Part shown: one piece after another, positions 1-17,177 of the stretch | How the letters are laid out: each line of letters starts with the position of its first letter | Numbering within the stretch: the stretch's first letter is position 1 | Source of the DNA: a virus | Taxonomy: Duplodnaviria > Heunggongvirae > Uroviricota > Caudoviricetes | Strand: one strand, 5' to 3' | DNA length: 17,177 nucleotides | IMG/VR virus record: IMGVR_UViG_2671181056_000008 | Location: 1-17,177 of that record | Position numbers and translations under genes: made by a program | The notes under the pieces: generated by a model | The model's database searches: none | Seen by the model: only the letters and a program-made list of their open reading frames with translations | What the model was told of the DNA's origin: nothing

Positions 1-36
1 GCACGTCACCAGAATTTTCTTCGCGACTTGGGTCAT
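1..36 (-). CDS. metG: methionyl-tRNA synthetase, N-terminal 12 codons only (runs off window edge)
   Basis: Minus-strand ATG at 36..34 translates to MTQVAKKILVTC, the MetRS N-terminus as I recall it; divergent from apbC as in enterobacterial chromosomes. Confidence 0.75.
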   Translation of the reverse strand, partial: MTQVAKKILVTC

Positions 37-193
37 AGTAGGCATTACTTCTTTGTAGTGAAAAGGGGCTTGATAGTAACAAAATGGCCTTATGTCTGCC
101 ATGTGATAACAGCATTTCTCATAAATGATTAAATGTCGTAGCTGGAGTACACTACAAGGCGACAATTGCGCAAATTAAAATAAAGGAGACGGG
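37..193. promoter_or_regulatory. divergent metG/apbC intergenic region with apbC ribosome-binding site
   Basis: 157-bp AT-rich spacer between divergent starts; AAGGAG at 183-188, 5 nt before the apbC ATG at 194. Promoters not mapped. Confidence 0.5.
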
Positions 194-1294
194 ATGAGCG
201 AGTCCAAATCGCCGGATGCCCTGAGAGCAATGGTAGCCGGTACGCTGGCTAATTTTCAGCACCCAACCCTGAAACACAACTTGACTACGCTTAAAGCGTT
301 ACACCATGTTGCGTTGATGGATGACACACTGCATGTCGAACTAATCATGCCTTTCGTGTGGAATAAGCCTTTTGAAGACCTGAAAGAGCAATGTAGTGGT
401 GATCTGCTCCGTATCACTGGCGCAAAGGCTATTGACTGGAAGCTGTCGTACAACATTGCCACGCTTAAGCGCGTCAAAAACCAACCAGGCATTAATGGCG
501 TTAAGAACATTATCGCCGTCAGCTCAGGCAAGGGCGGCGTGGGTAAATCCTCCACAGCAGTAAACTTGGCACTGGCTTTGGCTGCTGAAGGTGCGAAAGT
601 TGGTATTTTGGATGCCGATATCTATGGTCCATCAATTCCAACCATGCTGGGCGCGGAAAACCAACGTCCAACCTCACCGGACGGTACTCACATGGCACCT
701 ATCATGTCTCATGGCCTGGCAACCAACTCTATTGGTTATCTGGTCACCGATGACAATGCAATGGTGTGGCGTGGACCGATGGCGAGCAAGGCGCTGATGC
801 AGATGTTGCAGGAAACACTGTGGCCTGATCTGGACTATCTCGTTCTCGATATGCCACCGGGCACTGGTGATATTCAATTGACGCTGGCGCAGAACATTCC
901 TGTAACTGGTGCGGTTGTGGTAACTACGCCGCAAGACATCGCGCTGATCGATGCGAAGAAAGGCATTGTGATGTTCGAAAAAGTCGAAGTGCCGGTACTG
1001 GGTATCGTTGAAAACATGAGTGTGCATATTTGCAGTAACTGCGGTCATCACGAGCCAATTTTTGGCACCGGTGGAGCACAGAAACTGGCCGAGAAATACA
1101 ACACGCAGTTGTTAGGCCAAATGCCACTTCATATCTCTCTTCGTGAAGATCTGGATAACGGAACACCAACCGTTATTAGTCGTCCAGATAGCGAATTTAC
1201 GGCTATTTATCGTGACCTCGCAGATCGCGTTGCTGCCCAAATGTATTGGCAAGGTGAAGTAATACCTGGCGAAATCGCATTCCGCGCAGTGTGA
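194..1294 (+). CDS. apbC: Fe-S cluster carrier ATPase ApbC/Mrp (ParA/MinD family)
   Basis: 366 aa; P-loop GKGGVGKS, MinD/Mrp-like core, C-terminal CSNCGH cysteine pair; strong Shine-Dalgarno; stop TGA at 1292-1294. Confidence 0.95.
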   Translation: MSESKSPDALRAMVAGTLANFQHPTLKHNLTTLKALHHVALMDDTLHVELIMPFVWNKPFEDLKEQCSGDLLRITGAKAIDWKLSYNIATLKRVKNQPGINGVKNIIAVSSGKGGVGKSSTAVNLALALAAEGAKVGILDADIYGPSIPTMLGAENQRPTSPDGTHMAPIMSHGLATNSIGYLVTDDNAMVWRGPMASKALMQMLQETLWPDLDYLVLDMPPGTGDIQLTLAQNIPVTGAVVVTTPQDIALIDAKKGIVMFEKVEVPVLGIVENMSVHICSNCGHHEPIFGTGGAQKLAEKYNTQLLGQMPLHISLREDLDNGTPTVISRPDSEFTAIYRDLADRVAAQMYWQGEVIPGEIAFRAV

Positions 1295-1295
1295 T

Positions 1296-1320
1296 AAAAA
1301 GGCGGTGCATTGCACCGCCT
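1296..1320. terminator. rho-independent terminator hairpin between apbC and the island
   Basis: A-tract 1296-1300, 8-bp GC stem ggcggtgc (1301-1308) / gcaccgcc (1312-1319), 3-nt loop. On the minus strand the stem is followed by TTTTTA, so it fits the incoming island transcript best. Confidence 0.6.
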
Positions 1321-1331
1321 AATCAGTTCTC

Positions 1332-1721
1332 CTACATCACAGGACAATCATCAAACTCGCCACTTCTTGCGTCGTTGATAATGTGAGTGATCACACCAAA
1401 CACGGCATTGCTGCCCGTGCATCCATCGTCATCCTTTGGCAATGCTTCCTTCTTACCGGTTCTTAAATCCTCCAGATGCTGACGTGGAGACTTCCGGTAT
1501 CTTTTTACGCGATATTCCCCATCCAGAGCGCATACAAGCAGAGAACCATCAACCGGGGTAAGTGAGGAATCAACCACCAGCAATGCACCCTGTAATATTC
1601 CCTCACGATGATGACTATCAGCTGCTCTCATGAAGTAGGTCGCTGAAGGATGTCTAATTATCTGCTGATCAAGAGAAATACGGCTCTCAGCATAATCCGC
1701 CGCAGGAGAAGGGAAGCCCAT
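1332..1721 (-). CDS. UmuD'-like S24 peptidase lacking the N-terminal arm (HumD-like)
   Basis: 129 aa beginning MGFPSPAADY, which matches UmuD from its Cys24/Gly25 cleavage site onward; Ser (AADS) and Lys (RVKR) dyad positions retained; in-frame TGA five codons upstream of the ATG rules out an N-terminal arm. Confidence 0.85.
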   Translation of the reverse strand: MGFPSPAADYAESRISLDQQIIRHPSATYFMRAADSHHREGILQGALLVVDSSLTPVDGSLLVCALDGEYRVKRYRKSPRQHLEDLRTGKKEALPKDDDGCTGSNAVFGVITHIINDARSGEFDDCPVM

Positions 1722-1737
1722 AGCGTTTTGCCCTCAA

Positions 1738-1757
1738 TACTGTTCATTTACACAGTA
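1738..1757. promoter_or_regulatory. LexA (SOS) box TACTGT-N8-ACAGTA
   Basis: tactgttcatttacacagta matches the CTGT-N8-ACAG consensus including flanking TA; sits 17 nt upstream of the UmuD'-like start, overlapping a TATACT -10-like hexamer. Confidence 0.7.
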
Positions 1758-1843
1758 TACATGAAAGAAGCTCACTCAGTGCAACTGATCGGTACATAGC
1801 ACCAGACAAAGGAACGTTATTTTCTCGAACAAGAAAAGGTAGA

Positions 1844-1877
1844 AAACAAATTGTTTAAGGCCACAACTAGTGGCCTT
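1844..1877. repeat. 13-bp palindrome AAACAAATTGTTT followed by GC hairpin, copy 1 of a composite element
   Basis: Perfect palindrome 1844-1856; hairpin aaggccac (1857-1864) / gtggcctt (1870-1877), 5-nt loop. Near-identical element at 6964-6997. Confidence 0.6.
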
Positions 1878-1893
1878 AATGGAGAAGGGATGC

Positions 1894-2457
1894 TTATTGG
1901 CTATGGCTAAAAATCAAATGAGACACTTCATTTGGTTGTAGCTCGTCAAGATCCGGGGCCACAAAACCTTTTCCGAAAGACTTCACAAGTGATTCACCAG
2001 CCGCATCATTGTCACCTATTACGCGAAAGTCATACGGCAGCATTGCCAGTTGACGACGTAATCCTGCTGAGAAAGTCGAACCTAACAGCGCCCACGAATT
2101 TCCGCCCGCGTTGTGCACTGCTGCACTTTTAAAAATCGACTCAGTTATCCATATCGGTCCATCTTTTAAAGGAAGATAGGTTCCCCATAGTAGCTGTCTG
2201 CCGTGCGCTCGTGTGAAATACCGGGCCATCTTCGGATTGCTATGCTGCTTAGGAGCGCCTGGTCTGTATGTCTGATACCCGGCCAACATCCCATCAAACC
2301 TGTATAGAGGGAATGTAACAACTCCTTCGCTTTCATCGATCCACTGTCTATATGGATGCACATCATAGCGGTAGTTACGAGTTAGCAAATGAGCTTCCAG
2401 CTTTCCAAATTTAGTCATAACTTCGCATCCCTCATAACACTTCCCATTTATCACCAT
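1894..2457 (-). CDS. small Toprim-domain protein (DnaG-type motifs)
   Basis: C-terminal half aligns by eye to DnaG Toprim: ITES (catalytic Glu), LGST, VIGDNDAAGE (DxD). Alternative start at 2418 (MTKFGK) avoids the 26-nt overlap with the upstream gene. Confidence 0.6.
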   Translation of the reverse strand: MVINGKCYEGCEVMTKFGKLEAHLLTRNYRYDVHPYRQWIDESEGVVTFPLYRFDGMLAGYQTYRPGAPKQHSNPKMARYFTRAHGRQLLWGTYLPLKDGPIWITESIFKSAAVHNAGGNSWALLGSTFSAGLRRQLAMLPYDFRVIGDNDAAGESLVKSFGKGFVAPDLDELQPNEVSHLIFSHSQ

Positions 2458-3286
2458 ATTTCTCCATAGCTCTTAGCCAATAAACATGGCCACTAGGCAT
2501 AGTGATGTGAGGCTCGCCAAACTCTTCTCCATGTACATCAAAGATGTCCCCAACAGAAAATTGGGGGATTTCTGTTCCGTTTTCACCTATATGTGTAATT
2601 CGTATACGTTTCGGTTGGGATTGTCCACCTTTGAGCGAGTTGTTCACTGCTCTGGCAATTTTCTCCCGCAATTGCTGCGTTCCGTGATACGTAACCGCAA
2701 TATCCCGCAACTCATTCACTAGTTCTCGAATTTGGTGATCTTTAAGCTCATTATTTGGGTGATTGGTAACAACTCTGGTTAATTCCCCATTGTCTTTTGC
2801 TCTTACGTATGCAGCTCTTGTGCATTCGCCCCATGTATTACCGCCTACATTAACTTCGTAGATTAGGCTGGACTTATCTGTCAATTCGGAACAAATACGG
2901 GCCGTGGTCTGGCAACTAGAGCATTCGCAGTTATCGCGGAAACCGTGGTCTACTGGCTTCGGTTTAACATCATCAACTTTTTCTACCCTATTGGAATTTA
3001 AATACTTCGAAGCCTTGCTATGCCAATCGCTGGTTTTAGGATCTTGTCCATCCATCAAACGCCAGGCTTCAGCTATTAACTCATAACTAGTGACTGTAGC
3101 TTCCTGCGCATCACCAATAAGTCGTGTAATCTCTCTTTCAAGCCGACCGCCTAACTCCGTTTTAGTGCAATGTTCTGACCAATCGCCAGTCTCAAGAAGC
3201 GCGAGAATGCTTAAAATATCGTCCAATAGAACGGTAGTATTATCGACTTCCTTCTGAAACTCACCGGCTACTGATTTATGCATCAT
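2432..3286 (-). CDS. hypothetical protein, 284 aa, with CxCxxC cysteine cluster
   Basis: Long ORF; start ATG overlaps the upstream stop (ATGA); no family recognised. Confidence 0.6.
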   Translation of the reverse strand: MMHKSVAGEFQKEVDNTTVLLDDILSILALLETGDWSEHCTKTELGGRLEREITRLIGDAQEATVTSYELIAEAWRLMDGQDPKTSDWHSKASKYLNSNRVEKVDDVKPKPVDHGFRDNCECSSCQTTARICSELTDKSSLIYEVNVGGNTWGECTRAAYVRAKDNGELTRVVTNHPNNELKDHQIRELVNELRDIAVTYHGTQQLREKIARAVNNSLKGGQSQPKRIRITHIGENGTEIPQFSVGDIFDVHGEEFGEPHITMPSGHVYWLRAMEKYGDKWEVL

Positions 3287-3504
3287 TCGTCATCCTCATC
3301 CGAGTCATCCTCATCACAGGATGAGAGTAGTGGGTTAGTCATTCGCCCTACTTGAGTGGCGTAGCAACGCCGACAGAGATTGCGCAGCACACTGTATATT
3401 TCGAACATCTCGGTTCGTTCATCGCCAACATCAAGCTCAGATGCTATAGCGTGGCATTCAGTCGCGAGAGCCGATATTTTCTGAAATAACTCTGCTTTAT
3501 TCAC
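3283..3504 (-). CDS. hypothetical small protein, 73 aa, acidic C-terminus (CDEDDSDEDDE)
   Basis: GTG start at 3504 preceded by AGGAG with 7-nt spacer; overlaps the DUF551-like gene stop. The 93-aa ORF in the track has no ribosome-binding site at its ATG. Confidence 0.35.
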   Translation of the reverse strand: MNKAELFQKISALATECHAIASELDVGDERTEMFEIYSVLRNLCRRCYATQVGRMTNPLLSSCDEDDSDEDDE

Positions 3505-4072
3505 TCTTCGACTCCTGCGGAGGTTCTGGTAGCGGCATCCAGTGAGTTGCTTGCTCAATACCATTACCCGGCTTAATCGTTACATCTCCGCGCCGAAAGG
3601 TGATTCCGGTATAGCGTGCGGAGCATATTAGCGGTTCAACCAGAGAGCTATCGAAATTCACCGAAATAAGCACGTTCTGGCCCTTTTCAGGCATTCGCTC
3701 ACTACAGCTTATCCAACCATCCGGAGTTACCGGATGGGGTCCAGCGAACTCGGGAATGTCAGGACCTTTTCTGATAGCTTTAGCCAGATCCAGCGGGTCA
3801 TCGTAAAGCCAGTCGCCAGTTTGTGGGTGATTTGCTTCTGCAAGCTGCGCAGCCCATTCAAGACCATCTTTTTGACCTTGGAGATAATCAAGCGGCAACT
3901 CTTCATGATTACTTGCAGGTTCTGCACTATCAGCTTCGCGCCGCTTCTGTAGCTCTGCTGCCATCGCTCTCACGACTTCAACTGGTGCCCTTGCAGCAAA
4001 CTCTATGTTGGTGATCAGCTCATTAAGATATTGCTCGCCTGGATACTGTTTCTTATCGGTTATAGTGGTCAT
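3497..4072 (-). CDS. DUF551-like phage protein
   Basis: 191 aa from ATG at 4072 (GGAGAGTGAT upstream); C-terminal segment with THWMPLPEPP resembles the DUF551 signature as recalled. Confidence 0.6.
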   Translation of the reverse strand: MTTITDKKQYPGEQYLNELITNIEFAARAPVEVVRAMAAELQKRREADSAEPASNHEELPLDYLQGQKDGLEWAAQLAEANHPQTGDWLYDDPLDLAKAIRKGPDIPEFAGPHPVTPDGWISCSERMPEKGQNVLISVNFDSSLVEPLICSARYTGITFRRGDVTIKPGNGIEQATHWMPLPEPPQESKSE

Positions 4073-4073
4073 A

Positions 4074-4460
4074 TCACTCTCCTTTTCCCTGAAGCATAGC
4101 AGCGCGGCAGGCATTCCAGCCTCTCACCTCTGCAATAGCGGCAACAGCATCAACCGCGTACATGCTAAGAGGATTAGGCATTGGTTTTTCTTCCGGTACT
4201 ACTGGAACGGGTGGAGCGGCGTAGACCTCAATAATTCCATTATCAATAGGCCATTCTCCATCCTTGAGGTAGTCACTTGTGCCGTCAACTTGCTGTTCTG
4301 CAATGTGGAATGCACCTATTGGTTTTGCTTCCAGCGATGCCAGAGCAATTCGTGCCAGTTCTTCCGCTTCTTCTGCTGGCAGTACAACGTTGCTACCAGG
4401 TCCGTATGTTTCGCGCCACTGTTTGATTGTCAGTAGTCGCTCTTTGGTAATAGTGGTCAT
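4074..4460 (-). CDS. hypothetical protein, 128 aa
   Basis: ATG at 4460 preceded by AAGGAG; C-terminus ends KGE immediately before the next gene's start. Confidence 0.6.
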   Translation of the reverse strand: MTTITKERLLTIKQWRETYGPGSNVVLPAEEAEELARIALASLEAKPIGAFHIAEQQVDGTSDYLKDGEWPIDNGIIEVYAAPPVPVVPEEKPMPNPLSMYAVDAVAAIAEVRGWNACRAAMLQGKGE

Positions 4461-4470
4461 GTGTTACTCC

Positions 4471-4734
4471 TTAACCCGCAGTGCTTTCAACTGATGAGGG
4501 GAACAAAATCCTTTCATCAAATCCGGCATTCATATCATGGACAGCAACACACCAATCCATCGACGAACGATTATCAAGAGCCTCCATGATTTCATCCATG
4601 CGGCGCAGGTCATACAGGTAAATGCTTTTATCGCCAATGGTGTAAAAACCAATTTTTTTCGGTGATGGGCAGCGATCAAGAACGTCCTGTAATTCGTTCA
4701 ACCATGCCCGTTCTTTTTTTGTTAAAGTTGCCAT
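4471..4734 (-). CDS. hypothetical protein, 87 aa
   Basis: ATG at 4734 (MATLTKKERAW) one nt after the upstream stop, preceded by GGAGAGTGAT. Confidence 0.55.
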   Translation of the reverse strand: MATLTKKERAWLNELQDVLDRCPSPKKIGFYTIGDKSIYLYDLRRMDEIMEALDNRSSMDWCVAVHDMNAGFDERILFPSSVESTAG

Positions 4735-4735
4735 A

Positions 4736-5257
4736 TCACTCTCCTTTGATGCGAATGCCTGCTGCAATGCTGTTTATGATGCTGTCAGTGCATGGAGTAG
4801 AAAGCTGGGCATCTCCAGCAATTTTCATGACCTCAACATCCGCATATCGAATACCGAGGTGTATCAGACCGGCTATACCTGACTTAAGTCGAACATTTTC
4901 CATAAACAGATCTTTTTCCCGCTGTTTAGCGGCTTCCAACTCCATCGACAATTTTTCCAACTGCTCTTTATGCTTCTTGTATTCCTGATACGCGTGCCAA
5001 GACTGACCTTTGCGCACACTATCAGTGATATCAGCAACCTGCTCCGGTGTTAGCGTGGTCAGTGGCTGTGCTGGAAAAATCATCACTTTCCCGGCATCCC
5101 AATCAAAACCCGCCTGAATTGACTGAACCTCAACTGATGGTGTTGAACCGATGCGACCAGGCGAATGAACAACGATCGTTACATCCATATCGCGACGATG
5201 GCTGTGGTTGTTGGACAAAATACGATTCACCAACTCAGAAAATTTGGAAAATTTCAT
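4736..5257 (-). CDS. hypothetical protein with Ea22-like C-terminus (AAGIRIKGE)
   Basis: 173 aa from ATG at 5257 (AAGAGGGA upstream, ATGA overlap with the upstream stop); last 9 residues identical to those of the 5579..6109 product. Confidence 0.6.
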
Positions 5258-5577
5258 GCTGATCCCTCTTTCTCTCCCCGGATAATTCTGTTGCACACAT
5301 CCACACACTCGTCGCAGATGAAAACGGCGTCCCCAGCAATTAACTTTTTGACGGCGTACTGGGATTTGTTGCAGAAGCTGCAACAAAGTGTTCGCCTGAC
5401 TGATAAGGATGGAGCGCCAGATGTCAGCCGCTCCATATCGTTCTTGCGACGCAATATCACACGGCTGAACTCAACCAGTTTCTCCGGGGATATCTCCTCC
5501 TCCGTAGCAAGCGCCTCTAATCGTTCGAGTATGTGGAAGGCTTTTTTCTGGGTAATTGCAGAATGCGATGTGGTCAT
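5254..5577 (-). CDS. small protein with C-terminal ClpX-type C4 zinc-binding domain
   Basis: 107 aa; [38 protein letters not shown] closely matches the ClpX N-terminal zinc-binding domain (CSFCGKSQ...RKLIAG...YICDECVDLCNDIIREE) with all four Cys; ATG at 5577 behind GGAGAGTGAG. Confidence 0.75.
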
Positions 5578-5578
5578 C

Positions 5579-6109
5579 TCACTCTCCTTTGATGCGAATG
5601 CCAGCGGCGCGGGAATCATTCCATCGCTTTACTTCTTCACGAATTACGTCAATGCATTCTTTCGAATCCATTAGGTAATCTTCATCAAAAAGACGTTCCT
5701 GTTCGTTTTCTATCGCAACAATGATTGCTTCAACTAACTTTTGTGCCTGAGAATCACTTTCTAACTCTGCTATGCGCTTACTTCCATCCGAGATAACGCC
5801 CTCGTAATACTCACGCTGCTCGTTGAGTTTTGATTTTGCCAACTCCAGTTGTTTTGTTAGTTCCGCAATACGGCAAACATCGTTGATACGCGTTTCCTCT
5901 AATGCGTTGATCTCATCCAGTAGTGCCAGCACGGTTTCTGGTCCGGCCAGAAATTTGAAGGCGTTGAGGGCATCAATATCAACACCGCTATCTTTAAGTT
6001 CCTGTTCACTTAACAAGTCATCATCAGCTGGCAACATTAACAGGCGTTCCATTGCTGGAATTGCACGTTCCGCCACCTCACGCAGTGCCTGGTAATTAAT
6101 TTCGCTCAC
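5579..6109 (-). CDS. Ead/Ea22-like family protein
   Basis: 176 aa; GTG start at 6109 behind GGAGG; MSEIN N-terminus, [27 protein letters not shown] block and AGIRIKGE C-terminus match lambda Ea22-like proteins as recalled (unverified). Confidence 0.65.
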
Positions 6110-6350
6110 TGGCTGCCTCCTGCTTTTCTGCCTTCAACACCATGCGAGAACCATCATCCAGCTCCCACACTATCTCACCACCTTCAGCCATGACCAGTTG
6201 CCACACCAATTGAGCAGCCTCATTGGTAACATCACGACCTGGATCATTGCCAACGCGCATACGTCCACCTTCAACATCGCGCATTTTTGCCAGCATGATA
6301 GTTTTTGATAGCGGTGAAAAACCAAGCTGTAGTCGTGCTGAATTACTCAC
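6096..6350 (-). CDS. hypothetical protein, 84 aa
   Basis: GTG start overlapping the upstream TGA (GTGA), preceded by GGAGG at 6-nt spacing. Confidence 0.5.
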   Translation of the reverse strand: MSNSARLQLGFSPLSKTIMLAKMRDVEGGRMRVGNDPGRDVTNEAAQLVWQLVMAEGGEIVWELDDGSRMVLKAEKQEAASERN

Positions 6351-6889
6351 TGGTTGCCTCCTTTGCGAAGCTGGGCAGCAAAGTCAACTAACCACTCAGT
6401 CATTTCAACCTTCCCTACCAGGTCTGAACCAGGGTGCATACAGCAATCACTCTGCGCCGCTTTGAAATCCTTATACTCATATTCTTGGGCCACCAGATTT
6501 TTTGCAGCTTCTATAGCAGCATCCACCCCCTGCGCACGTACTTCAGCCAGAAAAGCATCGGTGGCTGGAGTCTCCGTTAATTCGCTAACCCAATTATCTC
6601 CGTGTTCCTCGGCACACATCGCATCGAATGCTCGCTCAGATTCTTTCAGGGCTGCATTCTCCGCCGCTAATGCGTCTCTCTGCGCCCGCAACTTCTCAAT
6701 TTCGGCAGCCATGTAGTAACCAACCATAGCGAAGACGGCAAAAGAGTTGTCTGCCTCATCAGGCGACACTGAGGCCATTAGCAGACCATCGTAATAATCG
6801 TGACTCCCATTGGTGATCGCCACCTCATAGGAGTCGTGGTTCTCACGCTTGTGAATGAGAACTACGGGGTTTTCGATTTTGTTACTCAT
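6347..6889 (-). CDS. hypothetical protein, 180 aa
   Basis: ATG at 6889 preceded by AAGAGAAAAACAC, a leader shared with three other genes; first gene after the 6964-6997 element. Confidence 0.6.
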   Translation of the reverse strand: MSNKIENPVVLIHKRENHDSYEVAITNGSHDYYDGLLMASVSPDEADNSFAVFAMVGYYMAAEIEKLRAQRDALAAENAALKESERAFDAMCAEEHGDNWVSELTETPATDAFLAEVRAQGVDAAIEAAKNLVAQEYEYKDFKAAQSDCCMHPGSDLVGKVEMTEWLVDFAAQLRKGGNQ

Positions 6890-6963
6890 GTGTTTTTCTC
6901 TTCTTTGCTGTTACATAAGCACTACCAAGTGCTGGTTTATTTTCACAAATAAGAAAATGTAGA

Positions 6964-6997
6964 AAACAATTTATTTAAGGCCACAACTTATGGCCTT
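6964..6997. repeat. composite element copy 2: degenerate palindrome AAACAATTTATTT plus GC hairpin
   Basis: Hairpin aaggcca (6977-6983) / tggcctt (6991-6997), 7-nt loop; about 85 percent identical to 1841-1880 over roughly 45 bp. Confidence 0.6.
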
Positions 6998-7027
6998 TAT
7001 TTATTCATGCCGAAGGATTTGTAGCGT

Positions 7028-7408
7028 CTAATTGCCGTATAAAATGGGGTGAGGTGCTTGCCAGTAGGCTCCACCGGTCCATGTGAACCCCATGCGAATA
7101 AGAGTGTTTATTGCGGCTTTGGTAGACTCCGATTCGACACTGGCTTTACGAAACTCTTGAACCTCTTTCGCCAACCTGTATGTAATTGTGCAGGGGACGA
7201 TTGCAGCCCAGCCTTTCTCATGACTGTTAATGACCATCTGGATGTGACCATCCAGAATAGGTTGATTAGACATGTTATTGAAAATGTCTGCCTGTTTTTG
7301 AATGTGAAGAAAAAGCCTTGCCAGCTCCATTTGCTCACTACGAGACAAGGGATTATCAAGAGGGCTTTTTGCAAAAGCGGCTATACGCTGTGCGTCAATG
7401 CCAAACAT
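7028..7408 (-). CDS. hypothetical protein, 126 aa
   Basis: ATG overlaps the upstream stop by one nt (TGATG); no family recognised. Confidence 0.55.
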   Translation of the reverse strand: MFGIDAQRIAAFAKSPLDNPLSRSEQMELARLFLHIQKQADIFNNMSNQPILDGHIQMVINSHEKGWAAIVPCTITYRLAKEVQEFRKASVESESTKAAINTLIRMGFTWTGGAYWQAPHPILYGN

Positions 7409-8112
7409 CAGCGCACCTCACCATCTTTATGGCTGGAGTTAACTTCCGCCATTAAATGTCTGACGTAATCGACAAGAGAGCCACCTGGTGGAATCTGGCA
7501 TTCCTCAACTAACTGGAAGTAGATATCCGCAGCATTACGTGTATTGCTACCCGCGCATATTCTTTCTTCCCGAAGTGCATGAAGCTCGTTGATCAAACGG
7601 TCACACTCTCCGTTACGCTGATCCACAACAGCCTCAAGTTCTGCGACGCGTTCACCTGGCGTCTTACCTTCTTCGCGTTGGATGGTAACGACGAAATCGC
7701 CAATTGCAGGGACGTTGTAATCCAGCTCAAGGTAGTTTTTGGCACCGCTGCGGACGAACTCACCCGCGAACATGGTGGCGAACATCTCAGAGGCCATTGT
7801 GCTGTTGAAAAGTGACTCCAGATCTAACGGAGTCCCGGCAGCCAGAGCCTCTTTTGCTGTATCCATTGTATCCATGAACCGATCAAACTCATTAGCGCGC
7901 TTTTCCAGGTCTTTCCATTGCTCGCTCCAACGTTTGGCAATGAAGTCTATGAATGTTTTCGCGGATTCATCAAAATCCCCCTCAAACTTAACGATGCCTT
8001 TATCAATAATGATCTGGCCTACCGCATCCTCTGCATAACCTTTCAATGTAAACTTGAAAGGAAAATCAGAATGGCCTGTGACGTTAAAATGCTCTAACTG
8101 GAGGTTGTTCAT
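7408..8112 (-). CDS. hypothetical protein, 234 aa
   Basis: ATG at 8112 preceded by AAGAGAAAAACAT; no family recognised. Confidence 0.6.
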   Translation of the reverse strand: MNNLQLEHFNVTGHSDFPFKFTLKGYAEDAVGQIIIDKGIVKFEGDFDESAKTFIDFIAKRWSEQWKDLEKRANEFDRFMDTMDTAKEALAAGTPLDLESLFNSTMASEMFATMFAGEFVRSGAKNYLELDYNVPAIGDFVVTIQREEGKTPGERVAELEAVVDQRNGECDRLINELHALREERICAGSNTRNAADIYFQLVEECQIPPGGSLVDYVRHLMAEVNSSHKDGEVR

Positions 8113-8173
8113 ATGTTTTTCTCTTATCGTTTAGTTATTACATTCTTACACAAATTAAGTAAGTATTTACCTA

Positions 8174-9859
8174 TCATTTAACGCGTTTGAAAACGTATAC
8201 GCTGACTGTGATCCCTGTGTCTTCAAACTCGTTGGTAAACGACTTCCCTCTGGCATAAACGTAATTATCCATCGTCATCCAGTCCAGTATTGGCGCAGTG
8301 CCCGGCAATACTGCTACAAGACGCCCGCCGACTTTCAGATGCCCCAGCGCAGCCAGCGTGTGCTCTCTATGACGACCAAGCGAGTACGGCGGGTTCATAA
8401 CGATTTTGTCGAACTGATAACCTGCGTTGTCCTCAGACCACTTTATGAAGTCGCAGCAAATCGTGTTCGTATACCCTTTTCCACGCAGGATATCAGCGAA
8501 GAGAGGTGCGATTTCTATGCAGGTAACATCTTCCAGATCGGCGTTAATATAGGCCAGAAGATCCCCACGTCCGGCTTGAGGCTCCAACAGCTTCTCACCA
8601 GGCTTCAATTCAGTGGCTCTGGCAACGTACTCAGCAATCAAGCGTGGGGTAGGGTAGAACTGGTGTGATTTTGTATCCGGTATTAAACCGGTAGCCACAA
8701 TCGTATTTAGCGTATGGCCGATCTCATACGGGAACTGCCAGTGCTTTTTCTCCTGCACGCCGCCAATGAAGCTCAGTGTGCGCTCAAGCTCTTCCACCTG
8801 CGACTTCTGGAGAGCTGAATCAGAGAAGTACCATACGCCTTTGTCTTTGCTCAATCGCCCGTCACGAAGCGCAGTGCGAACCGGCACGGAGATCGTCTTC
8901 TGGATTAACCCGAACTGCTTTGGTGCCCGTGTTTTTGGCGCAGTTCGGCATGGCGCGGGGATTGCAGCAGGCATACTGTAAGCCAGCACCTCATTCAACT
9001 TCCAGGCCACGTCAGGATGTATTTCAAAGTGAACGTTGCCGTTCTTGAACATCTTCACGCGCATCAGATTTCCATCGACGTTCATCCAGTCACCGGTCTG
9101 GCAGTCGTTTGCCCGATACGCAGCTGATAGCACCTCAGCAGTGCGGTTGATGGTAATAAATTCTTTGTGCGCGAAGAAATGAAGCAAGACACGCAGATCG
9201 TCGATGTAGTCCTCTTTGCGATAGTTCACGCTAACGCTGTCACGCCAGAAATCAGAAATGCAGTCAGCGATTATCAGACGCTCGCTGAAACCGTTTGTCT
9301 TATTTGTCTTGTGCGCAGGACTCAGCGCCTTAAACAAGCCATACACGCGCTCAGAGAGATATTTGTGCCTGTCATTCAGCAAATTAAGCATCGTTGGTAT
9401 GACCGTTTCTGCTTTGAACTCCGGTACACCAACGAACTCTTTAACCTTCATCTGATAGCCGGTTCTGTCAGTTTTGATGACTTCCTGCTTGCCCTCGATA
9501 AATAGCTCACGCCACTCGTCGCGACGGGAAGCTGGCATGATCAGCAGAACGTTAGTCATATCCGTAACCTTCCTCCAGTACTCGGCCCAAATATTCTGTT
9601 TCACCCATTCCAGATCGACGTTATCCAGCCAGACTCGATTCAAACGTGAGCGATCTTCATCTGGTCGGTGGTTTAGTCGAAGCAGGCGATTAATCATGTT
9701 GTGGCGTTCATCGCCATAAACGAAGTCGTGTACCTGATACATGAAGGAGATCTCTTTCTCGCACTCGGCCACAATTTCGTGGATGACGTTCATTTCCTGT
9801 CGATAGTCGATAGCAGTGTTTGAGCTGGCATCGCCCATGATGGAAAGGGCTGTATTCAT
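8174..9859 (-). CDS. two-domain protein with C-terminal N6-adenine DNA methyltransferase domain
   Basis: 561 aa; FYPTP, then SAM-binding EPQAGRGDLL, then NPPY about 70 residues later (gamma-like motif order), only about 55 residues after NPPY; N-terminal 400 aa unassigned. Confidence 0.85.
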   Translation of the reverse strand: MNTALSIMGDASSNTAIDYRQEMNVIHEIVAECEKEISFMYQVHDFVYGDERHNMINRLLRLNHRPDEDRSRLNRVWLDNVDLEWVKQNIWAEYWRKVTDMTNVLLIMPASRRDEWRELFIEGKQEVIKTDRTGYQMKVKEFVGVPEFKAETVIPTMLNLLNDRHKYLSERVYGLFKALSPAHKTNKTNGFSERLIIADCISDFWRDSVSVNYRKEDYIDDLRVLLHFFAHKEFITINRTAEVLSAAYRANDCQTGDWMNVDGNLMRVKMFKNGNVHFEIHPDVAWKLNEVLAYSMPAAIPAPCRTAPKTRAPKQFGLIQKTISVPVRTALRDGRLSKDKGVWYFSDSALQKSQVEELERTLSFIGGVQEKKHWQFPYEIGHTLNTIVATGLIPDTKSHQFYPTPRLIAEYVARATELKPGEKLLEPQAGRGDLLAYINADLEDVTCIEIAPLFADILRGKGYTNTICCDFIKWSEDNAGYQFDKIVMNPPYSLGRHREHTLAALGHLKVGGRLVAVLPGTAPILDWMTMDNYVYARGKSFTNEFEDTGITVSVYVFKRVK

Positions 9860-9962
9860 AATTGCACCATTAAGAAATGATTTGTTTAATGATGCAATTA
9901 TTTCAAAAATAAAAAGGTGCTAAATAGAAATTAACAGGCAATACTTAAAATAAAGGCATTGA

Positions 9963-10864
9963 CTAATCATACTTGGATGTATTTATAACCAGGACTTTAT
10001 TTGTATATAGTTTTTTTACATTCCATGTAACATTACTTGAATACCATTCACCATTATATATTTGGTTTCCCGTTGCGCCTGTCATTGTTACGTATACAGG
10101 TCTGTCGTAAGGTGTTCGTCTATAGTTATATACTCCAACCATTGCAGGCATTATCGCACACGGGTATCCCATATTTATGGTAAATTGAGGATTTGTAATA
10201 GTGATAATCTCTGCATCAAGGGGCATCATCTCACCGTGATATACCATTTTACCTGCGCTATTATACATGGCAATACCATATCCTGAATGTGGTAACACCA
10301 TATCAGAAAAAGCATAAACTGTTATCGTTCCGGGGTTTCCTCCAACCTGATTCAGTCTGAGAACATTATACCCATCTCTAAATTCATGAACGAACATCAT
10401 ATTCGCCTTATTACTGCTTTTTATAAAGAAAAAACATGATTTGTTCGACGGTATTGAAGTCTTAAAAACAGAACCTTTAGACGTGGACATTGTCCCCCTA
10501 TTAATCAAATTTTGCGGTGTAAATTCTGGACTCATCCACACATTACCATTTGACTGAGTAATTGACATCCCGAACATTATTGTTATCCCCAATATGTATA
10601 TATATAAGATCCAAGTCCCTTGTATAAATTTGACCAACTTACTGTATTGCCGTTAATAGTGATAGTTGGTGTAGGTATATTTACATGGTTATCGTTATTT
10701 AAAGGCATCAATGAGCACACAGCATGTAATGATTTGCCAGGTGGTGGATTTGGGTAAGTCTTAGAGCCTGACGTGGTTGTAAATCGATCAAGAAAAAAAA
10801 TAGGAGTAAGGAAGCCGGTAACGTTAACTCCCTTATTATTGTAGATCCCTGTACCGTATGCCAT
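9963..10864 (-). pseudogene. AT-rich gene split into two frames at a (TA)5 tract
   Basis: Frame A (10583..10864, 93 aa) has a good ribosome-binding site; frame B (9963..10637) continues 200+ aa from a TTG. Frames differ by one nt and the (TA)5 tract at 10597-10606 lies in the overlap; removing one TA fuses them. Confidence 0.4.
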
Positions 10865-10890
10865 TTTTCATCCTTGTTTTTATCAACATA

Positions 10891-10914
10891 ATATGGCCGA
10901 TCATGCGGCCATAT
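10891..10914. terminator. inverted repeat ATATGGCCG-N6-CGGCCATAT, candidate terminator
   Basis: 9-bp perfect stem with 6-nt loop, 4 nt after the 10919 stop; followed on the minus strand by a T-rich stretch. Confidence 0.45.
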
Positions 10915-10918
10915 CAGA

Positions 10919-11488
10919 TCAATTAGAGCTTTGAAAGGCTTTGTGTGGCTGTGTTGCGAGGTTATGTCGATGGCTTAACTCACGCATCATGTCTTCAAGG
11001 CGACTCTTTGTGTCGTCGAGTTGGTCAGCCATTGCTCCTAAAAGCTGACGAACTACCATCGGATCGTCGCTGTTTAGTGATGGCATTTTATAACCCGCCT
11101 GAGAAGACATCAGATTGAATGCTGACATCAACATCGTTAGAGAGGATTTAAGCCCGGCAATTTCACGATCTTTGCTGGCAATAATCGTCTCACTTTTGTT
11201 ACTGTCATGAGTTCCTTGAGTCTCGATCACCATATCCAAAGTCTCTTGCAACTTATCAGCTCTCTGTTTTTCAGCAAGATAATGAACACCGAAATGATGT
11301 GCTAAAGCTACAACCTGAGTTGGCTCTTCAAAGGTGGACTCAAAATTAAGTGCTGTAACCACTCTCTCAAAAATGGAAACGTCTTCTATTCCTCGAAGAA
11401 TGGCTAACATTTTGACAAGTTCATTAGCATCCATTTCTTCGAATAGGGCGTTTTGTTCATCAGCTATTGCTTTGCATTTCTCGCACAT
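10919..11488 (-). CDS. hypothetical protein, 189 aa
   Basis: ATG at 11488 preceded by AAGGAAAACAT; leader carries the palindrome at 11507-11519. Confidence 0.6.
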   Translation of the reverse strand: MCEKCKAIADEQNALFEEMDANELVKMLAILRGIEDVSIFERVVTALNFESTFEEPTQVVALAHHFGVHYLAEKQRADKLQETLDMVIETQGTHDSNKSETIIASKDREIAGLKSSLTMLMSAFNLMSSQAGYKMPSLNSDDPMVVRQLLGAMADQLDDTKSRLEDMMRELSHRHNLATQPHKAFQSSN

Positions 11489-11506
11489 ATGTTTTCCTTA
11501 ATGCTT

Positions 11507-11522
11507 AAACAAGTTGTTTTCT
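11507..11522. promoter_or_regulatory. palindrome AAACAAGTTGTTT (operator-like), copy 3
   Basis: Perfect 13-bp palindrome 19 nt upstream of the 11488 start; the 16-mer aaacaagttgttttct is identical to 12236-12251. Confidence 0.5.
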
Positions 11523-11627
11523 TATTGGCTTTATTGTGATGTGGCATAAAAGGGGAGCAAGCTAAACGTAAAGGTGCAAACTCTCTATTTCGGTCAACGA
11601 AACACAATGGCCATTTGACCCTTGTCA

Positions 11628-11786
11628 TTAACACGTTGCTTTACGGACTAGCGGATAAGCGAAGTAGATCGCCAGACCAATGAGGACGCCATCAGAAATG
11701 ACAGACATCATCTTTCCCGTAAAATCCACCAACACCGCCATCACCAGAAGAGCAATGACGGTCACAAGCCGGAATCTCTCAAGCAT
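11628..11786 (-). CDS. small hydrophobic peptide, 52 aa, two predicted TM helices (not in ORF track)
   Basis: ATG at 11786 overlaps the TerB-like stop (TAATG); hand translation gives MLERFRLVTVIALLVMAVLVDFTGKMMSVISDGVLIGLAIYFAYPLVRKATC, stop at 11628-11630. Confidence 0.4.
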   Translation of the reverse strand: MLERFRLVTVIALLVMAVLVDFTGKMMSVISDGVLIGLAIYFAYPLVRKATC

Positions 11787-12211
11787 TAGAGATAAGCATC
11801 CAGTGACAACTGAAGCGCCTGGGCGATCTTTTTCAGCGCCTGCTCTTCTGGTTCATCAATGCCGTCTTGGTCGGCAATATCAAGGCACAGACAAAGTACA
11901 TCTACTGCATCATCAGTCCCGGCCACATCCGCCAGCTCACGTAAAGCCTGGGCATTAGCACGGCGCGGTGAGGCTTCGTATTGAGCGCGGATATTGGCGC
12001 TCATCTGGGCTATCTCACCAGCAAAAGGAGAAAATGCAGGCAGAGCTGCAATTGTTTTCTCAAGAATGGAAATTTCTTTTGCATCGCATGTACCGTTGGC
12101 ATAGGAGATCATGTACCCACCCCACACGGTGGCTTCAACCGCATCACGGTTCTCCATTTTTTTGACTTCGATAACTGCTTTACGAGTTTTCTTTTTGAAG
12201 AAACCTAACAT
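11786..12211 (-). CDS. TerB-like domain protein
   Basis: 141 aa; MLGFFKKK N-terminus and C-terminal DIADQDGIDEPEEQALKKIAQALQL resemble tellurite-resistance TerB as recalled; ATG behind AAGGAAAACAC. Confidence 0.6.
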   Translation of the reverse strand: MLGFFKKKTRKAVIEVKKMENRDAVEATVWGGYMISYANGTCDAKEISILEKTIAALPAFSPFAGEIAQMSANIRAQYEASPRRANAQALRELADVAGTDDAVDVLCLCLDIADQDGIDEPEEQALKKIAQALQLSLDAYL

Positions 12212-12235
12212 GTGTTTTCCTTTTGTTATTGGTCA

Positions 12236-12251
12236 AAACAAGTTGTTTTCT
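12236..12251. promoter_or_regulatory. palindrome AAACAAGTTGTTT (operator-like), copy 4
   Basis: Perfect 13-bp palindrome 25 nt upstream of the TerB-like start; same 16-mer as copy 3. Confidence 0.5.
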
Positions 12252-12304
12252 AGTTAAATAAATTGCTTACGCAAAGACGGTCAATGCATATGCACTAACA
12301 ACCG

Positions 12305-12493
12305 TCAGAAATAACCAAGTACCGAACCGACTGGAAAAATAAAAATCCCAACTACACGAGCCAAGGTCATGCCAGCCTGAAACTGGAGATCGCCAGAGCA
12401 AACAAGTTTTATAATGTTCGATACCCAACCGGCGGCCATGAGGGCAAGAATTGCCAGCCAAATTTTTCCAAAGTGATTTGAAAACCAGTTCAT
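12305..12493 (-). CDS. small membrane protein, 62 aa, two predicted TM helices
   Basis: Two hydrophobic segments (IWLAILALMAAGWV, VVGIFIFPVGSVLGYF); ATG overlaps the stop of the 12490..12741 frame (ATGA) and lies 9 nt after the 12503 stop. Confidence 0.5.
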   Translation of the reverse strand: MNWFSNHFGKIWLAILALMAAGWVSNIIKLVCSGDLQFQAGMTLARVVGIFIFPVGSVLGYF

Positions 12494-12502
12494 ACAACCG
12501 CC

Positions 12503-12997
12503 TTAGTCACAGCATGATCCTGAGTAACTGGATGAACTTGAGGTATCGCATCCACCGTCATCCCATCCAGAGTGACAGGTCGCTCTACTGGAGTGGTGGT
12601 AATTGTCGTCGACGGAGGTGTGGTGATGGATGAATCCGGCATCAAAAGGCTCTGACCGGCTGGAACGGCTACCGTCGCCAGTGAAACTATAATGAGAACG
12701 TAGGCCATTGGTTTCAGCCTCTTTCTTTGAAAATTTTCCATTCGAACTGTCCTTGTTGTTTTTCTCCTTCACTAAAGGCCGTGCATTTTTCGCTTCGCGT
12801 GAAGAACCAGAGGCAACAATCGCCCACACGTTCGCAACAACTGACGCTTGATTATCTAAACGTTCATTCAGCAACCGAACGGTAGTCTCTAGTTCATCAA
12901 GGCGTGACATAACACGACCGCTAAATAATTCGGCCAAAATTTGACGTAAAGAACGAGGACGTTTAGTTACAGAAGTGAAATAGGTTTGACGTGCCAT
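12503..12997 (-). CDS. hypothetical protein, 165 aa, with a second signal-peptide ORF nested out of frame
   Basis: ATG at 12997 behind GGAG; N-terminal 60 aa protein-like, C-terminal half Ser-rich low complexity and overlapped by 12490..12741 (signal-peptide-like MAYVLIIVSLATVAVPAGQSLL). Which frame is expressed is unresolved. Confidence 0.45.
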   Translation of the reverse strand: MARQTYFTSVTKRPRSLRQILAELFSGRVMSRLDELETTVRLLNERLDNQASVVANVWAIVASGSSREAKNARPLVKEKNNKDSSNGKFSKKEAETNGLRSHYSFTGDGSRSSRSEPFDAGFIHHHTSVDDNYHHSSRATCHSGWDDGGCDTSSSSSYSGSCCD

Positions 12998-13026
12998 GTG
13001 GACTCCATCCAGTGTCATAAAGAGTT

Positions 13027-13048
13027 GCGGCTGGCAATCGCCAGCCGC
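13027..13048. terminator. GC-rich hairpin, candidate terminator or attenuator
   Basis: 9-bp stem gcggctggc / gccagccgc with 4-nt loop, immediately upstream of the 12503..12997 gene; U-tract weak on the minus strand, better (CTTTCTCGTT) on the plus strand. Confidence 0.4.
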
Positions 13049-13142
13049 CTTTCTCGTTCCATCCTGGAACTGTGTCTTACCGACACATTGTCATCCTGAC
13101 GCCGATAAGATACATGATTTATAATGATAGGTAAACACTTAC

Positions 13143-13736
13143 TTACTGTTTGTTATAAACAAAACCAATATCTTTCTTGTGAGGCATATCTGCTGCTGAA
13201 AAAGCTGCGATCTTCGCGAGTCGATCACATATTTCATTTTCACGATGCCCGGCGTGACCTTTAACCCACTTCCAGCGAACATTATGTCGACTTGCGGCCT
13301 CATCCAGACGCTTCCACAGATCAACATTCTTTACCGGTTTTTTGTCAGAAGTCATCCATCCATTGCGTTTCCACCATTTCATCCACTGTGTCATGCCGTT
13401 TTTCAGATACTGGCTATCAGAGTGCAAAATAACGTTGCATGGATATTTCAAACGCTCCAGCCCGATAAGTGCCCCCATCATCTCCATGCGGTTATTGGTG
13501 GTGCTATGAAAACCATCTGAGAACTCGCGTTCCTCGCCACGATACTGGAGAACGATACCGTAACCGCCCGGGCCACCCGGATTTTTAAGGCAAGAGCCAT
13601 CACTAAAGATTTTCACGGTTTTAAGCTGGGGATTGAACTCTACGACAGGCGTTGTGGGATTGGTGCGGGGAGAATTTTTGTTTTTGTCTTTTTTGCGAGT
13701 TTTTGCTTGCGGTCGGGCTGGTGTCTTCGTTGTCAT
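13143..13736 (-). CDS. rnhA: ribonuclease HI homologue with basic N-terminal extension
   Basis: 197 aa from ATG at 13736 (AGGAG upstream); core [17 protein letters not shown]...TNNRMEMMG...HSDSQY...[11 protein letters not shown] aligns closely to E. coli RnhA; about 40-residue Lys/Arg/Pro-rich N-terminal extension. Confidence 0.9.
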
Positions 13737-14317
13737 ATAAACTCCTGAATCAAGCGCCGCGCCGATTTTTCCTCGCGCGTGCGCACACGCGTGCGTGTTA
13801 ATAATTATTAAAATAAACAAATTACTTCCCAGAACAGGTTTTTATAAACCTGAACTGAACGAACGAAGTGAGTGAAGTTCACCTCGAACGAAGTGAGAGG
13901 TTGTCTTTTCAGGTAATACTCTCCCAGGGAGGTGAGTATAAAATTCCTCACCAACCTGGTCGTTTCATAACCTGAAAAGCTATGGTCTAAGTCTACTGCC
14001 AGCTTAGACTTGGGAAGTTATGGATGACAGCACCCCAGAACCGAGATCTTCCCACACTTTATGAAGGGGAGTACTGGATTCAACCTCTCGAAACACCCCA
14101 GACTCGACAATCATAAAGTGACCCTTGTCTCCGCTCACTTTGGTTCCCCCTTCCCCGACACCTAAACGGCACCGGTTCTACGCTGGTAGTGAGCTTTTTT
14201 AAACCTGACGCCAGTGACGCTTACCCCCACCCATCAGGTCGAGTCTCCAGTCTACGACTGGAAACTATCAGATCTTAGCACTTACAATTCATCTTATGAA
14301 TAGTTTGTACTTATCTA
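13737..14317. other. 580-bp ORF-free structured region (candidate ncRNA, origin or regulatory hub)
   Basis: No ORF of 60 aa or more; 25-nt alternating purine-pyrimidine tract (13774-13798), 14-bp AT palindrome (13798-13811), 13-bp direct repeat (13860-13872, 13885-13897), several hairpins, repeated CACCCCAGA, two AGATCT sites. Confidence 0.4.
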
Positions 14318-14548
14318 TCATTTCGATTGATTATTTTCTCGACCATGTAGTTGAACATTCAAGGCAAACACCTCGTTGATCAACTCACCTAAAAGCTGTT
14401 CAACAAGTTCGCGATGCTCCCCAAGATGCAAGCACTTAATTGCCCACTCGTACAAGTTGAAAGCCTGCTCACGATCTTTCATCATTTCACGAGCCTGGGC
14501 CAGAAAATCGCTGTCTACGAGCGCAACGACATTAGTCGGGTATGACAT
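14318..14548 (-). CDS. hypothetical protein, 76 aa
   Basis: ATG at 14548 (MSYPTN) preceded by AAGGAA; the upstream ATG at 14572 has no ribosome-binding site. Confidence 0.5.
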   Translation of the reverse strand: MSYPTNVVALVDSDFLAQAREMMKDREQAFNLYEWAIKCLHLGEHRELVEQLLGELINEVFALNVQLHGRENNQSK

Positions 14549-14652
14549 GTTGGTTTCCTTAAAGTGGTTCATAAAATCGATTTTAAAGCGTCTGGGAAGG
14601 GGGTCTAGTGGATTCTGTAGTGATGTTCAGGTCTGGAGTCTCTGATACAAAA

Positions 14653-14714
14653 CAGCCTGCTTCCGTATATTAATAATTAATATGTAGTTATTTATATATA
14701 TACAGAAGCAGGCT
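14653..14714. terminator. long inverted repeat with AT-rich palindromic loop, candidate terminator plus promoter
   Basis: 10-bp stem agcctgcttc (14653-14662) / gaagcaggct (14705-14714); loop holds a 17-bp palindrome ATATTAAT-A-ATTAATAT and a (TA)5 tract; followed on the minus strand by GTTTTGTATC. Confidence 0.45.
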
Positions 14715-14735
14715 AATTACAGACGCCAGAACAAA

Positions 14736-15329
14736 CTAAGCAGCCTTCTTTGATGGTCTTTTTTTCCTGATCACATTCGCAGGATCATACCCTCCCAGAC
14801 TTTTCATGACGTCCAAAGGGATCTTGCTTATAGAGTGCCCAGCGTCCTGACAGAATCCTCGAAAAACAACGAGCATACTGCCACCGGGGTTGATGTTTAC
14901 TTCTACCTGACCCAAATTGACGTCAGGCTCGACAAACGCTACGCGGCCACCAGACAGAATAATCGTCTCATTCGCATACTCTGTTGCACGCTCATACCAC
15001 TTTGTATCGAGGGATTGAGGAATTAGCATCACTGTAGTAACTCCGCGAGCCTGCTCACGTATAGCAGCATCAATCCAGGGGGAGATTTTGGAGTAGGGTG
15101 GATTGAGGAAGGCAATTGTACCTGGCTGTCCCCATTCAGATTTCAAAGCATCACGCTCAATGCCTATGAAATTAGGCAGCTTTGCGTTGTCCTTGTTGCA
15201 GGCAACGTCAACATCAAATGTCACTCCAAGATAACGTTGAATGGCAGAAAACAGCCAATCAGGTGTTCTCCAGAGGTCACGAAGAGAGTTGTCGCGCTTT
15301 CGCTGTTTGATTTTTTCGGCTGCAATCAT
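14736..15329 (-). CDS. phage-type DNA N6-adenine methyltransferase (Dam family)
   Basis: 197 aa; WRTPDWLF near the N-terminus and NPPYS catalytic motif, typical of the small phage Dam family. Confidence 0.85.
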   Translation of the reverse strand: MIAAEKIKQRKRDNSLRDLWRTPDWLFSAIQRYLGVTFDVDVACNKDNAKLPNFIGIERDALKSEWGQPGTIAFLNPPYSKISPWIDAAIREQARGVTTVMLIPQSLDTKWYERATEYANETIILSGGRVAFVEPDVNLGQVEVNINPGGSMLVVFRGFCQDAGHSISKIPLDVMKSLGGYDPANVIRKKRPSKKAA

Positions 15330-15396
15330 CTTCTTTCTCGATAGGTAAGTAAATACCTATTTTTGCATTTGATTTTATGTATGGCAATCAAATAAA

Positions 15397-15471
15397 ACGC
15401 GCCAGAAATGCGAACAAGAAGCTCTCTGGCGCGTTTTTTTGGTGCTGGGTATGGGTTATCTTACCCAGCAC
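15397..15471. terminator. tandem hairpins: bidirectional terminator candidate plus a second GC hairpin
   Basis: Stem acgcgccag (15397-15405) / ctggcgcgt (15426-15434) followed by T7 on the plus strand and by TTTTATTTGATT on the minus strand; second hairpin gtgctgggta (15442-15451) / tacccagcac (15462-15471). Confidence 0.5.
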
Positions 15472-15511
15472 TATAAAGCTCTCTATGGGCTTTATTTTCA
15501 GTAGGGGAACG

Positions 15512-16321
15512 TCATCCAATAGTGTACTCCGCGACAAACTTCTTAACGATCGGTGATTCTTCGTTCAATGTTAGATTTCCACCGTCTCTAACGGCAATTC
15601 CTGTAGCTGGAAATACAGCCATCATTTGCCCAGCCTGAGTTGACGCAGTGTTAAGCGGATACGGTTTTTCTGGATTGCTCATTAAAGCAATCTTAATACT
15701 ATTACTTGTAGCCTTCTTTTCTGTAAGAAGGTGTCTCATGGAAATTACCGTGTAAACACTAATATCTGGACCTCCGCTAAACCAATTAAGAAGGTTTAAT
15801 ATCTTATCCTTCGCTTTGACAGGCGCGTTTTCGTAAGCGTCTAAGAAAATATCTTTTTCTAAGCCTGCTTTATTGAAAAACGAATCATCTTTATCACTTA
15901 AAGTAAAACTAGGACCTCTTGCAGCACGAGTTTTTTTATTTGTATTGCTATCATTTGACTGTTGAACTTTTAATTCATCATTAACCTCAACACAATCTTC
16001 AACCTCAATGATCCCCAACTGTTCTGGCTCATTTTCGGCAGCTTCACCACTTTCAGCGTTAATTACGTTTATAGGCTCATGCGCTAACTCCAACTCATTT
16101 AAAGCAGAGCTGAAATCACCTGCTTTTTCTTCATTGAACAGTTCTTCGGCAACATCATCAGAACTCATGGCTACGCCAGCATCGAGGCCGAGAAGCAGAT
16201 CGTCAATATCATCAGTATTTTCAACCTGTGCAGCTTTTTTTACTGGTTCATCAAGTGATTGCAACATGGCTGTCAGCTCATCCAGATCATCATTTGTCAT
16301 TACATTTTCAACCGAACTCAT
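15512..16321 (-). CDS. hypothetical protein, 269 aa, strongly acidic N-terminal half
   Basis: ATG at 16321 behind GGAG; first 125 residues carry about 38 Asp/Glu against 3 Lys; C-terminal half is neutral to basic. Confidence 0.6.
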   Translation of the reverse strand: MSSVENVMTNDDLDELTAMLQSLDEPVKKAAQVENTDDIDDLLLGLDAGVAMSSDDVAEELFNEEKAGDFSSALNELELAHEPINVINAESGEAAENEPEQLGIIEVEDCVEVNDELKVQQSNDSNTNKKTRAARGPSFTLSDKDDSFFNKAGLEKDIFLDAYENAPVKAKDKILNLLNWFSGGPDISVYTVISMRHLLTEKKATSNSIKIALMSNPEKPYPLNTASTQAGQMMAVFPATGIAVRDGGNLTLNEESPIVKKFVAEYTIG

Positions 16322-16442
16322 GTAAGTCTCCTTCTGTTTAGTTGCATTTGCGTTTCGATGGCTACATTTTGACTAAACCTATCAGGCGGAAAAGTATTAA
16401 ATACAGGCAGGAAATGATTGAAAGGCGACTGTTCTTTAAAAG

Positions 16443-16480
16443 AAAGCCTGCTTCAAACTCTCTTTAAAGCAGGCTTTTGT
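16443..16480. terminator. rho-independent terminator after the exonuclease gene
   Basis: About 13-bp stem (agcctgcttcaaa / tttaaagcaggct, one mismatch) with 5-nt loop, T-rich on both sides; begins 2 nt after the 16482 stop. Confidence 0.6.
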
Positions 16481-16481
16481 T

Positions 16482-17039
16482 TTACACAATTTCAGAGGGT
16501 AATTTAAAAAATCCGTATTTATTACGTGCCTTAAAGAAGCATTGCATCATTAAGTTTGTGTCATATAAGGCACTATGTGCTTTGGCATGATCGTATATAA
16601 AGCCAAGAGAGAAGGCCAATTCTTCAAGGCGAGGACGTTTACCGTCTTCTGTGGCCCACAATCCCGATAACATAGTATCTATAACGGGAACGTCTGGCAG
16701 TCTTACTCCATACCCTGAAAACTCGTGTCTAATAAATGGTATATCAAACGCTTCGCCGTTATGAGCAACCCACGCACTACATGCCTCCATATAAGCGCCA
16801 ATTTCGCTAGCATGATTTGACAACAAAGGTTCAGCTGCGAGCTGTTCTAATGAAATGCCATGAACGGCTTGAGCTTTCGGATCTATGTTTCTGCGAGGGT
16901 TAAAACGCATCTCCAGACTATCAATATGTCTCTGTGTCTCCAGTTCATAGCGGGTAATTGCGATTTCAATAATTTTATGACCAGCAAGGAAATCCAGTCC
17001 CGTAGACTCGATATCGATGCCTGCAACAATCGTTGTCAT
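16482..17039 (-). CDS. DnaQ-like 3'-5' exonuclease (DEDDh family)
   Basis: 185 aa; Exo I GIDIESTGLD, Exo II HNGEAFDIPF, Exo III HSALYD; ATG at 17039 behind AAGGAG. Confidence 0.85.
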   Translation of the reverse strand: MTTIVAGIDIESTGLDFLAGHKIIEIAITRYELETQRHIDSLEMRFNPRRNIDPKAQAVHGISLEQLAAEPLLSNHASEIGAYMEACSAWVAHNGEAFDIPFIRHEFSGYGVRLPDVPVIDTMLSGLWATEDGKRPRLEELAFSLGFIYDHAKAHSALYDTNLMMQCFFKARNKYGFFKLPSEIV

Positions 17040-17177
17040 CAGAACTCCTTACAACTTCTTAGCGCCCTTAAGTAGTGCGCTACGTACAAATTGAGCCGCT
17101 TTTTTCAAAGTTTCTTCACTGGTTTCACAGACAATCTGAAGTGGTCAACAAAAACTGGCCACCGAGTTAGAGTTTTT

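Follow-up and report, generated by a model that had tools for sequence, protein, structure and literature searches.

A minus-strand gene in the 17,177-nucleotide stretch of Caudoviricetes DNA analyzed here (the window; positions 1 to 17,177 of IMG/VR record IMGVR_UViG_2671181056_000008) encodes a homolog of UmuD and converges on apbC. The locus raises two questions: whether this gene yields a protein already in the activated UmuD′ form, and whether it lies at the edge of an island bordering a host gene, as an earlier note made from the sequence alone had proposed, or in some other kind of DNA.

The humD gene and its family

The gene and its presumptive ribosome-binding site are located as follows:
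1332..1721, minus strand: humD, encoding a 129-aa arm-less UmuD′ homolog whose start residue is the equivalent of UmuD Gly25
1731..1736, minus strand: Shine-Dalgarno-like GAGGG, read directly from the sequence and overlapping an in-frame TGA at 1736-1734

The open reading frame of humD comprises 129 codons, starts with MGFPSPAADYAESRISLDQQ and reads MGFPSPAADY at the N terminus. The segment M-GFPSPAADY aligns with UmuD C24|G25FPSPAADY, the cleavage site being absent. In frame 5′ of the ATG are the codons GGG CAA AAC GCT, preceded by the TGA, and because this stop lies four codons upstream of the ATG, the N-terminal arm cannot be encoded. The proposal that the gene begins at the post-cleavage glycine behind an in-frame stop is borne out, and an upstream in-frame start encoding the arm, which the earlier note had named as counter-evidence, was sought and not found.

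The humD product scores 218.7 bits (cut-off 120) with the NCBIfam equivalog NF051876.1 ("HumD family translesion DNA polymerase"), over positions 1-129 of 129. Its likeness to P1 HumD, suspected from the sequence, holds on alignment, with 91% amino acid identity, no gaps and equal length (129 aa); identity to Escherichia coli UmuD is 42% across UmuD residues 25-139. Among solved structures, the best matches are UmuD′ (1UMU, E = 5e-23) and UmuD on the RecA filament (8GMT). An AF2 model with a pLDDT of 63.8, built from a low-diversity alignment of 50 sequences and thus supporting the UmuD′-like core only, its tail being unreliable, retrieves the same UmuD′ and UmuD-RecA structures.

Two other identities were considered for the product and rejected. 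The S24 domain (Pfam PF00717) was the only domain matched in the 129 residues, and the LexA model aligned with residues 4-79 at 27.9 bits (cut-off 111); a LexA/CI-type repressor was rejected because the N-terminal DNA-binding domain of such S24 repressors is lacking. A self-cleaving, full-length pol V accessory subunit of the UmuD/MucA/RumA type was likewise rejected, the product having no arm and the gene no umuC operon. A tblastn search with E. coli UmuC gave no match (best E = 7.6) in the window, where the earlier note had also seen no umuC, or in the whole 109-kb element p09EL50 described below, among whose 129 annotated features no Y-family polymerase is present. E. coli hosts possess umuDC. 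Judged by sequence, humD belongs to the HumD family, of which it displays every sequence-level defining feature, and is predicted to work like UmuD′. The gene is already known: it is the ortholog of P1 humD, and RefSeq names the protein as a HumD family member.

With P1 HumD the product shares its 129-aa length, the MGFPSPAADY start, the stop four codons upstream, a GEFDDCPV tail and the absence of an adjacent umuC. With E. coli UmuD/UmuD′ (PDB 1UMU, 1AY9, 1I4V, 8GMT) it shares the S24 β-fold, the 42% identity and an upstream LexA box. Unlike UmuD, it has neither the 24-residue arm nor the Cys-Gly site, so that there would be no RecA-dependent activation step, and humD stands outside any umuC operon. 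The GDSM of UmuD is degenerate (ADSH) in the product, which also carries a 4-residue loop insertion and a 10-residue acidic C-terminal extension.

The DNA of nine homologs was examined: P1, D6, N15 gp26, phiKO2 Gp23, HK639, Enterobacter MII_001 (Ecl_MII_001), Hafnia yong1, Aeromonas pAEv1818 and Cyrano. Their proteins start with M/V-GFPSP (MGMPKFASP in Aeromonas), and a UmuD-like arm is found in none of the nine. Over-long database versions of the family run to 148-223 aa; their extensions, which close with ...IAMGFPSP, are in part translations of the LexA box. On this evidence, the entries with long N-termini, some of them labeled "LexA family transcriptional regulator", are start-codon over-calls. 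The columns of UmuD Ser60 and Lys97 vary in the family (S/T/Y/Q and K/M/R, respectively), which would fit a protein no longer required to cut itself, and the window allele retains the equivalents of both residues in the degenerate ADSH context. The 10-residue extension SGEFDDCPVM, absent from UmuD, is nearly invariant across the family.

Homologs were detected in 92 phage records and 687 plasmids, and form 555 protein clusters. Among the plasmid homologs, 178 are at least 95% identical and reside mostly on 107-113-kb plasmids, while 424 are 90-95% identical and reside on plasmids of P1 size. An identical HumD is encoded by a 107-kb Shigella sonnei plasmid. One contig (P0037), taken up as a candidate Klebsiella context of the SSU5 type, was rejected: it holds a telomere phage of the phiKO2/N15 type and is duplicated head to head.

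Regulatory signals and expression

Four features bear on the transcription of humD:
1295..1331, minus-strand terminator: 37-bp gap between the convergent genes apbC and humD, with a hairpin at 1300-1320 and then a T-run from 1299 to 1295
1738..1757 (read from 1757 to 1738): LexA (SOS) box TACTGTGTAAATGAACAGTA, 16 nt 5′ of the humD ATG, predicted from sequence
1754..1784, minus strand: putative humD promoter, with −35-like TTGCAC (1784-1779), a 19-bp spacer and −10-like TATACT (1759-1754)
1855..1879, minus strand: terminator-like hairpin that would end the upstream toprim-domain gene (1894-2457); −16.2 kcal/mol, z = −5.4

The 17-kb window has no CTGT-N8-ACAG site other than the humD box. This loose pattern is not rare by chance, 0.20 occurrences being expected and 36 of 200 shuffles containing one; the full-arm form TACTGT-N8-ACAGTA appeared in 0 of 200. 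Against the 20-bp LexA consensus the box scores 16/20 with all four mismatches central, the E. coli umuDC box scoring 18/20, and it differs from the P1 humD box by one base. A second LexA-like site at 13543-13562, with two arm mismatches and inside rnhA, was judged to be a chance occurrence.

The box is upstream of the start in all nine phage homologs, 32-62 nt before it, and the phiKO2 record itself annotates a lexA site. Cyrano, which matches the window at 98% across the humD coding sequence but has unrelated DNA upstream, nonetheless carries a box (TACTGTATGTGTATACAGTA) at the same distance.

The earlier note had described a near-consensus LexA box overlapping the promoter. The box stands, whereas the promoter is putative: a consensus promoter scan of 1200-2000 returned zero sigma-70 sites at its threshold, and the −35-like TTGCAC matches the consensus at 3/6 positions. 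The promoter call was made by manual reading and from the position where homology to P1-type elements begins, which is exactly 1784, i.e. the −35-like hexamer. Since the −10-like hexamer (TATACT, 1759-1754) shares bases with the left arm of the LexA box, we infer that promoter and box overlap.

Downstream, the hairpin in the gap has a G+C-rich 9-bp stem and, in the terminator scan, a T-run on the minus strand only. Its RNA folds at −18.6 kcal/mol (z = −4.6), and none of 200 shuffles folds as well. By these properties the hairpin and T-run are an intrinsic terminator for humD, and the spacing of 37 bp from the end of apbC at 1294, like the orientation of the terminator toward the humD transcript, agrees with the earlier description. 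With the hairpin at 1855-1879, humD is flanked by predicted terminators on both sides and would thus form its own transcription unit. An Rfam scan of the whole window gave zero matches.

Similar arrangements are seen in N15 gp26, phiKO2 Gp23 and the lambdoid "UmuD-like" morons (HK639, HK140), which are arm-less, LexA-boxed, terminator-bounded single-gene cassettes with 64-73% identity. They differ in lying between tail-fiber genes and sopB or int, and in having Thr as the Ser60 equivalent; in the N15 group, the humD homolog is divergent from a dinI homolog.

Expression was assessed for the Cyrano ortholog, CYRAN_98, by reanalysis of the LF82 RNA-seq data (PMC9928086 S1 Table; log2(fpkm+5), two replicates per condition). 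Values were 7.4/6.9 in LB, 9.6/9.9 in the medium control B1, 9.1/9.0 in the medium control B6, and 11.4/11.3 and 12.1/12.3 after 1 h and 6 h in macrophages (PMC9928086). The change from LB to macrophages at 6 h (log2 ~7.2 to ~12.2) amounts to about 30-fold, but part of the rise is also seen in the medium-only controls B1 and B6, and the macrophage-specific rise is only ~4-8-fold (PMC9928086). Neither apbC nor metG increases across the five conditions: in the first replicate, apbC goes from 6.7 in LB to 5.9 in macrophages at 6 h, and metG from 4.2 to 3.1 (PMC9928086). The authors of that study regard macrophages as a genotoxic, SOS-inducing environment, citing the level of the SOS response (PMC9928086). 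For SOS control of humD, the Cyrano data are indirect support.

The carrier element and its modules

On either side of humD, three further features define the neighborhood:
1..36, minus strand: 5′ end of metG (methionine-tRNA ligase), divergent from apbC; from the RefSeq annotation of p09EL50
194..1294, plus strand: apbC (mrp), a diverged second copy borne by a phage-plasmid; NCBIfam ApbC equivalog, 759 bits
1785..1812, no strand: short junction, 28 bp standing where P1-type plasmids have the lxr-upf93.6 operon (~1.1 kb)

Plasmid p09EL50 of E. coli O104:H4 2009EL-2050 matches the window at 99.9% identity, Escherichia phage CMS-2020a at 100%, phage PhiR41_1 at 98% and Cyrano (pLF82) at 96-98%. 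These relatives are circular elements of ~108-110 kb that carry capsid, portal, terminase and tail genes together with a RepB initiator and ParB proteins, and that also encode RNR, ThyA, DHFR, DnaE, a DnaB-like helicase, ligase and a RecA homolog. Sequence comparison shows partial homology to Salmonella phage SSU5, which is also described in PMC9928086. The phage structural genes, the plasmid genes and the SSU5 homology together identify them as SSU5-group phage-plasmids. The metG/apbC layout of p09EL50 recurs in PhiR41_1 and Cyrano, and full-length metG and apbC are present on every one. The metG-bearing members of the group, pWPMR2 of S. sonnei, Cyrano/pLF82 and p09EL50, are the same element family with the same metG-apbC-humD block.

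Read as an island boundary, as in the earlier note, the locus would have an apbC that belongs to the host chromosome, followed on the minus strand by the genes of an integrated island or prophage, with the island end or attachment site within 1295-1331. That metG and apbC are divergent neighbors on enterobacterial chromosomes, just as in the window, and that the gene content turns abruptly phage-like past apbC, is what an island would give. This reading is nevertheless almost certainly wrong, since apbC itself, like the phage genes, is 99.9-100% identical to circular plasmids and phages of 107-113 kb. All 5426 of the 5426 complete E. coli genomes surveyed keep their own chromosomal metG-apbC, ~83% identical to the window at the nucleotide level, and 227 of the matches in the same survey are plasmid-borne. 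Among species-representative genomes, the best 80 of 484 apbC relatives reach at most 95% amino acid and 81% nucleotide identity. Against chromosomal copies the window apbC is about 80-84% identical in nucleotides, with dS of 1.3-1.6 and dN/dS of 0.02-0.03, which argues for an old functional capture rather than a flanking host gene.

A comparison of the apbC 3′ flank, suggested as a way to find the attachment site, revealed a different kind of boundary. Chromosomal similarity ends at 1290-1301, around the apbC stop, P1 homology starts at 1333, and the hairpin of the gap is absent from all 80 chromosomal flanks (those of the best 80 of the 484 relatives). By sequence comparison, apbC is old cargo of a mobile element and 1295-1331 is the junction of a metG-apbC module with a P1-type humD module; lying within a phage-plasmid, this junction leaves no attachment site to define. 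A donor of metG-apbC was not found among the best 80 loci, the closest being those of Citrobacter, Escherichia, Salmonella diarizonae and Enterobacter with 94-95% amino acid and at most 81% nucleotide identity.

The P1 side of the junction was delimited by blastn against the P1-like plasmid p702_18_3, in which window positions 1333-1784 correspond to 4992-5445 and 1813-3734 to 6542-8463 (coordinates of its locus, L003). Identity is 85% for humD with its promoter and 98.4% for the following toprim/EaA/DUF551 genes, and between the two segments p702_18_3 has a divergent lxr-upf93.6 operon of ~1.1 kb. The P1-type and SSU5-type phage-plasmid families have evidently exchanged the humD region, to judge from these alignments, and humD with its LexA-boxed promoter, coding sequence and terminator is, on the same grounds, a self-contained cassette common to phage P1. 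The P1 gene differs from the one described here in its carrier (P1-like vs SSU5-like), in the presence of the lxr-upf93.6 operon, which shares the P1 LexA box region, and in having phd-doc downstream instead of a convergent apbC with a dedicated terminator.

Could humD then be a neutral or decaying passenger of such recombination, functionless now? That segments have been traded with P1-type plasmids in a mosaic fashion is plain, the lxr operon having been lost along the way, and the humD region is described as highly variable in P1-like plasmids (PMC9603915). Against this stand an intact, full-length reading frame with a dN/dS of 0.064 relative to P1 and of 0.064-0.086 across the comparisons with P1 and D6. 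The gene is under strong purifying selection. Its LexA box, Shine-Dalgarno sequence and terminator have been kept, the homologs on the 687 plasmids and 92 phages are full-length, and transcription of the Cyrano ortholog is strong and regulated. We consider loss of function highly improbable.

Proposed action of HumD

The preferred reading is that humD most probably encodes a LexA-repressed, damage-induced surrogate of UmuD′ acting with host UmuC and RecA-ATP as a pol V-like enzyme. In the undamaged cell, host LexA bound to the box overlapping the −10 region would keep humD expression low. DNA damage would activate RecA, LexA would be cleaved, and HumD would be made. Because translation begins at the Gly25 equivalent, HumD should need no RecA-mediated self-cleavage; it would form dimers immediately and assemble with UmuC of the host and RecA-ATP into a pol V-like translesion polymerase. 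The slow UmuD-to-UmuD′ checkpoint would thereby be bypassed, and damaged DNA of the phage-plasmid, and of the host, would be replicated at the cost of mutations.

We would expect the copy in the window, given its 91% identity, to have the same function as P1 HumD. In recA430 lexA(Def) cells, mutagenesis reportedly returned when the P1 protein was supplied (McLenigan et al. 1999, J Bacteriol 181:7005), and in the same work it is said to have dimerized and to have bound both UmuC and RecA filaments.

The RecA filament enters into another explanation, in which HumD is mainly a UmuC-independent modulator of activated RecA or of the SOS response, working through the filament groove or through its tail and the partners of SSB, with translesion synthesis as a side effect. 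Several observations are compatible with such a role. The catalytic dyad varies in the family, and the conserved acidic tail EFDDCPVM resembles the SSB C terminus MDFDDDIPF. The gene always travels without umuC, and in the N15/phiKO2 group it is divergently paired with the dinI homolog; DinI is a regulator of the RecA filament. The element encodes its own RecA homolog, and UmuD binds the RecA filament in PDB 8GMT. On the other side, HumD keeps the core of UmuD′ and its N-terminal segment GFPSPAADY, as expected of a pol V subunit, and P1 HumD is reported to complement UmuD′ functions and to bind UmuC (summarized in PMC7092418). Taken as the main activity of HumD, modulation of this kind seems unlikely, and the LexA-repressed UmuD′ surrogate is preferred.

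The tail nevertheless deserves attention in its own right. Aligned from the C terminus, E-F-D-D-C-P-V-M-COOH of HumD and D-F-D-D-D-I-P-F-COOH of SSB share an acidic residue at −8, an aromatic at −7, Asp at −6 and −5, and a hydrophobic residue at −1, and the HumD tail is predicted to be flexible. That it docks on the sites of SSB partners, or competes with SSB there, making HumD more than a pre-cut UmuD′, is a long shot judged by this resemblance. If true, SSB-coated gaps could receive a HumD2-UmuC polymerase by way of the tail, or repair could be redirected to the benefit of the phage-plasmid. A related idea is that HumD and the RecA homolog of the element could make two of the three pol V Mut components phage-plasmid products. 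From the 10-aa tail and the variable dyad, HumD may do more than copy UmuD′.

For the HumD family itself the locus adds little new biology: P1 humD has been characterized since 1999, a curated family model exists, and RefSeq and phage databases already list this same element. It does offer databases a correction, in that the entries with long N-termini or the "LexA family transcriptional regulator" label are start over-calls, and the sole loose end is the conserved SSB-tip-like tail. More generally, the housekeeping look of a metG-apbC pair does not prove a chromosomal context: here the pair has long resided as cargo in a family of phage-plasmids that is clinically widespread. Multidrug-resistant lineages of E. 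coli and Shigella are among those in which SSU5-type phage-plasmids circulate, and the practical relevance of humD there is modest. Phage-plasmid-borne metG has been connected with survival under antimicrobials (Tam et al. 2024, via PMC12452169), and in the parts of the literature consulted on metG-bearing SSU5-group phage-plasmids, metG is treated and no text on humD was found. An SOS-inducible, pre-activated pol V cofactor beside this tolerance-linked metG could raise the supply of mutations under quinolone or trimethoprim stress.

Start site, active-site residues and tail of HumD

In large database clusters of HumD homologues (e.g., 1430 and 427 members; proteins P0028, P0055, P0052, P0024, and P0076), the N-terminus is spuriously extended by 19-94 residues, and the entries are called, for example, 'LexA family transcriptional regulator'. 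Their real start is the internal M-GFPSP. The equivalents of the UmuD catalytic residues Ser60 and Lys97 are residues 35 and 73 of the window HumD in an alignment of phage HumD homologues with UmuD. Among the phage homologues both positions vary, with Thr, Tyr or Gln in place of Ser, and Met or Arg in place of Lys, a pattern consistent with relaxed selection for self-cleavage after loss of the arm. The protein ends in a short tail:

window 1335-1358, HumD residues 122-129: C-terminal tail E-F-D-D-C-P-V-M

In the alignment this tail is almost invariant across the HumD family and absent from UmuD; with pLDDT < 50 in the structure model, it is predicted to be a flexible segment. Aligned from the C-terminus, it is similar in sequence to the D-F-D-D-D-I-P-F tip of E. 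coli SSB, a likeness of which we found no mention in the accessible literature.

Neighborhoods of humD in other phage groups

The window lacks the divergent lxr-upf93.6 operon, which in P1-type plasmids shares the LexA-box region with humD:

window 1785-1812, versus 5446-6541 of the P1-like plasmid p702_18_3: lxr-upf93.6 gap

The 1.9 kb beyond this gap, encoding toprim, EaA-like, and DUF551 proteins, matches a P1-type plasmid at 98.4% identity, which indicates from sequence that the P1 and SSU5 phage-plasmid families exchanged DNA recently. In the phiKO2/N15 group, humD and a dinI homologue are divergent, with a LexA site in between. Two contigs of this type, L097 (GCA_040064345.1, 108.6 kb) and L098, contain a perfect head-to-head duplication in the order tail fiber-dinI-humD-sopB-sopA/sopA-sopB-humD-dinI-tail fiber, which reflects either telomere-phage replication caught at an intermediate stage or misassembly.

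Cargo genes and expression of the HumD orthologue

The phage-plasmid has its own full-length second copy of two housekeeping genes, metG and apbC:

window 1-36, minus strand: 5' end of metG
window 194-1294: apbC

Compared with any chromosomal copy, they retain ~95% amino acid but only ~80% nucleotide identity, with dS > 1 and dN/dS of ~0.02, and these values point to a long-ago capture since retained under selection. In Shigella sonnei, a link has been reported between metG carried on phage-plasmids and survival of antimicrobials (Tam et al. 2024, cited in PMC12452169). Lysogens of Cyrano, the near-identical phage-plasmid of LF82, transcribe apbC, which appears among the listed morons as 'septum site-determining protein' (PMC9928086). 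Cyrano also encodes a HumD orthologue:

Cyrano 7037-7426: CYRAN_98

According to RNA-seq values in S1 Table of PMC9928086, CYRAN_98 expression in macrophages at 6 h is ~30-fold that in LB and ~4-8-fold that in medium controls; in the examined part of the table, few genes show stronger induction. It is left out of the list of Cyrano's morons, despite an LB read count above that of apbC. Downstream of rnhA, the ~580 bp at window 13737-14318 contain no annotated gene, no open reading frame of at least 50 amino acids, and no Rfam match.

Replication and repair genes of p09EL50

Beyond the window, the ~109-kb phage-plasmid p09EL50, 99.9% identical to it, encodes a RecA homologue:

p09EL50 27187-28260: RecA homologue

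It also codes for DnaE, a DnaQ-like exonuclease, a DnaB-like helicase, ligase, RNR, ThyA, and DfrA51. Of the three components of pol V Mut, HumD and the phage-plasmid RecA would together account for two, UmuD' and RecA, but not for UmuC.

Follow-up and report, generated by a model that had tools for sequence, protein, structure and literature searches.

A recurrent AAACAA-N-TTGTTT site at promoter-like regions of SSU5-like phage-plasmids, a candidate shared operator

What does a 13-bp palindrome do when it recurs, almost unchanged, in several intergenic regions of one viral element? The question is raised by a 17,177-nt stretch of DNA (the window) from p09EL50 of E. coli O104:H4, in which a preliminary description had noticed four copies of AAACAA-N-TTGTTT and proposed that they form a shared operator. 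Although that description spoke of an island and of related prophages, the source element is a ~109-kb SSU5-like phage-plasmid, neither chromosomal island nor prophage. SSU5-type phage-plasmids are common; among them are pHCM2 (S. Typhi), Cyrano/pLF82 and numerous plasmids from E. coli, Klebsiella and Enterobacter that may bear resistance genes. On the choice between plasmid maintenance and lytic growth, a review and a study of Cyrano go no further than a 'putative repressor' (PMC11652158, PMC9928086), and no earlier description of the AAACAA-N-TTGTTT site was found in the literature.

Distribution and conservation of the site

All four palindromes are present where the preliminary description had placed them, three being perfect (1844-1856, 11507-11519 and 12236-12248) and one carrying a single mismatch (6964-6976), and all genes flanking them lie on the minus strand. 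Dinucleotide shuffles of the window predict 0.12 copies, and none of 200 shuffles reached four. The conserved unit is longer than the palindrome: an asymmetric 16-mer, AGA-AAACAA-N-TTGTTT (site form AGAAAACAAnTTGTTT), with the palindrome as its core. Across the whole of p09EL50, 19 copies were found at one mismatch or fewer, every one of them in the 13.8 kb of intergenic DNA (0.18 expected, an approximately 100-fold enrichment) and none in the 95.6 kb of coding DNA. The scan of the full element and its relatives that had been suggested returned 18-20 copies in each relative, namely 20 in SSU5, 18 in Cyrano and 18 in a distant Klebsiella oxytoca relative; those SSU5 sites that were mapped against the annotation are likewise all intergenic. 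AAACAA-N-TTGTTT is the only recurrent 6-N-6 palindrome in the phage-plasmids compared, with 9, 11 and 10 perfect copies per phage-plasmid against at most two for any other gap-1 palindrome. The motif is also no general feature of enterobacterial DNA, a possibility that the preliminary description had raised against itself: 818 kb of chromosomal DNA, mostly from enterobacterial genomes, held no perfect and two one-mismatch copies, a density of 0.24 per 100 kb. In the phage-plasmids the density is 16-19 per 100 kb, the site being ~70-fold rarer in the chromosomal DNA. Within the elements, site density is highest between small accessory genes.

The site is kept as a footprint in SSU5 and in the K. 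oxytoca relative while the flanking DNA diverges; upstream of the TerB gene, for example, p09EL50 and K. oxytoca have exactly the same 13-mer between differing flanks. Site variants are one-sided and lack compensatory changes, and the palindrome as RNA would form a hairpin of +0.3 kcal/mol that does not appear in minimum free energy folds of the leaders, which together favour a DNA site. A test for structured RNA, covering the variants and the leader folds, found no stable hairpin with compensatory substitutions, and an Rfam scan of the window returned no match.

Placement of the site relative to genes and promoter-like elements

The sites occur in two arrangements. In type A the 16-mer lies in sense orientation, 11-14 nt downstream of a -10-like hexamer and directly 5' of a Shine-Dalgarno sequence, whereas in type B the 16-mer is inverted and partly coincides with the -35 zone of a promoter-like element of the extended -10 kind. 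The features of the window are listed below with their scores in a position weight matrix (PWM) scan, in which shuffled windows gave 0.9 sites of at least 8 bits.

1819..1824, minus strand: -10-like hexamer GAAAAT of a predicted type B promoter, read from the sequence; on the gene strand it follows copy 1 at a distance of 19 nt
1841..1856 (core 1844-1856), plus strand: copy 1, type B, AGAAAACAAATTGTTT; the gene strand reads AAACAATTTGTTTTCT; 21.5 bits
1857..1877, minus strand: terminator-like GC hairpin aaggccac-N5-gtggcctt adjoining copy 1, 37 nt past the upstream stop codon
6939..6947, minus strand: predicted extended -10-like element TGtGAAAAT, read from the sequence; on the gene strand it follows copy 2 at a distance of 16 nt
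6961..6976 (core 6964-6976), plus strand: copy 2, type B, AGAAAACAATTTATTT, one core mismatch; 16.6 bits
6977..6997, minus strand: GC hairpin aaaggccat-aagt-tgtggcctt adjoining copy 2
9875..9887, minus strand: degenerate fifth copy, AAACAAATCATTT on the gene strand, two mismatches; 10.6 bits
11507..11522, minus strand: copy 3, type A, AGAAAACAACTTGTTT on the gene strand; 22.6 bits
12236..12251, minus strand: copy 4, type A, AGAAAACAACTTGTTT on the gene strand; 22.6 bits
12256..12268, minus strand: weak, half-decayed match with two mismatches and of uncertain significance, placed 7 nt before copy 4 on the gene strand; 9.0 bits

Read on the gene (minus) strand, copies 3 and 4 agree in all 16 bp, as had been claimed, and they lie close to start codons with a common initiation region, AAGGAAAACA(T/C)ATG. 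The core of copy 3 ends 18 nt before the ATG of gene 10919-11488 (orthologous sites at SSU5 81745 and Cyrano 81278), and that of copy 4, whose K. oxytoca ortholog is the diverged locus mentioned above, 24 nt before the ATG of the TerB-family gene 11786-12211. Type A sites in general are all in sense orientation, 11-35 nt 5' of the ATG. In a profile of 25 of them, the T at -14, which ends the -10-like hexamer, and the G at -2 are invariant, a TTG signal stands at -41 to -39, and the surroundings conserve the spacer GCC.TTTT and CCAAcAAGA. The sense orientation of type A sites beside the Shine-Dalgarno sequence would also fit an RNA-level element.

Copy 1 lies between the stop of a toprim gene (1894) and a umuD-like gene (1332-1721), and copy 2 lies upstream of an eae-like gene (6347-6889), its Cyrano ortholog being the site at 85818. 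Both are fused to GC hairpins of the form aaggccac..gtggcctt (1857-1877 and 6977-6997), as first described; the sequence common to the two was underestimated at about 45 bp and extends over ~62 nt, comprising the hairpin, the palindrome and TCTAC.TTTTCTT.TT.G.GAAAATAA. A terminator scan matched the copy 1 hairpin on the minus strand (1879->1855, 10 pairs; tail ACAATTTGTT with an interrupted T-run) and flagged the copy 2 hairpin on the plus strand only. The same hairpin-plus-palindrome module is present twice in SSU5. The preliminary view that the palindromes always occupy non-coding leaders is accurate as to non-coding DNA, but copies 1 and 2 form no part of a leader: they lie upstream of the -10-like element, directly past the hairpin of the preceding gene. 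In p09EL50, SSU5 and K. oxytoca alike, most type B sites have TGnGATAAT or TGnGAAAAT downstream at a spacing of 16-20 nt, and the block containing the -10 element aligns across four type B sites. Type B accounts for about a quarter of sites; in K. oxytoca its share is put at up to half or at a majority.

In both types, and without exception, the one-sided AGA/TCT extension faces the -10 element; what recurs is a 16-mer extended on one side and held to a strict orientation, rather than a plain symmetric palindrome. A strict sigma-70 consensus scan flagged no promoters upstream of the window copies, so that the promoter assignments rest on the position-specific profile and not on strong hexamers; promoter-like matches are not enriched in the window (22 found, 28.2 expected). 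Among the weaker matches, the degenerate fifth copy lies 15 nt upstream of a DUF4942 methyltransferase-like gene (8174-9859), and the orthologous position in SSU5 (82468) bears a perfect type A site. A further inverted element, TTTGTTATAAACAAA, is indeed present in the last rnhA codons at 13149-13163; its proposed relationship to the palindrome is doubtful, the element not being conserved in SSU5 and the two being probably unrelated.

A candidate binder and competing explanations

The enrichment of the site, its restriction to intergenic DNA, its fixed promoter-like distances and its conservation as a footprint bear out the suggestion of one cis-regulatory site common to several transcription units. 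These features and the orientation rule are observed; protein binding, the promoters with their transcription starts, and whether regulation is negative or positive are inferences. The 16-mer is probably a DNA operator for one dimeric regulator encoded by the element, most plausibly a repressor. The site would be built into ~20 sigma-70-type promoter regions across the whole SSU5-like phage-plasmid, and the regulator would switch all site-bearing transcription units together and in this way govern a large part of the element's gene expression. At type A sites, bound protein at about +6 to +18 would block RNA polymerase; at type B sites, protein over the -35 zone of the extended -10 promoter would prevent polymerase binding. 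Some promoters are flanked by two sites 51 bp apart, and such pairs may allow cooperative binding. Expression in the Cyrano lysogen adds support: behind most sites, the gene that comes first stays at or close to background (5.7-12.8, against a background median of 9.8), with exceptions at 49.8, 25.5 and 21.1. Motif-preceded genes with lysogen mRNA, such as that for ParA (CYRAN_28) at ~5 times background, count against the operator reading.

The window holds no plausible regulator gene, as had been remarked; candidates are encoded elsewhere on p09EL50. The best candidate binder is an 88-aa winged-helix protein (p09EL50 13224-13490, SSU5_130, CYRAN_123), which is present wherever the site is conserved and has no sequence match in Pfam or the PDB. 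It may be compared with winged-helix repressors of the MarR/PadR type, although MarR has ~144 aa and both dimer formation and DNA contact are putative here. Its gene is a lytic-phase gene directly upstream of the late operon, which itself has ahead of it a pair of sites separated by 25 bp and, in the leader, a terminator hairpin. Since the gene is silent in lysogens (7.8), the site, if this protein is the binder, would act in lytic growth and not in lysogeny maintenance, and the silence of the genes in lysogens would need some other cause. The more obvious helix-turn-helix 'repressor', encoded beside the integrase (CYRAN_45 homolog), is missing from SSU5, which nevertheless keeps the site.

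A different protein and a different level of control come into play if the leader 5' end AGAAAACAAnUUGUUU were bound by the element's FljA-family protein, with its tandem Sm/Hfq-like domain, blocking ribosome access and destabilising the mRNA. Salmonella FljA is reported to act in this way on the fliC leader; it is described as repressing fliC mRNA post-transcriptionally or at translation (PMC2652032; bioRxiv 10.1101/2025.10.27.684867), and p09EL50 20198-20722 and SSU5_121 are full-length members of PF03614 (E values 9e-80 and 3e-81). The element's protein is 35% identical to genuine FljA (NCBI-named P0087), a 36% homolog is encoded right behind a flagellin gene, and among 50,697 phage records it is confined to SSU5-like elements; its fold is compatible with RNA binding, which is not proof of it. 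Its gene is transcribed in lysogens (log2 7-8 against 3-4 for silent genes), and type A sites, always in sense and 11-35 nt before the ATG, fall in the predicted 5' leader near the Shine-Dalgarno sequence, the reported site of FljA (PMC2652032). The Salmonella fliC leader has CAAGTTGT in common with the site leaders, together with CCAATAA and AAGGAAAA context, but it gives no significant motif match: its score is 2.3 bits, where real sites reach at least 17, and 0.17% of background positions do as well. Type B sites, moreover, lie upstream of the -10 element and hence outside the transcript of that promoter; the palindrome has no stable RNA hairpin; and the 13-mer is identical in K. oxytoca although the FljA-like protein there is only 25% identical and does not have the conserved N-terminal motif. 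Control of this kind is unlikely, and its extended form, in which the Hfq-like protein would silence ~15 phage mRNAs via AGAAAACAAnUUGUUU, making lysogeny partly translational and Salmonella FljA a domesticated copy, is a shade more doubtful. Dual control by one protein, activating type B promoters from about -38 in a class II-like manner and repressing type A from +12, so that the site would serve as an early-to-middle or late timing switch and not as a lysogeny operator, is similarly improbable. It would suit type B promoters, which lack a good -35 and have the site centred near -38, the lytic-phase winged-helix gene directly upstream of the two-site late operon, and the silence of motif-preceded genes in lysogens, where the 88-aa protein is not made. 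Extended -10 promoters can, however, function without an activator, and activation is here a supposition from sequence. At orthologous genes, type A sites of one genome correspond to type B-rich layouts of another, an interchange more easily explained if both positions repress.

The remaining explanations dispense with a regulator of the element's own. A hairpin-palindrome-promoter module might have spread by recombination among accessory genes as a mobile promoter cassette, the palindrome having no dedicated binder, and conservation does reach well past the palindrome (the ~60-nt block in copies 1 and 2; GCC.TTTT and CCAAcAAGA in type A), with sites most frequent among small accessory genes. 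Yet conservation is far stronger in the 13-mer than elsewhere in the cassette, and the 13-mer stays intact at orthologous loci despite diverged flanks, and occurs in two distinct positions and orientations relative to the promoter; cassette spread accounts for copy number and not for selective maintenance, and is highly improbable as the full explanation. Scarcely credible is recognition by a host DNA-binding protein common to E. coli, Salmonella and Klebsiella, for example IHF, with CAA-N4-TT in each half. The identity of the 13-mer across elements whose own proteins are only ~55-60% identical would fit, as would CAAnnnnTTT, read from the sequence in both orientations of the site. The IHF consensus is WATCAANNNNTTR, and IHF sites are degenerate and not palindromic; we know of no host factor with an AAACAA-N-TTGTTT consensus. 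The regulon of a host regulator would leave chromosomal copies, and the near-absence of the site from the 818 kb of mostly enterobacterial chromosomal DNA speaks against one.

Comparison with known systems

One 16-bp site at ~20 promoter regions, shared group-wide, offers experimental access to the circuit that sets plasmid maintenance against lytic growth, and can be used as pull-down bait, as a regulon map giving a target list, and as a marker of transcription units in poorly annotated genomes. The analysis also yields two concrete regulator candidates, the 88-aa winged-helix protein and the Hfq-like FljA homolog.

Hairpin-plus-promoter modules between small genes, as at copies 1 and 2, resemble the promoter-stem-loop cassettes of T4-type phages, where repeated units of a hairpin and an early promoter separate small accessory genes, but the palindrome is kept here independently of the cassette and is also present without a hairpin. 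In the KorA/KorB regulons of IncP-1 plasmids, the KorB operator O_B, TTTAGCSGCTAAA, is palindromic over 13 bp, with its central base left free, and occurs in ~12 copies at or near backbone promoters. The site described here shares the length, the free central base and the repetition near promoters, and two ParB-family proteins (PF02195) are encoded; its sequence, however, is unrelated, it is locked to +12 or -38 whereas O_B distances vary, and the ParB-like proteins show no link to it. The phage-plasmid P1 has many C1 operators, asymmetric 17-mers dispersed over a ~100-kb plasmid-prophage and overlapping the promoters of separate lytic units, all controlled by one protein. The SSU5-type element likewise has one short site, dispersed and confined to non-coding DNA, but with a 6-N-6 palindromic core and a one-sided AGA extension that are unrelated in sequence to the P1 consensus, and with a best candidate binder, the 88-aa protein, whose gene is silent in lysogens. 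The general scheme, in which many scattered operators answer to a single regulator, is already well known from P1 and the IncP plasmids.

The palindrome in the window and its surroundings

The window matches part of an SSU5-like phage-plasmid of ~109 kb at 99.8-100% identity, the matching records being plasmid p09EL50 of E. coli O104:H4 2009EL-2050 and phage CMS-2020a (p09EL50 record coordinate = window coordinate + 30002). Identity to phages PhiR41_1 and Cyrano is 96-98%, and Salmonella phage SSU5 aligns at about 83% identity over part of the window length. All window genes except apbC lie on the minus strand, and motifs are therefore read in the minus orientation. The palindrome AAACAA-N-TTGTTT, for which dinucleotide shuffles predict 0.12 occurrences, is found at four positions, perfectly at three and with one mismatch at the second:

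1844-1856, read on the minus strand: copy 1, next to a GC hairpin
6964-6976, read on the minus strand: copy 2, next to a GC hairpin
11507-11519, read on the minus strand: copy 3, in front of an ATG
12236-12248, read on the minus strand: copy 4, in front of an ATG

Copies 3 and 4 have the same gene-strand sequence, AGAAAACAACTTGTTT, and lie 18 and 24 nt before ATGs that share the context AAGGAAAACA(T/C)ATG. Copies 1 and 2 do adjoin GC hairpins, as the preliminary description had it, but their common block extends over about 62 nt rather than about 45 nt. These hairpins are located 37 and 51 nt past the upstream gene's stop codon and are directly followed by the palindrome and then by TCTAC.TTTTCTT.TT.G.GAAAATAA. 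The inverted arrangement TTTGTT-ATA-AACAAA, formerly regarded as a related site, does occupy the final rnhA codons, but was rejected as probably unrelated to the palindrome, as it is not conserved in SSU5 rnhA and has no other independent copies.

Several other features of the window were recorded. Host-like housekeeping genes on the phage-plasmid include a full methionyl-tRNA synthetase gene, metG (5' end at window 1-36), and, on the opposite strand, an apbC/Mrp-type Fe-S carrier gene (194-1294), the Cyrano counterpart of which, CYRAN_99, is expressed at 92 in the lysogen. Background in Cyrano lysogens is a median of 9.8 normalised counts (PMC9928086). Just upstream of a umuD-like S24 peptidase gene (1332-1721), positions 1738-1757 hold a near-consensus LexA (SOS) box that reads TACTGTGTAAATGAACAGTA in gene-strand orientation; its core CTGT-N8-ACAG (1740-1755) occurs once in the window, and the Cyrano ortholog of the gene, CYRAN_98, reaches 148 in lysogens against the background of 9.8, with a further rise inside macrophages. 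A strong GC hairpin of symmetric sequence, GCGGCTGGC-gatt-GCCAGCCGC (13027-13048; 9 pairs, 8 of them G-C), separates gene 12503-12997 from rnhA and is likely to be a bidirectional terminator because a terminator scan flags both strands. The 581 bp from rnhA to the next gene (13737-14317) hold no annotated gene in p09EL50 and no RNA known to Rfam; the equivalent Cyrano gap contains a 44-aa ORF, CYRAN_81, with 117 in lysogens against 9.8, and the region may encode an unrecognised small RNA or peptide.

Distribution across phage-plasmids and chromosomal background

When the whole p09EL50 sequence was scanned for sites with at most one mismatch to AAACAA-N-TTGTTT, 19 were found, all 19 intergenic in an element with a non-coding share of 12.6%, and none in its coding DNA, which totals 95.6 kb. 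Simulation of p09EL50 intergenic DNA by a first-order Markov model predicted 0.18 sites and gave at most 2 in 300 runs. The sites are likewise dispersed in the relatives, with 20 in SSU5 (all intergenic), 18 in Cyrano and 18 in the distant, syntenic K. oxytoca plasmid CP056499.1, the proteins of which typically share 45-75% identity with those of p09EL50. When perfect 6-N-6 palindromes of every sequence were counted in three genomes, AAACAA-N-TTGTTT had 9, 11 and 10 copies, and any other gap-1 palindrome of this form had at most 2. The preliminary description would have been contradicted by a similar motif frequency in random AT-rich enterobacterial intergenic DNA; in 818 kb of mostly enterobacterial chromosomal sequence, originally fetched for another purpose, there were no perfect and two one-mismatch copies, i.e. 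0.24 sites per 100 kb, whereas the phage-plasmids have 16-19 in the same length. Chance or AT-richness was thus rejected by the shuffles, the Markov simulation and the chromosomal background. IMG/VR contigs with several sites (up to 10 in 11 kb) are SSU5-like relatives; chance accounts for the single matches in other contigs and for three seeming outliers, whose contigs are AT-rich or unrelated.

The sole other recurrent palindrome in these genomes is a rarer family, TAAGTA-NN-TACTTA, in AT-rich intergenic spots (p09EL50 record 5031 and 67127; SSU5 9072, 21938, 41774 and 55700). In addition, a 1.5-kb region lacking annotated genes (p09EL50 record 25779-27321; SSU5 about 90400-91500) encloses a conserved AAACAA-N-TTGTTT palindrome (p09EL50 26971, SSU5 90740) with conserved flanks (cccgttgcgtta...), and may harbour non-coding RNA or unannotated small genes.

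Anatomy of the site

Information content per position, calculated from 25 palindrome-anchored sites of p09EL50 and SSU5, showed conservation of a one-sided 16-mer, AGA-AAACAA-N-TTGTTT, with G at -2 in 25/25 sites and no mirror image of the AGA extension on the opposite side. Two placements were distinguished. Type A, to which copies 3 and 4 belong, shows an invariant T at -14 preceded by A-rich positions, resembling the end of a -10 hexamer (GATAAT or TATTAT), and a TTG signal at -41 to -39, giving the order -35, -10, 11-14 nt (..CCAAcAAGA), palindrome, Shine-Dalgarno and ATG; the core would lie at roughly +6 to +18 if transcription starts 6-8 nt past the predicted -10. Type B includes copies 1 and 2 and another two sites in p09EL50, several in SSU5 and most of those in K. 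oxytoca; here the inverted 16-mer is followed at 16-20 nt by TGnGAAAAT or TGnGATAAT, an extended -10 form, and the last bases of the palindrome together with ACT or TCT make up a -35-like TTTACT or TTTTCT. The AGA/TCT extension points toward the -10 in both types. At some promoters, both types occur together, at a spacing of exactly 51 bp (p09EL50 27908/27857; SSU5 88319/88370). These promoters are predictions that a strict sigma-70 consensus scan did not flag, and the window as a whole shows no enrichment of promoter-like matches. A short hairpin, AGCACT-accA-AGTGCT (6918-6933), is found in the predicted leader that separates the copy 2 type B promoter from the start of gene 6347-6889.

Upstream of the late operon (terS) lie two sites at a spacing of 25 bp, and its leader contains a hairpin accompanied by a T-run. 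In this region (p09EL50 record 13029-13223; SSU5 1-133), the double palindrome is followed in the leader by the hairpin AGAGCGC..GCGCTCT and GTGTGTTTT, a terminator-like arrangement which suggests that the late genes would need antitermination or read-through control.

Candidate binding partners and comparison with known systems

The earlier proposal, one dimeric regulator acting on a shared palindromic operator, is the best supported reading, given 19/19 intergenic positions, family-wide sites and fixed anatomy, and the palindrome is considered, with moderate confidence, a putative shared operator. The palindrome could alternatively act as an RNA hairpin, but such a hairpin (5 bp, 3-nt loop) is unstable at +0.3 kcal/mol, is absent from the minimum-energy folds of the copy 3 and copy 4 leaders, and has neither covariation, variant copies having one-sided differences without compensatory changes, nor an Rfam match in the window. 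Type B sites are positioned 5' of the predicted -10 and are not transcribed from that promoter, and the 13-mer is kept at orthologous loci with diverged flanks, as in the TerB upstream regions of p09EL50 and K. oxytoca. Taken together, these features favour a protein-binding DNA site, and the RNA hairpin was rejected.

As already noted in the preliminary description, no plausible regulator is encoded in the window; the element has three candidates elsewhere. The HTH 'putative repressor' CYRAN_45, next to the integrase, is expressed in lysogens but is an unlikely binder, since SSU5 has no homolog though it carries the identical site, and the divergent control region of CYRAN_45 has no palindrome. 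The second, annotated only as 'transcriptional regulator', is an FljA-family protein (full-length PF03614 match, E 9e-80) with 35% identity to genuine Salmonella FljA, and its gene is transcribed in lysogens; a 36% homolog is encoded directly 3' of a flagellin gene, and the 'chromosomal' FljA-like match P0075 has no flagellin neighbour. Published descriptions have FljA repressing fliC mRNA post-transcriptionally (PMC2652032; bioRxiv 10.1101/2025.10.27.684867). Type A sites might accordingly be mRNA leader targets of the element's FljA-family protein, and genome sequences confirm that the Salmonella and Citrobacter fliC leader holds CAAGTTGT in a similar context. However, the fliC leader scored a non-significant 2.3 bits in a weight-matrix test, vs at least 17 for real sites, and the 13-mer is identical in K. 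oxytoca although the FljA-like protein there is only 25% identical, so this reading was downgraded to a rival. A literature search found no relevant work on an Sm-like fold of FljA.

The best candidate binder of the DNA site is an 88-aa winged-helix protein encoded just upstream of the terS double site (p09EL50 13224-13490 = SSU5_130 = CYRAN_123). Few small proteins are conserved as well as this one (89% and 74% identity), and its putative recognition helix is invariant in 15 diverse homologs; other conserved small proteins gave no informative domain match in Pfam, NCBIfam or PHROGs. CYRAN_123 is silent in Cyrano lysogens (7.8), so that, if this protein is the binder, the site would be a lytic-growth switch and not a lysogeny operator. 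In the supplementary table for the Cyrano lysogen (PMC9928086), the one expression dataset found, the first genes after the sites mostly range from 5.7 to 12.8, at or near background, including the orthologs of the genes behind copies 2, 3 and 4, the exceptions being ParA (49.8), CYRAN_111 (25.5) and DnaB (21.1). These counts fit a repressed promoter set, but the comparison has little power because most phage genes are silent in lysogens anyway. Cyrano is induced 39-fold by ciprofloxacin.

Literature searches found no prior description of the site: the motif strings are absent from the 8 million papers covered, and nothing relevant emerged on regulation or operators of SSU5 or pHCM2. The site makes the regulatory circuit of a widespread phage-plasmid group directly testable. 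It resembles the dispersed operators of P1 and the IncP KorA/KorB regulons, in each of which one short site at many promoters allows global control by one protein, whereas its sequence lies outside both families. The proposed system of dispersed sites with one regulator is of a kind already known, of which this would be a new instance.

Follow-up and report, generated by a model that had tools for sequence, protein, structure and literature searches.

The analysed window, a stretch of 17,177 nucleotides, is a lambdoid "ea/exo-xis" accessory-gene array within an SSU5-like phage-plasmid of the p09EL50 type. Along the minus strand, the array runs from an Ea22-like gene through junction J3 to a zinc-finger gene, an ATGA overlap (5254-5257), a 173-aa gene, junction J2 and an 87-aa gene, followed by a differing junction with a 10-nt spacer (4461-4470), ORF128, junction J1 and a DUF551 gene (Table 1). 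The Ea22-like product matches PF13935 from residue 2 (E 7.6e-24). ORF128, whose C-terminal residues are ...CRAAMLQGKGE-stop, is annotated as a partial pseudogene in the RefSeq record of p09EL50. No promoter-like site was found on the minus strand inside the array, which fits a single polycistronic message.

Table 1. Genes and junctions of the array, with coordinates in the window
Feature	Coordinates	Strand	Content or basis of assignment
DUF551 gene, 191 aa; downstream partner at J1	3497-4072	minus	Domain match
Junction J1	4070-4134	minus	Exact 16-mer AAAGGAGAGTGATATG (4070-4085) after a diverged, homeologous tail (...EVRGWNACRAAMLQGKGE-stop)
ORF128, intact chimeric ORF; upstream partner at J1	4074-4460	minus	N-terminus MTTITKERL..., C-terminus ...WNACRAAMLQGKGE-stop
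Diverged junction relative	4446-4477	minus	87-aa gene stop, GGAGTAACAC, ORF128 ATG; repeat-finder family D4, 75%
87-aa gene; downstream partner at J2	4471-4734	minus	Widely travelled cassette: 80 loci, 10 upstream families
Junction J2	4732-4765	minus	GCAGCAGGCATTCGCATCAAAGGAGAGTGATATG: tail AAGIRIKGE and stop of 173-aa gene, Shine-Dalgarno, 87-aa gene ATG
Chimeric 173-aa gene; upstream partner at J2	4736-5257	minus	Two-part family composition
ClpX C4-type zinc-finger protein gene, 107 aa; downstream partner at J3	5254-5577	minus	Domain match
Junction J3	5575-5611	minus	37-mer CGCGCCGCTGGCATTCGCATCAAAGGAGAGTGAGATG: last 11 Ea22-like codons, AAGGAG, one spacer base, zinc-finger ATG
Ead/Ea22-like gene, 176 aa, GTG start 6109	5579-6109	minus	PF13935 N-terminal domain, variable C-terminal part, GIRIKGE tail
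Second boundary class	6076-6124	minus	AGGAGGCAGCCAGTGAGCGAAATTAATTACCAGGCACTGCGTGA

Anatomy of the repeated junctions

All three junctions read AAAGGAGAGTGA(T/G)ATG on the minus strand (4070-4085, 4732-4747 and 5575-5590). The pattern AAAGGAGAGTGANATG has exactly three matches in the window, all on that strand, and no further copy was found there even at two mismatches. Shuffled sequences give a chance expectation of 0.05, and none of 200 shuffles reached three copies; an independent repeat finder ranked these three copies first among its direct-repeat families (D1). The first-pass annotation had described three consecutive near-identical junctions. The three copies are real but not consecutive, with two other junction types lying between them.

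Alignment confirmed the earlier observation that 4735-4759 and 5578-5602 are identical at 24 of 25 bases and give their proteins the same C-terminus, the common peptide being AAGIRIKGE; at J3, the 11 final codons of the Ea22-like gene correspond to 10 residues and the stop. The two carriers had been described as otherwise unrelated proteins sharing a tail. The tail is indeed identical, but the 173-aa protein proved to carry an Ea22-type C-terminal domain as well. Its residues 1 to ~117 belong to a family usually ending in ...QLRKGGxQ-stop, and residues 109-173 are near-identical to the end of an Ea22-like variant known from elsewhere, C-terminal domain and tail included; thus, both identical-tail genes carry an Ea22-type 3' end. 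Neither the 173-aa protein nor the ORF128 product has PF13935, the former sharing the C-terminal domain and tail and the latter the tail alone.

J1 and J3 are identical at 47 of 76 positions and were also recovered by the repeat finder (family D3, 70 nt at 70%). Their upstream proteins have in common a longer diverged peptide, EV(R/K)xWNxxRAA...KGE. The likeness of the diverged relative at 4446-4477 to J1 lies mainly in the Shine-Dalgarno sequence and the common first codons ATGACCACTAT(T/A)ACC, which encode the recurrent N-terminal motif MTTIT. The second boundary class encodes elsewhere ...QLRKGG(S/N)Q-stop overlapping the GTG start of ea22-like genes, and is also found between hkaH and hkaG of HK620. 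In the window, its upstream DUF7446 gene uses another frame, with the stop TAA at 6096-6098.

The stop-start arrangement at the repeated junctions is TGA-N-ATG, with AAGGAG placed 6-7 nt before the ATG and inside the upstream ORF. These are the sequence features of translationally coupled gene pairs, in which the Shine-Dalgarno sequence precedes the start by 5-9 nt and the stop falls no more than a few bases from it, and coupling is predicted here from them. The other junctions of the array have quite different sequences (the ATGA overlap; GGAGTAACACATG). An RNA element was considered and rejected: no Rfam family is present in the window, the three junction contexts have no shared structure, and they fold no better than shuffled sequences (z -0.1 to -1.7).

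Spread, partner combinations and exchange points

The 37-mer of J3 is present in 2,983 of 5,426 complete E. coli genomes, with up to 11 linker copies per genome and ~6,200 copies overall, and in 372 phage records, mainly of Stx and lambdoid phages. An identical 37-mer joins hkaG to hkaF in HK620, and phage lambda ea22 has the same 3' end. The linker, carried by over half of the complete E. coli genomes and by phage-plasmids as well, thus marks a very active shuffling route for small accessory genes, connecting Stx phages, other lambdoid prophages and plasmid-prophages. A scan of species-representative genomes (39 matches) was discarded as a measure of taxonomic spread; its matches are mostly lambda DNA contaminating unrelated assemblies, in ~48.5 kb contigs or low-coverage ~1 kb contigs.

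In IMG/VR phage contigs, 127 junction instances join upstream 3' ends of 18 families to downstream 5' ends of 19 families, giving 59 combinations, and 13 of the 18 upstream families have at least two downstream partners. At 80 loci encoding the 87-aa protein (98-100% identical), picked by this downstream protein alone and without reference to the junction, the gene is preceded by 10 upstream families with five tail types, always via ...TGA(T/G)ATG. The 173-aa family in turn has several downstream partners, and the zinc-finger gene is preceded in other phages by either the GIRIKGE junction or another one. Three different upstream genes precede the DUF551 gene start in L044, L046 and L050, and the product expected from a J3 by J2 crossover, in which the Ea22 tail of the window is followed by the 87-aa gene, is present in L269, L290 and L307. 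Among representative tail-bearing upstream proteins, nine of ten have the PF13935 N-terminal domain followed by unrelated C-terminal domains. Therefore, different genes do sit between identical junctions in related elements. The first-pass annotation had named two findings as counting against module exchange, its absence at these junctions and a repeat confined to this genome; instead, the genes beside these junctions differ between related elements, and the repeat recurs in E. coli genomes, phage records, HK620 and lambda.

Upstream and downstream families share 1.47 bits of mutual information (shuffle mean 1.12; entropies ~3.3-3.5 bits), a value that, like the other association statistics, is inflated by the relatedness of the phages sampled. 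Of the 0.93 bits at the T/G position that separates TGA from ATG, 0.70 are shared with the downstream family and only 0.22 with the upstream one (shuffle mean 0.12). The left-edge 6 nt, in turn, have 2.52 of their 3.10 bits in common with the upstream family. The flanking variants thus switch linkage across the core, which places exchange points inside the invariant core. Uninterrupted core identity in 2,801 pairs differing on both sides has a median of 28 nt; 93% of the pairs reach 23 nt or more, and 24% reach 31 nt or more. Most junction instances come from exact-pattern scans, so core conservation in those sets holds by construction; the bias-free sets are the protein-anchored ones and a scan that used only the left half as its anchor. 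The shortest segment needed for pairing is reported as 23-27 bp with Red-beta and 31-34 bp with RecA (PMC3945230), and the median core identity is about the minimum reported for Red-beta recombination.

In three near-identical sibling phage-plasmids, homology to the window is lost within J2 (4744/4754) and at the left edge of J3 (5611); in one of these comparisons, with sibling plasmid L427, homology stops exactly at 5611. Other array breakpoints lie within genes, at 4360 (ORF128), 5766, 5839 and 5913, and a 6-nt microhomology deletion is present in array genes. The many intragenic breakpoints indicate that the linker is not the sole exchange route.

A proposed boundary linker and its alternatives

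We propose, with a probability of roughly 0.8, that the repeats represent a conserved gene-boundary (linker) cassette, roughly 25-37 bases long, of the lambdoid early-left accessory (ea / exo-xis) region, exchanged by homologous recombination. A single stretch, (CGCGCCGCT)GGCATTCGCATCAAAGGAGAGTGA-N-ATG, does three jobs: it codes for the last residues of the upstream gene (..AAGIRIKGE) and its stop, supplies AAGGAG as a strong Shine-Dalgarno sequence at 6-7 nt from the ATG, and sets the next start codon one base past the stop, so that the genes of a polycistronic message could be translated one after another. Since the same 21-40 nt occur in many otherwise unrelated genes, general homologous recombination could cross over inside them, probably by means of phage Rad52-type recombinases (Red-beta, RecT, Erf) or host RecA. 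Such a crossover would exchange all that lies on one side while preserving the reading frame and the translation signals. In the Ead/Ea22 family, of which GIRIKGE-stop is the canonical 3' end, the tail may also provide the right-hand homology arm by which the hypervariable C-terminal domain is swapped. The suggestion of the first-pass annotation that the repeats are recombination joints for module swapping is supported by the partner combinations, the linkage switch and the sibling breakpoints, from which we infer that the joints were generated by homologous recombination at the linker rather than by selection on the products of other events.

The peptide itself might instead be what is preserved. 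The ..AAGIRIKGE tail would then be kept for a function common to all carriers, which might be that of a docking motif, degradation signal or oligomerisation cap, and DNA identity and exchange would be secondary. This is in line with use of the KGE frame in 159 of 161 non-redundant copies, with the longer diverged peptide common to the J1 and J3 proteins, and with the K/R-G-E ending of all studied Ea22 proteins, the significance of which its authors called unknown (PMC7093339). However, KGE is the exact reading of the Shine-Dalgarno sequence AAAGGAGAG, and unrelated carriers use identical codons (GGC ATT CGC ATC AAA GGA GAG), which argues for one shared DNA segment and not for peptide convergence. 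Radical substitutions also occur (G to D, G to N, G to V, R to C, R to G), and the same genes bear quite different tails as well, e.g. KEN-stop and FTKEGAAR-stop. One locus, L046, keeps the junction DNA and reads it in another frame (...ITHQRRVI-stop), and a frame other than that used elsewhere likewise serves for the second boundary class in the window. Moreover, the C-terminal fold of lambda Ea22 ends at helix alpha2, and the helix extension past the domain in the AlphaFold model was judged implausible (PMC10834534). A peptide function is therefore unlikely to account for the repeat, and the tail peptide is probably mostly a passenger of the linker.

Illegitimate, non-homologous joins could in principle form anywhere, with selection keeping intact genes, and the likeness of the junctions would then reflect only that no coupled pair can do without stop, Shine-Dalgarno sequence and start. 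The prevailing general view of phage mosaicism takes this form (PMC3029335, PMC2327257), and the intragenic breakpoints and the 6-nt microhomology deletion in array genes agree with it. Nevertheless, we regard it as a distinctly improbable source of these junctions: translation signals constrain ~12-16 nt, yet identity reaches 21-40 nt and includes wobble positions of codons outside the Shine-Dalgarno sequence (GGC ATT CGC ATC), and the linkage of flanking variants switches across the core. The different sequences at the other array junctions indicate that function does not force the linker sequence. Finally, it is very improbable that the copies are remnants of a local tandem duplication of one gene, with the upstream genes as diverged paralogues: the three copies do lie within 1.5 kb on one strand, and the 173-aa and Ea22-like genes both have Ea22-type 3' ends, but the tail alone is common to the three upstream proteins, and each gene has its closer relatives in other phages, beside different neighbours, rather than in the window, so that protein comparisons and partner combinations contradict local paralogy.

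Relation to known systems

The gene at 5579-6109 is a member of the Ead/Ea22 family (PF13935), and lambda Ea22 likewise ends in GIRIKGE. Ea22 proteins have unique C-terminal domains and a common K/R-G-E ("+GE") end (Dydecka et al. 2020, PMC7093339; Donaldson lab 2024, PMC10834534). The end is left unexplained in that literature, whereas here it reads as the Shine-Dalgarno sequence of the gene that follows, inside a proposed recombination linker, a small gain that the junction sequences offer. In addition, two genes of the window, the 173-aa gene and ORF128, bear the tail outside the family as defined by its domain. Within the literature consulted, no relevant mention of IRIKGE or of the junction sequence was found. 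The "+GE" reading matters when Ea22 truncations are designed or when the motif is taken for a protein signal.

Exchange at short or diverged homology is also the basis of the homeologous "shoulders" of Rad52-type mosaicism (Martinsohn 2008, PMC2327257; De Paepe 2014, PMC3945230). The J1/J3 pair forms such a shoulder at 62-70% identity, and the core length matches the minimal pairing segment of Red-beta. Those studies concern homology of at least 100 bp at 64-90% identity, whereas the block here is a perfect 21-40 bp.

Like integron cassettes, the array is a promoterless set of accessory genes under one upstream promoter, reshuffled at a short repeat between genes. Unlike attC, the site is coding and has neither an imperfect palindrome or hairpin nor a dedicated integrase, and general or phage homologous recombination would serve. 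An attC-like or other palindromic site was rejected, there being no inverted repeat at the junctions; a hairpin-forming inverted repeat and an adjacent IntI are absent from the junctions and neighbourhood, and no integrase is annotated in the 25-kb neighbourhood. It can be speculated, as a rather unlikely extension of the linker reading, that the linker is a selected cassette-exchange site working without a dedicated recombinase, which would make the Ea22/ea region an integron-like hot spot in prophages and phage-plasmids, and that GIRIKGE is possibly a functional common module, e.g. a docking or turnover signal plugging newly captured C-terminal domains into one host pathway. Also rejected was a pairing like that of toxin and immunity genes, in which the variable C-terminal domain of Ea22 would belong with the gene that follows, since partners are almost freely combined and the domain lacks the tight covariation with the downstream gene expected of polymorphic toxins.

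Boundary sequences of lambdoid phages were reportedly described for HK620 by Clark, Inwood, Cloutier and Dhillon in 2001 (J Mol Biol 311:657), and linkers of modular evolution are said to go back to Susskind and Botstein in 1978. It was for the HK620 genome that conserved boundary sequences were proposed (Clark 2001, as cited in PMC3029335 and PMC2327257), and we connect our repeat to that proposal through these secondary citations and the HK620 sequence. As described there, those sequences resemble the present linker in being short and conserved, in lying at an early-operon boundary between non-homologous modules, and in having been proposed as a focus of homologous recombination. Our junctions are conserved boundaries with non-homologous flanks, have coincident breakpoints (some others being intragenic) and lie in the early-left region, including that of HK620. 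The recombination-joint proposal is thus already known as the boundary-sequence idea of Clark et al. 2001, in the form in which it is cited, and the repeat is real but ordinary. The linker offers a clean, quantifiable case of phage mosaicism through short conserved linkers and not random illegitimate joins, a matter of debate ever since the modular theory was put forward for phages. The copy analysed here resides in an SSU5-like phage-plasmid and theirs in an integrated lambdoid prophage; otherwise, as far as the secondary citations describe them, nothing essential differs.

Repeated junctions in a lambdoid small-gene array

The window matches two plasmid-prophages of ~109 kb at 99.8-100% identity, namely E. 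coli O104:H4 p09EL50 (NC_018651.1) and CP054387.1, a record titled 'Escherichia phage CMS-2020a'. Its small-gene array is typical of the lambdoid ea / exo-xis region and is flanked by backbone genes (including apbC, S24 peptidase, toprim protein, DUF4942, RNase HI, methyltransferase, exonuclease); all genes at ~2430-6890 lie on the minus strand. Array ORFs other than those marked Pfam in the table had no family in the Pfam search. Mosaicism of the array is extreme: of 5,426 complete E. coli genomes, 3,372 contain pieces of 3400-6400, and only two contain more than 80% of it.

Features of the array and the repeats around it (window positions)
Feature	Position	Strand	Source
64-nt direct repeat, first copy	1817-1880		
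DUF551	3497-4072	-	Pfam
Junction copy J1	4070-4085	-	
ORF128	4074-4460	-	
Spacer junction of different sequence	4461-4470		
87-aa gene	4471-4734	-	
Junction copy J2	4732-4747	-	
173-aa gene	4736-5257	-	
ATGA overlap	5254-5257		
zf-C4_ClpX (zinc-finger gene)	5254-5577	-	Pfam
Junction copy J3	5575-5590	-	
Ead_Ea22 (Ea22-like gene)	5579-6109	-	Pfam
Second boundary class	6076-6124		
DUF7446	6096-6350	-	Pfam
64-nt direct repeat, second copy	6937-7000		

The pattern AAAGGAGAGTGA(T/G)ATG occurs three times, against a chance expectation of 0.05 from shuffles; no further copy was found in the window, even with two mismatches. At all three junctions AAA GGA GAG TGA closes the upstream ORF with K-G-E-stop, AAGGAG is placed 6-7 nt ahead of the next ATG, and a single base separates stop and start. 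The two long copies are GCAGCAGGCATTCGCATCAAAGGAGAGTGATATG and GCCGCTGGCATTCGCATCAAAGGAGAGTGAGATG, and therefore AAGIRIKGE ends both upstream proteins; positions 4735-4759 and 5578-5602 are 24/25 identical, as the first-pass annotation had stated. The three copies formed the top direct-repeat family in an independent repeat search, and J1 and J3 are related over ~70 nt at 70% (47/76 in a separate comparison). The repeated junction is thus confirmed, although the three copies are not consecutive as originally described, since the ATGA overlap and the different spacer junction intervene. No Rfam-type RNA family and no structure common to the junctions is present.

Other features of the array were also recorded. 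The 64-nt repeat (86% identical, just two copies in the 25 kb examined) brackets the toprim gene and the entire array, carries a terminator-like hairpin (AAGGCCAC...GTGGCCTT) in each copy, and may represent either a regulatory element repeated in the backbone or a marker of the limits of the variable block. Host-like housekeeping genes, apbC/mrp (iron-sulfur cluster carrier) and, just beyond the window, full-length metG (methionyl-tRNA synthetase), adjoin the array on the phage-plasmid (window 194-1294; locus L001 5604-7637). ORF128 is intact but chimeric: nothing in the sibling plasmid L427 matches its first ~33 codons (4361-4460; MTTITKERL...), and the remainder (4074-4360) has 95% identity with a 140-aa gene of that plasmid; the RefSeq annotation of p09EL50 covers only 4326-4460, as a partial pseudogene. 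For the Ea22-like gene RefSeq places the start at ATG 6052 (157 aa). GTG 6109 is more likely on sequence grounds, because PF13935 aligns from residue 2 onward in this longer form and the peptide there is the conserved family N-terminus.

The repeat is also found outside this genome. A search with the 37-mer of J3 (5575-5611) gave 6,203 sites, 389 of them on plasmids, spread over 2,983 of the 5,426 complete E. coli genomes, with at most 11 in any one genome. It also gave 372 phage records, most of which are Stx-converting or other lambdoid phages of Escherichia, Salmonella and Shigella. A species-representative scan (L192-L230) returned the junction in 39 genomes, most of them not enterobacteria (Streptococcus, Prevotella, Streptomyces, Shewanella, Pseudomonas and others). 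These non-enterobacterial matches lie on ~48.4-48.5 kb or low-coverage ~1 kb contigs, the lambda ea22 3' end was present on all three of the 48-kb contigs that were checked (L193, L199, L209), and the matches look like phage lambda DNA contaminating assemblies. The Xanthomonas phage record vB_XooS_NR08 (OQ055246.1, 98.8 kb), in which a gene annotated 'Ea22 protein' has a lambda-type junction (1867-1897, 100% over 31 nt), may result from chimeric assembly or contamination.

Exchange of partners around the junction

Two pattern scans of IMG/VR yielded 127 enteric-phage junction instances with sufficient flank. Clustering of 150 nt per side, tail excluded, gave 18 upstream and 19 downstream families in 59 distinct combinations, with at least two partners for thirteen upstream and ten downstream families; different genes do sit around identical junctions. 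As these sets are conditioned on the pattern, loci were also picked by protein alone. The 87-aa protein, 98-100% identical in 80 such loci, is preceded by 10 unrelated upstream families with five tail types (GIRIKGE, AAMLHGKGE, LRTKGE, NPYKEN and CRINKEN, each before the stop), and the junction into its gene reads ...TGATATG throughout, with TGAGATG once. The zinc-finger gene likewise follows either a GIRIKGE-type junction or a different one. When contexts were anchored solely on the left half (GCCGCTGGCATTCGCATC), 59 of 91 non-redundant ones continued as AAAGGAGAGTGA(T/G)ATG and the others were variants, e.g. AAAGGAGAGGAGCATG or AAAGGAGGTGAGTAAT.

In a set of 84 non-redundant junctions of the GIRIKGE type, the T/G base that separates TGA from ATG tracks the downstream family (e.g. 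13 T/0 G, 14 T/0 G, 14 G/3 T, 5 G/0 T) and is nearly independent of the upstream one (14/3, 5/5, 3/8, 7/4, 4/6); mutual information is 0.70 of 0.93 bits with the former and 0.22 with the latter (shuffle mean 0.12). The six left-edge bases show the opposite pattern, with 2.52 of 3.10 bits common with the upstream family. Linkage therefore switches within the invariant GGCATTCGCATCAAAGGAGAGTGA. In 2,801 pairs differing on both sides, uninterrupted core identity has a median of 28 nt, of which 21 nt are guaranteed by the search pattern, and reaches 23 nt or more in 93% of the pairs and 31 nt or more in 24%. Minimal efficient pairing segments quoted by De Paepe et al. are 23-27 bp for Red-beta and 31-34 bp for RecA (PMC3945230).

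Three related phage-plasmids (pOkiPb01698_2, Esc11 plasmid 2 and phage PhiR41_1) have backbones of 93-99.6% identity and different arrays. Their homology to the window breaks at 4744 or 4754 (within J2), 5611 (left edge of J3) and 6121 (second boundary), as well as inside genes at 4360, 5766, 5839 and 5913. Three loci (L269, L290, L307) carry the window's Ea22 tail directly ahead of the 87-aa gene, the expected product of a J3-J2 crossover.

The second boundary class (...CTTCGCAAAGGAGGCA(A/G)CCAGTGAGC...) is widely shared, occurs also at HK620 hkaH/hkaG, and usually encodes QLRKGG(S/N)Q before a stop, overlapping the GTG start of ea22-like genes; the DUF7446 gene of the window reads it in another frame, with its stop TAA at 6096-6098. 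Many of the genes downstream of the junctions have similar first residues, M-(T/A/S)-T-(I/L)-T-K/D-(E/K)..., encoded by ATGACCACTAT(T/A)ACC... (window 4058-4072, 4446-4460, 4720-4734; many loci). Homology therefore sometimes runs ~15-25 nt beyond the start codon, which may be a further, weaker boundary.

Source of the GIRIKGE tail

In HK620, hkaG (an EaD/Ea22-like gene) is joined to hkaF by the exact 37-mer. The product of lambda ea22 (29847-30395, complement) also ends in GIRIKGE, and its gene is followed by GAGATCGG, a decayed junction without start codon. The PF13935 N-terminal domain was found in 9 of 10 representative tail-bearing proteins, whose C-terminal domains are mutually unrelated; the remaining one is a weak Mom-like protein. 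PF13935 is absent from the 173-aa protein, in which residues 109-173 form a near-identical copy of the C-terminal domain plus tail of an Ea22-like variant (locus L011). The N-terminal 117-134 residues fall in a family whose members normally end ...QLRKGGxQ and stop; the protein is therefore a chimera. The identical tails of both window genes, judged by sequence comparison, thus trace to Ea22-type 3' ends. Outside their tails, the three upstream proteins are unrelated to one another.

The N-terminal family of the 173-aa protein is widespread (L365-L426), with numerous alternative C-terminal parts and tails (QLRKGGNQ, FTKEGAAR, PEPPQESKSE and others), so that intragenic domain swapping is as common here as whole-gene swapping. 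In another locus (L046, junction ~2970-2996), a lambda-type ea22 has lost 80 nt between two CGCATC motifs (6-nt microhomology), a deletion that joins the gene body out of frame to the junction; the new end is ...ITHQRRVI and its stop overlaps the DUF551 start (ATATGA).

Proposed recombination at the junction and known boundary sequences

The best-supported reading is that the junction is a common stop / ribosome-binding-site / start cassette that would double as a homology patch for general recombination; a crossover within it would exchange the genes downstream, or the C-terminal domain of Ea22, while preserving the reading frame and the translation signals. The common DNA, the combinatorial partners, the linkage switch across the core and the breakpoints in close relatives are observed, and they support the recombination joints proposed in the first-pass annotation. 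The recombinase involved is inferred, and so is the origin of the joints at the linker itself as opposed to later selection.

A function of the tail peptide itself would fit the use of the KGE frame in 159 of 161 copies, but KGE is simply the Shine-Dalgarno sequence read in frame, unrelated carriers have identical codon usage, and radical substitutions occur in the tail. Further against it, the L046 deletion retains the junction DNA while shifting the frame, the window uses another frame for the second boundary class, and the fold of the lambda Ea22 C-terminus ends with helix alpha2 (PMC10834534). Translation signals plus illegitimate recombination alone do not explain the 21-40 nt of identity, including wobble positions outside the Shine-Dalgarno, or the quite different sequences at neighbouring junctions of the same array.

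A literature text search found no relevant mention of IRIKGE or the junction sequence. The boundary-sequence idea reportedly dates back to Susskind and Botstein's linkers. According to PMC3029335 and PMC2327257, Clark et al. 2001 proposed, for HK620, that short conserved boundary sequences are homologous-recombination sites between lambdoid modules. For Ea22 proteins, the C-terminal portions have been reported as unique and the end as a common '+GE' whose significance is unknown (PMC7093339); the ea22 genes of Stx phages have been called mosaic (PMC10834534). Our finding is therefore an instance of a phenomenon already known, to which it makes two modest additions: the exchange points are mapped to a ~24-nt core, and the Ea22 +GE motif receives a simple explanation.

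Follow-up and report, generated by a model that had tools for sequence, protein, structure and literature searches.

A motorless ClpX-type zinc-binding domain encoded on an enterobacterial phage-plasmid: a candidate decoy for adaptor-dependent ClpXP proteolysis

What might a temperate phage do with a copy of the substrate-docking domain of a host protease when the motor of that protease is missing from the copy? The question is raised by a small gene in the DNA analyzed here, a stretch of 17,177 nucleotides (nt) of a Caudoviricetes record (IMG/VR record IMGVR_UViG_2671181056_000008, positions 1 to 17,177) that we refer to as the window. [quoted passage not shown] The gene, its parts and its surroundings are as follows:

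5254-5577, minus strand: gene of the 107-aa ZBD protein, consisting of an N-terminal helical hairpin, a linker and a C-terminal ClpX-type ZBD
5422-5550, minus strand: N-terminal family-specific domain (N-domain), residues 10-52, with predicted helices at 10-26 and 31-52
5395-5421, minus strand: linker, residues 53-61, the least conserved stretch, with disorder predicted over residues 53-62
5272-5394, minus strand: ZBD, residues 62-102, a C4 treble-clef zinc finger with Cys 66, 69, 88 and 91
5584-5588, minus strand: Shine-Dalgarno-like AGGAG as read from the sequence, 6 nt 5' of the ZBD gene ATG and within the end of the upstream gene
5579-6109, minus strand: upstream Ead/Ea22-like gene (Pfam PF13935, E=7.6e-24, 85.3 bits against a cut-off of 27)
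4736-5257, minus strand: downstream gene of 173 aa and unknown function, overlapping by ATGA (PHROG 6026 and 368)
5570-5608, 4727-4765 and 4065-4103, minus strand: three copies of a 39-nt gene-junction repeat (repeat family D1, 67-100% identity)

The gene runs from an ATG at 5577-5575 to a TGA at 5256-5254, and its product is identical to WP_000213528.1, which RefSeq names 'ClpX C4-type zinc finger protein'. With the domain thus annotated in public records, there is nothing new in observing it. The protein also matches PHROG 6797, a family listed as function unknown, with residues 1-106 on profile positions 1-106 of 107 (E=2.9e-58). Its start is backed by homologues that begin MTTSH; for the same reason we rejected a longer frame of 121 aa from the ATG at 5619, which lies inside the Ea22 gene and whose extra residues are the junction repeat read in another frame. 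The stop codon of the upstream Ea22-like gene (5581-5579) ends one base ahead of the ATG, and at the other end the TGA shares an ATGA (5257-5254) with the ATG of the downstream gene.

The initial annotation had assigned a ClpX-type C4 ZBD to the C-terminal part of the protein and had named the zf-C4_ClpX profile as the means of checking it. In that search, now run, Pfam zf-C4_ClpX (PF06689) matched residues 65-100 (profile positions 2-38 of 39) with E=1.3e-15, scoring 57.4 bits where the gathering cut-off is 27, and the assignment stands: the KLIAG and ICDECVD blocks are both present, and C66, C69, C88 and C91 align gaplessly to ClpX C14, C17, C36 and C39 and do not vary among the 25 family members. 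By sequence, the closest solved structures are those of the E. coli ClpX ZBD, 2ds5 and 1ovx (E=1e-14, gapless alignment), and 28 of 39 positions (72%) are identical between the window ZBD and E. coli ClpX. AlphaFold2, run on an alignment of 25 sequences (mean pLDDT 73.8), predicted a ZBD that superposes on PDB 2ds6_A with an rmsd of 0.5 Å over 38 columns (71% identity; TM 0.87, target-normalized), and the PDB comparison of the predicted 107-aa model returned no match beyond the ZBD. 

The same initial annotation had stated that no AAA+ module is present within the 107 aa, and this was borne out. When the motor was sought with the NCBIfam ClpX equivalogs NF003745 and TIGR00382, scores were 41.9 and 39.7 bits, far under the respective cut-offs of 359 and 370.75, and only model positions 4-48 were covered. 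Since the protein stops 5 residues past the ZBD, it has no AAA+ motor and is not a ClpX.

The N-terminal hairpin, which the initial annotation did not discuss, turned out to be the better-conserved half of the protein. Mean pairwise identity is 81% in the N-domain and 72% in the ZBD, with the linker (residues 54-63) at 58% and its pLDDT below 50 at residues 56-60. Against window-type relatives, dN/dS is 0.16-0.49 for the N-domain and 0.6-1.8 for the ZBD, and for the ZBD between the two subfamilies described below it is about 0.2, all of these being noisy, rough values from 37-47 codons only. Within the ZBD, the equivalents of ClpX F16, G30, I35, V40 and C43 are as invariant as the four cysteines, those of L12, I28, V33 and I47 are nearly so, and that of I46 is V or I in 22 of 25 members. 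Surface positions 18, 22, 23, 26, 29, 32, 34, 41, 42 and 45 are variable, and the equivalents of Y34 and A29 have become C and T, respectively, in some window-type members. As judged from the alignment, then, the ZBD retains its scaffold and the named pocket residues, its rim has drifted, and the tightest constraint falls on the N-domain.

The two halves also travel together. A phmmer search with residues 1-60 against 1.84 billion representatives returned relatives of the same architecture or their fragments, with identity down to about 40%, and among these matches no N-domain occurred without a ZBD; a single repetitive, eukaryote-like match of 650 aa was taken as a coiled-coil artefact. Together with the presence of a ZBD after the N-domain open reading frame in 78 of 78 loci, this result indicates that N-domain and ZBD form one fixed unit. 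A scan of GTDB genome contigs with the N-domain alignment gave 256 pattern matches, of which none was confirmed, and was uninformative. We also discarded an LRRK in the N-domain as an XB-like ZBD-binding motif, the published motif (LKxh or LRVV) being too degenerate to be meaningful.

Full-length relatives (64-100% identity) come only from Escherichia and Salmonella, and the family is limited to temperate enterobacterial elements, namely, SSU5-sized and P1-like phage-plasmids, prophages and P2-like phages. Sensitive blastn located the gene in 220 of 5,426 complete E. coli genomes, at 233 places (106 on plasmids and 127 on chromosomes). As matches were obtained in 220 genomes rather than in all 5,426, chromosomal clpX was not picked up, and recent capture of the domain from E. 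coli clpX therefore has no DNA-level support; the window ZBD is no closer to E. coli ClpX, with its 28 shared positions, than to generic ClpX ZBDs from metagenomes, with which the window ZBD shares up to 30 of 39. Older records name relatives 'carboxylate--amine ligase', evidently a misnomer. In two loci (L015, 6001-6849, and L030, 5965-6822), a frameshift after ...FICDEC joins the ZBD gene to the downstream 173-aa gene, with loss of the ZBD helix; these fusions are likely pseudogenes or assembly errors.

Two subfamilies can be told apart. In the window type, AG-D/E replaces the near-universal AGP of ClpX, such that D, E or Q stands at the Pro31 position in all 25 members, compared with P in 86 of 88 other ZBDs. 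Genes of this type lie in Ea22-type cassettes of 106-110-kb phage-plasmids, the P1-like phage-plasmid D6 and chromosomal prophages, with a few copies in P2-like phages. The P88 type has a more host-like ZBD that reads AGPSVYIC and is identical to E. coli ClpX at 31 of 39 positions. In P2-like phages the ZBD gene is found in a region of variable cargo, flanked by the replication/partition genes and the portal gene, and in those sampled the P88-type gene is nearly always directly 3' of stbA(parM)-stbB (Pfam E=1.8e-82 and 1.6e-24). This R1-type partition module lies between the replication gene and the ZBD gene (at 3665-4940 in locus L002, and in about 40 IMG/VR loci, L040-L079), which suggests that P88-type 'integrative' P2-like phages may also persist as plasmids.

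Small stand-alone ZBD proteins are also encoded by unrelated phages, as in Pseudomonas phage PP9W2 (65 aa), Caulobacter phage Cr30 and phrog_12435. In metagenomes, a family separate from that of the window (P0034, P0036, P0039, P0076, P0109 and P0120) has an N-terminal ClpX-type ZBD followed by a second C4 zinc ribbon, again lacking an AAA+ module. Judged by this small-protein family, free ZBD proteins exist outside enterobacterial phages too.

The initial annotation had placed the gene on an island, a claim that we could not uphold. All 17 kb of the window, apbC included, share 99.8% identity with p09EL50, a 109,274-bp plasmid of E. coli O104:H4, which rules out a chromosomal island; several plasmids of 106-110 kb are 96% identical to the window, and Escherichia phage PhiR41_1 and CMS-2020a, phage records of similar length, encode the ZBD protein at 96-100% identity. 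By these matches the window is part of a phage-plasmid. The p09EL50 replicon carries metG, thyA, a dfrA gene, rnhA, methyltransferases and exonucleases. A full-length apbC is found at 194-1294, and the metG of the phage-plasmid is just upstream of the window (1003-3036 in locus L001); because these two housekeeping genes normally stand together on the chromosome, this is probably why the locus had been taken for a chromosomal island.

Within the window, the ZBD gene is one of a series of closely spaced genes on the minus strand. No promoter-like site was found on that strand from about 9906 to a strong terminator-like hairpin at 1879-1855, and the gene likely forms part of a polycistronic early/accessory array. 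It had been described as lying between two Ea22-like genes, a description that holds in full on the upstream side and loosely on the downstream one. The upstream gene, for which RefSeq gives a start at window position 6052, has the PF13935 match listed above; the downstream 173-aa protein had no match in a Pfam scan and shares with Ea22-like proteins only the coiled-coil tail (PHROG 368) and the C-terminal GIRIKGE. Neighbors, this 173-aa gene included, vary by element type, and no constant partner gene was found. The 39-nt repeat covers the end of one cassette (...GIRIKGE stop), the Shine-Dalgarno sequence and the ATG of the next gene, and it looks like a recombination boundary that would let cassettes shuffle among phage types. 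The GIRIKGE tail also ends an unrelated Mom-like protein that adjoins the ZBD gene in P2-like phages (locus L043).

Two further genes of the window deserve mention. At 1332-1721 on the minus strand is encoded a 129-aa S24 peptidase that has only the UmuD/LexA-type catalytic domain and lacks a DNA-binding domain. E. coli UmuD is a ZBD-docking adaptor for the degradation of UmuD' by ClpXP, and this peptidase might conceivably be linked to the ZBD protein. The leftward array is headed by the gene (8174-9859, minus strand) of a 561-aa protein that RefSeq describes as 'DUF4942 domain-containing'; the C-terminal part of this protein matches PADLOC mad2 (E=1.1e-15) and type II methyltransferase models, and the protein may be a methylase with which the phage counters restriction or protects itself.

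The analysis thus shows which domain the ZBD protein contains, how it is predicted to fold, how its parts are ordered and conserved, and where its gene lies; for the function proposed below there is a published in vitro precedent. In ClpX, the ZBD is the docking platform for SspB, RssB, trigger factor and substrates such as lambda-O; these ligands use a hydrophobic pocket with F16 and I46 in its lining, and deletion of the ZBD abolishes lambda-O degradation (PMC7804408). [quoted passage not shown] Because a free ClpX ZBD can in this way block adaptor-dependent degradation, we tentatively favor, at somewhat less than an even chance, the reading that the ZBD protein mimics, as a separate protein, the docking domain of ClpX and acts as a decoy for adaptors and ZBD-dependent clients, with the N-domain adding oligomerization or target specificity. 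The C-terminal ZBD would fold like that of ClpX and probably dimerize likewise, offering the same hydrophobic pocket to adaptors such as SspB and RssB and to substrates that, like lambda-O or MuA, depend on the ZBD. Adaptors and substrates docked on it would be withdrawn from ClpXP, so that a subset of clients would be stabilized and the motor left untouched; the N-terminal hairpin would most likely oligomerize the protein, thereby raising avidity, or hold one particular partner. Zinc binding, dimerization, the binding of ClpX ligands and any effect on proteolysis are inferred steps of this reading.

Several of the results favor this decoy reading: the ZBD is real and close to that of the host, with the buried hydrophobic residues shared with ClpX and the F16/I46 pocket equivalents kept; the ZBD of the P88-type sister subfamily resembles that of the host even more; unrelated phages have small stand-alone ZBD proteins of their own; and the gene sits in tightly packed early/accessory arrays of temperate elements. 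Phages are, moreover, known to block host proteases, with T4 PinA and T7 gp4.5 acting on Lon and lambda RexB on Clp (PMC10286901). Three points count against it. The strongest is that a plain decoy would have no need of the N-domain, yet this is the more constrained part of the protein. In addition, with Pro31 replaced and the equivalents of Y34 and A29 varying in the window type, ligand specificity may have left that of ClpX. Finally, competition by free ZBD in vitro took a large molar excess (PMC7226468).

The drift of the ZBD surface beside a fixed N-domain would also fit a protein that has nothing to do with ClpXP, the ZBD serving as a generic zinc-stabilized module for dimerization or protein binding and the N-domain carrying the real activity, for instance in maintenance or partition of a plasmid-prophage or in the choice between lysis and lysogeny, in which the exo-xis/ea22 region of lambdoid phages has been reported to act. 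This reading is also favored by the near-constant position of the gene next to stbA-stbB in the sampled P2-like phages and by its frequency on phage-plasmids, to which the plasmid share of the E. coli places attests; most other elements, however, have the gene away from partition genes. Although zf-C4_ClpX is known as an accessory to unrelated proteins, for example cyanobacterial sigma factors (PMC11119718), a mere dimerization scaffold would not need the 72-79% identity to the host ClpX ZBD, ligand pocket included, that is retained here. We regard a role unrelated to ClpXP as rather unlikely, but as the most serious of the alternatives.

A constrained N-domain that is always flexibly linked to the ZBD also resembles an adaptor-like binding module on a tether, and the hydrophobic core positions of the ZBD are shared with ClpX. 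Both features would suit a protein that engages ClpX itself: the phage ZBD would pair with the ClpX ZBD, or dock on the ClpX ring, and so tether the hairpin to the unfoldase, which would either be poisoned by a subunit that keeps adaptors from docking or be handed a chosen target by an adaptor of phage origin. Heterodimerization with ClpX is suggested by the conserved core residues, but the ClpX ZBD is described, in the part of PMC7226468 that cites Wojtyra 2003, as a constitutive, stable dimer, so that exchange into assembled hexamers is doubtful; nor was a conserved cargo candidate found beside the ZBD gene. We therefore consider capture of ClpX in this manner unlikely, and we hold its more specific form, in which the ZBD plugs into the N-domain layer of ClpX and the hairpin recruits a protein of the host or of a rival element for destruction by ClpXP, to be improbable.

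It is similarly improbable, in our estimate, that the same biochemistry as in the decoy works for the opposite beneficiary, with ZBD-dependent action of ClpX being blocked by a protein that the prophage expresses for exclusion or against addiction. Such a block would stop superinfecting elements that need ClpX or spare antitoxins such as Phd, thus blunting toxin-antitoxin killing. Remodeling of Mu-type transpososomes requires ClpX. In P88-type loci, variable cargo follows the ZBD gene, and in four of them (L041, L055, L056 and L058; at about 6494-7257 in L041) this is a Doc/Phd pair, the Doc matching Fic/DOC with E=3.5e-11 and the Phd-like protein matching Phd_YefM with E=7.8e-07 and 29.2 bits, just under the cut-off of 29.8. 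As P1 Phd is among the substrates of ClpXP, and RexB prevents the Clp-dependent loss of antitoxin (PMC10286901), the immediate proximity of the pair to the ZBD gene could be significant, or a cargo hotspot may have brought the genes together by chance; the four loci are set against a total of about 40 of the P88 type, and the PADLOC-DB v2 defense models matched neither the ZBD protein nor its immediate neighbors.

Our search of the literature on stand-alone phage ZBD proteins found no study of them, and a natural free copy of a protease docking domain on phage-plasmids appears, as a functional idea, to be undescribed. If the decoy reading is true, this is a natural case of a mobile element that diverts proteolysis with a copy of the domain on which substrates dock in a host AAA+ protease, and the product would be a selective inhibitor of the adaptor-dependent branch of ClpXP that does not kill the motor. 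That branch handles sigma-S, replication initiators, SOS proteins and possibly antitoxins. Control of ClpXP would thereby be tied to phage-plasmid biology, phage-plasmids being common among pathogenic E. coli, and a ready-made tool for dissecting ZBD-dependent degradation would be at hand. Were the protein instead a phage-supplied adaptor, it would be a bacterial counterpart of the viral hijacking of degradation machinery, achieved by mimicry of the protease's own domain.

Set beside known systems, the ZBD protein is closest to the E. coli ClpX ZBD, with which it shares the C4 treble-clef fold (predicted here), the four cysteines, the hydrophobic core and the F16/I46 pocket. Whereas the ZBD of ClpX is N-terminal on an AAA+ motor, that of the phage protein is C-terminal, motorless and placed behind a family-specific hairpin, and the Pro31 of ClpX is replaced by D, E or Q throughout the window-type subfamily. 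The isolated recombinant ClpX ZBD used in trans likewise lacks the motor, and the competitive inhibition of adaptor-dependent ClpXP degradation by this free ZBD dimer is the very activity that we propose for the phage protein; the domain used in trans is, however, a laboratory fragment without an extra domain, and a large molar excess of it was required (PMC7226468). The P88-type homologues of P2-like phages, such as P88 gp19 (YP_009113062.1, another bearer of the ligase misnomer), have the same two-domain architecture, with an N-domain about 42% and a ZBD about 69% identical to those of the window protein; they differ in their more ClpX-like ZBD and in their near-constant place after stbA-stbB rather than in Ea22 cassettes. 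PinA, gp4.5 and RexB are, as is proposed for the phage ZBD, small phage proteins that damp host proteolysis, with the protection of labile antitoxins as one of the effects (PMC10286901), but they have no sequence relation to the ZBD protein, in which a Pfam scan finds zf-C4_ClpX only, and they are not copies of a domain of their target. If the decoy reading is true, the outcome for sigma-S would be that brought about by IraD, IraM and IraP, with RssB kept from ClpX; IraD and the ZBD have in fact been proposed to bind overlapping sites on RssB (PMC7226468). The Ira proteins have unrelated folds and act on RssB only, whereas a copy of the ZBD could bind every ZBD ligand.

Follow-up and report, generated by a model that had tools for sequence, protein, structure and literature searches.

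We found that the 561-amino-acid (561-aa) protein encoded in a 17,177-nucleotide stretch of viral DNA (hereafter, the window) is most likely an orphan anti-restriction N6-methyladenine (m6A) methyltransferase of a mobile element, with an unusual and uncharacterised architecture. The protein itself is already in the databases; it fuses a DUF4942 module to a methyltransferase core that lacks a target-recognition domain. The initial annotation had placed a 561-aa gene at positions 8174–9859, which was borne out by the open reading frame (ORF) list and the translation (Table 1), and to this we add the strand, which that annotation did not give. Translation of both strands showed that the minus strand is open throughout, whereas a plus-strand reading of the same interval has many stops. 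The product is 100% identical to WP_014962270.1, a ‘DUF4942 domain-containing protein’ of p09EL50, which is a plasmid of E. coli O104:H4 str. 2009EL-2050, and the DNA is 100% identical at the nucleotide level to NC_018651.1 38176–39861. Its counterpart in SSU5 is gp095, annotated as a ‘DNA methyltransferase’ (90% DNA identity). Among 5426 complete E. coli genomes, 251 carry the gene; of its 256 matching places, 247 are on plasmids. The identity to p09EL50, the relation to SSU5 gp095 and the plasmid-borne matches identify the window, by sequence comparison, as a piece of an SSU5/pHCM2-type phage-plasmid. In a homologue search, full-length relatives numbered in the hundreds; they lie on ~100-kb contigs of Escherichia, Salmonella, Klebsiella, Citrobacter, Cronobacter, Xenorhabdus, Providencia and Morganella, and relatives with 34–38% identity came from other Proteobacteria. 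The ORF is a real gene and a member of a large family.

Table 1. Positions in the window of the 561-aa gene, its parts and a second methyltransferase gene.
Feature	Residues	Positions	Strand	Details and basis
DUF4942–methyltransferase fusion CDS		8174..9859	minus	561 aa + stop, ATG; ORF list, translation
Disordered tip (1–16) and acidic helical hairpin (helices 20–48, 52–62)	1–82	9614..9859	minus	AlphaFold, pLDDT
DUF4942 module, alpha/beta, mildly basic	83–305	8945..9613	minus	AlphaFold
Variable linker (306–362) and small conserved alpha/beta element (363–395)	306–395	8675..8944	minus	AlphaFold secondary structure
Minimal SAM-dependent amino-methyltransferase Rossmann core, gamma motif order	396–561	8177..8674	minus	
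Motif X, HQFYPTP	399–405	8645..8665	minus	translation
Motif I, SAM-binding loop EPQAGRGDLL	426–435	8555..8584	minus	translation
Motif IV, catalytic NPPY	489–492	8384..8395	minus	translation
Dam-family orphan methyltransferase (PF05869)		14736–15329	minus	197 aa; Pfam E 5.4e-38

The last 166 residues form a complete minimal core with motifs X, I and IV, in agreement with the complete adenine methyltransferase domain that the initial annotation had claimed, and FYPTP, EPQAGRGDLL and NPPY, all within the last 161–166 residues, stand in the gamma-like order that it had described. The full order X-I-II-III-IV could be followed from HQFYPTP at 399 through motif I at 426, E449 and D470 to NPPY at 489 and three further strands, and the alignment of M.TaqI to the protein was colinear. 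The combination that marks a gamma-class N6-adenine DNA methyltransferase, a SAM motif I (EPQAGRGDLL) with a catalytic motif IV (NPPY), was thus found. In an alignment with 22 homologues, reaching down to 33% identity, the invariant positions included Q400, F401, Y402, P403 and P405 in motif X; P427, A429, G430 and G432 in motif I; E449, D470, F471, D484 and I486; and N489, P490 and P491 in motif IV, with position 492 being Y or F in all 22. Because the motif residues are invariant at this distance, we take it from the alignment that the core motifs are not there by chance.

To see how the core is built, we used an AlphaFold2 model that was run with the 22-homologue alignment (mean pLDDT 83, pTM 0.71). 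Residues 396–561 were predicted to form a seven-strand Rossmann domain that ends at the C terminus. There are 69 residues after NPPY, not the approximately 55 counted previously, and in the model they form a helix (493–505) and three strands (508–519, 533–542 and 551–559) that complete the Rossmann sheet. The earlier argument that this space is too small for a target-recognition domain therefore holds with the corrected count: all 69 residues belong to the Rossmann fold, the C-terminal recognition domain of the gamma class is absent and the architecture is therefore atypical for that class. The closest solved relatives of the core are M.TaqI, CamA and M.BseCI, which are gamma-class Type II N6-adenine DNA methyltransferases with solved structures. 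These three enzymes have a large C-terminal recognition domain, whereas the 561-aa protein carries ~395 residues in front of its core. M.TaqI and M.BseCI also belong to restriction-modification pairs, unlike the 561-aa gene, which has no partner.

The N-terminal 400 residues had been described as an unassigned domain, which turned out to be only partly right. Residues 140–295 match the Pfam family DUF4942 (PF13708) with 71.3 bits against a gathering cut-off of 25, the match is present in all 22 aligned homologues, and the whole protein (residues 1–561 versus profile positions 1–548 of 548) matches PHROG 6263 (‘DNA methyltransferase’) with an E value of 2e-298; the region thus belongs to a named family, but one without known function. 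Of the two approaches that had been suggested for this part, domain search gave the DUF4942 match, whereas structure prediction yielded a model of residues 1–320 that matched no solved fold. A sequence profile of the N-terminal module (N-module) likewise found nothing better than E 0.4 among PDB sequences. Residues 83–305 correspond to the entire conserved part of the stand-alone DUF4942 proteins considered below. Conservation in the 22-sequence alignment spans the whole protein, with variable regions at residues 1–82, at a beta-hairpin insert in the DUF4942 module (123–145) and at 306–362. The most variable part is residues 1–82 (mean pairwise identity 26.6%), which have a pI of 4.5–6.1 in all 22 homologues. 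Mean conservation is 26.3% for the linker 306–362 and 39.0% for the element 363–395, in which G366, G367, F376, Y378 and P394 are conserved. The segment 306–395 accompanies the methyltransferase core in further phage proteins, and residues 328–560 match PHROG 9133 (profile length 1259; E 1.9e-50), which marks the last ~230 residues as a unit shared with other phage proteins of larger size.

When residues 1–400 were used for an exhaustive search, 614 clusters (50% identity level) came up at E ≤ 0.001. Of the 150 best, almost all are 500–580 aa long and match within their N-terminal ~400 residues, so the fused DUF4942–methyltransferase architecture is stable. Thirteen N-module residues are invariant among the aligned homologues (W95, R164, E170, S180, H183, T185, N186, D221, R223, D262, H277, H281 and R305), and the DUF4942 core (146–305) has a mean pairwise identity of 53.6% versus 48.5% for the catalytic domain; against the eight most distant homologues, the values are 42% and 41%. 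In 21 of the 22 homologues the DUF4942 core has a mildly basic character, and in 21 of the 22 the catalytic domain is acidic. We saw only two architectures, DUF4942 followed by the methyltransferase core and DUF4942 standing alone, and a query with a stand-alone DUF4942 protein from Acinetobacter returned 12 relatives, all stand-alone, with no further architecture. Pfam reportedly describes DUF4942 as often located C-terminal to a methyltransferase domain. An IncHI2 plasmid seemed to encode a methyltransferase with only part of DUF4942, but this proved to be an IS-truncated copy and was set aside.

Stand-alone forms are common on plasmids. A tblastn search with residues 110–320 gave matches on 2598 of 72,556 plasmid records, 1621 of them conjugative, and many of these records carry a stand-alone DUF4942 protein of 267–288 aa; examples are WP_001077053.1 (pESBL-EA11), WP_001077028.1 (pRK1, 282 aa) and, on CP4-type islands, L0010. 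WP_001077028.1 aligns to residues 83–303 with an hhalign probability of 98.7% and ends where the N-module ends. The stand-alone gene was located in four conjugative plasmids of the MOBP/MPF_I type: pRK1, pEC27-3, a Serratia plasmid and pESBL-EA11. In each, it is in the leading region, on the psiB–psiA side of the relaxase genes and co-oriented with them, about 0.7–2.5 kb from nikA/mobA; psiB and psiA were seen directly in pESBL-EA11 and the Serratia plasmid, and none of the four has a methyltransferase gene adjacent to it. The pESBL-EA11 copy (L014 18948–19796) shares its leading region with ardA, psiAB, ssb, klcA and the methyltransferase gene M.EcoGIX. Like the 561-aa gene, the stand-alone genes are found on mobile elements, among early or establishment genes. 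In phages, the methyltransferase core matched 233 records and the N-module 41, and the core occurs without DUF4942 in ~190.

These observations bear on what the N-terminal part does. The initial annotation had proposed that it supplies DNA recognition or an additional activity. DNA recognition is plausible: it is compatible with a core that lacks a recognition domain and with the mildly basic DUF4942 core, and it is partly contradicted by the fact that DUF4942 is as conserved as the catalytic domain, occurs alone beside oriT and is missing from many phages that have the core. The last three observations point away from a simple recognition domain and towards the main alternative, which we regard as unlikely although it deserves serious attention, namely that DUF4942 is an autonomous establishment or anti-defence module that binds something other than the target sequence. 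Candidate partners would be structures in DNA that is entering or being replicated, a protein of the replication or repair machinery, or a component of host restriction, and the fusion would tether a low-specificity m6A methyltransferase there, by a logic like that of the reported association of M.EcoGIX with DNA polymerase I. The exact coincidence between the end of the stand-alone proteins and the end of the N-module, the separate mobility of residues 328–560 and the leading-region location argue for it, as the plasmid leading region is enriched in anti-defence genes (PMC11541004), and the copy on CP4-type genomic islands follows KlcA, RadC and toxin–antitoxin genes (PMC6980539). On the other hand, no DUF4942 protein has a known function and our analysis identified no partner; the stand-alone proteins lack the methyltransferase domain and are only ~20–25% identical to the fused N-module; and H183, R223 and H281, which are invariant in the fused subfamily, are replaced in them, so the fused and stand-alone forms may differ in function. 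The very stable fused architecture is also what would be expected if both parts shared one substrate. The more specific proposal, that DUF4942 is a widespread establishment or anti-defence module, which acts by itself in plasmid leading regions and genomic islands and here brings the recognition-domain-less methyltransferase to a host factor or to the DNA of the element as it enters or replicates, appears slightly less probable again; if it were true, it would mean broad, low-specificity protective methylation without a classical recognition domain.

We then considered the substrate of the catalytic core. Pfam methyltransferase families gave only sub-threshold scores over residues 400–520. N6_Mtase (PF02384) scored 13.8 bits, below its gathering cut-off of 20.4, in the 561-aa protein and reached E 0.01 or better in 7 of the 22 homologues (best 7.9e-6), and relatedness to N6-adenine DNA methyltransferases rests on profile and fold searches rather than on this score. 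When a profile of residues 321–561 was compared with PDB sequences, M.TaqI ranked first (E 1.6e-6), the EcoR124II subunit HsdM second (1e-4) and a site-specific adenine DNA methyltransferase third, followed by Erm enzymes (ErmAM, 2.8e-4) and METTL5 (0.06). This ranking is good evidence, at the level of sequence, that the protein is an amino-methyltransferase closest to the gamma-class DNA adenine enzymes, with some residual uncertainty about the class of substrate. An enzyme that methylates RNA (rRNA or tRNA, m6A or m2G) or a protein amide, and thereby acts as a phage host-takeover factor, would be a different reading of the same fold, and we consider it improbable. Besides the profile ranking, identity is higher to M.TaqI and CamA (25–27%) than to METTL5 (17%), RrnaAD scored 12.3 bits against a cut-off of 24, and NCBIfam RNA-methyltransferase models scored 12–19 bits against cut-offs of 171–350, with the Erm and KsgA models at 12–17 bits. 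By these curated cut-offs the protein does not belong with KsgA, Erm or METTL5, the similarity in fold being that of a shared Rossmann core. The gene is, moreover, repeatedly found beside other DNA methyltransferase genes in phage replication modules.

Almost every gene of the window is encoded on the minus strand, in a long early or DNA-metabolism block, which includes genes for a 3′–5′ exonuclease, the Dam-type methyltransferase, RNase HI, a TerB protein, a ClpX-type zinc-finger protein, a toprim protein and an S24 peptidase. The S24 (UmuD/LexA-like) peptidase, the toprim-domain protein, which is a stand-alone form, and the exonuclease, which is DnaQ-like, are encoded on the minus strand at 1332–2457 and 16482–17039. 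Elsewhere in the window, two long minus-strand ORFs overlap in different frames at 12490–13018 (12490–12741, 83 aa; 12503–13018, 171 aa), where RefSeq annotates genes of 495 bp and 189 bp. On the plus strand, at 194–1294 and continuing beyond the window, the phage-plasmid has its own copy of apbC (an iron–sulfur carrier) beside metG, a pairing that is also that of the E. coli chromosome; the copy has only ~83% DNA identity to the chromosomal apbC, occurs on about 220 plasmids of E. coli, and is read as an old capture of a host locus from a related enterobacterium. A gene annotated as trimethoprim-resistant DfrA51 lies just beyond the window edge on p09EL50. A scan for promoters and terminators around the 561-aa gene performed no better than on shuffled sequence.

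The proteins that flank the 561-aa protein had no Pfam, PADLOC or nuclease-family match, and their PHROG matches were to families of unknown function or to membrane ‘moron’ proteins. Directly upstream of the gene, two small minus-strand genes (9963–10864) have a GC content of 0.38–0.40 versus 0.45–0.50 around them and match PHROG 425 (‘membrane associated protein’, moron category) and PHROG 557 (‘outer membrane protein’). The pair looks like a swapped-in moron cassette, because SSU5 has the Ant anti-repressor gene and a different gene upstream of gp095. The neighbours also differ in other settings. Two prophages, one of Variovorax and one of Enterobacterales, have the homologue in the early or replication region, where it adjoins N6_N4- and C5-type orphan methyltransferase genes; IncHI2 plasmids carry a 563-aa homologue with a Dam-family methyltransferase gene ~1.8 kb away; and a Pseudomonas IncP plasmid carries a 577-aa homologue. 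No adjacent, co-conserved restriction endonuclease gene was found in the window or in the contexts examined around distant homologues. We also weighed whether the gene supplies the modification activity of a restriction-modification system, or of a methylation-dependent defence system such as MADS, with its partner among the flanking genes. In favour are a match to PADLOC mad2 (the MADS methyltransferase; residues 394–523, E 1.1e-15), matches to several Type II methyltransferase models and the uncharacterised state of both flanking genes. This reading is very improbable: the mad2 match runs only through the generic catalytic core (profile positions 265–401 of 492), no MADS model matched any of the four other window proteins scanned with PADLOC, both flanks included, and the flanking genes are not retained beside the methyltransferase across SSU5, Variovorax, Enterobacterales, IncHI2 and IncP. 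The upstream pair in the window is an insert of low GC content that codes for membrane proteins. From the flanks without nuclease or defence matches, the non-conserved neighbours and the core-only mad2 match, we conclude that the 561-aa gene is an orphan methyltransferase, as the initial annotation had suspected when it saw no restriction partner.

Two other orphan methyltransferases invite comparison. The Dam-family enzyme encoded at 14736–15329 shares the element, the strand, the early block and a presumed anti-restriction role with the 561-aa gene, but it belongs to an unrelated subfamily, being a single-domain protein with a different motif arrangement and without a Pfam match to DUF4942. 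M.EcoGIX is the best-studied orphan methyltransferase of O104:H4 plasmids. On pESBL-EA11 it is a 227-aa protein annotated as ‘DNA methylase’ that matches N6_N4_Mtase (PF01555) with an E value of 1.6e-40. M.EcoGIX and M.BceJIII are single-strand-specific orphan m6A methyltransferases of the leading regions of conjugative plasmids, and M.EcoGIX shields the entering strand from restriction and is silent in laboratory growth of its original host (PMC7736820). By analogy, the 561-aa early-region gene is likely to be silent in laboratory growth too. Both M.EcoGIX and the 561-aa protein are orphan adenine methyltransferases of mobile elements that are presumed to act before restriction. We rejected the idea that the 561-aa protein is itself the M.EcoGIX of O104:H4: M.EcoGIX is a beta-class enzyme with DPPY before the SAM loop, whereas the 561-aa protein has the gamma order and lacks the beta-class N6_N4_Mtase fold of the M.EcoGIX type, and pairwise BLASTP aligned the two only over 28 residues at motif IV (E 0.021), a similarity at the level of the motif. 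M.EcoGIX would thus be at most a functional analogue of the 561-aa protein and not a relative, and its single-strand specificity and polymerase association are features of M.EcoGIX that are not implied for the 561-aa protein.

Taken together, we favour, with somewhat more confidence than doubt, the explanation that the gene encodes an orphan N6-adenine DNA methyltransferase that protects its element from host restriction, with the regions preceding the core holding the DNA. The gene appears to belong to the conserved backbone of SSU5/pHCM2-type phage-plasmids, where it shares the same-strand early block with the Dam-type orphan methyltransferase. Residues 396–561 are predicted to bind S-adenosyl-methionine through motifs X, I, II (E449) and III (D470), and, by homology with M.TaqI and CamA, the methyl group would be transferred to a flipped-out adenine at the NPPY pocket. 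As no recognition domain belongs to the core itself, the regions preceding it are most likely what holds the DNA, and these would be the element 363–395, which accompanies the core, and the DUF4942 module (83–305), which is mildly basic. The enzyme would pre-methylate the DNA of the element, so that the restriction enzymes of the next host would not cut it. This protective role is suggested by the genomic context and by established knowledge of orphan methyltransferases in phages and plasmids. A literature search on DUF4942/PF13708, on the methylomes of SSU5 or pHCM2 and on strain 2009EL-2050 found no functional data and no m6A motif.

Orphan methyltransferases are a main way for phages and plasmids to get past restriction barriers, and SSU5-type phage-plasmids spread resistance genes in Enterobacteriaceae. 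The family is large: its members fall into 614 clusters at 50% identity, and about 2600 of the 72,556 plasmid records have a DUF4942 relative. The methylated motif, once known, would explain part of the host range of SSU5-type elements, allow cleaner methylome annotation of carrier strains and reveal how a core without the usual recognition domain finds its DNA. If DUF4942 is an independent establishment factor, this would give a function to the gene beside oriT in the examined IncI-type and related MOBP plasmids.

Follow-up and report, generated by a model that had tools for sequence, protein, structure and literature searches.

A tciA-tciB gene pair with overlapping stop and start codons and a recurrent palindromic leader in an SSU5-type phage-plasmid

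The stretch of viral DNA analysed here (the window; 17,177 nucleotides of the IMG/VR record IMGVR_UViG_2671181056_000008) carries a gene for a TerB-family protein followed by an overlapping 52-codon ORF that encodes a hydrophobic peptide, and all the genes discussed below lie on its minus strand (Table 1). The 2-kb region around these two genes is 100% identical to Escherichia phage CMS-2020a (109-kb record) and shares 95-99% identity with the phages PhiR41_1 and Cyrano, the latter being the plasmid-prophage pLF82 of E. coli LF82. The element that contributed the window belongs, together with CMS-2020a, PhiR41_1, and Cyrano, to the SSU5-type phage-plasmids, and the locus is the version carried by these elements of tciA-tciB, a pair first named in phage P1. 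The original prediction, based on the letters of this DNA, regarded the 52-codon ORF as unannotated, which does not hold for close relatives in the public databases: the Cyrano annotation calls the two genes 'P1 TciA-like protein' and 'P1 TciB-like protein', and RefSeq records of E. coli label the first 'tellurite resistance TerB family protein' and the second 'DUF3927 family protein'. The pair is already catalogued (P1 tciA/tciB, Pfam DUF3927, PHROG 1470) and the ORF is no new discovery. The remaining elements of the predicted gene arrangement were all recovered, including the TAATG junction that opens the small ORF, the second small ORF upstream (62 aa), the 189-aa ORF downstream, and an identical palindrome-bearing leader before the TerB-like gene and before the 189-aa gene.

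Table 1. Genes and sequence elements of the tciA-tciB locus, with their positions in the window.
Feature	Position	Strand	Basis
tciA-like gene, 141-aa TerB-family protein	11786..12211	-	ORF, Pfam, PHROG, profile, AlphaFold2
tciB-like gene, 52-aa hydrophobic DUF3927 protein	11628..11786	-	ORF, Pfam, PHROG, dN/dS, synteny
Leader element AGAAAACAACTTGTTT before tciA, candidate operator or promoter-proximal site	12236..12251	-	Exact repeat
Leader element, second identical copy, before the 189-aa gene	11507..11522	-	Exact repeat
Terminator-like hairpin and GTTTCGTT after the tciB stop codon	11596..11625	-	Read from the sequence; weak
Gene for a 62-aa hydrophobic protein, PHROG 6006	12305..12493	-	ORF, PHROG, conservation
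189-aa gene, PHROG 5508 (function unknown), lineage-specific neighbour	10919..11488	-	ORF, PHROG

The TerB-like identity originally proposed for the upstream gene was borne out at the levels of domain, profile, and fold. The 141-aa protein matched the Pfam TerB domain (PF05099) over residues 33-136 with 26.2 bits against a cut-off of 24.4 (E = 1e-5) and PHROG 632 ('tellurite resistance') at 2.8e-61, and a profile built from the protein and its relatives matched the solved Klebsiella TerB (PDB 2JXU) over residues 16-135 (E = 2.7e-6). The AlphaFold2 model of TciA (pLDDT 88, pTM 0.84) contains six helices preceded by 20 disordered residues, and its only confident Foldseek matches were chains of 2h5n (probability 0.99-1.0, TM 0.50-0.60), which we take to be a member of the TerB-like superfamily. 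Pairs of the type 'DG...E' are thought to bind metal in this family; the second acidic motif (D116-G117...E122) is present in TciA, and in the first one the nearly invariant D39 is replaced by Asn in the allele of the window (ANG...E46). The N-terminus is basic-hydrophobic (MLGFFKKKTRKA) and carries a conserved motif, MxGxFKKKxRKA, presumably resembling the start of the 2JXU protein, and it is a candidate membrane- or partner-binding segment. No significant match of TciA to a DNA-binding or antitoxin domain was found, the helix-turn-helix matches being all below threshold.

The 52-aa product (MLERFRLVTVIALLVMAVLVDFTGKMMSVISDGVLIGLAIYFAYPLVRKATC) matched the Pfam family DUF3927 (PF13064) over residues 4-51 of 52 with 47.4 bits against a cut-off of 25 (1.9e-12), and PHROG 1470 at 7.8e-21, whose description reads 'TciB-like inhibition of cell division or resistance to colicin'. 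Clustered at 50% identity, the DUF3927 family has 158 representatives in a set of 1.84 billion proteins, most of which by far are 45-70 aa long, and family alignments revealed the invariant residues R6, D21-F22-T23, S28, D32-G33, and P45; no holin family of Pfam was matched by TciB. The peptide had been described originally as a two-helix membrane peptide, and of this description the hydrophobic character holds, as does the presence of two hydrophobic segments, at residues 7-20 and 26-47 with DFTGK between them, whereas the number of helices is less clear-cut. The first segment scores as strongly hydrophobic on the Hessa scale, yet it spans only about 14 residues between flanking charges, and the second, which contains the invariant Asp32, is marginal. 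AlphaFold2 draws the peptide as one continuous helix over residues 2-51 (pLDDT 91.5). For TciB, a hairpin of two helices whose basic ends both face the cytoplasm is a plausible topology.

The two genes are joined by their stop and start codons. The tciA gene ends in ...CTC TAA TG, where base 11786 is shared by its stop codon and the ATG of tciB, and tciB has no strong Shine-Dalgarno sequence of its own. When the 52-aa protein was used as a tblastn query, matches were obtained in P1, P7, and D6 (37-42% identity), in Klebsiella phage-plasmids (64%), and in lambdoid coliphages, Klebsiella phages, and one Actinobacillus phage, and in every annotated case among these matches a TerB gene was located directly upstream. 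A scan with a TciA profile, considering one genome per species, returned 11 complete loci, most of the hosts being Enterobacterales and the rest belonging to a few other genera, and a TciB-like ORF overlapped the tciA stop codon in all of them (11/11). Likewise, the scan of viral contigs with a TciB profile returned 80 loci, one of which is cut off by the contig end and was left out, and the TerB gene was immediately upstream and overlapping in all 79 testable loci. The junctions in these viral loci read TAATG (47), GTGA (26), TGATG (5), or ATGA (1), and the overlap measured 1 or 4 nt in all loci. The pairing of tciA and tciB is therefore obligate, and an overlap that is kept while the junction sequence changes is the pattern predicted by selection for translational coupling. 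The region had a match in 535 of 5426 complete E. coli genomes (about 10%), and tciAB is carried by at least four temperate-phage lineages. A Rosetta-stone search gave no credible TerB-DUF3927 fusion; the candidates considered were a 196-aa protein from a single contig (P0205) and matches of 119-176 aa that look like frameshifted or chimeric assemblies.

The substitution pattern of the small ORF showed the synonymous bias whose absence would have counted against the original prediction. In close pairs with dS of 0.24-0.65, dN/dS ranged from 0.03 to 0.15 for tciB, and from 0.01 to 0.06 for tciA in the same unsaturated pairs. Synonymous divergence between the window and most relatives is saturated, and the tciB ORF, its length, and its motif are still kept. 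Given this purifying selection and conservation, tciB is a real gene. The ORF is short and has a weak ribosome-binding context, as would also be the case if it had arisen by accident, without a function, in the sequence that follows the TerB gene, but the retention of the ORF, its length, its motif, and the overlap across saturated divergence, the dN/dS values down to 0.03, and the existence of a family of 158 representatives of nearly uniform size leave that explanation hardly any credibility.

TciA is far more conserved than TciB, as illustrated by the Actinobacillus phage (82% versus 44% identity), and one type of TciA occurs with very different types of TciB. An interface between the two proteins would consequently rest on few invariant residues. 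In one P1-like plasmid, a TciA of the lambdoid/SSU5 type is accompanied by a TciB of the P1 type and an unannotated TciC, and this shuffling agrees with the description of tciABC as a highly variable region among P1-like plasmids (PMC9603915).

The genes that flank the pair in the window are of a more local character. The 62-aa gene is conserved in E. coli and Klebsiella relatives, and its differences from the Klebsiella version are distributed over the three codon positions as 20/18/43, that is, with a third-position bias; this gene is confined to the SSU5-type phage-plasmids and elsewhere forms no part of the tciAB module. On the other side, the terminator-like hairpin after tciB has one mismatch and one G-T pair in the window, and its Cyrano counterpart is fully paired (ACAAGGGCC-aaat-GGCCCTTGT). 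The exact pairing is not used in the minimum-energy fold of the window, and the terminator scan did not list it. This tentative hairpin would make tciA-tciB a two-gene unit.

The leader shared by tciA and the 189-aa gene is a 16-nt exact repeat, AGAAAACAACTTGTTT (assigned to repeat family D15), that contains the 13-nt palindrome AAACAAnTTGTTT, and the two copies end 24 nt upstream of the tciA ATG and 18 nt upstream of the ATG of the 189-aa gene. Allowing up to 1 mismatch, the window contains four copies of the palindrome where 0.12 would be expected, and no shuffled sequence out of 200 had as many. In the 108-kb genome of PhiR41_1 there are 9 exact sites, compared to none in 30 shuffles, and 18 sites with up to 1 mismatch, compared to approximately 0.57 expected. 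Thirteen of the PhiR41_1 sites share the orientation of the gene that follows, reading AGAAAACAAnTTGTTTaa, and the distance from the start of the palindrome to the start codon, measured for 12 of these gene-oriented sites, is 24-78 nt (mostly 24-48). The genes behind these sites belong to all classes and include nrdB, tciA, the 189-aa gene, several small genes, and parA, and two tandem sites precede the apparent first gene of the structural block. The other five sites face the opposite way, each immediately next to a GC-rich terminator hairpin; in the window, the reversed sites correspond to a 64-nt repeat at 1817-1880 and 6937-7000. Cyrano, PhiR41_1, two E. coli plasmids, and Klebsiella pJN2-26 all have the leader where the window has it before tciA, and the last of these keeps the site at orthologous positions even though the matching stretch, which is mostly coding, is only 76% identical. 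Upstream of tciA in lambdoid and P1-type phages the palindrome is absent. Scanning viral contigs for the 16-mer gave mostly single chance matches, and multiple copies were found in contigs of 90-112 kb.

Based on this distribution, we read the palindrome as a lineage-wide putative operator or promoter-proximal site of SSU5-type phage-plasmids. The promoter signals beside it are suggestive only: a sigma-70 promoter scan returned nothing at threshold upstream of tciA or the next gene, and a looser scan of the PhiR41_1 sites found a -10-like hexamer 13-14 nt upstream in about half of the gene-oriented sites, accompanied by a poor -35 element. With a hexamer at this distance, the palindrome would centre near +14, an operator-like position, and if the site is indeed a promoter plus operator the transcription starts would fall a few bases upstream of AGAAAACAA. 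A riboswitch or attenuator was also considered for the leaders and rejected, since their RNA has no significant structure, the palindrome lies in no stable stem, and Rfam gave no match. Candidate binders encoded by PhiR41_1 include a 119-aa protein after parA, an HTH repressor, an AraC-type protein, and an FljA-like protein, among which Pfam did not discriminate, and none of the papers accessible to a literature search contained the palindrome sequence. Since the palindrome is distributed genome-wide, tciAB and the next gene are best regarded as separately controlled cassettes of one regulon, and the shared leader gives no indication of a functional unit. The arrangement has parallels in other plasmids and plasmid-prophages, as the RK2 KorB OB sites are 13-bp palindromes and the C1 operators of P1 form a plasmid-prophage network. 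In both of these systems, as in PhiR41_1, a short site recurs before many scattered operons including the partition operon. The site of the window lineage is a 13-bp palindrome with a free central base, present 18 times in 108 kb; its sequence, however, is unrelated to the C1 operator, and its five reversed copies abut terminator hairpins.

The closest named counterpart of the pair is tciA-tciB-tciC of P1, found also in P7 and D6, in which a TerB-family gene is likewise followed by an overlapping DUF3927 gene (TAATG) on a plasmid-prophage and the encoded proteins are comparable in length (P1, 144 and 54 aa; window, 141 and 52 aa). The identity between P1 and the window, however, is only 34% for TciA and 37% for TciB (34-42% overall for the P1, P7, and D6 homologues), and the tci gene names in P1 were themselves given on the basis of homology only. 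There are differences in gene content and control as well. P1 has a tciC gene encoding a 35-aa single-helix peptide, whereas the window has no such ORF between 11489 and 11627; tblastn with TciC found only the P1 locus, and a TciC-like ORF was also read in the DNA of the P1-like plasmid. The neighbourhood comprises RNase H, small membrane proteins, and a DUF4942 methylase in the window versus tRNAs and ban in P1, and the window pair has its own palindromic leader in place of the C1 operators of P1, the operator sequence ATTGCTCTAATAAATTT having no match within the window with up to 3 mismatches.

More distant comparisons involve the TerB proteins of bacterial hosts. The TerB of the tellurite-resistance operon terZABCDE (2JXU), which acts together with the membrane protein TerC, shares full-length homology and the same all-helical TerB-like fold with TciA, and in ter operons terC follows terB, so that the TerB gene is in both cases followed directly by a gene for a membrane protein. 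There are also differences: TerC is a multi-pass protein of about 340 aa, TciB has 52 aa and no detected similarity to TerC, and no other Ter-family match (terZ, terA, terC, terD, or terE) was found among the genes neighbouring tciAB. The defense systems Shango (SngA), Bunzi (BnzA), and Dionysus (DinB with the membrane proteins DinA and DinC) likewise combine a TerB domain with transmembrane components, but they are host-encoded, comprise three or more genes, and have helicase/ATPase or pore-forming effectors, whereas tciAB is phage-encoded and consists of two genes with no recognisable effector. PADLOC, which includes Shango and Bunzi, gave no match at E <= 0.01 for TciA, TciB, or their immediate neighbours, and NCBIfam and Rfam gave no informative match for the pair or the leaders.

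The transcription of the pair can be followed in Cyrano, a single relative with 95% identity, under the limited set of conditions of the published LF82 transcriptomes. In the part of the S1 table considered here, CYRAN_85 and CYRAN_86, which encode TciA and TciB, stand at about 5-7 normalised units, the expression floor, taken as the lowest value in that part, is 4.99, and the putative repressor of Cyrano reaches about 96; the toxin-antitoxin genes of the element (KacT, RelE, and HicA systems) are listed as 9-60 times above background (PMC9928086). The pair is silent in this lysogen within these data. In other lineages tciAB is controlled with the lytic cycle: it lies within the C1-controlled ban operon of P7, the same gene order is found around ban in P1, and two sites resembling the C1 operator, one with 1 mismatch and one with 2 (0.01 expected), precede tciA by 57-98 nt in a P1-like element of Pantoea. 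In nine loci of lambdoid and Actinobacillus phages, the pair is located just upstream of lysis genes (holin genes, endolysin, or both), and the Q antiterminator precedes it where Q falls within the locus fetched; judged by gene order, this position would put tciAB on the late transcript of these phages. In addition, CRISPRi knock-down scored tciA, tciB, and tciC of P1 as non-essential, with no reduction of plating (PMC10695390). Taken together, the transcripts, the position relative to lysis genes, the C1 control, and the CRISPRi data point to an accessory function in lytic development, and they weigh against an addiction or exclusion module expressed in the lysogen.

These observations suggest a model in which TciA, a soluble protein with a TerB fold, and TciB, a hydrophobic inner-membrane protein of about 50 residues, would both be made from one mRNA. 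The tciB start codon always overlaps the tciA stop codon, and so the two proteins are probably translated from the same message in a fixed ratio, presumably by termination and reinitiation at the overlap. TerB proteins have been reported to be membrane-associated or amphitropic, with a proposed role in membrane surveillance, and we infer that TciB acts as the membrane partner or anchor of TciA, the two forming a small TerB-plus-membrane-protein unit at the cytoplasmic membrane. Such a unit would have its counterparts in TerB and the integral membrane protein TerC of ter operons and in the TerB and transmembrane proteins of Bunzi and Dionysus. The pair would be switched on during lytic development and not in the resting prophage, and may have an accessory role, such as adjusting or protecting the membrane of the infected cell, without which plaques can still form. 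That both genes are real, that they would form a membrane-associated unit of two proteins in fixed ratio, and that this unit would be expressed in the lytic cycle is, taken jointly, a reading that we consider rather probable; any specific physiological role assigned to tciAB would, at the very best, have only a slim chance of being correct.

Several other roles have to be weighed against this reading. The original prediction regarded the pair as a possible membrane-acting exclusion or toxin-like module, in which TciB would damage the membrane and TciA would be its coupled inhibitor, or in which the prophage would express a block against phages or colicins. A larger acidic protein followed by an overlapping small hydrophobic peptide does resemble the order of antitoxin-toxin operons, and ter operons containing terB have been reported to give phage inhibition and colicin resistance. 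Yet in the Cyrano data considered the tciAB transcripts are at background while those of its KacT, RelE, and HicA systems are well above it, PADLOC gave no match, TciA has no significant match to DNA-binding or antitoxin domains, and a late operon next to lysis genes in lambdoid phages is a poor place for a gene that protects the lysogen. P1 tciA, tciB, and tciC are also non-essential, and we regard such a module as quite improbable; exclusion acting only during lytic growth is compatible with these observations. If, instead, the pair adjusted the timing of lysis, acting on the holin or on the triggering membrane potential in the manner of an antiholin, its position just upstream of lysis genes in nine loci and the holin-like size of TciB would be readily understood. 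The slot between Q and the holin gene in lambdoid phages is, however, a general cargo site, and the pair is not beside lysis genes in the window, P1, P7, D6, and several genome loci. Moreover, TciB has no holin-family match and the knock-down in P1 did not lower plating (PMC10695390), and an accessory of lysis timing is thus unlikely.

A role in counter-defense deserves a similarly low but not negligible weight. In that case tciAB would mimic or jam the TerB surveillance of the host (ter, Shango, Bunzi, Dionysus) or keep the membrane stable under attack by pore-forming abortive-infection effectors or colicins. TerB domains, for which membrane surveillance has been proposed, recur in validated defense systems, TciA is homologous to TerB over its full length and retains the N-terminal motif of TerB, and the pair would be expressed in the lytic cycle. 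Its spread by exchange among at least four phage lineages, with allele replacement in P1-like plasmids, is also the pattern of arms-race cargo. The dN/dS of TciA (0.01-0.06), on the other hand, is unlike the rapid evolution often seen in anti-defense proteins, and no similarity to the TerB-system models of PADLOC was detected at E <= 0.01. The most far-reaching combination, in which tciAB would be a miniature TerB-plus-membrane device that jams surveillance or shields the membrane during lytic growth, and the palindrome would mark a network of operators, not described before and comparable to those of KorB or C1, that controls the whole SSU5-type phage-plasmid, appears to us doubtful.

As a discovery, tciA-tciB matters little, the pair being catalogued and annotated in relatives of the window. 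Nonetheless, it is a widespread pair: roughly one complete E. coli genome in ten has it, and so do four or more lineages of temperate phages. Considering that TerB domains occur in validated anti-phage systems, an obligate unit of one TerB protein and one membrane peptide offers a simple model for the action of TerB at the membrane. Besides, gene control in SSU5-type phage-plasmids is, to our knowledge, essentially undescribed, and the palindromic site reported here may be the main regulatory signal of these elements.

The palindrome AAACAAnTTGTTT is a site spread genome-wide in phage-plasmids of the SSU5 type, and its copies resemble a putative operator network. In the 108-kb phage-plasmid PhiR41_1, a relative of the window, 18 copies were counted when up to one mismatch was allowed, compared with 0.57 expected, and start codons lie 24-48 nt downstream of the start of most of these copies. 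Among the PhiR41_1 genes preceded by a copy are parA and nrdB, as well as what seems to be the opening gene of the structural block.

In the window, the palindrome also occurs within an intergenic repeat in which a GC-rich terminator hairpin (AAGGCCAC...GTGGCCTT) is followed by the reversed palindrome AAACAAnTTGTTT and then by the inverted repeat ATTTTC-N8-GAAAAT. Read from the opposite strand, this arrangement would be a palindrome site with a terminator directly after it, and a very short transcript could be produced.

Repeats and open reading frames of the window
Feature	Position	Strand	Remarks
Palindrome AAACAAnTTGTTT	1844-1856, 6964-6976, 11507-11519, 12236-12248
Intergenic repeat, 64 nt	1817-1880, 6937-7000		86% identity between copies
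Repeats of 32-70 nt	4058-4134, 4446-4477, 4720-4765, 5570-5639
DUF4942 protein, 561 aa	8174-9859	-	Matches PADLOC methyltransferase models
83-aa ORF	12490-12741	-	PHROG 15659; N-terminus signal-peptide-like
171-aa ORF, annotated	12503-13018	-	PHROG 10411

Several neighbouring genes on the minus strand have their ribosome-binding sites and initial codons within the 32-70-nt repeats, which suggests paralogous genes in a tandem family with conserved starts; the corresponding region in relatives holds Ea22, EaA and related paralogues. The DUF4942 protein, whose methyltransferase matches include mad2 of a MADS system (1.1e-15), probably gives the phage-plasmid an orphan DNA methyltransferase with a self-protective role. 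Additionally, outside the window, a gene of PhiR41_1 at L023 37192-37710 encodes a full-length FljA-like protein (Pfam PF03614, 1.3e-68) described as a "repressor of phase-1 flagellin", and the phage-plasmid may therefore interfere with flagellin expression in its host.

Upstream of the 62-aa gene, the 83-aa ORF is nested in a different frame within the 3' half of the 171-aa ORF, and its stop codon shares bases with the ATG that opens the 62-aa gene, forming an ATGA junction. Neither frame is interrupted in Klebsiella pJN2-26 or in any of four E. coli relatives. In the overlap region the codon-position bias is for the 83-aa frame (23/22/33); upstream of that region it is for the 171-aa frame (37/25/50). 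The overlap may represent either dual coding or a wrongly annotated gene boundary.

In lambdoid and Actinobacillus-type phages (L004, L005, L009, L011, L013, and L014), a conserved structured element, agagcctttcaggGGTGAGCC...GGCTCACCc, is found within 100 nt upstream of the TerB-family gene tciA; it may be a late-operon terminator or leader downstream of a Q-dependent promoter.

Within tciA itself, positions 11921-11952 (minus strand) are identical to the type I-E CRISPR spacer CCCAGGCTTTACGTGAGCTGGCGGATGTGGCC from the chromosome of the bovine E. coli EC42405 (L149 402-433), and the protospacer is preceded in the window by ATG, a canonical type I-E PAM. Moreover, codon 39 (12095-12097), part of the first "ADG...E" TerB motif, encodes Asn in the window allele and likewise in PhiR41_1, while at least 90% of the aligned relatives carry Asp. 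The P1-like E. coli plasmid pCombat11I9-3 (2488-3190) harbors a lambdoid/SSU5-type tciA, with 77% nucleotide identity to the window, instead of the P1 type, joined to a P1-type tciB (the overlapping DUF3927 gene) and an unannotated tciC-like ORF of 35 aa. This is an allele replacement at a fixed position, and such replacement may account for the reported "loss" of tciABC in half of the P1-like plasmids.

Follow-up and report, generated by a model that had tools for sequence, protein, structure and literature searches.

Genes and features of the overlapping locus

At the locus analyzed in this work, the window, the whole stretch of 17,177 nucleotides, is 100% identical to p09EL50 of E. coli O104:H4 and to phage CMS-2020a, and the element belongs to the SSU5/pHCM2-like phage-plasmids, with a size of 108 kb. 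Three open reading frames, denoted here A, B and C, are located on the minus strand within a leftward early/accessory operon (Table 1); the ORFs, the second frame nested in the longer one, and the ATGA overlap, all noted in a first-pass annotation, are indeed present. The neighbors are rnhA (RNase H), dam (Dam methylase), tciA/tciB (TerB) and a DUF4942 gene, without an endolysin or a holin; TerB and DUF3927 in these neighbors are assigned by annotation. Searching A, B, C and the neighboring genes against Pfam, NCBIfam and PADLOC yielded no NCBIfam or PADLOC matches and, for A and B, noise below threshold only, with nothing in Pfam close to the gathering threshold. Judging by titles and abstracts, we found no publication in the literature that addresses the locus.

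ORF A is called a hypothetical protein in all seven SSU5-like phage and plasmid records that were first inspected. Homologs and public annotations start A at MARQ and not at the alternative in-frame ATG at 13018, which would yield a protein of 171 aa and is located within a conserved RNA stem. The A sequence comprises a basic N-terminus, a long helix (residues 17-70), and a disordered His/Ser/Gly/Asp-rich region, and ends in ..C-H-S-G-W-D-D-G-G-C-D..S-G-S-C-C-D, where the terminal Cys-Cys is not universal: the S. Anatum lineage has SSLSD, and there is a 24-nt deletion at this place in one lineage. AlphaFold2 predicts a single confident helix, spanning residues 17-70, with pLDDT values under 50 for residues 69-164 (mean pLDDT 55.7), which agrees with the first-pass description of A as protein-like for its first 60 residues. 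No transmembrane segment was detected in A in any lineage, with maxima of the 19-residue Kyte-Doolittle average of 0.36-0.97 in seven lineages and no value above 1.6. A is predicted to be cytoplasmic, with a helical N-domain that is probably a coiled coil, followed by a disordered, acidic tail rich in His, Cys and Ser.

Relative to A, ORF B is shifted to the +1 frame (12997-12741 = 256); it runs 13 nt past the A stop, so that it is "overlapped" rather than strictly nested. The B protein consists, in this order, of MENFQRKRLKP, a hydrophobic segment, VPAGQSLLMPD, a Thr/Pro-rich linker, an LDGMxxDxIP motif, and a short tail. The hydrophobic segment (approximately residues 8-35) follows the basic RKRLK and reaches a 19-residue Kyte-Doolittle maximum of 2.0, a heuristic value consistent with the signal-peptide-like segment described earlier; the Thr/Pro-rich stretch noted there follows it. 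By the same heuristic, which is not a dedicated predictor, the basic and hydrophobic N-terminus is present in all lineages (1.8-2.05), with conservative replacements. A conserved [VI]-P-[AST] before G/T-Q would suit positions -3 and -1 of a signal peptidase I site, but an uncleaved anchor is as possible as a cleaved signal peptide. No conserved Cys or lipobox was found in B across the lineages, the single Cys being confined to the Klebsiella lineage, in a poor context (LITIC). Through the signal-like segment, B is probably inserted in the inner membrane or exported across it.

The first ATG of B (12741) is conserved in all 97 intact versions of the locus, with the overlying A residue varying among N, H and D, and a purine-rich, Shine-Dalgarno-like element (AAGGA, GGAGA or GGAAGG) precedes it by 5-7 nt in all eight lineages checked, kept across different A-frame residues (KD, ME, GK, EG). 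B appears to start at its own ATG inside A. The AGAGG that the first-pass annotation assigned to B exists, but it precedes the second Met, a residue that the S. Anatum lineage has not retained, and it shows good anti-Shine-Dalgarno pairing only in the lineage of the window, being absent from the others. B is unannotated in the RefSeq, SSU5 and other intact-locus records inspected and lacks an entry in nearly all public annotations examined; it is missing from the inspected RefSeq records because gene callers keep only the longer of two overlapping ORFs.

As noted previously, the stop of B overlaps the ATG of ORF C, the 62-aa two-helix protein. The junction is ATGA in 69 of the 97 intact versions, GTGA in 25, and ATAA in 3, the latter being a lineage without C. 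Termination of B at the ATGA is expected to pass ribosomes straight to C and, with the A stop embedded in the Shine-Dalgarno element of C, this arrangement suggests that the synthesis of C is coupled to both upstream frames. C is absent or disrupted in three lineages that retain A and B (L004, L015 and L151), and stand-alone relatives of C are found in Vibrio and Aeromonas phages.

Upstream of A, the conserved leader is predicted by RNAalifold to form 30 pairs, with 98.2% of cells paired and 8 pairs showing compensatory changes. None of 500 shuffles reached the observed value, and slid controls paired at 33-45%. The leader has no match in Rfam even at E = 10, and neither the window nor the leader contains known RNAs detectable with Rfam or ARAGORN.

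Table 1. Coordinates and properties of the features of the A/B/C locus
Feature	Position	Strand	Description
Leftward early/accessory operon		minus	Order: rnhA, structured leader, A, B (overlapping A), C, tciA, tciB
Conserved leader	13014..13100	minus	Between rnhA and A; closing stem around three hairpins
Shine-Dalgarno of A (GGAG)	13003..13006	minus	5 nt upstream of ATG 12997; GGAG or GGAA conserved
ORF A	12503..12997	minus	164 codons + TAA; start MARQ at 12997
Shine-Dalgarno-like element of first ATG of B (AAGGA)	12750..12754	minus	Purine-rich counterpart in eight lineages
ORF B	12490..12741	minus	83 codons + TGA; predicted signal peptide or signal anchor
Dual-coding stretch	12503..12741	minus	239 nt, two frames; both open in 97/97 intact versions and divergent L151
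AGAGG	12718..12722	minus	9 nt upstream of second Met of B (ATG 12708..12706)
O1 (B codons 2-37)	12631..12738	minus	B constrained, A nearly free
O3	12545..12580	minus	Core: SGWD in frame A, LDGM in frame B; both change classes suppressed
O4 (last 13 codons of A, Ser/Cys-rich tail)	12506..12544	minus	A constrained, B free
A stop inside Shine-Dalgarno element of C (TAAGG)	12501..12505	minus	T(A/G)AGG conserved
B stop/C start overlap (ATGA)	12490..12493	minus	Seen in the sequence and in homologs
ORF C	12305..12493	minus	62 codons; two-helix membrane protein (two hydrophobic helices), predicted

Conservation of both reading frames among homologs

The search for homologs was anchored in the non-overlapping N-terminus of A and hence was unbiased with respect to the overlap. 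It yielded 146 loci, representing 105 distinct versions from about nine lineages, which diverge by up to ~0.6 substitutions per site; a repeat scan of genome contigs added only three loci, of the pHCM2 lineage. In a tblastn search, approximately 680 PLSDB plasmids, from Escherichia, Klebsiella, Salmonella, Enterobacter, Citrobacter and Cronobacter, matched both frames. Among the 105 versions, 97 are intact and share a single architecture, with both frames open, the B ATG in place, and the A stop exactly 13 nt ahead of the B stop. The remaining 8 comprise loci cut by a contig end, loci hit by an IS or rearranged, a single poorly assembled sequence, and loci in which a 1-nt deletion disrupts the two frames simultaneously; in none of the 105 is there a stop in one frame only. 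Even the ninth and more divergent lineage, L151, with an N-domain 46% identical and without C, has the two frames open and retains the 13-nt offset. Homologs preserving only one of the frames, the pattern named in the first-pass annotation as speaking against two genes, are absent among the 97 intact versions from the nine or so lineages.

Outside this family, we identified no relatives. A HMMER search with the A N-domain against 1.84 billion representatives returned only 14 proteins, all of this family, and a word-indexed search with B retrieved family members only. Hence, for neither protein is there an outside relative from which the ancestral frame could be read.

An open nested frame is by itself weak evidence. 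Given the composition of the A tail, the probability that the +1 frame is open is 0.65 in the window and 0.08-0.65 per lineage, so that the open frame alone is unremarkable, and it is the conservation that exceeds chance. In the reverse direction, when the B codons are synonymously reshuffled, the A frame stays open with a probability of only 0.012-0.10 per lineage. In the window, five substitutions of one base would introduce a stop into A without altering B, and none of these is seen in any homolog.

Purifying selection across the overlap

We counted substitution classes by parsimony on a neighbor-joining tree and scaled these counts to the synonymous changes in the non-overlapping part of A. 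In the control region, the omega of A was 0.50, and the pseudo +1 frame upstream of the overlap gained or lost stops 40 times, at about the neutral rate. Within the overlap, constraint differs between segments. In O1, 25 B-only changes were counted against 58.5 opportunity units (0.27 of neutral), versus 77 A-only changes against 59.1 units (0.83 of neutral), an asymmetry with a binomial p of 2.5e-7. For the first, second and third B codon positions of this segment, the pairwise differences amount to 0.25, 0.19 and 0.44, respectively, the canonical coding pattern; in terms of both frames, the least variable position is the third of A (second of B) and the most variable one is the first of A (third of B). 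In O2, A-only changes occur at 1.03 of the neutral rate.

The nucleotide sequence of O3 hardly varies across the lineages, and the rates relative to neutral are 0.28 for B-only and 0.31 for A-only changes, albeit from small counts (7 and 10 events). In O4, the asymmetry is reversed: 32 B-only changes against 19.9 units (1.03 of neutral) versus 13 A-only changes against 21.2 units (0.39), with a binomial p of 0.0026, and the third codon position of A is the most variable. The same direction is observed on shallow branches (19 B-only versus 6 A-only changes, p = 0.008) and when each site segregating within a cluster is counted once (9 versus 1, p = 0.009). These values should be read with the caveats that the O3 and O4 counts are small (7-32 events) and that parsimony on recombining sequences may count one event repeatedly, given that mosaics exist (L063, P0008 and P0016). 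With sites counted once, the reversal between O1 and O4 is supported by a Fisher p of 0.007, and the asymmetries persist on shallow branches. The between-lineage alignment of the tail contains indels, and for this reason, the tree-free positional signal is weak there (0.32, 0.38, 0.44), the conclusion on the tail resting on the within-lineage and tree-based counts.

Extant sequences contain no stops in B (9.7 opportunity units) and none in A within the overlap (13.5 units, with ~13 events expected). The comparison of substitutions by codon position, which had been proposed in the first-pass annotation, thus points to constraint on B in O1 and on A in O4. Comparison with the relatives shows purifying selection on the basic and hydrophobic N-terminus of B, where A contributes only a linker; on the Ser/Cys tail of A, where B is free; on both readings at the SGWD/LDGM core; and on neither in the middle, which is Thr/Pro-rich in B and His-rich in A. 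The earlier characterization of the A tail as Ser-rich and low-complexity therefore holds in part: the tail is predicted to be disordered and its middle evolves neutrally, but the last 13 codons are constrained in the A frame. A low-complexity tail is unsafe ground for dismissing either frame.

Alternative explanations

Both frames are kept in all 97 intact versions and each is under purifying selection of its own; therefore, of the two possibilities raised earlier, a true gene within a gene or one spurious frame, the former is supported. Overall, A and B most likely comprise a genuine out-of-frame overlapping gene pair in a leftward operon, with translation predicted to be coupled into C, a reading to which, on the evidence of the sequence comparisons, we assign a probability of about 0.72.

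A different explanation, which we deem unlikely, is that only B and the helical N-domain of A matter, the last ~80 residues of A being tolerated read-through that is open by composition or thanks to the coupling to C. Such tolerance would be compatible with the near-neutral A-only changes in O1 and O2, with A lengths that range between 158 and 179 aa and a terminal CCD that is lost in some lineages, and with the disorder predicted by AlphaFold2, and an open frame could partly serve translational coupling given that the position of the A stop is fixed relative to the Shine-Dalgarno element of C. It accounts poorly, however, for the coding signature of frame A in O4, for the low probability that A would stay open given B, and for the lack of the stop events expected in A. 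Furthermore, in L015 and L151, the A frame is open just as far although C is missing, and therefore, coupling to C cannot be the sole reason.

It is far less plausible that A is the only real gene and B a chance frame that follows from the Ser/Gly/His/Asp-rich composition of A, in which few codons give +1 stops. At the upper end of the range given above, B would frequently be open by composition, and its absence from the inspected annotations fits a spurious frame, but neither predicts the excess of A-only over B-only changes in O1, with variability following the B codon positions, nor the invariance of the B ATG under a changing A residue. The persistence of the Shine-Dalgarno-like element through different A-frame residues, the conserved basic-then-hydrophobic layout with its conservative replacements, the conserved ATGA or GTGA junction with C, and the absence of stops in B, set against 40 stop gains or losses in that frame ahead of the overlap, all argue against chance as well.

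Programmed +1 frameshifting or transcriptional slippage, which would join the A N-domain to the C-terminal part of B, appears highly improbable, and we reject it as the main explanation despite the many A::B fusion proteins in databases. Variants with 1-nt deletions that read A into B do occur (P0012-14, P0017, P0025, P0045, P0047, P0053, L055, L062 and L094), including a T4-to-T3 change at 12644..12647 that recurs in several sub-lineages and is also present in 3 contigs of metagenomic or viral origin. The deletion sites, however, differ by lineage, a conserved slippery motif is lacking, the runs comprise no more than 4-5 bases, T4 is found in 60 loci versus T3 in 3, and third-frame variants are found as well (P0010, P0011, P0024 and P0048), as predicted by random indels or assembly errors. 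Moreover, a fusion leaves unexplained the selection on the B start, its Shine-Dalgarno-like element and the hydrophobic N-terminus, all of which lie upstream of most junctions.

Possible functions of the gene pair

Under the preferred reading, that of a genuine overlapping pair, B and C probably cooperate at the envelope, in an accessory, moron-like role, next to the TerB-like TciA/TciB genes. Much more speculatively, A, B and C could form one functional unit and the overlap could itself be part of the mechanism, with ribosomes translating the A tail gating B, both frames handing over to C, and the leader RNA (13014..13100), of four helices and hitherto undescribed, controlling the unit, which would set a fixed ratio of a cytoplasmic, His/Cys-rich A, possibly binding metal or tellurite, to an exported partner and a membrane receptor. 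Within this same, rather doubtful scenario, the recurrent 1-nt deletions that fuse the A N-domain to the B C-terminus could conceivably be a real switch and not sequencing errors.

The practical consequences are modest. Phage-plasmids of the SSU5/pHCM2 type are frequent in clinical E. coli, Shigella, Klebsiella, Salmonella Typhi, Enterobacter and Cronobacter, and the conserved, probably exported 83-aa protein missing from the inspected RefSeq records adds one more gene to annotate in them, within a candidate envelope-acting accessory module. In addition, frame-specific mutations can be readily designed for the locus.

Comparison with known systems

Gene overlap is well documented in phages. 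The three ORFs strongly match separate PHROG profiles, all without an assigned function: A matches phrog_10411 (E = 1.3e-80, profile positions 1-169 of 169), B matches phrog_15659 (E = 1.9e-48, positions 1-72 of 72, from B residue 12), and C matches phrog_6006 (E = 2e-25, positions 1-58 of 58). Hence, every one of the ORFs has been predicted in some phage annotations, B also in a 72-aa form, with the phrog_15659 profile beginning at the second Met, 11 codons downstream of the conserved start. PHROG does not note that phrog_10411 and phrog_15659 are two frames of one DNA.

In layout, the locus resembles the two-component spanin genes, lambda Rz/Rz1 and P2 lysB/lysC, in which the second gene likewise begins within the first, in the +1 frame, and in particular the "overlapped" class, in which it extends beyond the stop of the first; a further likeness is a small product with an export signal and a Pro/Thr-rich body, paired with a larger one that has a long, coiled-coil-like helix. 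Nevertheless, we reject the identification of A and B as a spanin pair in a lysis module with C as the holin-like component, an idea with next to no plausibility, given that these proteins fail the defining features, A lacking the N-terminal transmembrane domain of i-spanins in every lineage (maxima below 1.0) and B the lipobox Cys of o-spanins, that the neighbors listed above are not lysis genes, and that SSU5 has its own spanin pair, mapped to 28585..29000 in supplementary file 5 of Kongari et al. 2018 (PMC6139136), 51 kb away from the A/B/C locus at 80054..80746, which belongs to the early/accessory region.

A further parallel is provided by the overprinted genes of small viruses and phages, such as A/B/K/E of phiX174 and L of MS2. 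There too, a single DNA segment specifies two proteins through different frames, one of the readings has a biased composition or is disordered, and the critical part of each protein lies opposite the tolerant part of the other. In contrast to those genes, A and B belong to a 108-kb element that is under no obvious pressure on genome size. The A/B pair offers what looks like a clean natural case of constraint split between two proteins, with two upstream frames converging on one start.

The junction with C, finally, resembles the coupled ATGA stop/start junctions of bacterial and phage operons in that the TGA of B overlaps the ATG or GTG of C in 94 of the 97 intact versions and that the A stop sits in the Shine-Dalgarno element of C, with the coupling here being predicted. 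It differs from these junctions in that two upstream frames terminate within 13 nt of a single start.

Locus layout and start and stop signals

From the sequence comparisons, we infer that 12503..12741 is a real, conserved dual-coding region in which the long ORF A is overlapped, in the +1 frame, by ORF B, with ORF C, which encodes a two-helix membrane protein, following directly. The minus strand carries every gene in this section of the window, and the operon surroundings include RNase H, Dam, DUF4942 methylase-like and exonuclease genes along with the TerB-like tciA/tciB pair. The layout of A, B and C and the ATGA overlap described in the first-pass annotation were accurate on re-reading of the sequence, except that the AGAGG assigned there to B as its own site precedes the second Met (12708), not the first ATG (12741).

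Features of the A-B-C locus and its surroundings (window coordinates)
Feature	Position	Strand	Remarks
rnhA	13736..13143	minus	
Spacer, rnhA to A			145 nt
Structured leader	13014..13100	minus	~87 nt, between rnhA and A
ORF A	12997..12503	minus	164 codons
ORF B	12741..12490	minus	83 codons, +1 frame of A
AGAGG	12722..12718	minus	serves second Met of B (12708)
TAA of A	12505..12503	minus	opening three bases of TAAGG, the Shine-Dalgarno element of C
ATGA	12493..12490	minus	TGA of B overlapping ATG of C
ORF C	12493..12305	minus	62 codons
tciA homologue	12211..11786	minus	TerB-type
tciB homologue	11786..11628	minus	DUF3927

A GGAG element is located 5 nt upstream of the A start. The ATG of B is preceded by a Shine-Dalgarno-like element in eight lineages (AAGGA, GGAGA, AGGGAA, GGAAGG), where the encoded A-frame residues differ, and this ATG is itself invariant while the A-frame residue across it varies between N, H and D (column 273: 6, 0 and 0 events).

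Conservation of both frames among homologues

Searches with tblastn using either A or B found the same set of ~680 plasmids from six genera, with identity down to 40-55%. Loci were collected using only the non-overlapping N-terminal 64-79 residues of A as the query, which avoids selection for the overlap; together with loci from annotated records, this yielded 146 loci with 105 distinct sequences. Of these versions, 97 are intact and share one common architecture, with A of 158-179 codons, B of 83-92 codons, the ATG of B kept in all 97, and the B stop exactly 13 nt after the A stop, again in all 97. The B/C junction is ATGA in 69, GTGA in 25 and ATAA in 3, the latter confined to a lineage that lost C. 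Of the remaining 8 versions, three carry 1-nt deletions, each of which disrupts both frames at once, one comes from an error-ridden assembly, and the others are due to contig ends or to IS or rearrangement events. A ninth, more divergent lineage (P0052 / L151; 46% identity in the N-domain), found with HMMER, has no C gene, yet both frames and the 13-nt offset are preserved in it. None of the collected sequences carries a nonsense codon in one frame alone; the first-pass annotation had left open a spurious frame, to be recognized by stops in homologues that keep only the other, and this outcome was looked for and not found.

When the synonymous codons of B were randomized, the A frame was open with a probability of 0.012-0.10 per lineage, compared with 0.08-0.65 for B when the codons of the A tail were randomized, so that the openness of A across nine lineages is an improbable event. 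The 13.5 opportunity units for stops in the A frame correspond to ~13 expected events, whereas extant sequences contain none; the three "stop" events listed by parsimony arise artefactually from codons that changed more than once on long branches. In the window, A could be stopped by five single-base changes that leave the B protein unaltered, none of which was seen in any homologue.

Many database proteins run from the N-domain of A into the frame of B (P0012-14, P0017, P0025, P0045, P0047, P0053), as do three of the loci. The most common shift, T4 to T3 at 12644..12647 (coding strand), is found in 3 contigs (L094, L154, L155), compared with 60 loci with T4, and also underlies proteins P0012-14 and P0017; it cuts B after its hydrophobic segment and joins the first 117 residues of A to the last 51 of B in a 168-aa protein. 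Other 1-nt deletions have the same effect, in the pHCM2 and Klebsiella lineages (L055, L062) and in an A5 run (P0025). Programmed frameshifting was rejected because the sites differ between lineages and shifts into the third frame also occur, and these variants are treated as indel alleles or assembly errors. The third frame (+2 relative to A) is stop-free for 44-56 codons across the 3' half of the overlap (window 12503..12640) in many lineages, for example, L011 502..633 and L007 532..699. It lacks a start codon in this stretch and shows no sign of being conserved in its own right; most likely, its openness follows from the composition that the two real frames impose.

Selection in each frame

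Substitutions were placed using a codon alignment, a neighbor-joining tree and parsimony ancestors, and classed by their effect in each frame (an A-only or B-only change alters the protein in that frame alone); counts were scaled to mutational opportunity and to the rate of synonymous change where A is not overlapped. Under this parsimony scheme, run here on recombining sequences, the control region (A codons 2-85) behaves as an ordinary gene, with an omega for A of 0.50 and 138, 85 and 229 events at codon positions 1, 2 and 3; stops in its +1 frame were gained and lost 40 times, close to the neutral rate. In sub-region O1 of the overlap (B codons 2-37), B-only changes are at 0.27 of neutral (25 events) and A-only changes at 0.83 (77 events; binomial p = 2.5e-7). 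Events at A codon positions 1, 2 and 3 number 83, 47 and 33, an order inverted for A and canonical for B, and tree-free pairwise differences among eight lineages are 0.25, 0.19 and 0.44 at B codon positions, compared with 0.34, 0.19 and 0.56 in the control gene. O2, which is Thr/Pro-rich in B and His-rich in A, is nearly neutral (B-only 0.86, A-only 1.03), and the SGWD / LDGM core in O3 gives 0.28 and 0.31, from few events.

O4, the last 13 codons of A, reverses the O1 pattern: the third codon position of A is the most variable, with B-only changes at 1.03 (32 events) and A-only changes at 0.39 (13 events; p = 0.0026, from modest counts). This reversal holds on branches shorter than 0.03 (19 vs 6, p = 0.008) and with a single count per within-cluster segregating site (9 vs 1, p = 0.009), and is independent of the between-lineage alignment; with sites counted once, the contrast between O1 and O4 gives a Fisher p of 0.007. 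What argues for B is the O1 selection together with the invariant ATG, the Shine-Dalgarno-like element and the conserved C junction. Overall, the homologues show two conserved and separately constrained reading frames; the start signals are conserved too, as is the geometry of the three stops and starts.

Three versions (L063 and the proteins P0008 and P0016) are mosaics, with the A N-domain, and sometimes the B N-terminus, from the L010 lineage and tails from the lineage of the window. Their three breakpoints differ and fall inside or just before the overlap, indicating that recombination shuffles the two halves of the locus.

Predicted products

No hydrophobic segment is present in A. From a nine-sequence alignment, AlphaFold2 predicts helices at 17-25 and 28-70 (pLDDT 77-93 over residues 20-60) and nothing confident from residue 69 onward, where the tail is His/Ser/Gly/Asp-rich, includes C-x-S/T-G-W-D/N and, in most lineages, ends in S-rich...C(C)D. 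The N-terminus of B, a predicted signal peptide or signal anchor, is basic and followed by a hydrophobic segment of ~20 residues, in which replacements between lineages are conservative. After this, a [VI]P[AST]-G/T-Q-S/A-L-L stretch is conserved, followed by a Thr/Pro-rich linker that varies, the LDGMxxDxIP motif and a short tail. No relatives of A or B were found outside the SSU5/pHCM2-type phage-plasmid family, so neither frame stands out as the older.

C, a two-helix hairpin, is absent or broken in three of the lineages in which A and B persist, and hence the overlap is independent of C. Distant stand-alone relatives of C (37-42% identity) occur in unrelated Vibrio, Aeromonas and Octadecabacter phages (L156 1399..1584; L157 2450..2656); in Vibrio phage 1.177.O, the relative is a lone, oppositely oriented, moron-like insert in the head-tail (head-completion) module.

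Leader RNA

The leader folds in all nine lineages into a closing stem (GUCAGGA/UUCUGAC) around three hairpins. In the RNAalifold structure there are 30 pairs, 8 of which show compensatory changes, mostly in hairpin 1, and 98.2% of cells are paired; pairing in a slid-partner control was 33-45%, and 0 of 500 shuffles reached the observed value. The U-G pairs are in the fold of the gene-sense strand. No Rfam match was obtained for the leader even at E = 10, and it contains no tRNA. An in-frame ATG at 13018 falls within the closing stem, favoring 12997 as the A start. This element could serve the A-B-C message as a leader, a terminator, a processing site or a site of protein binding.

Hairpin 3 (13027..13048) has a 9-bp GC-rich stem, and close relatives carry its loop in either orientation (CGATTG/CAATCG, CTTGG/CCAAG, ACATT/AATGT, AATG/CATT, CATGG/CCATG; L002, L089, L065, L078, L086), a flip-flop inversion between inverted repeats that recurs independently in at least five lineages.

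Source element and annotation

The region shares 100% identity with E. coli O104:H4 plasmid p09EL50, Shigella sonnei plasmids and "Escherichia phage CMS-2020a", and 97-98% with phages PhiR41_1 and Cyrano; published accounts class these elements as SSU5/pHCM2-type phage-plasmids. Window 194..1294, among the few long plus-strand ORFs and the only one also annotated as a gene in p09EL50, is apbC, a cellular-type iron-sulfur carrier gene that adjoins metG (methionine-tRNA ligase) in p09EL50; the cargo of the phage-plasmid thus includes housekeeping-type genes.

In the seven annotated records inspected first, among them SSU5 (SSU5_091, SSU5_092), A and C are called and B is left out. C is also unannotated in several Klebsiella-lineage records. 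In this lineage (L007, L008, L012, L150), C begins with GTG (GTGA junction) ~10 nt past the A stop, and RefSeq/GenBank records have a 300-nt "empty" gap before tciA in its place, so that both B and C are missed there. PHROGs has a separate family for each of A, B and C, none with an assigned function, and the family of B begins at the second Met. The main practical consequence is a gene missing from the annotation of widespread clinical phage-plasmids.

Proposed mechanism and comparison with known systems

A and B would be initiated independently, A via GGAG. Termination of B at ATGA would allow re-initiation at C, and termination of A inside the Shine-Dalgarno element of C may feed C as well. 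A would remain cytoplasmic, with B and C going to the envelope, and the module is probably part of a long early/accessory operon with DNA-metabolism and anti-restriction-type genes. From this position, beside tciA/tciB, our guess is an accessory role at the envelope, for example in exclusion, immunity or stress tolerance.

The architecture of A/B is like that of overlapped spanin genes. A spanin pair was rejected because two defining features fail, A being without a transmembrane domain and B without a lipobox; in SSU5, the A/B locus is at 80054..80746, away from the spanins, which the supplement of PMC6139136 maps to 28585..29000. More generally, the locus falls among overprinted gene pairs.

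Follow-up and report, generated by a model that had tools for sequence, protein, structure and literature searches.

The RNase HI gene and the DnaQ-like exonuclease gene in this window (the whole stretch of 17,177 nucleotides that was analysed) are most likely ordinary lytic-cycle replication helpers of a well-known type of phage-plasmid, and they do not echo the rnhA and dnaQ genes of the host, so that a reading of the region as a captured host pair is largely refuted. The best explanation is that the region from rnhA to the exonuclease gene belongs to the block of early/lytic DNA-metabolism genes of the phage-plasmid. Judging from sequence comparison, it is quite likely that within this block the exonuclease proofreads for the phage DnaE polymerase while RNase HI clears primers or R-loops. 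Processing of primers or R-loops had already been suggested by an earlier sequence-only reading of this DNA and stands as the best interpretation, with proofreading added to it. The region also holds an unannotated structured RNA gene of approximately 455 nt, which is more unusual than either nuclease gene.

The Element and the Gene Content of the Region

The source of the DNA is an SSU5/pHCM2-like phage-plasmid of ~109 kb, which is 99.9–100% identical to p09EL50 and "phage CMS-2020a" and has the same gene order as SSU5 at 83% identity; pHCM2 matches the region of the RNA gene. The earlier description of the DNA as an island was rejected: with ~100% identity to p09EL50, an SSU5-like phage-plasmid, it does not come from a chromosomal island. 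The element encodes its own replisome, including DnaE, a DnaB-like helicase, a toprim protein, a ligase, a FEN-type 5′-3′ exonuclease, RecA, NrdAB, ThyA and DHFR.

The features of the region are listed in Table 1. As the sequence-only reading had stated, a DnaQ-like DEDDh exonuclease gene lies about 3 kb from rnhA on the same strand; the two coding sequences are 2745 bp apart, and the interval contains three protein genes and one RNA gene. The PHROG 5235 protein is encoded directly downstream of the exonuclease and is co-conserved with it even in distant relatives. The insertion sequence at the end of the window is found in this copy of the element only.

Table 1. Features of the region from rnhA to the end of the window (positions in the window)
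Feature	Position	Strand	Remarks
RNase HI gene, 197 aa	13143..13736	-	E. coli-type RNase H domain aa 38-197; intact DEDD+H site; basic protrusion
RNase HI tail, codons 1-37 (MTTKTP...TPVVEFNPQ)	13626..13736	-	Basic, proline-rich
Shine-Dalgarno AGGAG	13742..13746	-	5 nt before ATG 13736
Alternating purine/pyrimidine GC-rich element CACGCACGCGTGTGCGCACGCGCG, palindromic core	13774..13797	-	Conserved, between RNA gene and rnhA
Unannotated ~455-nt structured RNA gene	13810..14265	-	In the 580-bp "gap" preceding rnhA
Extended -10 promoter (TGcTAAGAT) of RNA gene	14272..14280	-	Conserved; putative -35 TTCATA 17 bp upstream
76-aa protein, PHROG 5343	14318..14548	-	No assigned function; conserved upstream neighbour of RNA gene
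Phage N6-adenine DNA methyltransferase (Dam family)	14736..15329	-	Profile matches
269-aa protein, PHROG 5235	15512..16321	-	N-terminal half acidic, C-terminal domain conserved
Stand-alone DEDDh 3′-5′ exonuclease (DnaQ-like), 185 aa	16482..17039	-	Without epsilon C-terminal polymerase-binding tail
IS3-family (IS911-like) insertion sequence, end	17137..17177	.	97 bp upstream of exonuclease start

Published RNA-seq data of an E. coli LF82 lysogen (PMC9928086, S1 Table) give 8.4 fpkm for RNase H and 10.7 fpkm for the exonuclease, which corresponds to the prophage background, compared with 96 for the repressor. Both nuclease genes are thus silent in the lysogen. The structured RNA region, on the other hand, is transcribed 12-fold above background in the same lysogen (PMC9928086).

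The Phage-Plasmid RNase HI

The open reading frame of RNase HI extends over 13143-13820 on the minus strand, its real start being the ATG at 13736, in agreement with the 197-aa RefSeq coding sequence; the GGAG and the ATG are kept in 30 of 30 aligned relatives. The close resemblance to host RnhA noted in the sequence-only reading was confirmed: the protein is 60% identical to K-12 RnhA over 155 aa (whole enzyme; 64% in the tree comparison), scores 220.4 bits against the NCBIfam RNase HI equivalog NF001236 (cutoff 160) and matches Pfam RNase_H (PF00075) at 1.1e-44 over aa 40-178 (152.5 bits, cutoff 25.8). Residues D46, E85, D107, H161 and D171 align to D10, E48, D70, H124 and D134 of the E. coli enzyme and are invariant in 24 sequences, and the RNase H domain is modelled by AF2 with a pLDDT of ~90 or above. 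An inactive RNase H had been named beforehand as grounds against the capture idea; by its conserved active site, the enzyme of the element is predicted to be catalytically intact.

The N-terminal extension had been described as basic and 40 residues long; its basic character is correct (9 Lys and Arg against 2 Asp and Glu, with 6 Pro; net charge +7), and its length is 37 aa. Across phage-plasmid variants the ends of this tail are conserved and the middle is variable, with a net charge of +6 to +9 in all of them. Residues 1-26 have AF2 pLDDT values below 50, and the tail is predicted to be disordered. A search of the protein against Pfam gave no match outside aa 40-178, the hybrid-binding domain (HBD) PF01693 being absent, and assignment to the HBD-containing RNase H1 class was rejected on this ground and on the low pLDDT of residues 1-26. 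Being rich in Lys, Arg and Pro, the disordered tail probably lends RNase HI a non-specific affinity for nucleic acids.

In the phylogeny, the phage-plasmid RNase HI proteins form a clade (100/100 bootstrap) on a long branch outside the RnhA group of Enterobacterales and Vibrio; E. coli RnhA shares 83–93% identity with RnhA of other Enterobacterales, compared with the 64% that it shares with the phage-plasmid enzyme. RNase HI occurs only in part of the enterobacterial branch of these elements, is inverted in Morganella, and is absent from the complete genome of Pseudomonas phage nickie, a distant member, and from two relatives (L173 and L175). Since nickie has the same backbone but no RNase HI, this gene is an add-on. 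The enzyme most likely removes RNA primers and/or R-loops in fast lytic replication, in which it would act with the FEN and the ligase of the element. Considering that nickie, L173 and L175 share the replisome and do without RNase HI, its role may also be accessory or unrelated to primer removal.

The DEDDh Exonuclease and the Phage DnaE

The 185-aa exonuclease matches Pfam RNase_T (PF00929) at 2.5e-21, and its DEDDh residues (D9, E11, D99, H155 and D160) do not vary among 40 homologues. AF2 predicts one compact domain (pLDDT 96), which Foldseek aligns to E. coli epsilon186 with TM values of 0.75–0.83 and an rmsd of 2.2–2.9 Å. By its motifs and its predicted RNase_T fold, the protein belongs to the DEDDh (DnaQ-like) 3′-5′ exonuclease superfamily. 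The best NCBIfam, PDB and fold matches are to the epsilon subunit of Pol III (29% identity to DnaQ residues 11-176, and 29–31% across the comparisons with epsilon), and PHROG 192, "DNA polymerase exonuclease subunit", matches at 6e-51. Designation as a DnaQ equivalog was rejected because the scores lie below the cutoffs of NF004316 (72.3 bits, cutoff 196), TIGR01406 (66, cutoff 222.7) and TIGR00573 (53.4, cutoff 71.5).

The set of 31 phages with clear homologues of the exonuclease coincides exactly with the set of 31 phages in which the closest homologues of the DnaE of the element occur, and it includes phages of Pseudomonas, Rhizobium, Stenotrophomonas and Xanthomonas. The two proteins diverge in parallel across these phages (identities of 37–44% for the exonuclease and 35–37% for DnaE), and in most of the co-occurrence records dnaE is followed, roughly 25–28 kb further along its strand, by the exonuclease gene. 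In all relatives this gene is located in the nucleotide/replication block immediately after NrdAB-ThyA-DHFR. In an alignment with M. tuberculosis DnaE1, what we take to be the canonical metal-ligand motifs of the PHP domain are degenerate in the phage DnaE (HxHxH to LMVRT, LDG to LGE, TDH to ADS, GVE to GVK and NDCHY to YPAYY). With a PHP domain apparently devoid of metal ligands, this polymerase would be unable to proofread by itself. The 185-aa protein is most likely the trans-acting 3′-5′ proofreading partner of the phage DnaE, and the two have been passed on together from a time before the ~110-kb siphoviruses of Pseudomonas, Rhizobium, Stenotrophomonas and Xanthomonas branched off. Speaking against the partnership, the exonuclease has no counterpart of the C-terminal peptide by which epsilon is tethered to alpha, and it falls short of all DnaQ equivalog cutoffs. 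It is also possible that their co-occurrence simply reflects inheritance of one whole syntenic backbone.

A Structured RNA Gene Upstream of rnhA

The model of the RNA gene comprises 19 helices, with a 5′ hairpin, an invariant core and a 3′ end formed by a closing helix followed by a T-run, and its fold has a z score of -6.9. The gene was found in 687 plasmids and 12 phage records and is 84–93% identical across relatives, compared with 72–81% for the flanking coding sequences; an open reading frame inside it is frameshifted in three lineages. The covariation analysis shows 98.3% of cells paired and counts 106 double-change cells, where shuffled alignments give 33.6±5.5, and lineage L175, which is without RNase HI, has kept the RNA with 26 compensatory pairs. 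The GTGnTAnnAT columns of its promoter are invariant in the alignment. A search of the 455-nt RNA against the covariance models of Rfam gave no match at gathering thresholds, and at E≤5 only implausible HCV, miRNA and Streptococcus sRNA models appeared, all of them far below their cutoffs. Considered together, it is rather probable that this RNA represents a genuine new family of structured non-coding RNAs. The GC-rich element CACGCACGCGTGTGCGCACGCGCG is a possible operator or promoter element of rnhA.

Alternative Explanations

The sequence-only reading had suggested that the element captured the host rnhA–dnaQ pair as a functional unit, or convergently mimics it. Homologues of both host genes do lie within 3.3 kb on one strand, a pairing conserved at more than 50 SSU5-like loci, and in a distant phage (L168) an exonuclease gene is separated by 2.1 kb from that of a different RNase HI. 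It is also correct that rnhA and dnaQ are neighbours in E. coli; however, the K-12 genes are adjacent, on opposite strands, divergent, 64 bp apart and promoter-sharing, whereas those of the element are non-adjacent and co-directional, with four genes between them. The two genes differ greatly in their identity to the host genes (60% for RNase HI and 29% for the exonuclease). A phylogeny of both proteins had been proposed as a check; the RNase HI tree and the distribution of the exonuclease indicate that the two genes come from unrelated lineages, which argues against capture: the exonuclease tracks the phage DnaE lineage, while RNase HI falls outside Enterobacterales and Vibrio and shows the patchy distribution and the Morganella inversion described above. 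By its sequence, the metG–mrp pair in the same element is a true host capture and looks quite different, the two genes being 99% and 95% identical to those of the host and still divergent. With histories, arrangement and identities that differ in this way, capture or mimicry of the host pair is extremely improbable, and the nuclease genes lie near each other because both reside in the same replication module. A different proposal for the DEDDh protein is that of a general nuclease serving degradation of host DNA or RNA, ExoX/RNase T-like trimming of 3′ ends in recombination, or anti-defence. Its missing epsilon tail, its scores below the DnaQ cutoffs, and fold scores that are similar for the exonuclease domain of S. 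aureus DinG, RNase T, TREX and ExoX are consistent with such a role, but the best sequence matches are to epsilon, the gene occurs strictly together with a single DnaE lineage that has a dead PHP domain, and its place in the replication block is constant, all of which makes a general nuclease unlikely.

Two further explanations concern RNase HI. Its main function might be counter-defence or host manipulation, for example the destruction of RNA:DNA hybrids of retrons, DRT or other defences, given that the gene was added in particular lineages only and lies in a variable region where accessory genes abound: TerB, TA modules and, in L175, a Tad2-like anti-Thoeris gene at the corresponding site. 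The enzyme is, however, a canonical housekeeping-type RNase HI that the lysogen does not express, and we regard a counter-defence role as very unlikely. Alternatively, RNase HI might process the adjacent G-run-rich transcript of ~455 nt, as an R-loop or as a ColE1 RNA II-like pre-primer of a lytic origin, with the basic tail holding on to it, and would in this way initiate or regulate replication. In every SSU5-like locus examined, the RNA gene immediately precedes rnhA in the same orientation, the two are inverted together as one unit in Morganella, the RNA has ten G runs of three or more against three C runs, and it is followed by an AT-rich variable spacer and the conserved GC element; in addition, a 581-nt ORF-free stretch before the RNase HI gene of a distant relative (L174) folds strongly (z=-6.0). 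Against this, the RNA persists in the L175 lineage without RNase HI, the lysogen makes it while RNase HI is silent, its extensive conserved structure and terminator-like 3′ end suit a stand-alone RNA better than a primer, and the origin search gave only one candidate iteron, a 13-nt repeat present twice. Such processing is quite unlikely, and equally low odds attach to the related notion that the RNA, which the lysogen makes, is functionally coupled to the tailed RNase HI and founds an undescribed class of large structured RNAs that only SSU5-like phage-plasmids have. If true, the phage RNase HI would process an R-loop or primer at the RNA locus once the lytic programme is turned on, and a tailed phage would then have an RNA-primed lytic origin or switch resembling that of ColE1.

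Comparison with Known Systems

With E. coli RnhA, the RNase HI of the element shares the DEDD+His active site, the basic protrusion and a confidently predicted fold. It differs from RnhA in one extra Gly (NPGGPGG), a 4-aa insertion near the C-terminus and the disordered basic tail of 37 aa, as well as in being phage-encoded and silent in lysogeny. Eukaryotic and Thermotoga-type RNase H1 enzymes with an HBD likewise have an N-terminal appendage, and the tail could, by analogy only, raise affinity or processivity; unlike the HBD, however, it is predicted not to be folded, and its composition and charge are conserved whereas its sequence is not. The exonuclease resembles Pol III epsilon in its DEDDh motifs and fold, and in having a DnaE-type polymerase encoded in the same genome, but it ends at residue 185 and thus has no Q-linker, clamp-binding motif or C-terminal alpha-binding peptide. 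Among phage proteins, gp066 of nickie, which also belongs to PHROG 192, is 40% identical to it.

ColE1 RNA II, ROOL and GOLLD are large structured RNAs of a few hundred nucleotides that are found on phages or plasmids, and ColE1 RNA II is a cleavage substrate of RNase HI. The RNA described here differs from these in having its own promoter, a terminator-like end, expression in the lysogen, persistence in the absence of RNase HI and no Rfam match, and it resembles them in being a highly structured RNA of a few hundred nucleotides that is carried by a mobile element beside an RNase H-related function.

Element identity and gene content

The window, which had been taken for an island, is 99.9-100% identical to p09EL50, a plasmid of E. 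coli O104:H4 2009EL-2050, and to 'Escherichia phage CMS-2020a', and represents an SSU5/pHCM2-type phage-plasmid of ~105-115 kb and not a chromosomal island; Salmonella phage SSU5 itself is about 83% identical over the shared part. The whole-record annotation of p09EL50 includes a tailed-phage structural module, RepB/ParB plasmid functions and an almost complete set of replication and nucleotide-metabolism functions (DnaE of 1172 aa with accession WP_014962295, DnaB-like helicase, toprim protein, DNA ligase, FEN-type 5'-3' exonuclease, RecA, NrdAB, ThyA and DfrA51). Clinical E. coli, Klebsiella, Salmonella and Enterobacter commonly carry such phage-plasmids, the present locus occurring in 687 PLSDB plasmids, and the elements bear resistance genes such as dfrA51, which has previously been described in phage-plasmids (PMC12217456). 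The DHFR gene of this element, annotated as trimethoprim-resistance gene dfrA51, lies about 1 kb past the window end (positions 20175-20651 of L001, a locus reaching beyond it).

Positions 1332-6580 form a mosaic with phage P1 sequence: the gene for an S24/UmuD-like peptidase and adjoining small genes show 90-93% DNA identity to P1-family phages. At the opposite end, an IS3-family (IS911-like) element has broken up a 139-aa gene at a point 97 bp before the exonuclease start, and this insertion could have a polar effect on exonuclease expression in this copy of the element.

Coordinates of features in the window
Feature	Position	Strand	Remarks
apbC/mrp	194-1294	+	metG continues upstream of the window (L001 4-2037)
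RNase HI	13143-13820 (ORF)	-	start ATG 13736 behind a good Shine-Dalgarno sequence; 197 aa
GC-rich tract CACGCACGCGTGTGCGCACGCGCG	13774-13797		24 nt, alternating purine/pyrimidine; partly palindromic, Z-DNA-like composition
RNA gene	13810-14265; promoter 14272-14280	-	between the 76-aa gene and rnhA
269-aa protein	15512-16321	-	very acidic N-terminal half, conserved C-terminal ~100 aa; PHROG 5235
DEDDh exonuclease	16482-17039	-	185 aa; Pfam RNase_T 2.5e-21
IS3-family (IS911-like) terminal repeat	17137-17177		last 41 nt of the window; absent from p09EL50

A structured RNA gene upstream of RNase HI

The most novel element in the interval is an RNA gene of ~455 nt located in a 581-bp ORF-free stretch (13737-14317). 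The minus strand of this region folds at -213.9 kcal/mol compared with -168±6.7 for shuffled sequences (z=-6.9), while the plus strand reaches only -175 kcal/mol, and many of the conserved G-U pairs are valid on the minus strand only. The core of the gene occurs in 687 PLSDB plasmids (pHCM2 included) and 12 phage records. The RNA gene is more conserved than any neighbouring protein, being 84-93% identical across lineages versus 72-81% for the flanking coding sequences and 59-66% for the tail codons of RNase HI. An alignment of 30 variants revealed its anatomy: an invariant extended -10 element (TGnTAnnAT; 14280-14272), a 5' hairpin whose sequence has wholly changed with its pairing retained, an almost invariant core, and a closing helix followed by a T-run at the RNA end. 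Across 146 pairs, 98.3% of the cells are paired, and changes on both sides occur at 15 pairs in 106 cells, against 33.6±5.5 in shuffles (0/500) and 5-19 in slid controls.

Several other readings of this 580-bp gap were considered. RefSeq annotates nothing at the RNA gene, and the Cyrano record places a 44-aa ORF inside it. A hidden protein gene was rejected: a single small ORF recurs (36 aa, CYRAN_81-like), and in three lineages it carries a frameshift or is cut short. A known RNA was likewise rejected, as searches for Rfam, tRNA and tmRNA matches in the gap returned none. With regard to a target, the G-rich loop of the RNA is 81% complementary over 21 nt to the 5' UTR of the upstream 76-aa gene, but no other lineage has the target site, and the complementarity is therefore attributed to chance. 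We conclude that the gap contains a genuine structured RNA gene.

Linkage of the RNA gene to RNase HI is frequent but not universal, as indicated by relatives' loci, in which RNA homologues were searched for with nhmmer. In L172 (Morganella), a partial RNA homologue is immediately followed by a different RNase H, and both are inverted together. In L174, a 51%-identical RNase HI is preceded by a 581-nt ORF-free stretch (14699-15279) in which no similarity to the RNA gene was detected and whose folding gives z=-6.0; a diverged or analogous RNA may be encoded there. An obligate coupling of the two genes is weakened by L175, another relative, which carries a 58%-identical RNA homologue with 26 compensatory pairs and has no RNase HI. 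Two further loci, L152 and L153, which looked like RNase HI without the RNA, are pseudogene fragments and therefore uninformative. A ColE1-like priming or R-loop role for the RNA is possible, although not favoured.

The stretch downstream of the RNA gene is an accessory-gene hotspot; at the position equivalent to that of RNase HI, L175 has a Tad2-like (anti-Thoeris) gene (13359-13673). All lineages conserve the GC-rich tract lying between the RNA gene and the ribosome-binding site of rnhA; it may be an operator.

RNase HI and its N-terminal tail

The RNase HI homologue was correctly described as close to the host enzyme: it is 60% identical to K-12 RnhA over the entire length of the latter, scores above the cutoff of the NCBIfam RNase HI equivalog, matches Pfam RNase_H at residues 40-178 (1e-44), and retains all five catalytic residues as well as the basic protrusion in the alignment to K-12 RnhA. 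The N-terminal extension is basic, as the sequence-only reading had it, but comprises 37 rather than 40 residues (residues 1-37; 9 Lys/Arg, 6 Pro, net +7). In relatives, both ends of the tail (MTTKTP... and ...TPVVEFNPQ) and a charge of +6 to +9 are kept, and the middle sequence is variable. The AlphaFold model has high confidence for the RNase H domain and pLDDT below 50 for residues 1-26. No hybrid-binding domain was detected by Pfam search, and with the predicted disorder this led to the rejection of such a domain as the identity of the tail. The tail plausibly contributes non-specific nucleic-acid binding, and RNase HI, together with the FEN and ligase of the element, would finish primer removal and/or clear R-loops in rapid lytic replication. 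An RNase HI with a disordered, charge-conserved tail is a modest, testable variant.

The DEDDh exonuclease and its polymerase

The relationship of the second protein to the Pol III proofreading subunit, proposed along with its same-strand position, is borne out by its RNase_T match, its fold and 29% identity to residues 11-176 of epsilon. The DEDDh residues are invariant. AlphaFold predicts one domain with high confidence (pLDDT 96), and the structure that it matches best over its full length is E. coli epsilon186 (TM 0.75-0.83). The protein lacks the C-terminal tail of epsilon and falls below all DnaQ equivalog cutoffs.

Homologues of the exonuclease were identified by tblastn in 36 phage records, 12 of which are SSU5-like elements and 19 are phages of ~106-122 kb from Rhizobium, Pseudomonas syringae, Stenotrophomonas and Xanthomonas (37-44% identity). 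The best 31 phage matches of the element's DnaE (35-37% identity) are exactly the same 31 genomes as for the exonuclease, beyond which the score falls to Streptomyces phages (29% identity). In most of these 31 records, dnaE and the exonuclease gene share a strand, the latter roughly 25-28 kb further downstream. The distant Pseudomonas phage nickie has a backbone order in common with the element: helicase, primase, ligase, CobT/S, DnaE, SSB, FEN, RecA, SbcCD-like, NrdAB, ThyA, DHFR and exonuclease.

The PHP domain of this DnaE is degenerate when aligned to M. tuberculosis DnaE1 (5lew), an alignment obtained from a PDB search with the full-length query; the PHP domain alone found no match in the PDB. 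The affected motifs (HxHxH to LMVRT, LDG to LGE, TDH to ADS, GVE to GVK, and NDCHY to YPAYY) include positions which we take to be metal ligands. Because a DnaE without PHP proofreading is always accompanied by an epsilon-like DEDDh domain, sequence comparison points to the exonuclease as a putative trans-acting proofreader of the PHP-dead DnaE. A stand-alone epsilon-like exonuclease without the known epsilon tether, paired with such a polymerase, is a modest, testable variant, and would constitute a minimal, possibly new alpha-epsilon interface. The 269-aa acidic protein, whose homologues adjoin the exonuclease in nickie and in five relatives' loci (L168 and L172-L175), may act as an accessory factor to the exonuclease or polymerase.

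Expression in the lysogen

A literature search on the RNase H, exonuclease or ncRNAs of SSU5/pHCM2 elements yielded no specific reports apart from the transcriptome of E. coli LF82, a lysogen of Cyrano (PMC9928086). In its S1 Table, RNase H (8.4 fpkm) and the exonuclease (10.7 fpkm) are at prophage background, compared with 95.8 for the repressor; both genes therefore fall under the repressed (lytic) programme, and plasmid-mode replication does not use them. CYRAN_81, a tiny ORF annotated inside the RNA gene, reaches 117 fpkm versus 8-10 for both neighbours, from which it follows that the RNA is transcribed autonomously in lysogeny; the authors listed this ORF as a 'moron', 12-fold above background (PMC9928086). 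Conserved, covarying, expressed in lysogeny and assigned to no known family, the RNA gene is the item most likely to repay further work. The mrp copy of the element (CYRAN_99, annotated 'MinD') is 9-fold above background in the same lysogen (PMC9928086). By far the most expressed locus is CYRAN_43 (Cyrano OV696614 40268-40822, outside the window), a hypothetical gene adjoining integrase and repressor, at 723-fold over prophage background (PMC9928086 Table 1).

Comparison with the host rnhA-dnaQ pair

The general replication role proposed for RNase HI and the exonuclease is supported: they are real but ordinary in kind, accessory replication genes already annotated in a known family of phage-plasmids. 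The suggestion that the element had captured or mimicked the host rnhA-dnaQ pair is rejected on the basis of identities, phylogeny, distribution and synteny, and both genes are instead placed in the self-contained replisome of SSU5/pHCM2 phage-plasmids. With regard to rnhA/dnaQ, the finding is modest.

Over gap-free columns, the phage-plasmid RNase HI is 64% identical to E. coli RnhA, which itself is 83-93% identical to RnhA of other Enterobacterales and 75-78% to that of Vibrio; among other phage RNase HIs, identity to the phage-plasmid enzyme does not exceed 52%. A scan of 185,579 species genomes listed matches to chromosomal rnhA only (used for the tree, not for synteny), and among the matches listed none of the 574 confirmed candidate relatives was a chromosomal RnhA more than 62% identical to the element's enzyme. 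Neighbour-joining analysis of 48 RNase H domains groups the phage-plasmid enzymes in a single clade (100/100), whose long branch falls outside the RnhA group of Enterobacterales, Vibrio, Alteromonadales and Aeromonadales. The histories of the two genes also differ: RNase HI was not found by tblastn of the complete nickie genome, is missing from L173 (Xenorhabdus) and L175, and is replaced by distantly similar versions in L172 and L174 (32% and 51% identical, respectively).

In K-12, rnhA and dnaQ are indeed neighbours, but they are divergent and 64 bp apart, whereas the genes of the element run in the same direction with 2745 bp between them, an interval occupied by the 269-aa acidic protein, a Dam methylase, the 76-aa protein and the RNA gene. 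What a captured host pair looks like is illustrated by metG-mrp (mrp/apbC), a recent host capture in the same element, which, unlike the RNase HI and exonuclease genes, retains 99% and 95% protein identity to K-12 and is still divergent.

What the first reader, a model, noticed from the sequence alone, without database searches (positions are those of the whole stretch)
13737..14317. 580-bp ORF-free, highly structured region between the RNase HI gene and a 76-aa gene
The island is otherwise coding-dense with overlapping genes, so a 580-bp gap without any ORF of 60 aa or more stands out. It holds a 25-nt perfectly alternating purine-pyrimidine GC-rich tract (13774-13798, Z-DNA-prone), an abutting 14-bp AT palindrome TTAATAATTATTAA (13798-13811), a 13-bp direct repeat CGAACGAAGTGAG (13860-13872, 13885-13897) flanking the palindrome GTGAAGTTCAC, hairpins at 13988-14012 and 14254-14268, a repeated C-rich motif CACCCCAGA and two AGATCT sites. 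This fits a structured ncRNA, an iteron-type origin or a regulatory hub, but I cannot tell which.
Basis: seen in the sequence. Interest (0 to 1): 0.6.

Follow-up and report, generated by a model that had tools for sequence, protein, structure and literature searches.

The report
Large structured RNA gene in phage-plasmids
The "empty" 580 bases hold an unannotated gene for a roughly 450-base, intricately folded non-coding RNA that is the best-conserved sequence in this part of a widespread family of phage-plasmids (SSU5/pHCM2 type), matches no described RNA family, and has no known function.

Summary
Every repeat, palindrome and hairpin is at the stated coordinates. The window is an SSU5/pHCM2-type phage-plasmid, 100% identical to E. 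coli O104:H4 p09EL50.

The gap holds two things.

1. Window about 14266 to 13815, minus strand: a stand-alone gene for a roughly 450-nt RNA.
- It has a conserved sigma-70 promoter (TTCATA, 17 nt, TGcTAAGAT) and a 5'-terminal hairpin that differs in sequence between lineages but always folds.
- It has at least 11 helices and two pseudoknots. In the core alignment 36 of 83 pairs show compensatory changes and 98.8% of cells pair, against 35-48% when the partners are slid.
- It ends in a U-rich tail.
- It is 86-97% identical between lineages whose flanking genes are 74-81% identical.
- It persists where rnhA is replaced by other cargo, such as Gabija-like or Tad2-like genes.
- It has no Rfam match, no E. 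coli chromosomal homologue, and no paper in the library searched.
- A sequence-unrelated RNA of the same size and layout fills the same slot in 30 Klebsiella phage-plasmids.

2. Window 13737-13812: an A+T-rich stretch plus an alternating purine-pyrimidine tract. This is probably the promoter and leader of rnhA.

The iteron-origin, coding, rnhA-leader and ColE1-like readings are not supported. The RNA's function is unknown. My best guess is a stable trans-acting RNA or RNA-protein complex, possibly with the co-inherited 76-aa protein.

The parts
14300..14320 (-). End of orf76 (stop codon TGA at 14318-14320) overlapping a TAAGTAC-centred motif just upstream of the RNA promoter. Possible operator or shared promoter element.
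   Evidence: The motif is kept in type 1 (GGTAAGTACTTACC palindrome in the pHCM2 lineage) and in type 2 (ATAAGTAA-TTA-TTTACTTAT). Similar TAAGTAC sites recur in at least 5 other intergenic regions of p09EL50. Its role is inferred only.
14272..14300 (-). Sigma-70 promoter of the RNA gene: -35 TTCATA (14300-14295), 17-nt spacer, extended -10 TGcTAAGAT (TG at 14280-14279, hexamer at 14277-14272). Predicted start at A14266 or G14265.
   Evidence: A promoter was located in 97 of 104 distinct type-1 sequences; the 7 missed include the six 1b sequences, which carry TAACAT outside the search window. In those 97, the -10 hexamer is TAnnAT in 96 and TAAACT in one, so T-12, A-11 and T-7 never change while the middle varies. 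TG at -15/-14 occurs in 70 of 97. TT(T/C)A at the -35 with a 17-nt spacer occurs in 95 of 97. No transcript data exist.
14242..14266 (-). P1, a hairpin at the very 5' end of the transcript.
   Evidence: 21 different P1 sequences were found among the type-1 loci. All fold into a 6-10 bp hairpin starting at +2, with energies of -2.8 to -15.7 kcal/mol. Several lineages have different stem sequences with pairing kept.
13824..14240 (-). Body of the structured RNA, RNA positions 27-443. Window coordinates of the elements:
- P2: 14240-14203.
- P3: 14194-14189 with 14138-14133, enclosing P3a (14175-14155) and the G-rich GGGGAAGGGGGAACC (14156-14142).
- P5: 14120-14055.
- P6 and P6a: 14054-14011.
- P7: 14009-13985.
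- P7b: 13984-13966.
- P8: 13959-13924.
- P9: 13886-13864.
- P10: 13857-13830.
   Evidence: Three alignments support the fold.
- A2, 39 sequences: 99.8% of cells paired, against 38-49% when the partners are slid.
- A3, with divergent homologues: 35 pairs with compensatory changes, against 9.3 +/- 2.3 in shuffles, 0 of 500 shuffles reaching the observed value.
- A5, the core: 36 of 83 pairs compensatory, covariation score 0.387 against 0.217 in shuffles and at most 0.094 when slid.

About 14 G.U pairs make the fold specific to the minus strand. The minimum free energy is -171 kcal/mol (z -5.2) for the minus strand and -140 kcal/mol for the plus strand.
14081..14089 (-). Pseudoknot PK1, 5' strand GAGAGGUUG, in the apical region of P5. 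It pairs with CAACCUCUC at 13895-13903.
   Evidence: It is a perfect 9-bp complement (pair I11). It is invariant in most lineages. L220 has a G-C to U-A swap. L278 has lost one base on each side (GAGAGGUG with CACCUCUC). L218 has one U.U mismatch.
13895..13903 (-). Pseudoknot PK1, 3' strand CAACCUCUC.
   Evidence: Same evidence as for the 5' strand.
13905..13979 (-). Pseudoknot PK2. The loop CUUUUCAGG (13979-13971) of hairpin P7b pairs with CCUGAAAAG (13913-13905), spanning P8.
   Evidence: Type 1 pairs 9 of 9. L220 has lost one base on each side (CUUUUAGG with CCUAAAAG, 8 of 8). Subtype 1b has an A-U to U-A swap (UUUCUGG with CCAGAAA, 7 of 7 in L238). L219 has two mismatches. The call rests on sequence inspection and a script, not on a column-wise count.
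13813..13829 (-). 3' end of the RNA: closing strand GGAAGU followed by a U-rich, sequence-variable tail (AAUUUGUUUAUUUU). Probable non-canonical intrinsic terminator, so the 3' end is approximate.
   Evidence: The tail is U-rich in every lineage although its sequence varies. The terminator scan does not score it. The analogous type-2 RNA ends in a 7-bp stem followed by G and U7-8.
13798..13822 (-). Variable A+T-rich spacer, including the 14-bp palindrome TTAATAATTATTAA. Probable -10 region of a weak promoter for rnhA or the downstream cargo.
   Evidence: Its length and sequence vary between lineages, but a -10-like hexamer always abuts the GC tract. The promoter scan does not score it. This reading is inferred.
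13737..13798 (-). Alternating purine-pyrimidine tract (13774-13798), then CGCGAGG, an A-run, a GC-rich segment and the Shine-Dalgarno GGAG before the rnhA ATG (13736). Probable GC-rich discriminator and 5' leader hairpin of rnhA. The tract is also Z-DNA-prone.
   Evidence: The alternation is kept in 70 of 78 distinct downstream sequences (run of 14 nt or more, mode 25-26, range 6-29) while unit order and length vary. The element remains where rnhA is truncated or replaced (L211, L218). Its role is not resolved.
14318..14548 (-). orf76, a 76-aa acidic helical protein encoded immediately upstream of the RNA in every locus examined. Candidate partner of the RNA.
   Evidence: A homologue precedes the RNA in types 1, 1b and 2 and in variants L220 and L278. 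The family is confined to these phage-plasmids: 61 clusters among 5.8 billion proteins. Its divergence tracks that of the RNA. It has no Pfam family. The AlphaFold2 model has three helices at pLDDT 71, and Foldseek finds no match in the PDB.
13143..13736 (-). rnhA (RNase HI with a basic N-terminal extension), the usual but dispensable downstream neighbour.
   Evidence: Pfam RNase_H, E = 1e-44. It is replaced or truncated in several lineages that keep the RNA.

Best explanation
The gap is a gene, not empty DNA.

The RNA gene. RNA polymerase starts at a conserved sigma-70 promoter (window 14300-14272, minus strand). It makes a roughly 450-nt RNA running from about 14266 to about 13815. The RNA begins with a protective 5' hairpin. 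It folds into at least 11 helices tied together by two pseudoknots. It ends in a U-rich tail. It is its own transcription unit and is inherited as a pair with the 76-aa gene just upstream. Whatever lies downstream can be swapped.

Inferred mechanism. The RNA accumulates as a stable, compactly folded molecule and acts in trans through its three-dimensional shape. It would bind a protein or another conserved macromolecule during the phage-plasmid's early DNA-metabolism programme. The co-diverging Orf76 is the first candidate partner. Sister lineages carry a differently sequenced RNA of the same size and layout in the same slot, so the RNA may also be lineage-specific.

The last 75 bp before rnhA. 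This stretch (A+T-rich spacer, alternating GC tract, A-run) is a separate element. It is most likely the promoter and leader of the downstream gene.

What is shown and what is inferred. Shown: the conservation, promoter signature, strand, fold, pseudoknots, independence from rnhA and absence from known families. Inferred: that the RNA is made and stable, that it acts in trans, and that Orf76 is its partner.
For: Identity of the element: 100% match to p09EL50. The stretch is present in 687 PLSDB plasmids, in phage SSU5 and in pHCM2.

Selection:
- The gap is 86-92% identical where rnhA, orf76 and dam are 74-81% identical.
- Against K. pneumoniae pSC7, the only four 150-nt tiles above 0.9 identity in the whole 17-kb window lie in the RNA.

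Promoter and 5' hairpin:
- T-12, A-11 and T-7 of the -10 hexamer are invariant in the 97 sequences in which a promoter was located; 96 read TAnnAT and one TAAACT.
- 21 different P1 sequences all fold into a hairpin.

Fold:
- 99.8%, 97.8% and 98.8% of cells pair in the three alignments.
- 8, 35 and 36 pairs show compensatory changes.
- Every shuffle and slide control is far lower.

Strand: about 14 G.U pairs, and the minus strand folds 30 kcal/mol better than the plus strand.

Pseudoknots: compensatory swaps and matched one-base losses on both strands.

Not coding: the 44-aa ORF is frameshifted or stopped in six lineages. Its variable sites fall 4:3:4 over the three codon positions.

Independence from rnhA: the RNA is kept next to a truncated rnhA, to unknown ORFs, to Gabija-like genes on the opposite strand, and to Tad2-like genes.

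Link to Orf76: it is always adjacent. RNA identity falls from 95% to 68% to undetectable. Over the same lineages Orf76 falls from 84% to 66% to 50%, and Dam only from 85% to 75% to 70%.

Same-slot analogue: a type-2 RNA occurs in 30 Klebsiella plasmids. It has a promoter, a 5' hairpin and a terminator-like 3' end.
Against: - There are no transcript data of any kind. The start, the end and the stability of the RNA are predictions.
- The type-1 3' end is not a canonical terminator and the scan does not score it. Read-through into rnhA is therefore possible.
- Orf76 is acidic and shows no RNA-binding signature. Its co-divergence with the RNA could simply reflect a fast-evolving neighbourhood.
- A structured single-stranded DNA element would show the same covariation, including G.T pairs.
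- Most of the covariation comes from a few divergent lineages (1b, L220, L278). The number of independent events is therefore smaller than the cell counts suggest.
- No target, ligand or phenotype is known.
Confidence: 0.62

Rival explanations
1. Replication primer or R-loop origin of the ColE1 RNA II or T4 oriF type. In this reading the structured transcript stays hybridised to its template near its 3' end, RNase H trims it (rnhA lies next door), and the 3'-OH primes phage or plasmid DNA synthesis. The A+T-rich stretch would serve as the unwinding element.
For: - The size (about 450 nt), the constitutive-looking promoter and the elaborate conserved fold recall the roughly 550-nt RNA II. This resemblance comes from my own knowledge of ColE1.
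- The RNA is G-rich, with (G-C)/(G+C) of +0.15.
- An A+T-rich spacer follows the RNA.
- An RNase HI gene is the commonest downstream neighbour.
Against: - The RNA is kept where rnhA is lost or replaced.
- No conserved antisense promoter or terminator for an RNA I-like regulator is visible. The only plus-strand promoter-like hit points away from the RNA.
- Orf76 is not Rop-like.
- The element encodes a DnaE-type polymerase, a DnaB-like helicase and a toprim protein, not Pol I. The plasmid initiator RepB is 17 kb away.
- The same type-2 RNA occurs with two different replicon clusters, 2469 and 711.
- The U-rich tail, and the terminator-like end in type 2, point to a released RNA.
Confidence: 0.1
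2. Cis-acting leader of the downstream operon. In this reading the RNA is a very long 5' untranslated region that controls read-through into rnhA and the genes beyond it, acting as an attenuator, a riboswitch-like sensor or a processive antiterminator.
For: - The RNA is co-oriented with rnhA and ends about 75 nt upstream of it.
- The type-1 3' end is a weak terminator at best, so read-through is plausible.
- A Rha/Ant-type regulator lies further downstream in SSU5, pHCM2 and type-2 plasmids. This recalls the phage P1 c4-ant arrangement, which I cite from my own knowledge.
Against: - The downstream gene is not conserved. It can be rnhA, unknown proteins of 200-222 aa, or Tad2-like genes.
- In L218, L207 and L208 the next gene is on the opposite strand, so there is nothing nearby to regulate in cis.
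- No extended complementarity links the RNA to any other part of the plasmid.
- A separate promoter-like element sits between the RNA and rnhA.
Confidence: 0.1
3. DNA-level element. In this reading the conserved sequence works as double- or single-stranded DNA: an iteron origin, a packaging site, a Z-DNA or cruciform structure, a single-strand initiation site, or a recombination anchor at a module boundary. No functional RNA would be involved.
For: - There are direct and inverted repeats and a 25-nt Z-DNA-prone tract that exceeds chance.
- The RNA sits at the edge of a cargo hot spot.
- G.T pairs are also tolerated in folded single-stranded DNA.
Against: - There are only two 13-nt direct repeats, and they are RNA helix strands.
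- No initiator gene is adjacent.
- A promoter with the classic conservation pattern is placed exactly one hairpin upstream of the conserved block.
- Conservation stops at the promoter and at the U-rich tail, as expected for a transcription unit.
- Two long-range pseudoknot pairings covary. Neither a duplex-DNA function nor a simple recombination anchor would select for that.
- The alternating tract lies outside the conserved block.
Confidence: 0.06
4. One or more small proteins are encoded in the gap, for example the 44-aa ORF at 14138-14004 on the minus strand (annotated as a hypothetical protein in phage Cyrano). In this reading the conservation is coding conservation.
For: - The ORF is intact in the E. 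coli, Salmonella and Enterobacter lineages and is annotated once, as CYRAN_81.
- In the Buttiauxella gaviniae remnant the same frame is fused to an upstream gene.
Against: - One- and two-nucleotide indels shift the frame or create stop codons in L035, L059, L070, L218, L220 and L222.
- The sequence is unrelated at the amino-acid level in subtype 1b.
- Variable sites fall 4:3:4 over the codon positions.
- The ORF covers less than a third of the conserved block.
Confidence: 0.02

Closest known systems
Large structured non-coding RNAs of unknown function carried by phages and bacteria (GOLLD, ROOL, HEARO, OLE, raiA)
   Same: - Several hundred nucleotides long.
- Many covarying helices plus pseudoknots.
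- Strong conservation of unpaired nucleotides.
- A stand-alone gene on a mobile element.
- No known function at the time of discovery.
   Different: - No sequence or structure match to any of them or to any other Rfam 15 family.
- Found in Enterobacteriaceae phage-plasmids rather than in Firmicutes or Actinobacteria phages.
- Very narrow distribution, fixed genomic slot and a fixed small-protein neighbour.
ColE1 RNA II replication pre-primer (with RNA I, Rom and host RNase H)
   Same: - Size of about 450-550 nt.
- A sigma-70 promoter.
- An elaborate fold.
- G-rich segments.
- An RNase H gene happens to lie next to it, and a small helical protein gene lies upstream.
   Different: - No antisense RNA I unit was found.
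- Orf76 is not Rop-like.
- The RNA persists without rnhA.
- The replicase is DnaE-type.
- The RNA ends in a U-rich tail.
- The plasmid replicon (RepB) is elsewhere.
Immunity RNAs of plasmid prophages and satellites (P1/P7 c4, P4 CI, N15 CA RNA)
   Same: - Encoded by a phage-plasmid.
- Sits upstream, on the same strand, of a region that often contains a Rha/Ant-type regulator.
- Lineage-specific sequence types, reminiscent of heteroimmunity.
   Different: - Those RNAs are about 70-100 nt long and act by short antisense pairing with nearby sites.
- This RNA is about 450 nt, is pseudoknotted, and has no detectable complementary target on the plasmid.
Housekeeping structured RNAs (RNase P RNA, tmRNA, 6S RNA)
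   Same: - Comparable length and helix count.
- Pseudoknots.
- A level of conservation relative to neighbouring protein genes that is typical of RNAs working as three-dimensional machines or protein partners.
   Different: - No Rfam or ARAGORN match.
- No homologue in E. coli chromosomes.
- Phage-plasmid-borne only.

Membership tests
Any Rfam 15 family (4,227 covariance models, including GOLLD, ROOL, HEARO, OLE, raiA, group I/II introns, RNase P, tmRNA, 6S, riboswitches) | Score at or above the family's gathering threshold | tested here: not met
   There were no hits on the whole window at gathering thresholds. In permissive mode on 13600-14700 the best match was a viral stem-loop at 21.5 bits against a threshold of 56. 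The type-2 locus gave nothing either.
tRNA / tmRNA | Cloverleaf or tRNA-like domain detected by ARAGORN | tested here: not met
   No genes were found in the window.
ColE1-type RNA II primer origin | Antisense RNA I unit (promoter and terminator on the opposite strand, inside the first ~110 nt of RNA II) | tested here: inconclusive
   The scan finds no suitable plus-strand promoter. The only plus-strand site in the region (14259-14288) fires away from the RNA. No T-run follows the complement of P1. A weak unit cannot be excluded.
ColE1-type RNA II primer origin | Rom/Rop-like four-helix-bundle accessory protein | tested here: not met
   The Orf76 AlphaFold2 model (pLDDT 71) has no Foldseek match in the PDB with E at or below 0.001, and Rop is not among the weak hits. 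There is no Pfam Rop hit.
ColE1-type RNA II primer origin | Persistent RNA-DNA hybrid cut by RNase H and extended by DNA polymerase I at a fixed site | not testable with these tools
   This needs biochemistry or R-loop mapping. Indirectly, the RNA persists without the adjacent rnhA, and the element carries dnaE, not polA.
Iteron-type replication origin | Three or more regularly spaced direct repeats of about 17-22 bp next to an A+T-rich region and the initiator gene | tested here: not met
   There are only two-copy repeats of 12-14 nt. The 13-nt pair forms RNA helix strands. RepB is 17 kb away.
Riboswitch or cis-regulatory leader | Constant association with a functionally coherent downstream gene on the same strand | tested here: not met
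   The downstream gene varies: rnhA, unknown ORFs or Tad2-like genes. In L207, L208 and L218 it lies on the opposite strand.
Antisense immunity or copy-control RNA (c4, CI, RNA I, CopA type) | Extended complementarity to a target transcript of the same element | tested here: not met
   The longest matches to the rest of p09EL50 are 12-15 nt, at chance frequency: 6 exact 12-mers observed against about 6 expected. Short seed pairing is not excluded.
Stand-alone bacterial RNA gene (promoter to intrinsic terminator) | Conserved sigma-70 promoter immediately upstream of the conserved block | tested here: met
   T-12, A-11 and T-7 of the -10 hexamer are invariant in the 97 sequences with a located promoter (96 TAnnAT, one TAAACT). 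TT(T/C)A sits at -35 with a 17-nt spacer, and TG at -15/-14 occurs in 70 of 97. The type-2 promoter is the only promoter-like site scored in its 1-kb region.
Stand-alone bacterial RNA gene (promoter to intrinsic terminator) | G+C-rich hairpin directly followed by a U-run at the 3' end | tested here: inconclusive
   In type 1 a U-rich tail follows a branched, A-U-rich closing structure, and the scan does not score it. Type 2 has a 7-bp stem with an 18-nt loop followed by G and U7-8.
Protein-coding gene | Reading frame kept across lineages, with third-position bias in substitutions | tested here: not met
   The frame is broken in six lineages, and variable sites fall 4:3:4 over the codon positions.

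The most novel reading that the evidence does not exclude
The RNA is a previously undescribed class of large pseudoknotted RNA that forms a ribonucleoprotein with Orf76. It would be an essential, lineage-specific component of the SSU5-type phage-plasmid life cycle, for example setting replication, copy number or superinfection compatibility. The sequence-unrelated type-1 and type-2 versions would then act as specificity determinants that let related phage-plasmids coexist or exclude each other.
Probability: 0.2. Interest if true: 0.85.

Novelty: new variant of a known kind. Interest (0 to 1): 0.72.

Why it matters
SSU5/pHCM2-type phage-plasmids are common in clinical Enterobacteriaceae.
- They occur in 4% of complete E. 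coli genomes and about 700 PLSDB plasmids.
- They include pHCM2 of Salmonella Typhi.
- According to the literature read (PMC3999498, PMC8085198), some carry blaCTX-M-15.

Their most strongly conserved local sequence turns out to be an unannotated RNA as complex as RNase P RNA or tmRNA. Large, pseudoknotted, hyper-conserved RNAs have often turned out to be ribozymes, ligand sensors or cores of RNA-protein machines. A new one in easily manipulated E. coli and Salmonella elements is directly testable.

The finding also corrects the annotation. RefSeq shows nothing under the RNA, while SSU5 and Cyrano carry a doubtful rnhA extension and a doubtful small ORF. Finally, it marks the conserved left border of a cargo hot spot that carries defence and anti-defence genes.

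Tried and rejected
- Rfam at gathering and permissive thresholds, and ARAGORN: nothing.
- Orf76 as a Rop-like protein: the model has three helices, but Foldseek finds no PDB match and Pfam finds no family.
- Antisense target search over the 108 kb of p09EL50 retrieved (the last ~1.3 kb of the 109,274-bp record was not fetched): only chance-level 12-15-mers. The 14-of-15 match inside repB is in the same sense as the mRNA, so it cannot pair.
- Host origin of the RNA: blastn with word size 11 against 5,426 E. coli genomes finds only the phage-plasmids themselves.
- Homology between type 1 and type 2: the nhmmer profile and a covariance model of the best-supported domain, run with filters off, give no hit in type-2 loci. 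A few shared 6-9-mers are not colinear and were judged to be chance.
- The 44-aa ORF: rejected as coding.
- My genome-contig scan with a 16-mer was a mistake.
- L217 looked like a divergent homologue but is a bisulfite-converted (C to T) assembly, so it was discarded.
- Short contigs carrying orf76 (L280, L281) were checked as possible transcript assemblies; at least L280 is a metagenomic scaffold, and neither is informative about transcripts.
- Literature: seven full-text searches and three papers read mention no RNA, origin or regulatory element at this locus. One possibly relevant 2026 preprint on copy-number heteroresistance in a phage-plasmid could not be opened.
Full report
**What the window is.**
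The 651 bases around the finding are 100% identical to plasmid p09EL50 of E. coli O104:H4 str. 2009EL-2050. They are 87-98% identical to phage SSU5, phage Cyrano, plasmid pHCM2 of Salmonella Typhi and several Klebsiella phages. This is therefore an SSU5/pHCM2-type phage-plasmid, not an island.

All genes near the finding are on the minus strand. In the direction of transcription the order is dam (14736-15329), orf76 (14318-14548), the 580-bp gap, then rnhA (13143-13736). The rest of the plasmid map shows:
- the RepB plasmid initiator 17 kb away;
- a DnaE-type polymerase, a DnaB-like helicase, a ligase, a flap endonuclease, RecA and four tRNAs.

**Check of the observation.**
The 25-nt alternating purine-pyrimidine run is the longest in the window. 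It exceeds all 200 shuffles, which averaged 14.3 and reached at most 21.

Inside the gap there is no ORF of 60 aa or more. The one exception is an upstream TTG extension of the rnhA frame. All lineages instead share the ATG at 13736, preceded by GGAG.

**The gap is the best-conserved local sequence.**
The same stretch occurs in 687 PLSDB plasmids from Klebsiella, Escherichia, Enterobacter, Salmonella, Citrobacter and Cronobacter. It also occurs in 232 of 5,426 complete E. coli genomes.

In 69 viral-contig loci recovered through RnhA, positions 75-576 of the gap (gene orientation) are 86-92% identical. In the same lineages rnhA, orf76 and dam are only 74-81% identical at the DNA level.

I tiled the whole 17-kb window against K. 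pneumoniae plasmid pSC7. Only four tiles exceeded 0.9 identity, and all four lie in the gap. Against pHCM2 the gap tiles share first place with one other block.

**It is a transcription unit on the minus strand.**
The conserved block is preceded by a promoter whose variation pattern is the classic one.
- A promoter was located in 97 of 104 distinct sequences. The 7 missed include the six 1b sequences, whose TAACAT box lies outside the search window.
- In those 97, the -10 hexamer is TAnnAT in 96 (TAAAAT, TAAGAT, TAGAAT, TACAAT and others) and TAAACT in one. T-12, A-11 and T-7 never change.
- TG occurs at -15/-14 in 70 of 97.
- TT(T/C)A occurs at the -35, 17 nt upstream, in 95 of 97.

In the window the promoter is TTCATA (14300-14295) and TGcTAAGAT (14280-14272). 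This predicts a start at 14266 or 14265.

The transcript would begin with a hairpin (P1). There are 21 different P1 sequences, and all of them fold. After the last conserved helix every lineage has a U-rich tail of variable sequence. The scan does not score this tail as a canonical terminator, so the 3' end near 13815 is approximate.

**The fold.**
RNAalifold on 39 type-1 sequences gives 122 pairs.
- 99.8% of cells pair, against 38-49% when the partners are slid by one to three columns.
- Eight pairs carry compensatory double changes.
- The covariation score is above all 500 shuffles.

About 14 pairs are G.U. These would be A.C mismatches on the other strand. The minus-strand RNA folds to -171 kcal/mol (z -5.2) and the plus strand to -140 kcal/mol.

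To gain diversity I searched for homologues of Orf76 and fetched their contigs. I also ran a two-block DNA pattern over metagenomes. This yielded:
- divergent relatives, which I call subtype 1b, at about 68% RNA identity, from plant- and soil-associated Enterobacter and Cronobacter;
- an intermediate (L220);
- another variant (L278).

With these added, 35 of 109 pairs show compensatory changes, against 9.3 +/- 2.3 in shuffles and 5-9 when slid. In the 379-column core, 36 of 83 pairs are compensatory and 98.8% of cells pair. The covariation score there is 0.387, against 0.217 in shuffles and at most 0.094 when slid.

Two long-range pairings cross other helices, so they are pseudoknots.
- PK1 is GAGAGGUUG (14081-14089) with CAACCUCUC (13895-13903). 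L220 has a G-C to U-A swap. L278 has lost one base on each strand. L218 has one mismatch.
- PK2 is the loop CUUUUCAGG (13971-13979) with CCUGAAAAG (13905-13913). L220 has lost one base on each strand. Subtype 1b has an A-U to U-A swap.

- the hairpin at 14254-14268 is P1;
- the hairpin at 13988-14012 is P7;
- the 13-nt direct repeat and its central palindrome are hairpin P9 with its flanks;
- CACCCCAGA is the UCUGGGGUG strand of P5 and P6a;
- one AGATCT lies in the P6 internal loop and the other overlaps the -10 box.

**It is not coding.**
The only sizeable ORF in the RNA's sense is 44 aa (14138-14004). It is annotated once, in phage Cyrano. It is frameshifted or stopped in six lineages and unrelated at the amino-acid level in subtype 1b. 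Its variable sites fall 4:3:4 over the codon positions.

**It is not a leader of rnhA.**
The RNA is retained where rnhA is absent or broken.
- K. pneumoniae pSC7 keeps the RNA, the GC tract and only eight rnhA codons, followed by two unknown ORFs.
- Buttiauxella sp. WJP83 has Gabija-like GajB and GajA on the opposite strand.
- Subtype 1b loci and the L278 variant have unknown 200-aa ORFs or Tad2-like genes.
- Two type-2 plasmids have an opposite-strand ORF.

What is constant is the small gene upstream. An Orf76 homologue precedes the RNA in every locus. The Orf76 family is confined to these elements, with 61 clusters among 5.8 billion proteins.

Divergence of the RNA tracks Orf76 rather than Dam:

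| Comparison with the window | RNA (nt identity) | Orf76 (aa identity) | Dam (aa identity) |
|---|---|---|---|
| pHCM2-like | 95% | 84% | 85% |
| subtype 1b | 68% | 66% | 75% |
| type 2 | undetectable | 50% | 70% |

**A second RNA in the same slot.**
Thirty Klebsiella phage-plasmids of the pKpn/pCAV kind share the gene order but have an unrelated 650-bp gap in the same position. That gap contains:
- the only promoter-like site scored in its region (TTTACT, 17 nt, TATCAT);
- a covarying hairpin right at the predicted start;
- a covarying fold of about 435 nt;
- a stem followed by G and U7-8.

Neither an nhmmer profile nor a covariance model of the best-supported type-1 domain, run with filters off, detects it. 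It also has no Rfam match. I cannot tell whether it is a far-diverged homologue or a replacement.

**The last 75 bases before rnhA.**
Downstream of the RNA lie, in order, a variable A+T-rich spacer (which contains the 14-bp palindrome), the alternating tract, CGCGAGG, an A-run, a GC-rich segment, GGAG and the ATG.

The alternation is kept in 70 of 78 distinct sequences (run of 14 nt or more, mode 25-26, range 6-29). The order and number of CA, CG and TG units vary. A -10-like hexamer always abuts the tract.

I read this as a weak promoter with a GC-rich discriminator and a 5' leader hairpin for the downstream gene. A role for Z-DNA formation is not excluded. This part is inference.

**Comparison with known systems.**
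- No Rfam 15 family matches at gathering or permissive thresholds, and ARAGORN finds nothing.
- There is no homologue in E. coli chromosomes.
- No paper in the searchable library mentions the RNA.
- A ColE1 RNA II-like primer was the most tempting analogy, given the size, the fold, the neighbouring RNase H and the small helical protein. Several tests count against it. Orf76 is not Rop-like. No antisense unit is visible. rnhA is dispensable. The replicase is DnaE-type. The same type-2 RNA occurs with two different replicon clusters.
- An iteron origin fails on repeat number, repeat spacing and the absence of an initiator gene.
- Antisense immunity RNAs of the c4 or CI type fail on size and on the absence of a complementary target.
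- The nearest known kind is the loose group of large structured RNAs of unknown function on phages (GOLLD, ROOL and similar). This RNA is not a member of any of them.

**Verdict.**
The finding is real. It is best explained as an undescribed, stand-alone gene for a roughly 450-nt pseudoknotted RNA that is a core component of SSU5-type phage-plasmids, followed by the promoter and leader of rnhA.

I put about 0.9 on "structured RNA gene on the minus strand". I put about 0.6 on the fuller statement that it acts in trans as a folded RNA or RNA-protein complex. I put about 0.3 on Orf76 being its partner.

Function remains the open question. The experiments that would settle it are simple, and the host systems are tractable.

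Noticed in passing
L204:5389-5823 (K. pneumoniae pKSB1_9A_3, NZ_AP024176.1); also L205-L209: A second structured RNA of about 435 nt, unrelated in sequence, occupies the same orf74-to-rnhA slot in 30 Klebsiella phage-plasmids. It has its own promoter, a covarying 5' hairpin and a terminator-like 3' end. It has no Rfam match.
   Followed up: partly
L147:4830-6188 (Buttiauxella gaviniae ATCC 51604, NZ_LXEP01000001.1): Only the 3' two-thirds of the RNA survives (95% identity). It is fused in frame to the end of a 387-aa SbcD-like metallophosphoesterase ORF and is followed by LysR and MFS genes. This looks like a decayed phage-plasmid remnant with a deletion of about 16 kb.
   Followed up: partly
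Window 14300-14320; p09EL50 record positions ~9629, 24560, 67138, 70660, 86995: A TAAGTAC-centred motif, often palindromic, sits just upstream of the RNA promoter in both RNA types. It recurs in several other intergenic regions of the plasmid. It could be a shared operator or a phage-specific promoter element.
   Followed up: partly
Downstream of the RNA: L211:1-15810, L218:3895-6231, L214:3829-4916, L278:3598-3912, L279:3431-3742: The position just after the RNA is a cargo hot spot. Depending on the lineage it holds rnhA, a truncated rnhA plus unknown ORFs (with a type I restriction-modification system and a DUF262 gene further on), Gabija-like GajA/GajB, or Tad2-like (anti-Thoeris) genes.
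   Followed up: partly
L217 (Logan SRR8137545 contig): This is the E. coli-type locus with essentially every C read as T. It comes from a bisulfite-converted library that was assembled and indexed, and its gene calls are artefacts.
   Followed up: yes
Window 1-1600 (p09EL50 28005-31296): The phage-plasmid carries host-like metG (methionyl-tRNA synthetase) and apbC next to an S24-peptidase gene. Elsewhere it carries four tRNAs, nrdAB, thyA and a DHFR annotated as the trimethoprim-resistant dfrA51.
   Followed up: no
p09EL50 record 25,778-27,322 (outside the window): Another stretch of about 1.5 kb has no annotated gene.
   Followed up: no
L002 (SSU5_090) and L004 (CYRAN_81): Two annotation issues. 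SSU5's rnhA is annotated with a 765-nt frame that starts inside the GC tract and the RNA's 3' region. Cyrano annotates the non-conserved 44-aa ORF inside the RNA.
   Followed up: yes
L204:5390-5419: In type 2 the 5' hairpin is followed by U6 and is scored as terminator-like. It may double as the terminator of the upstream orf74 transcript or cause early attenuation.
   Followed up: no
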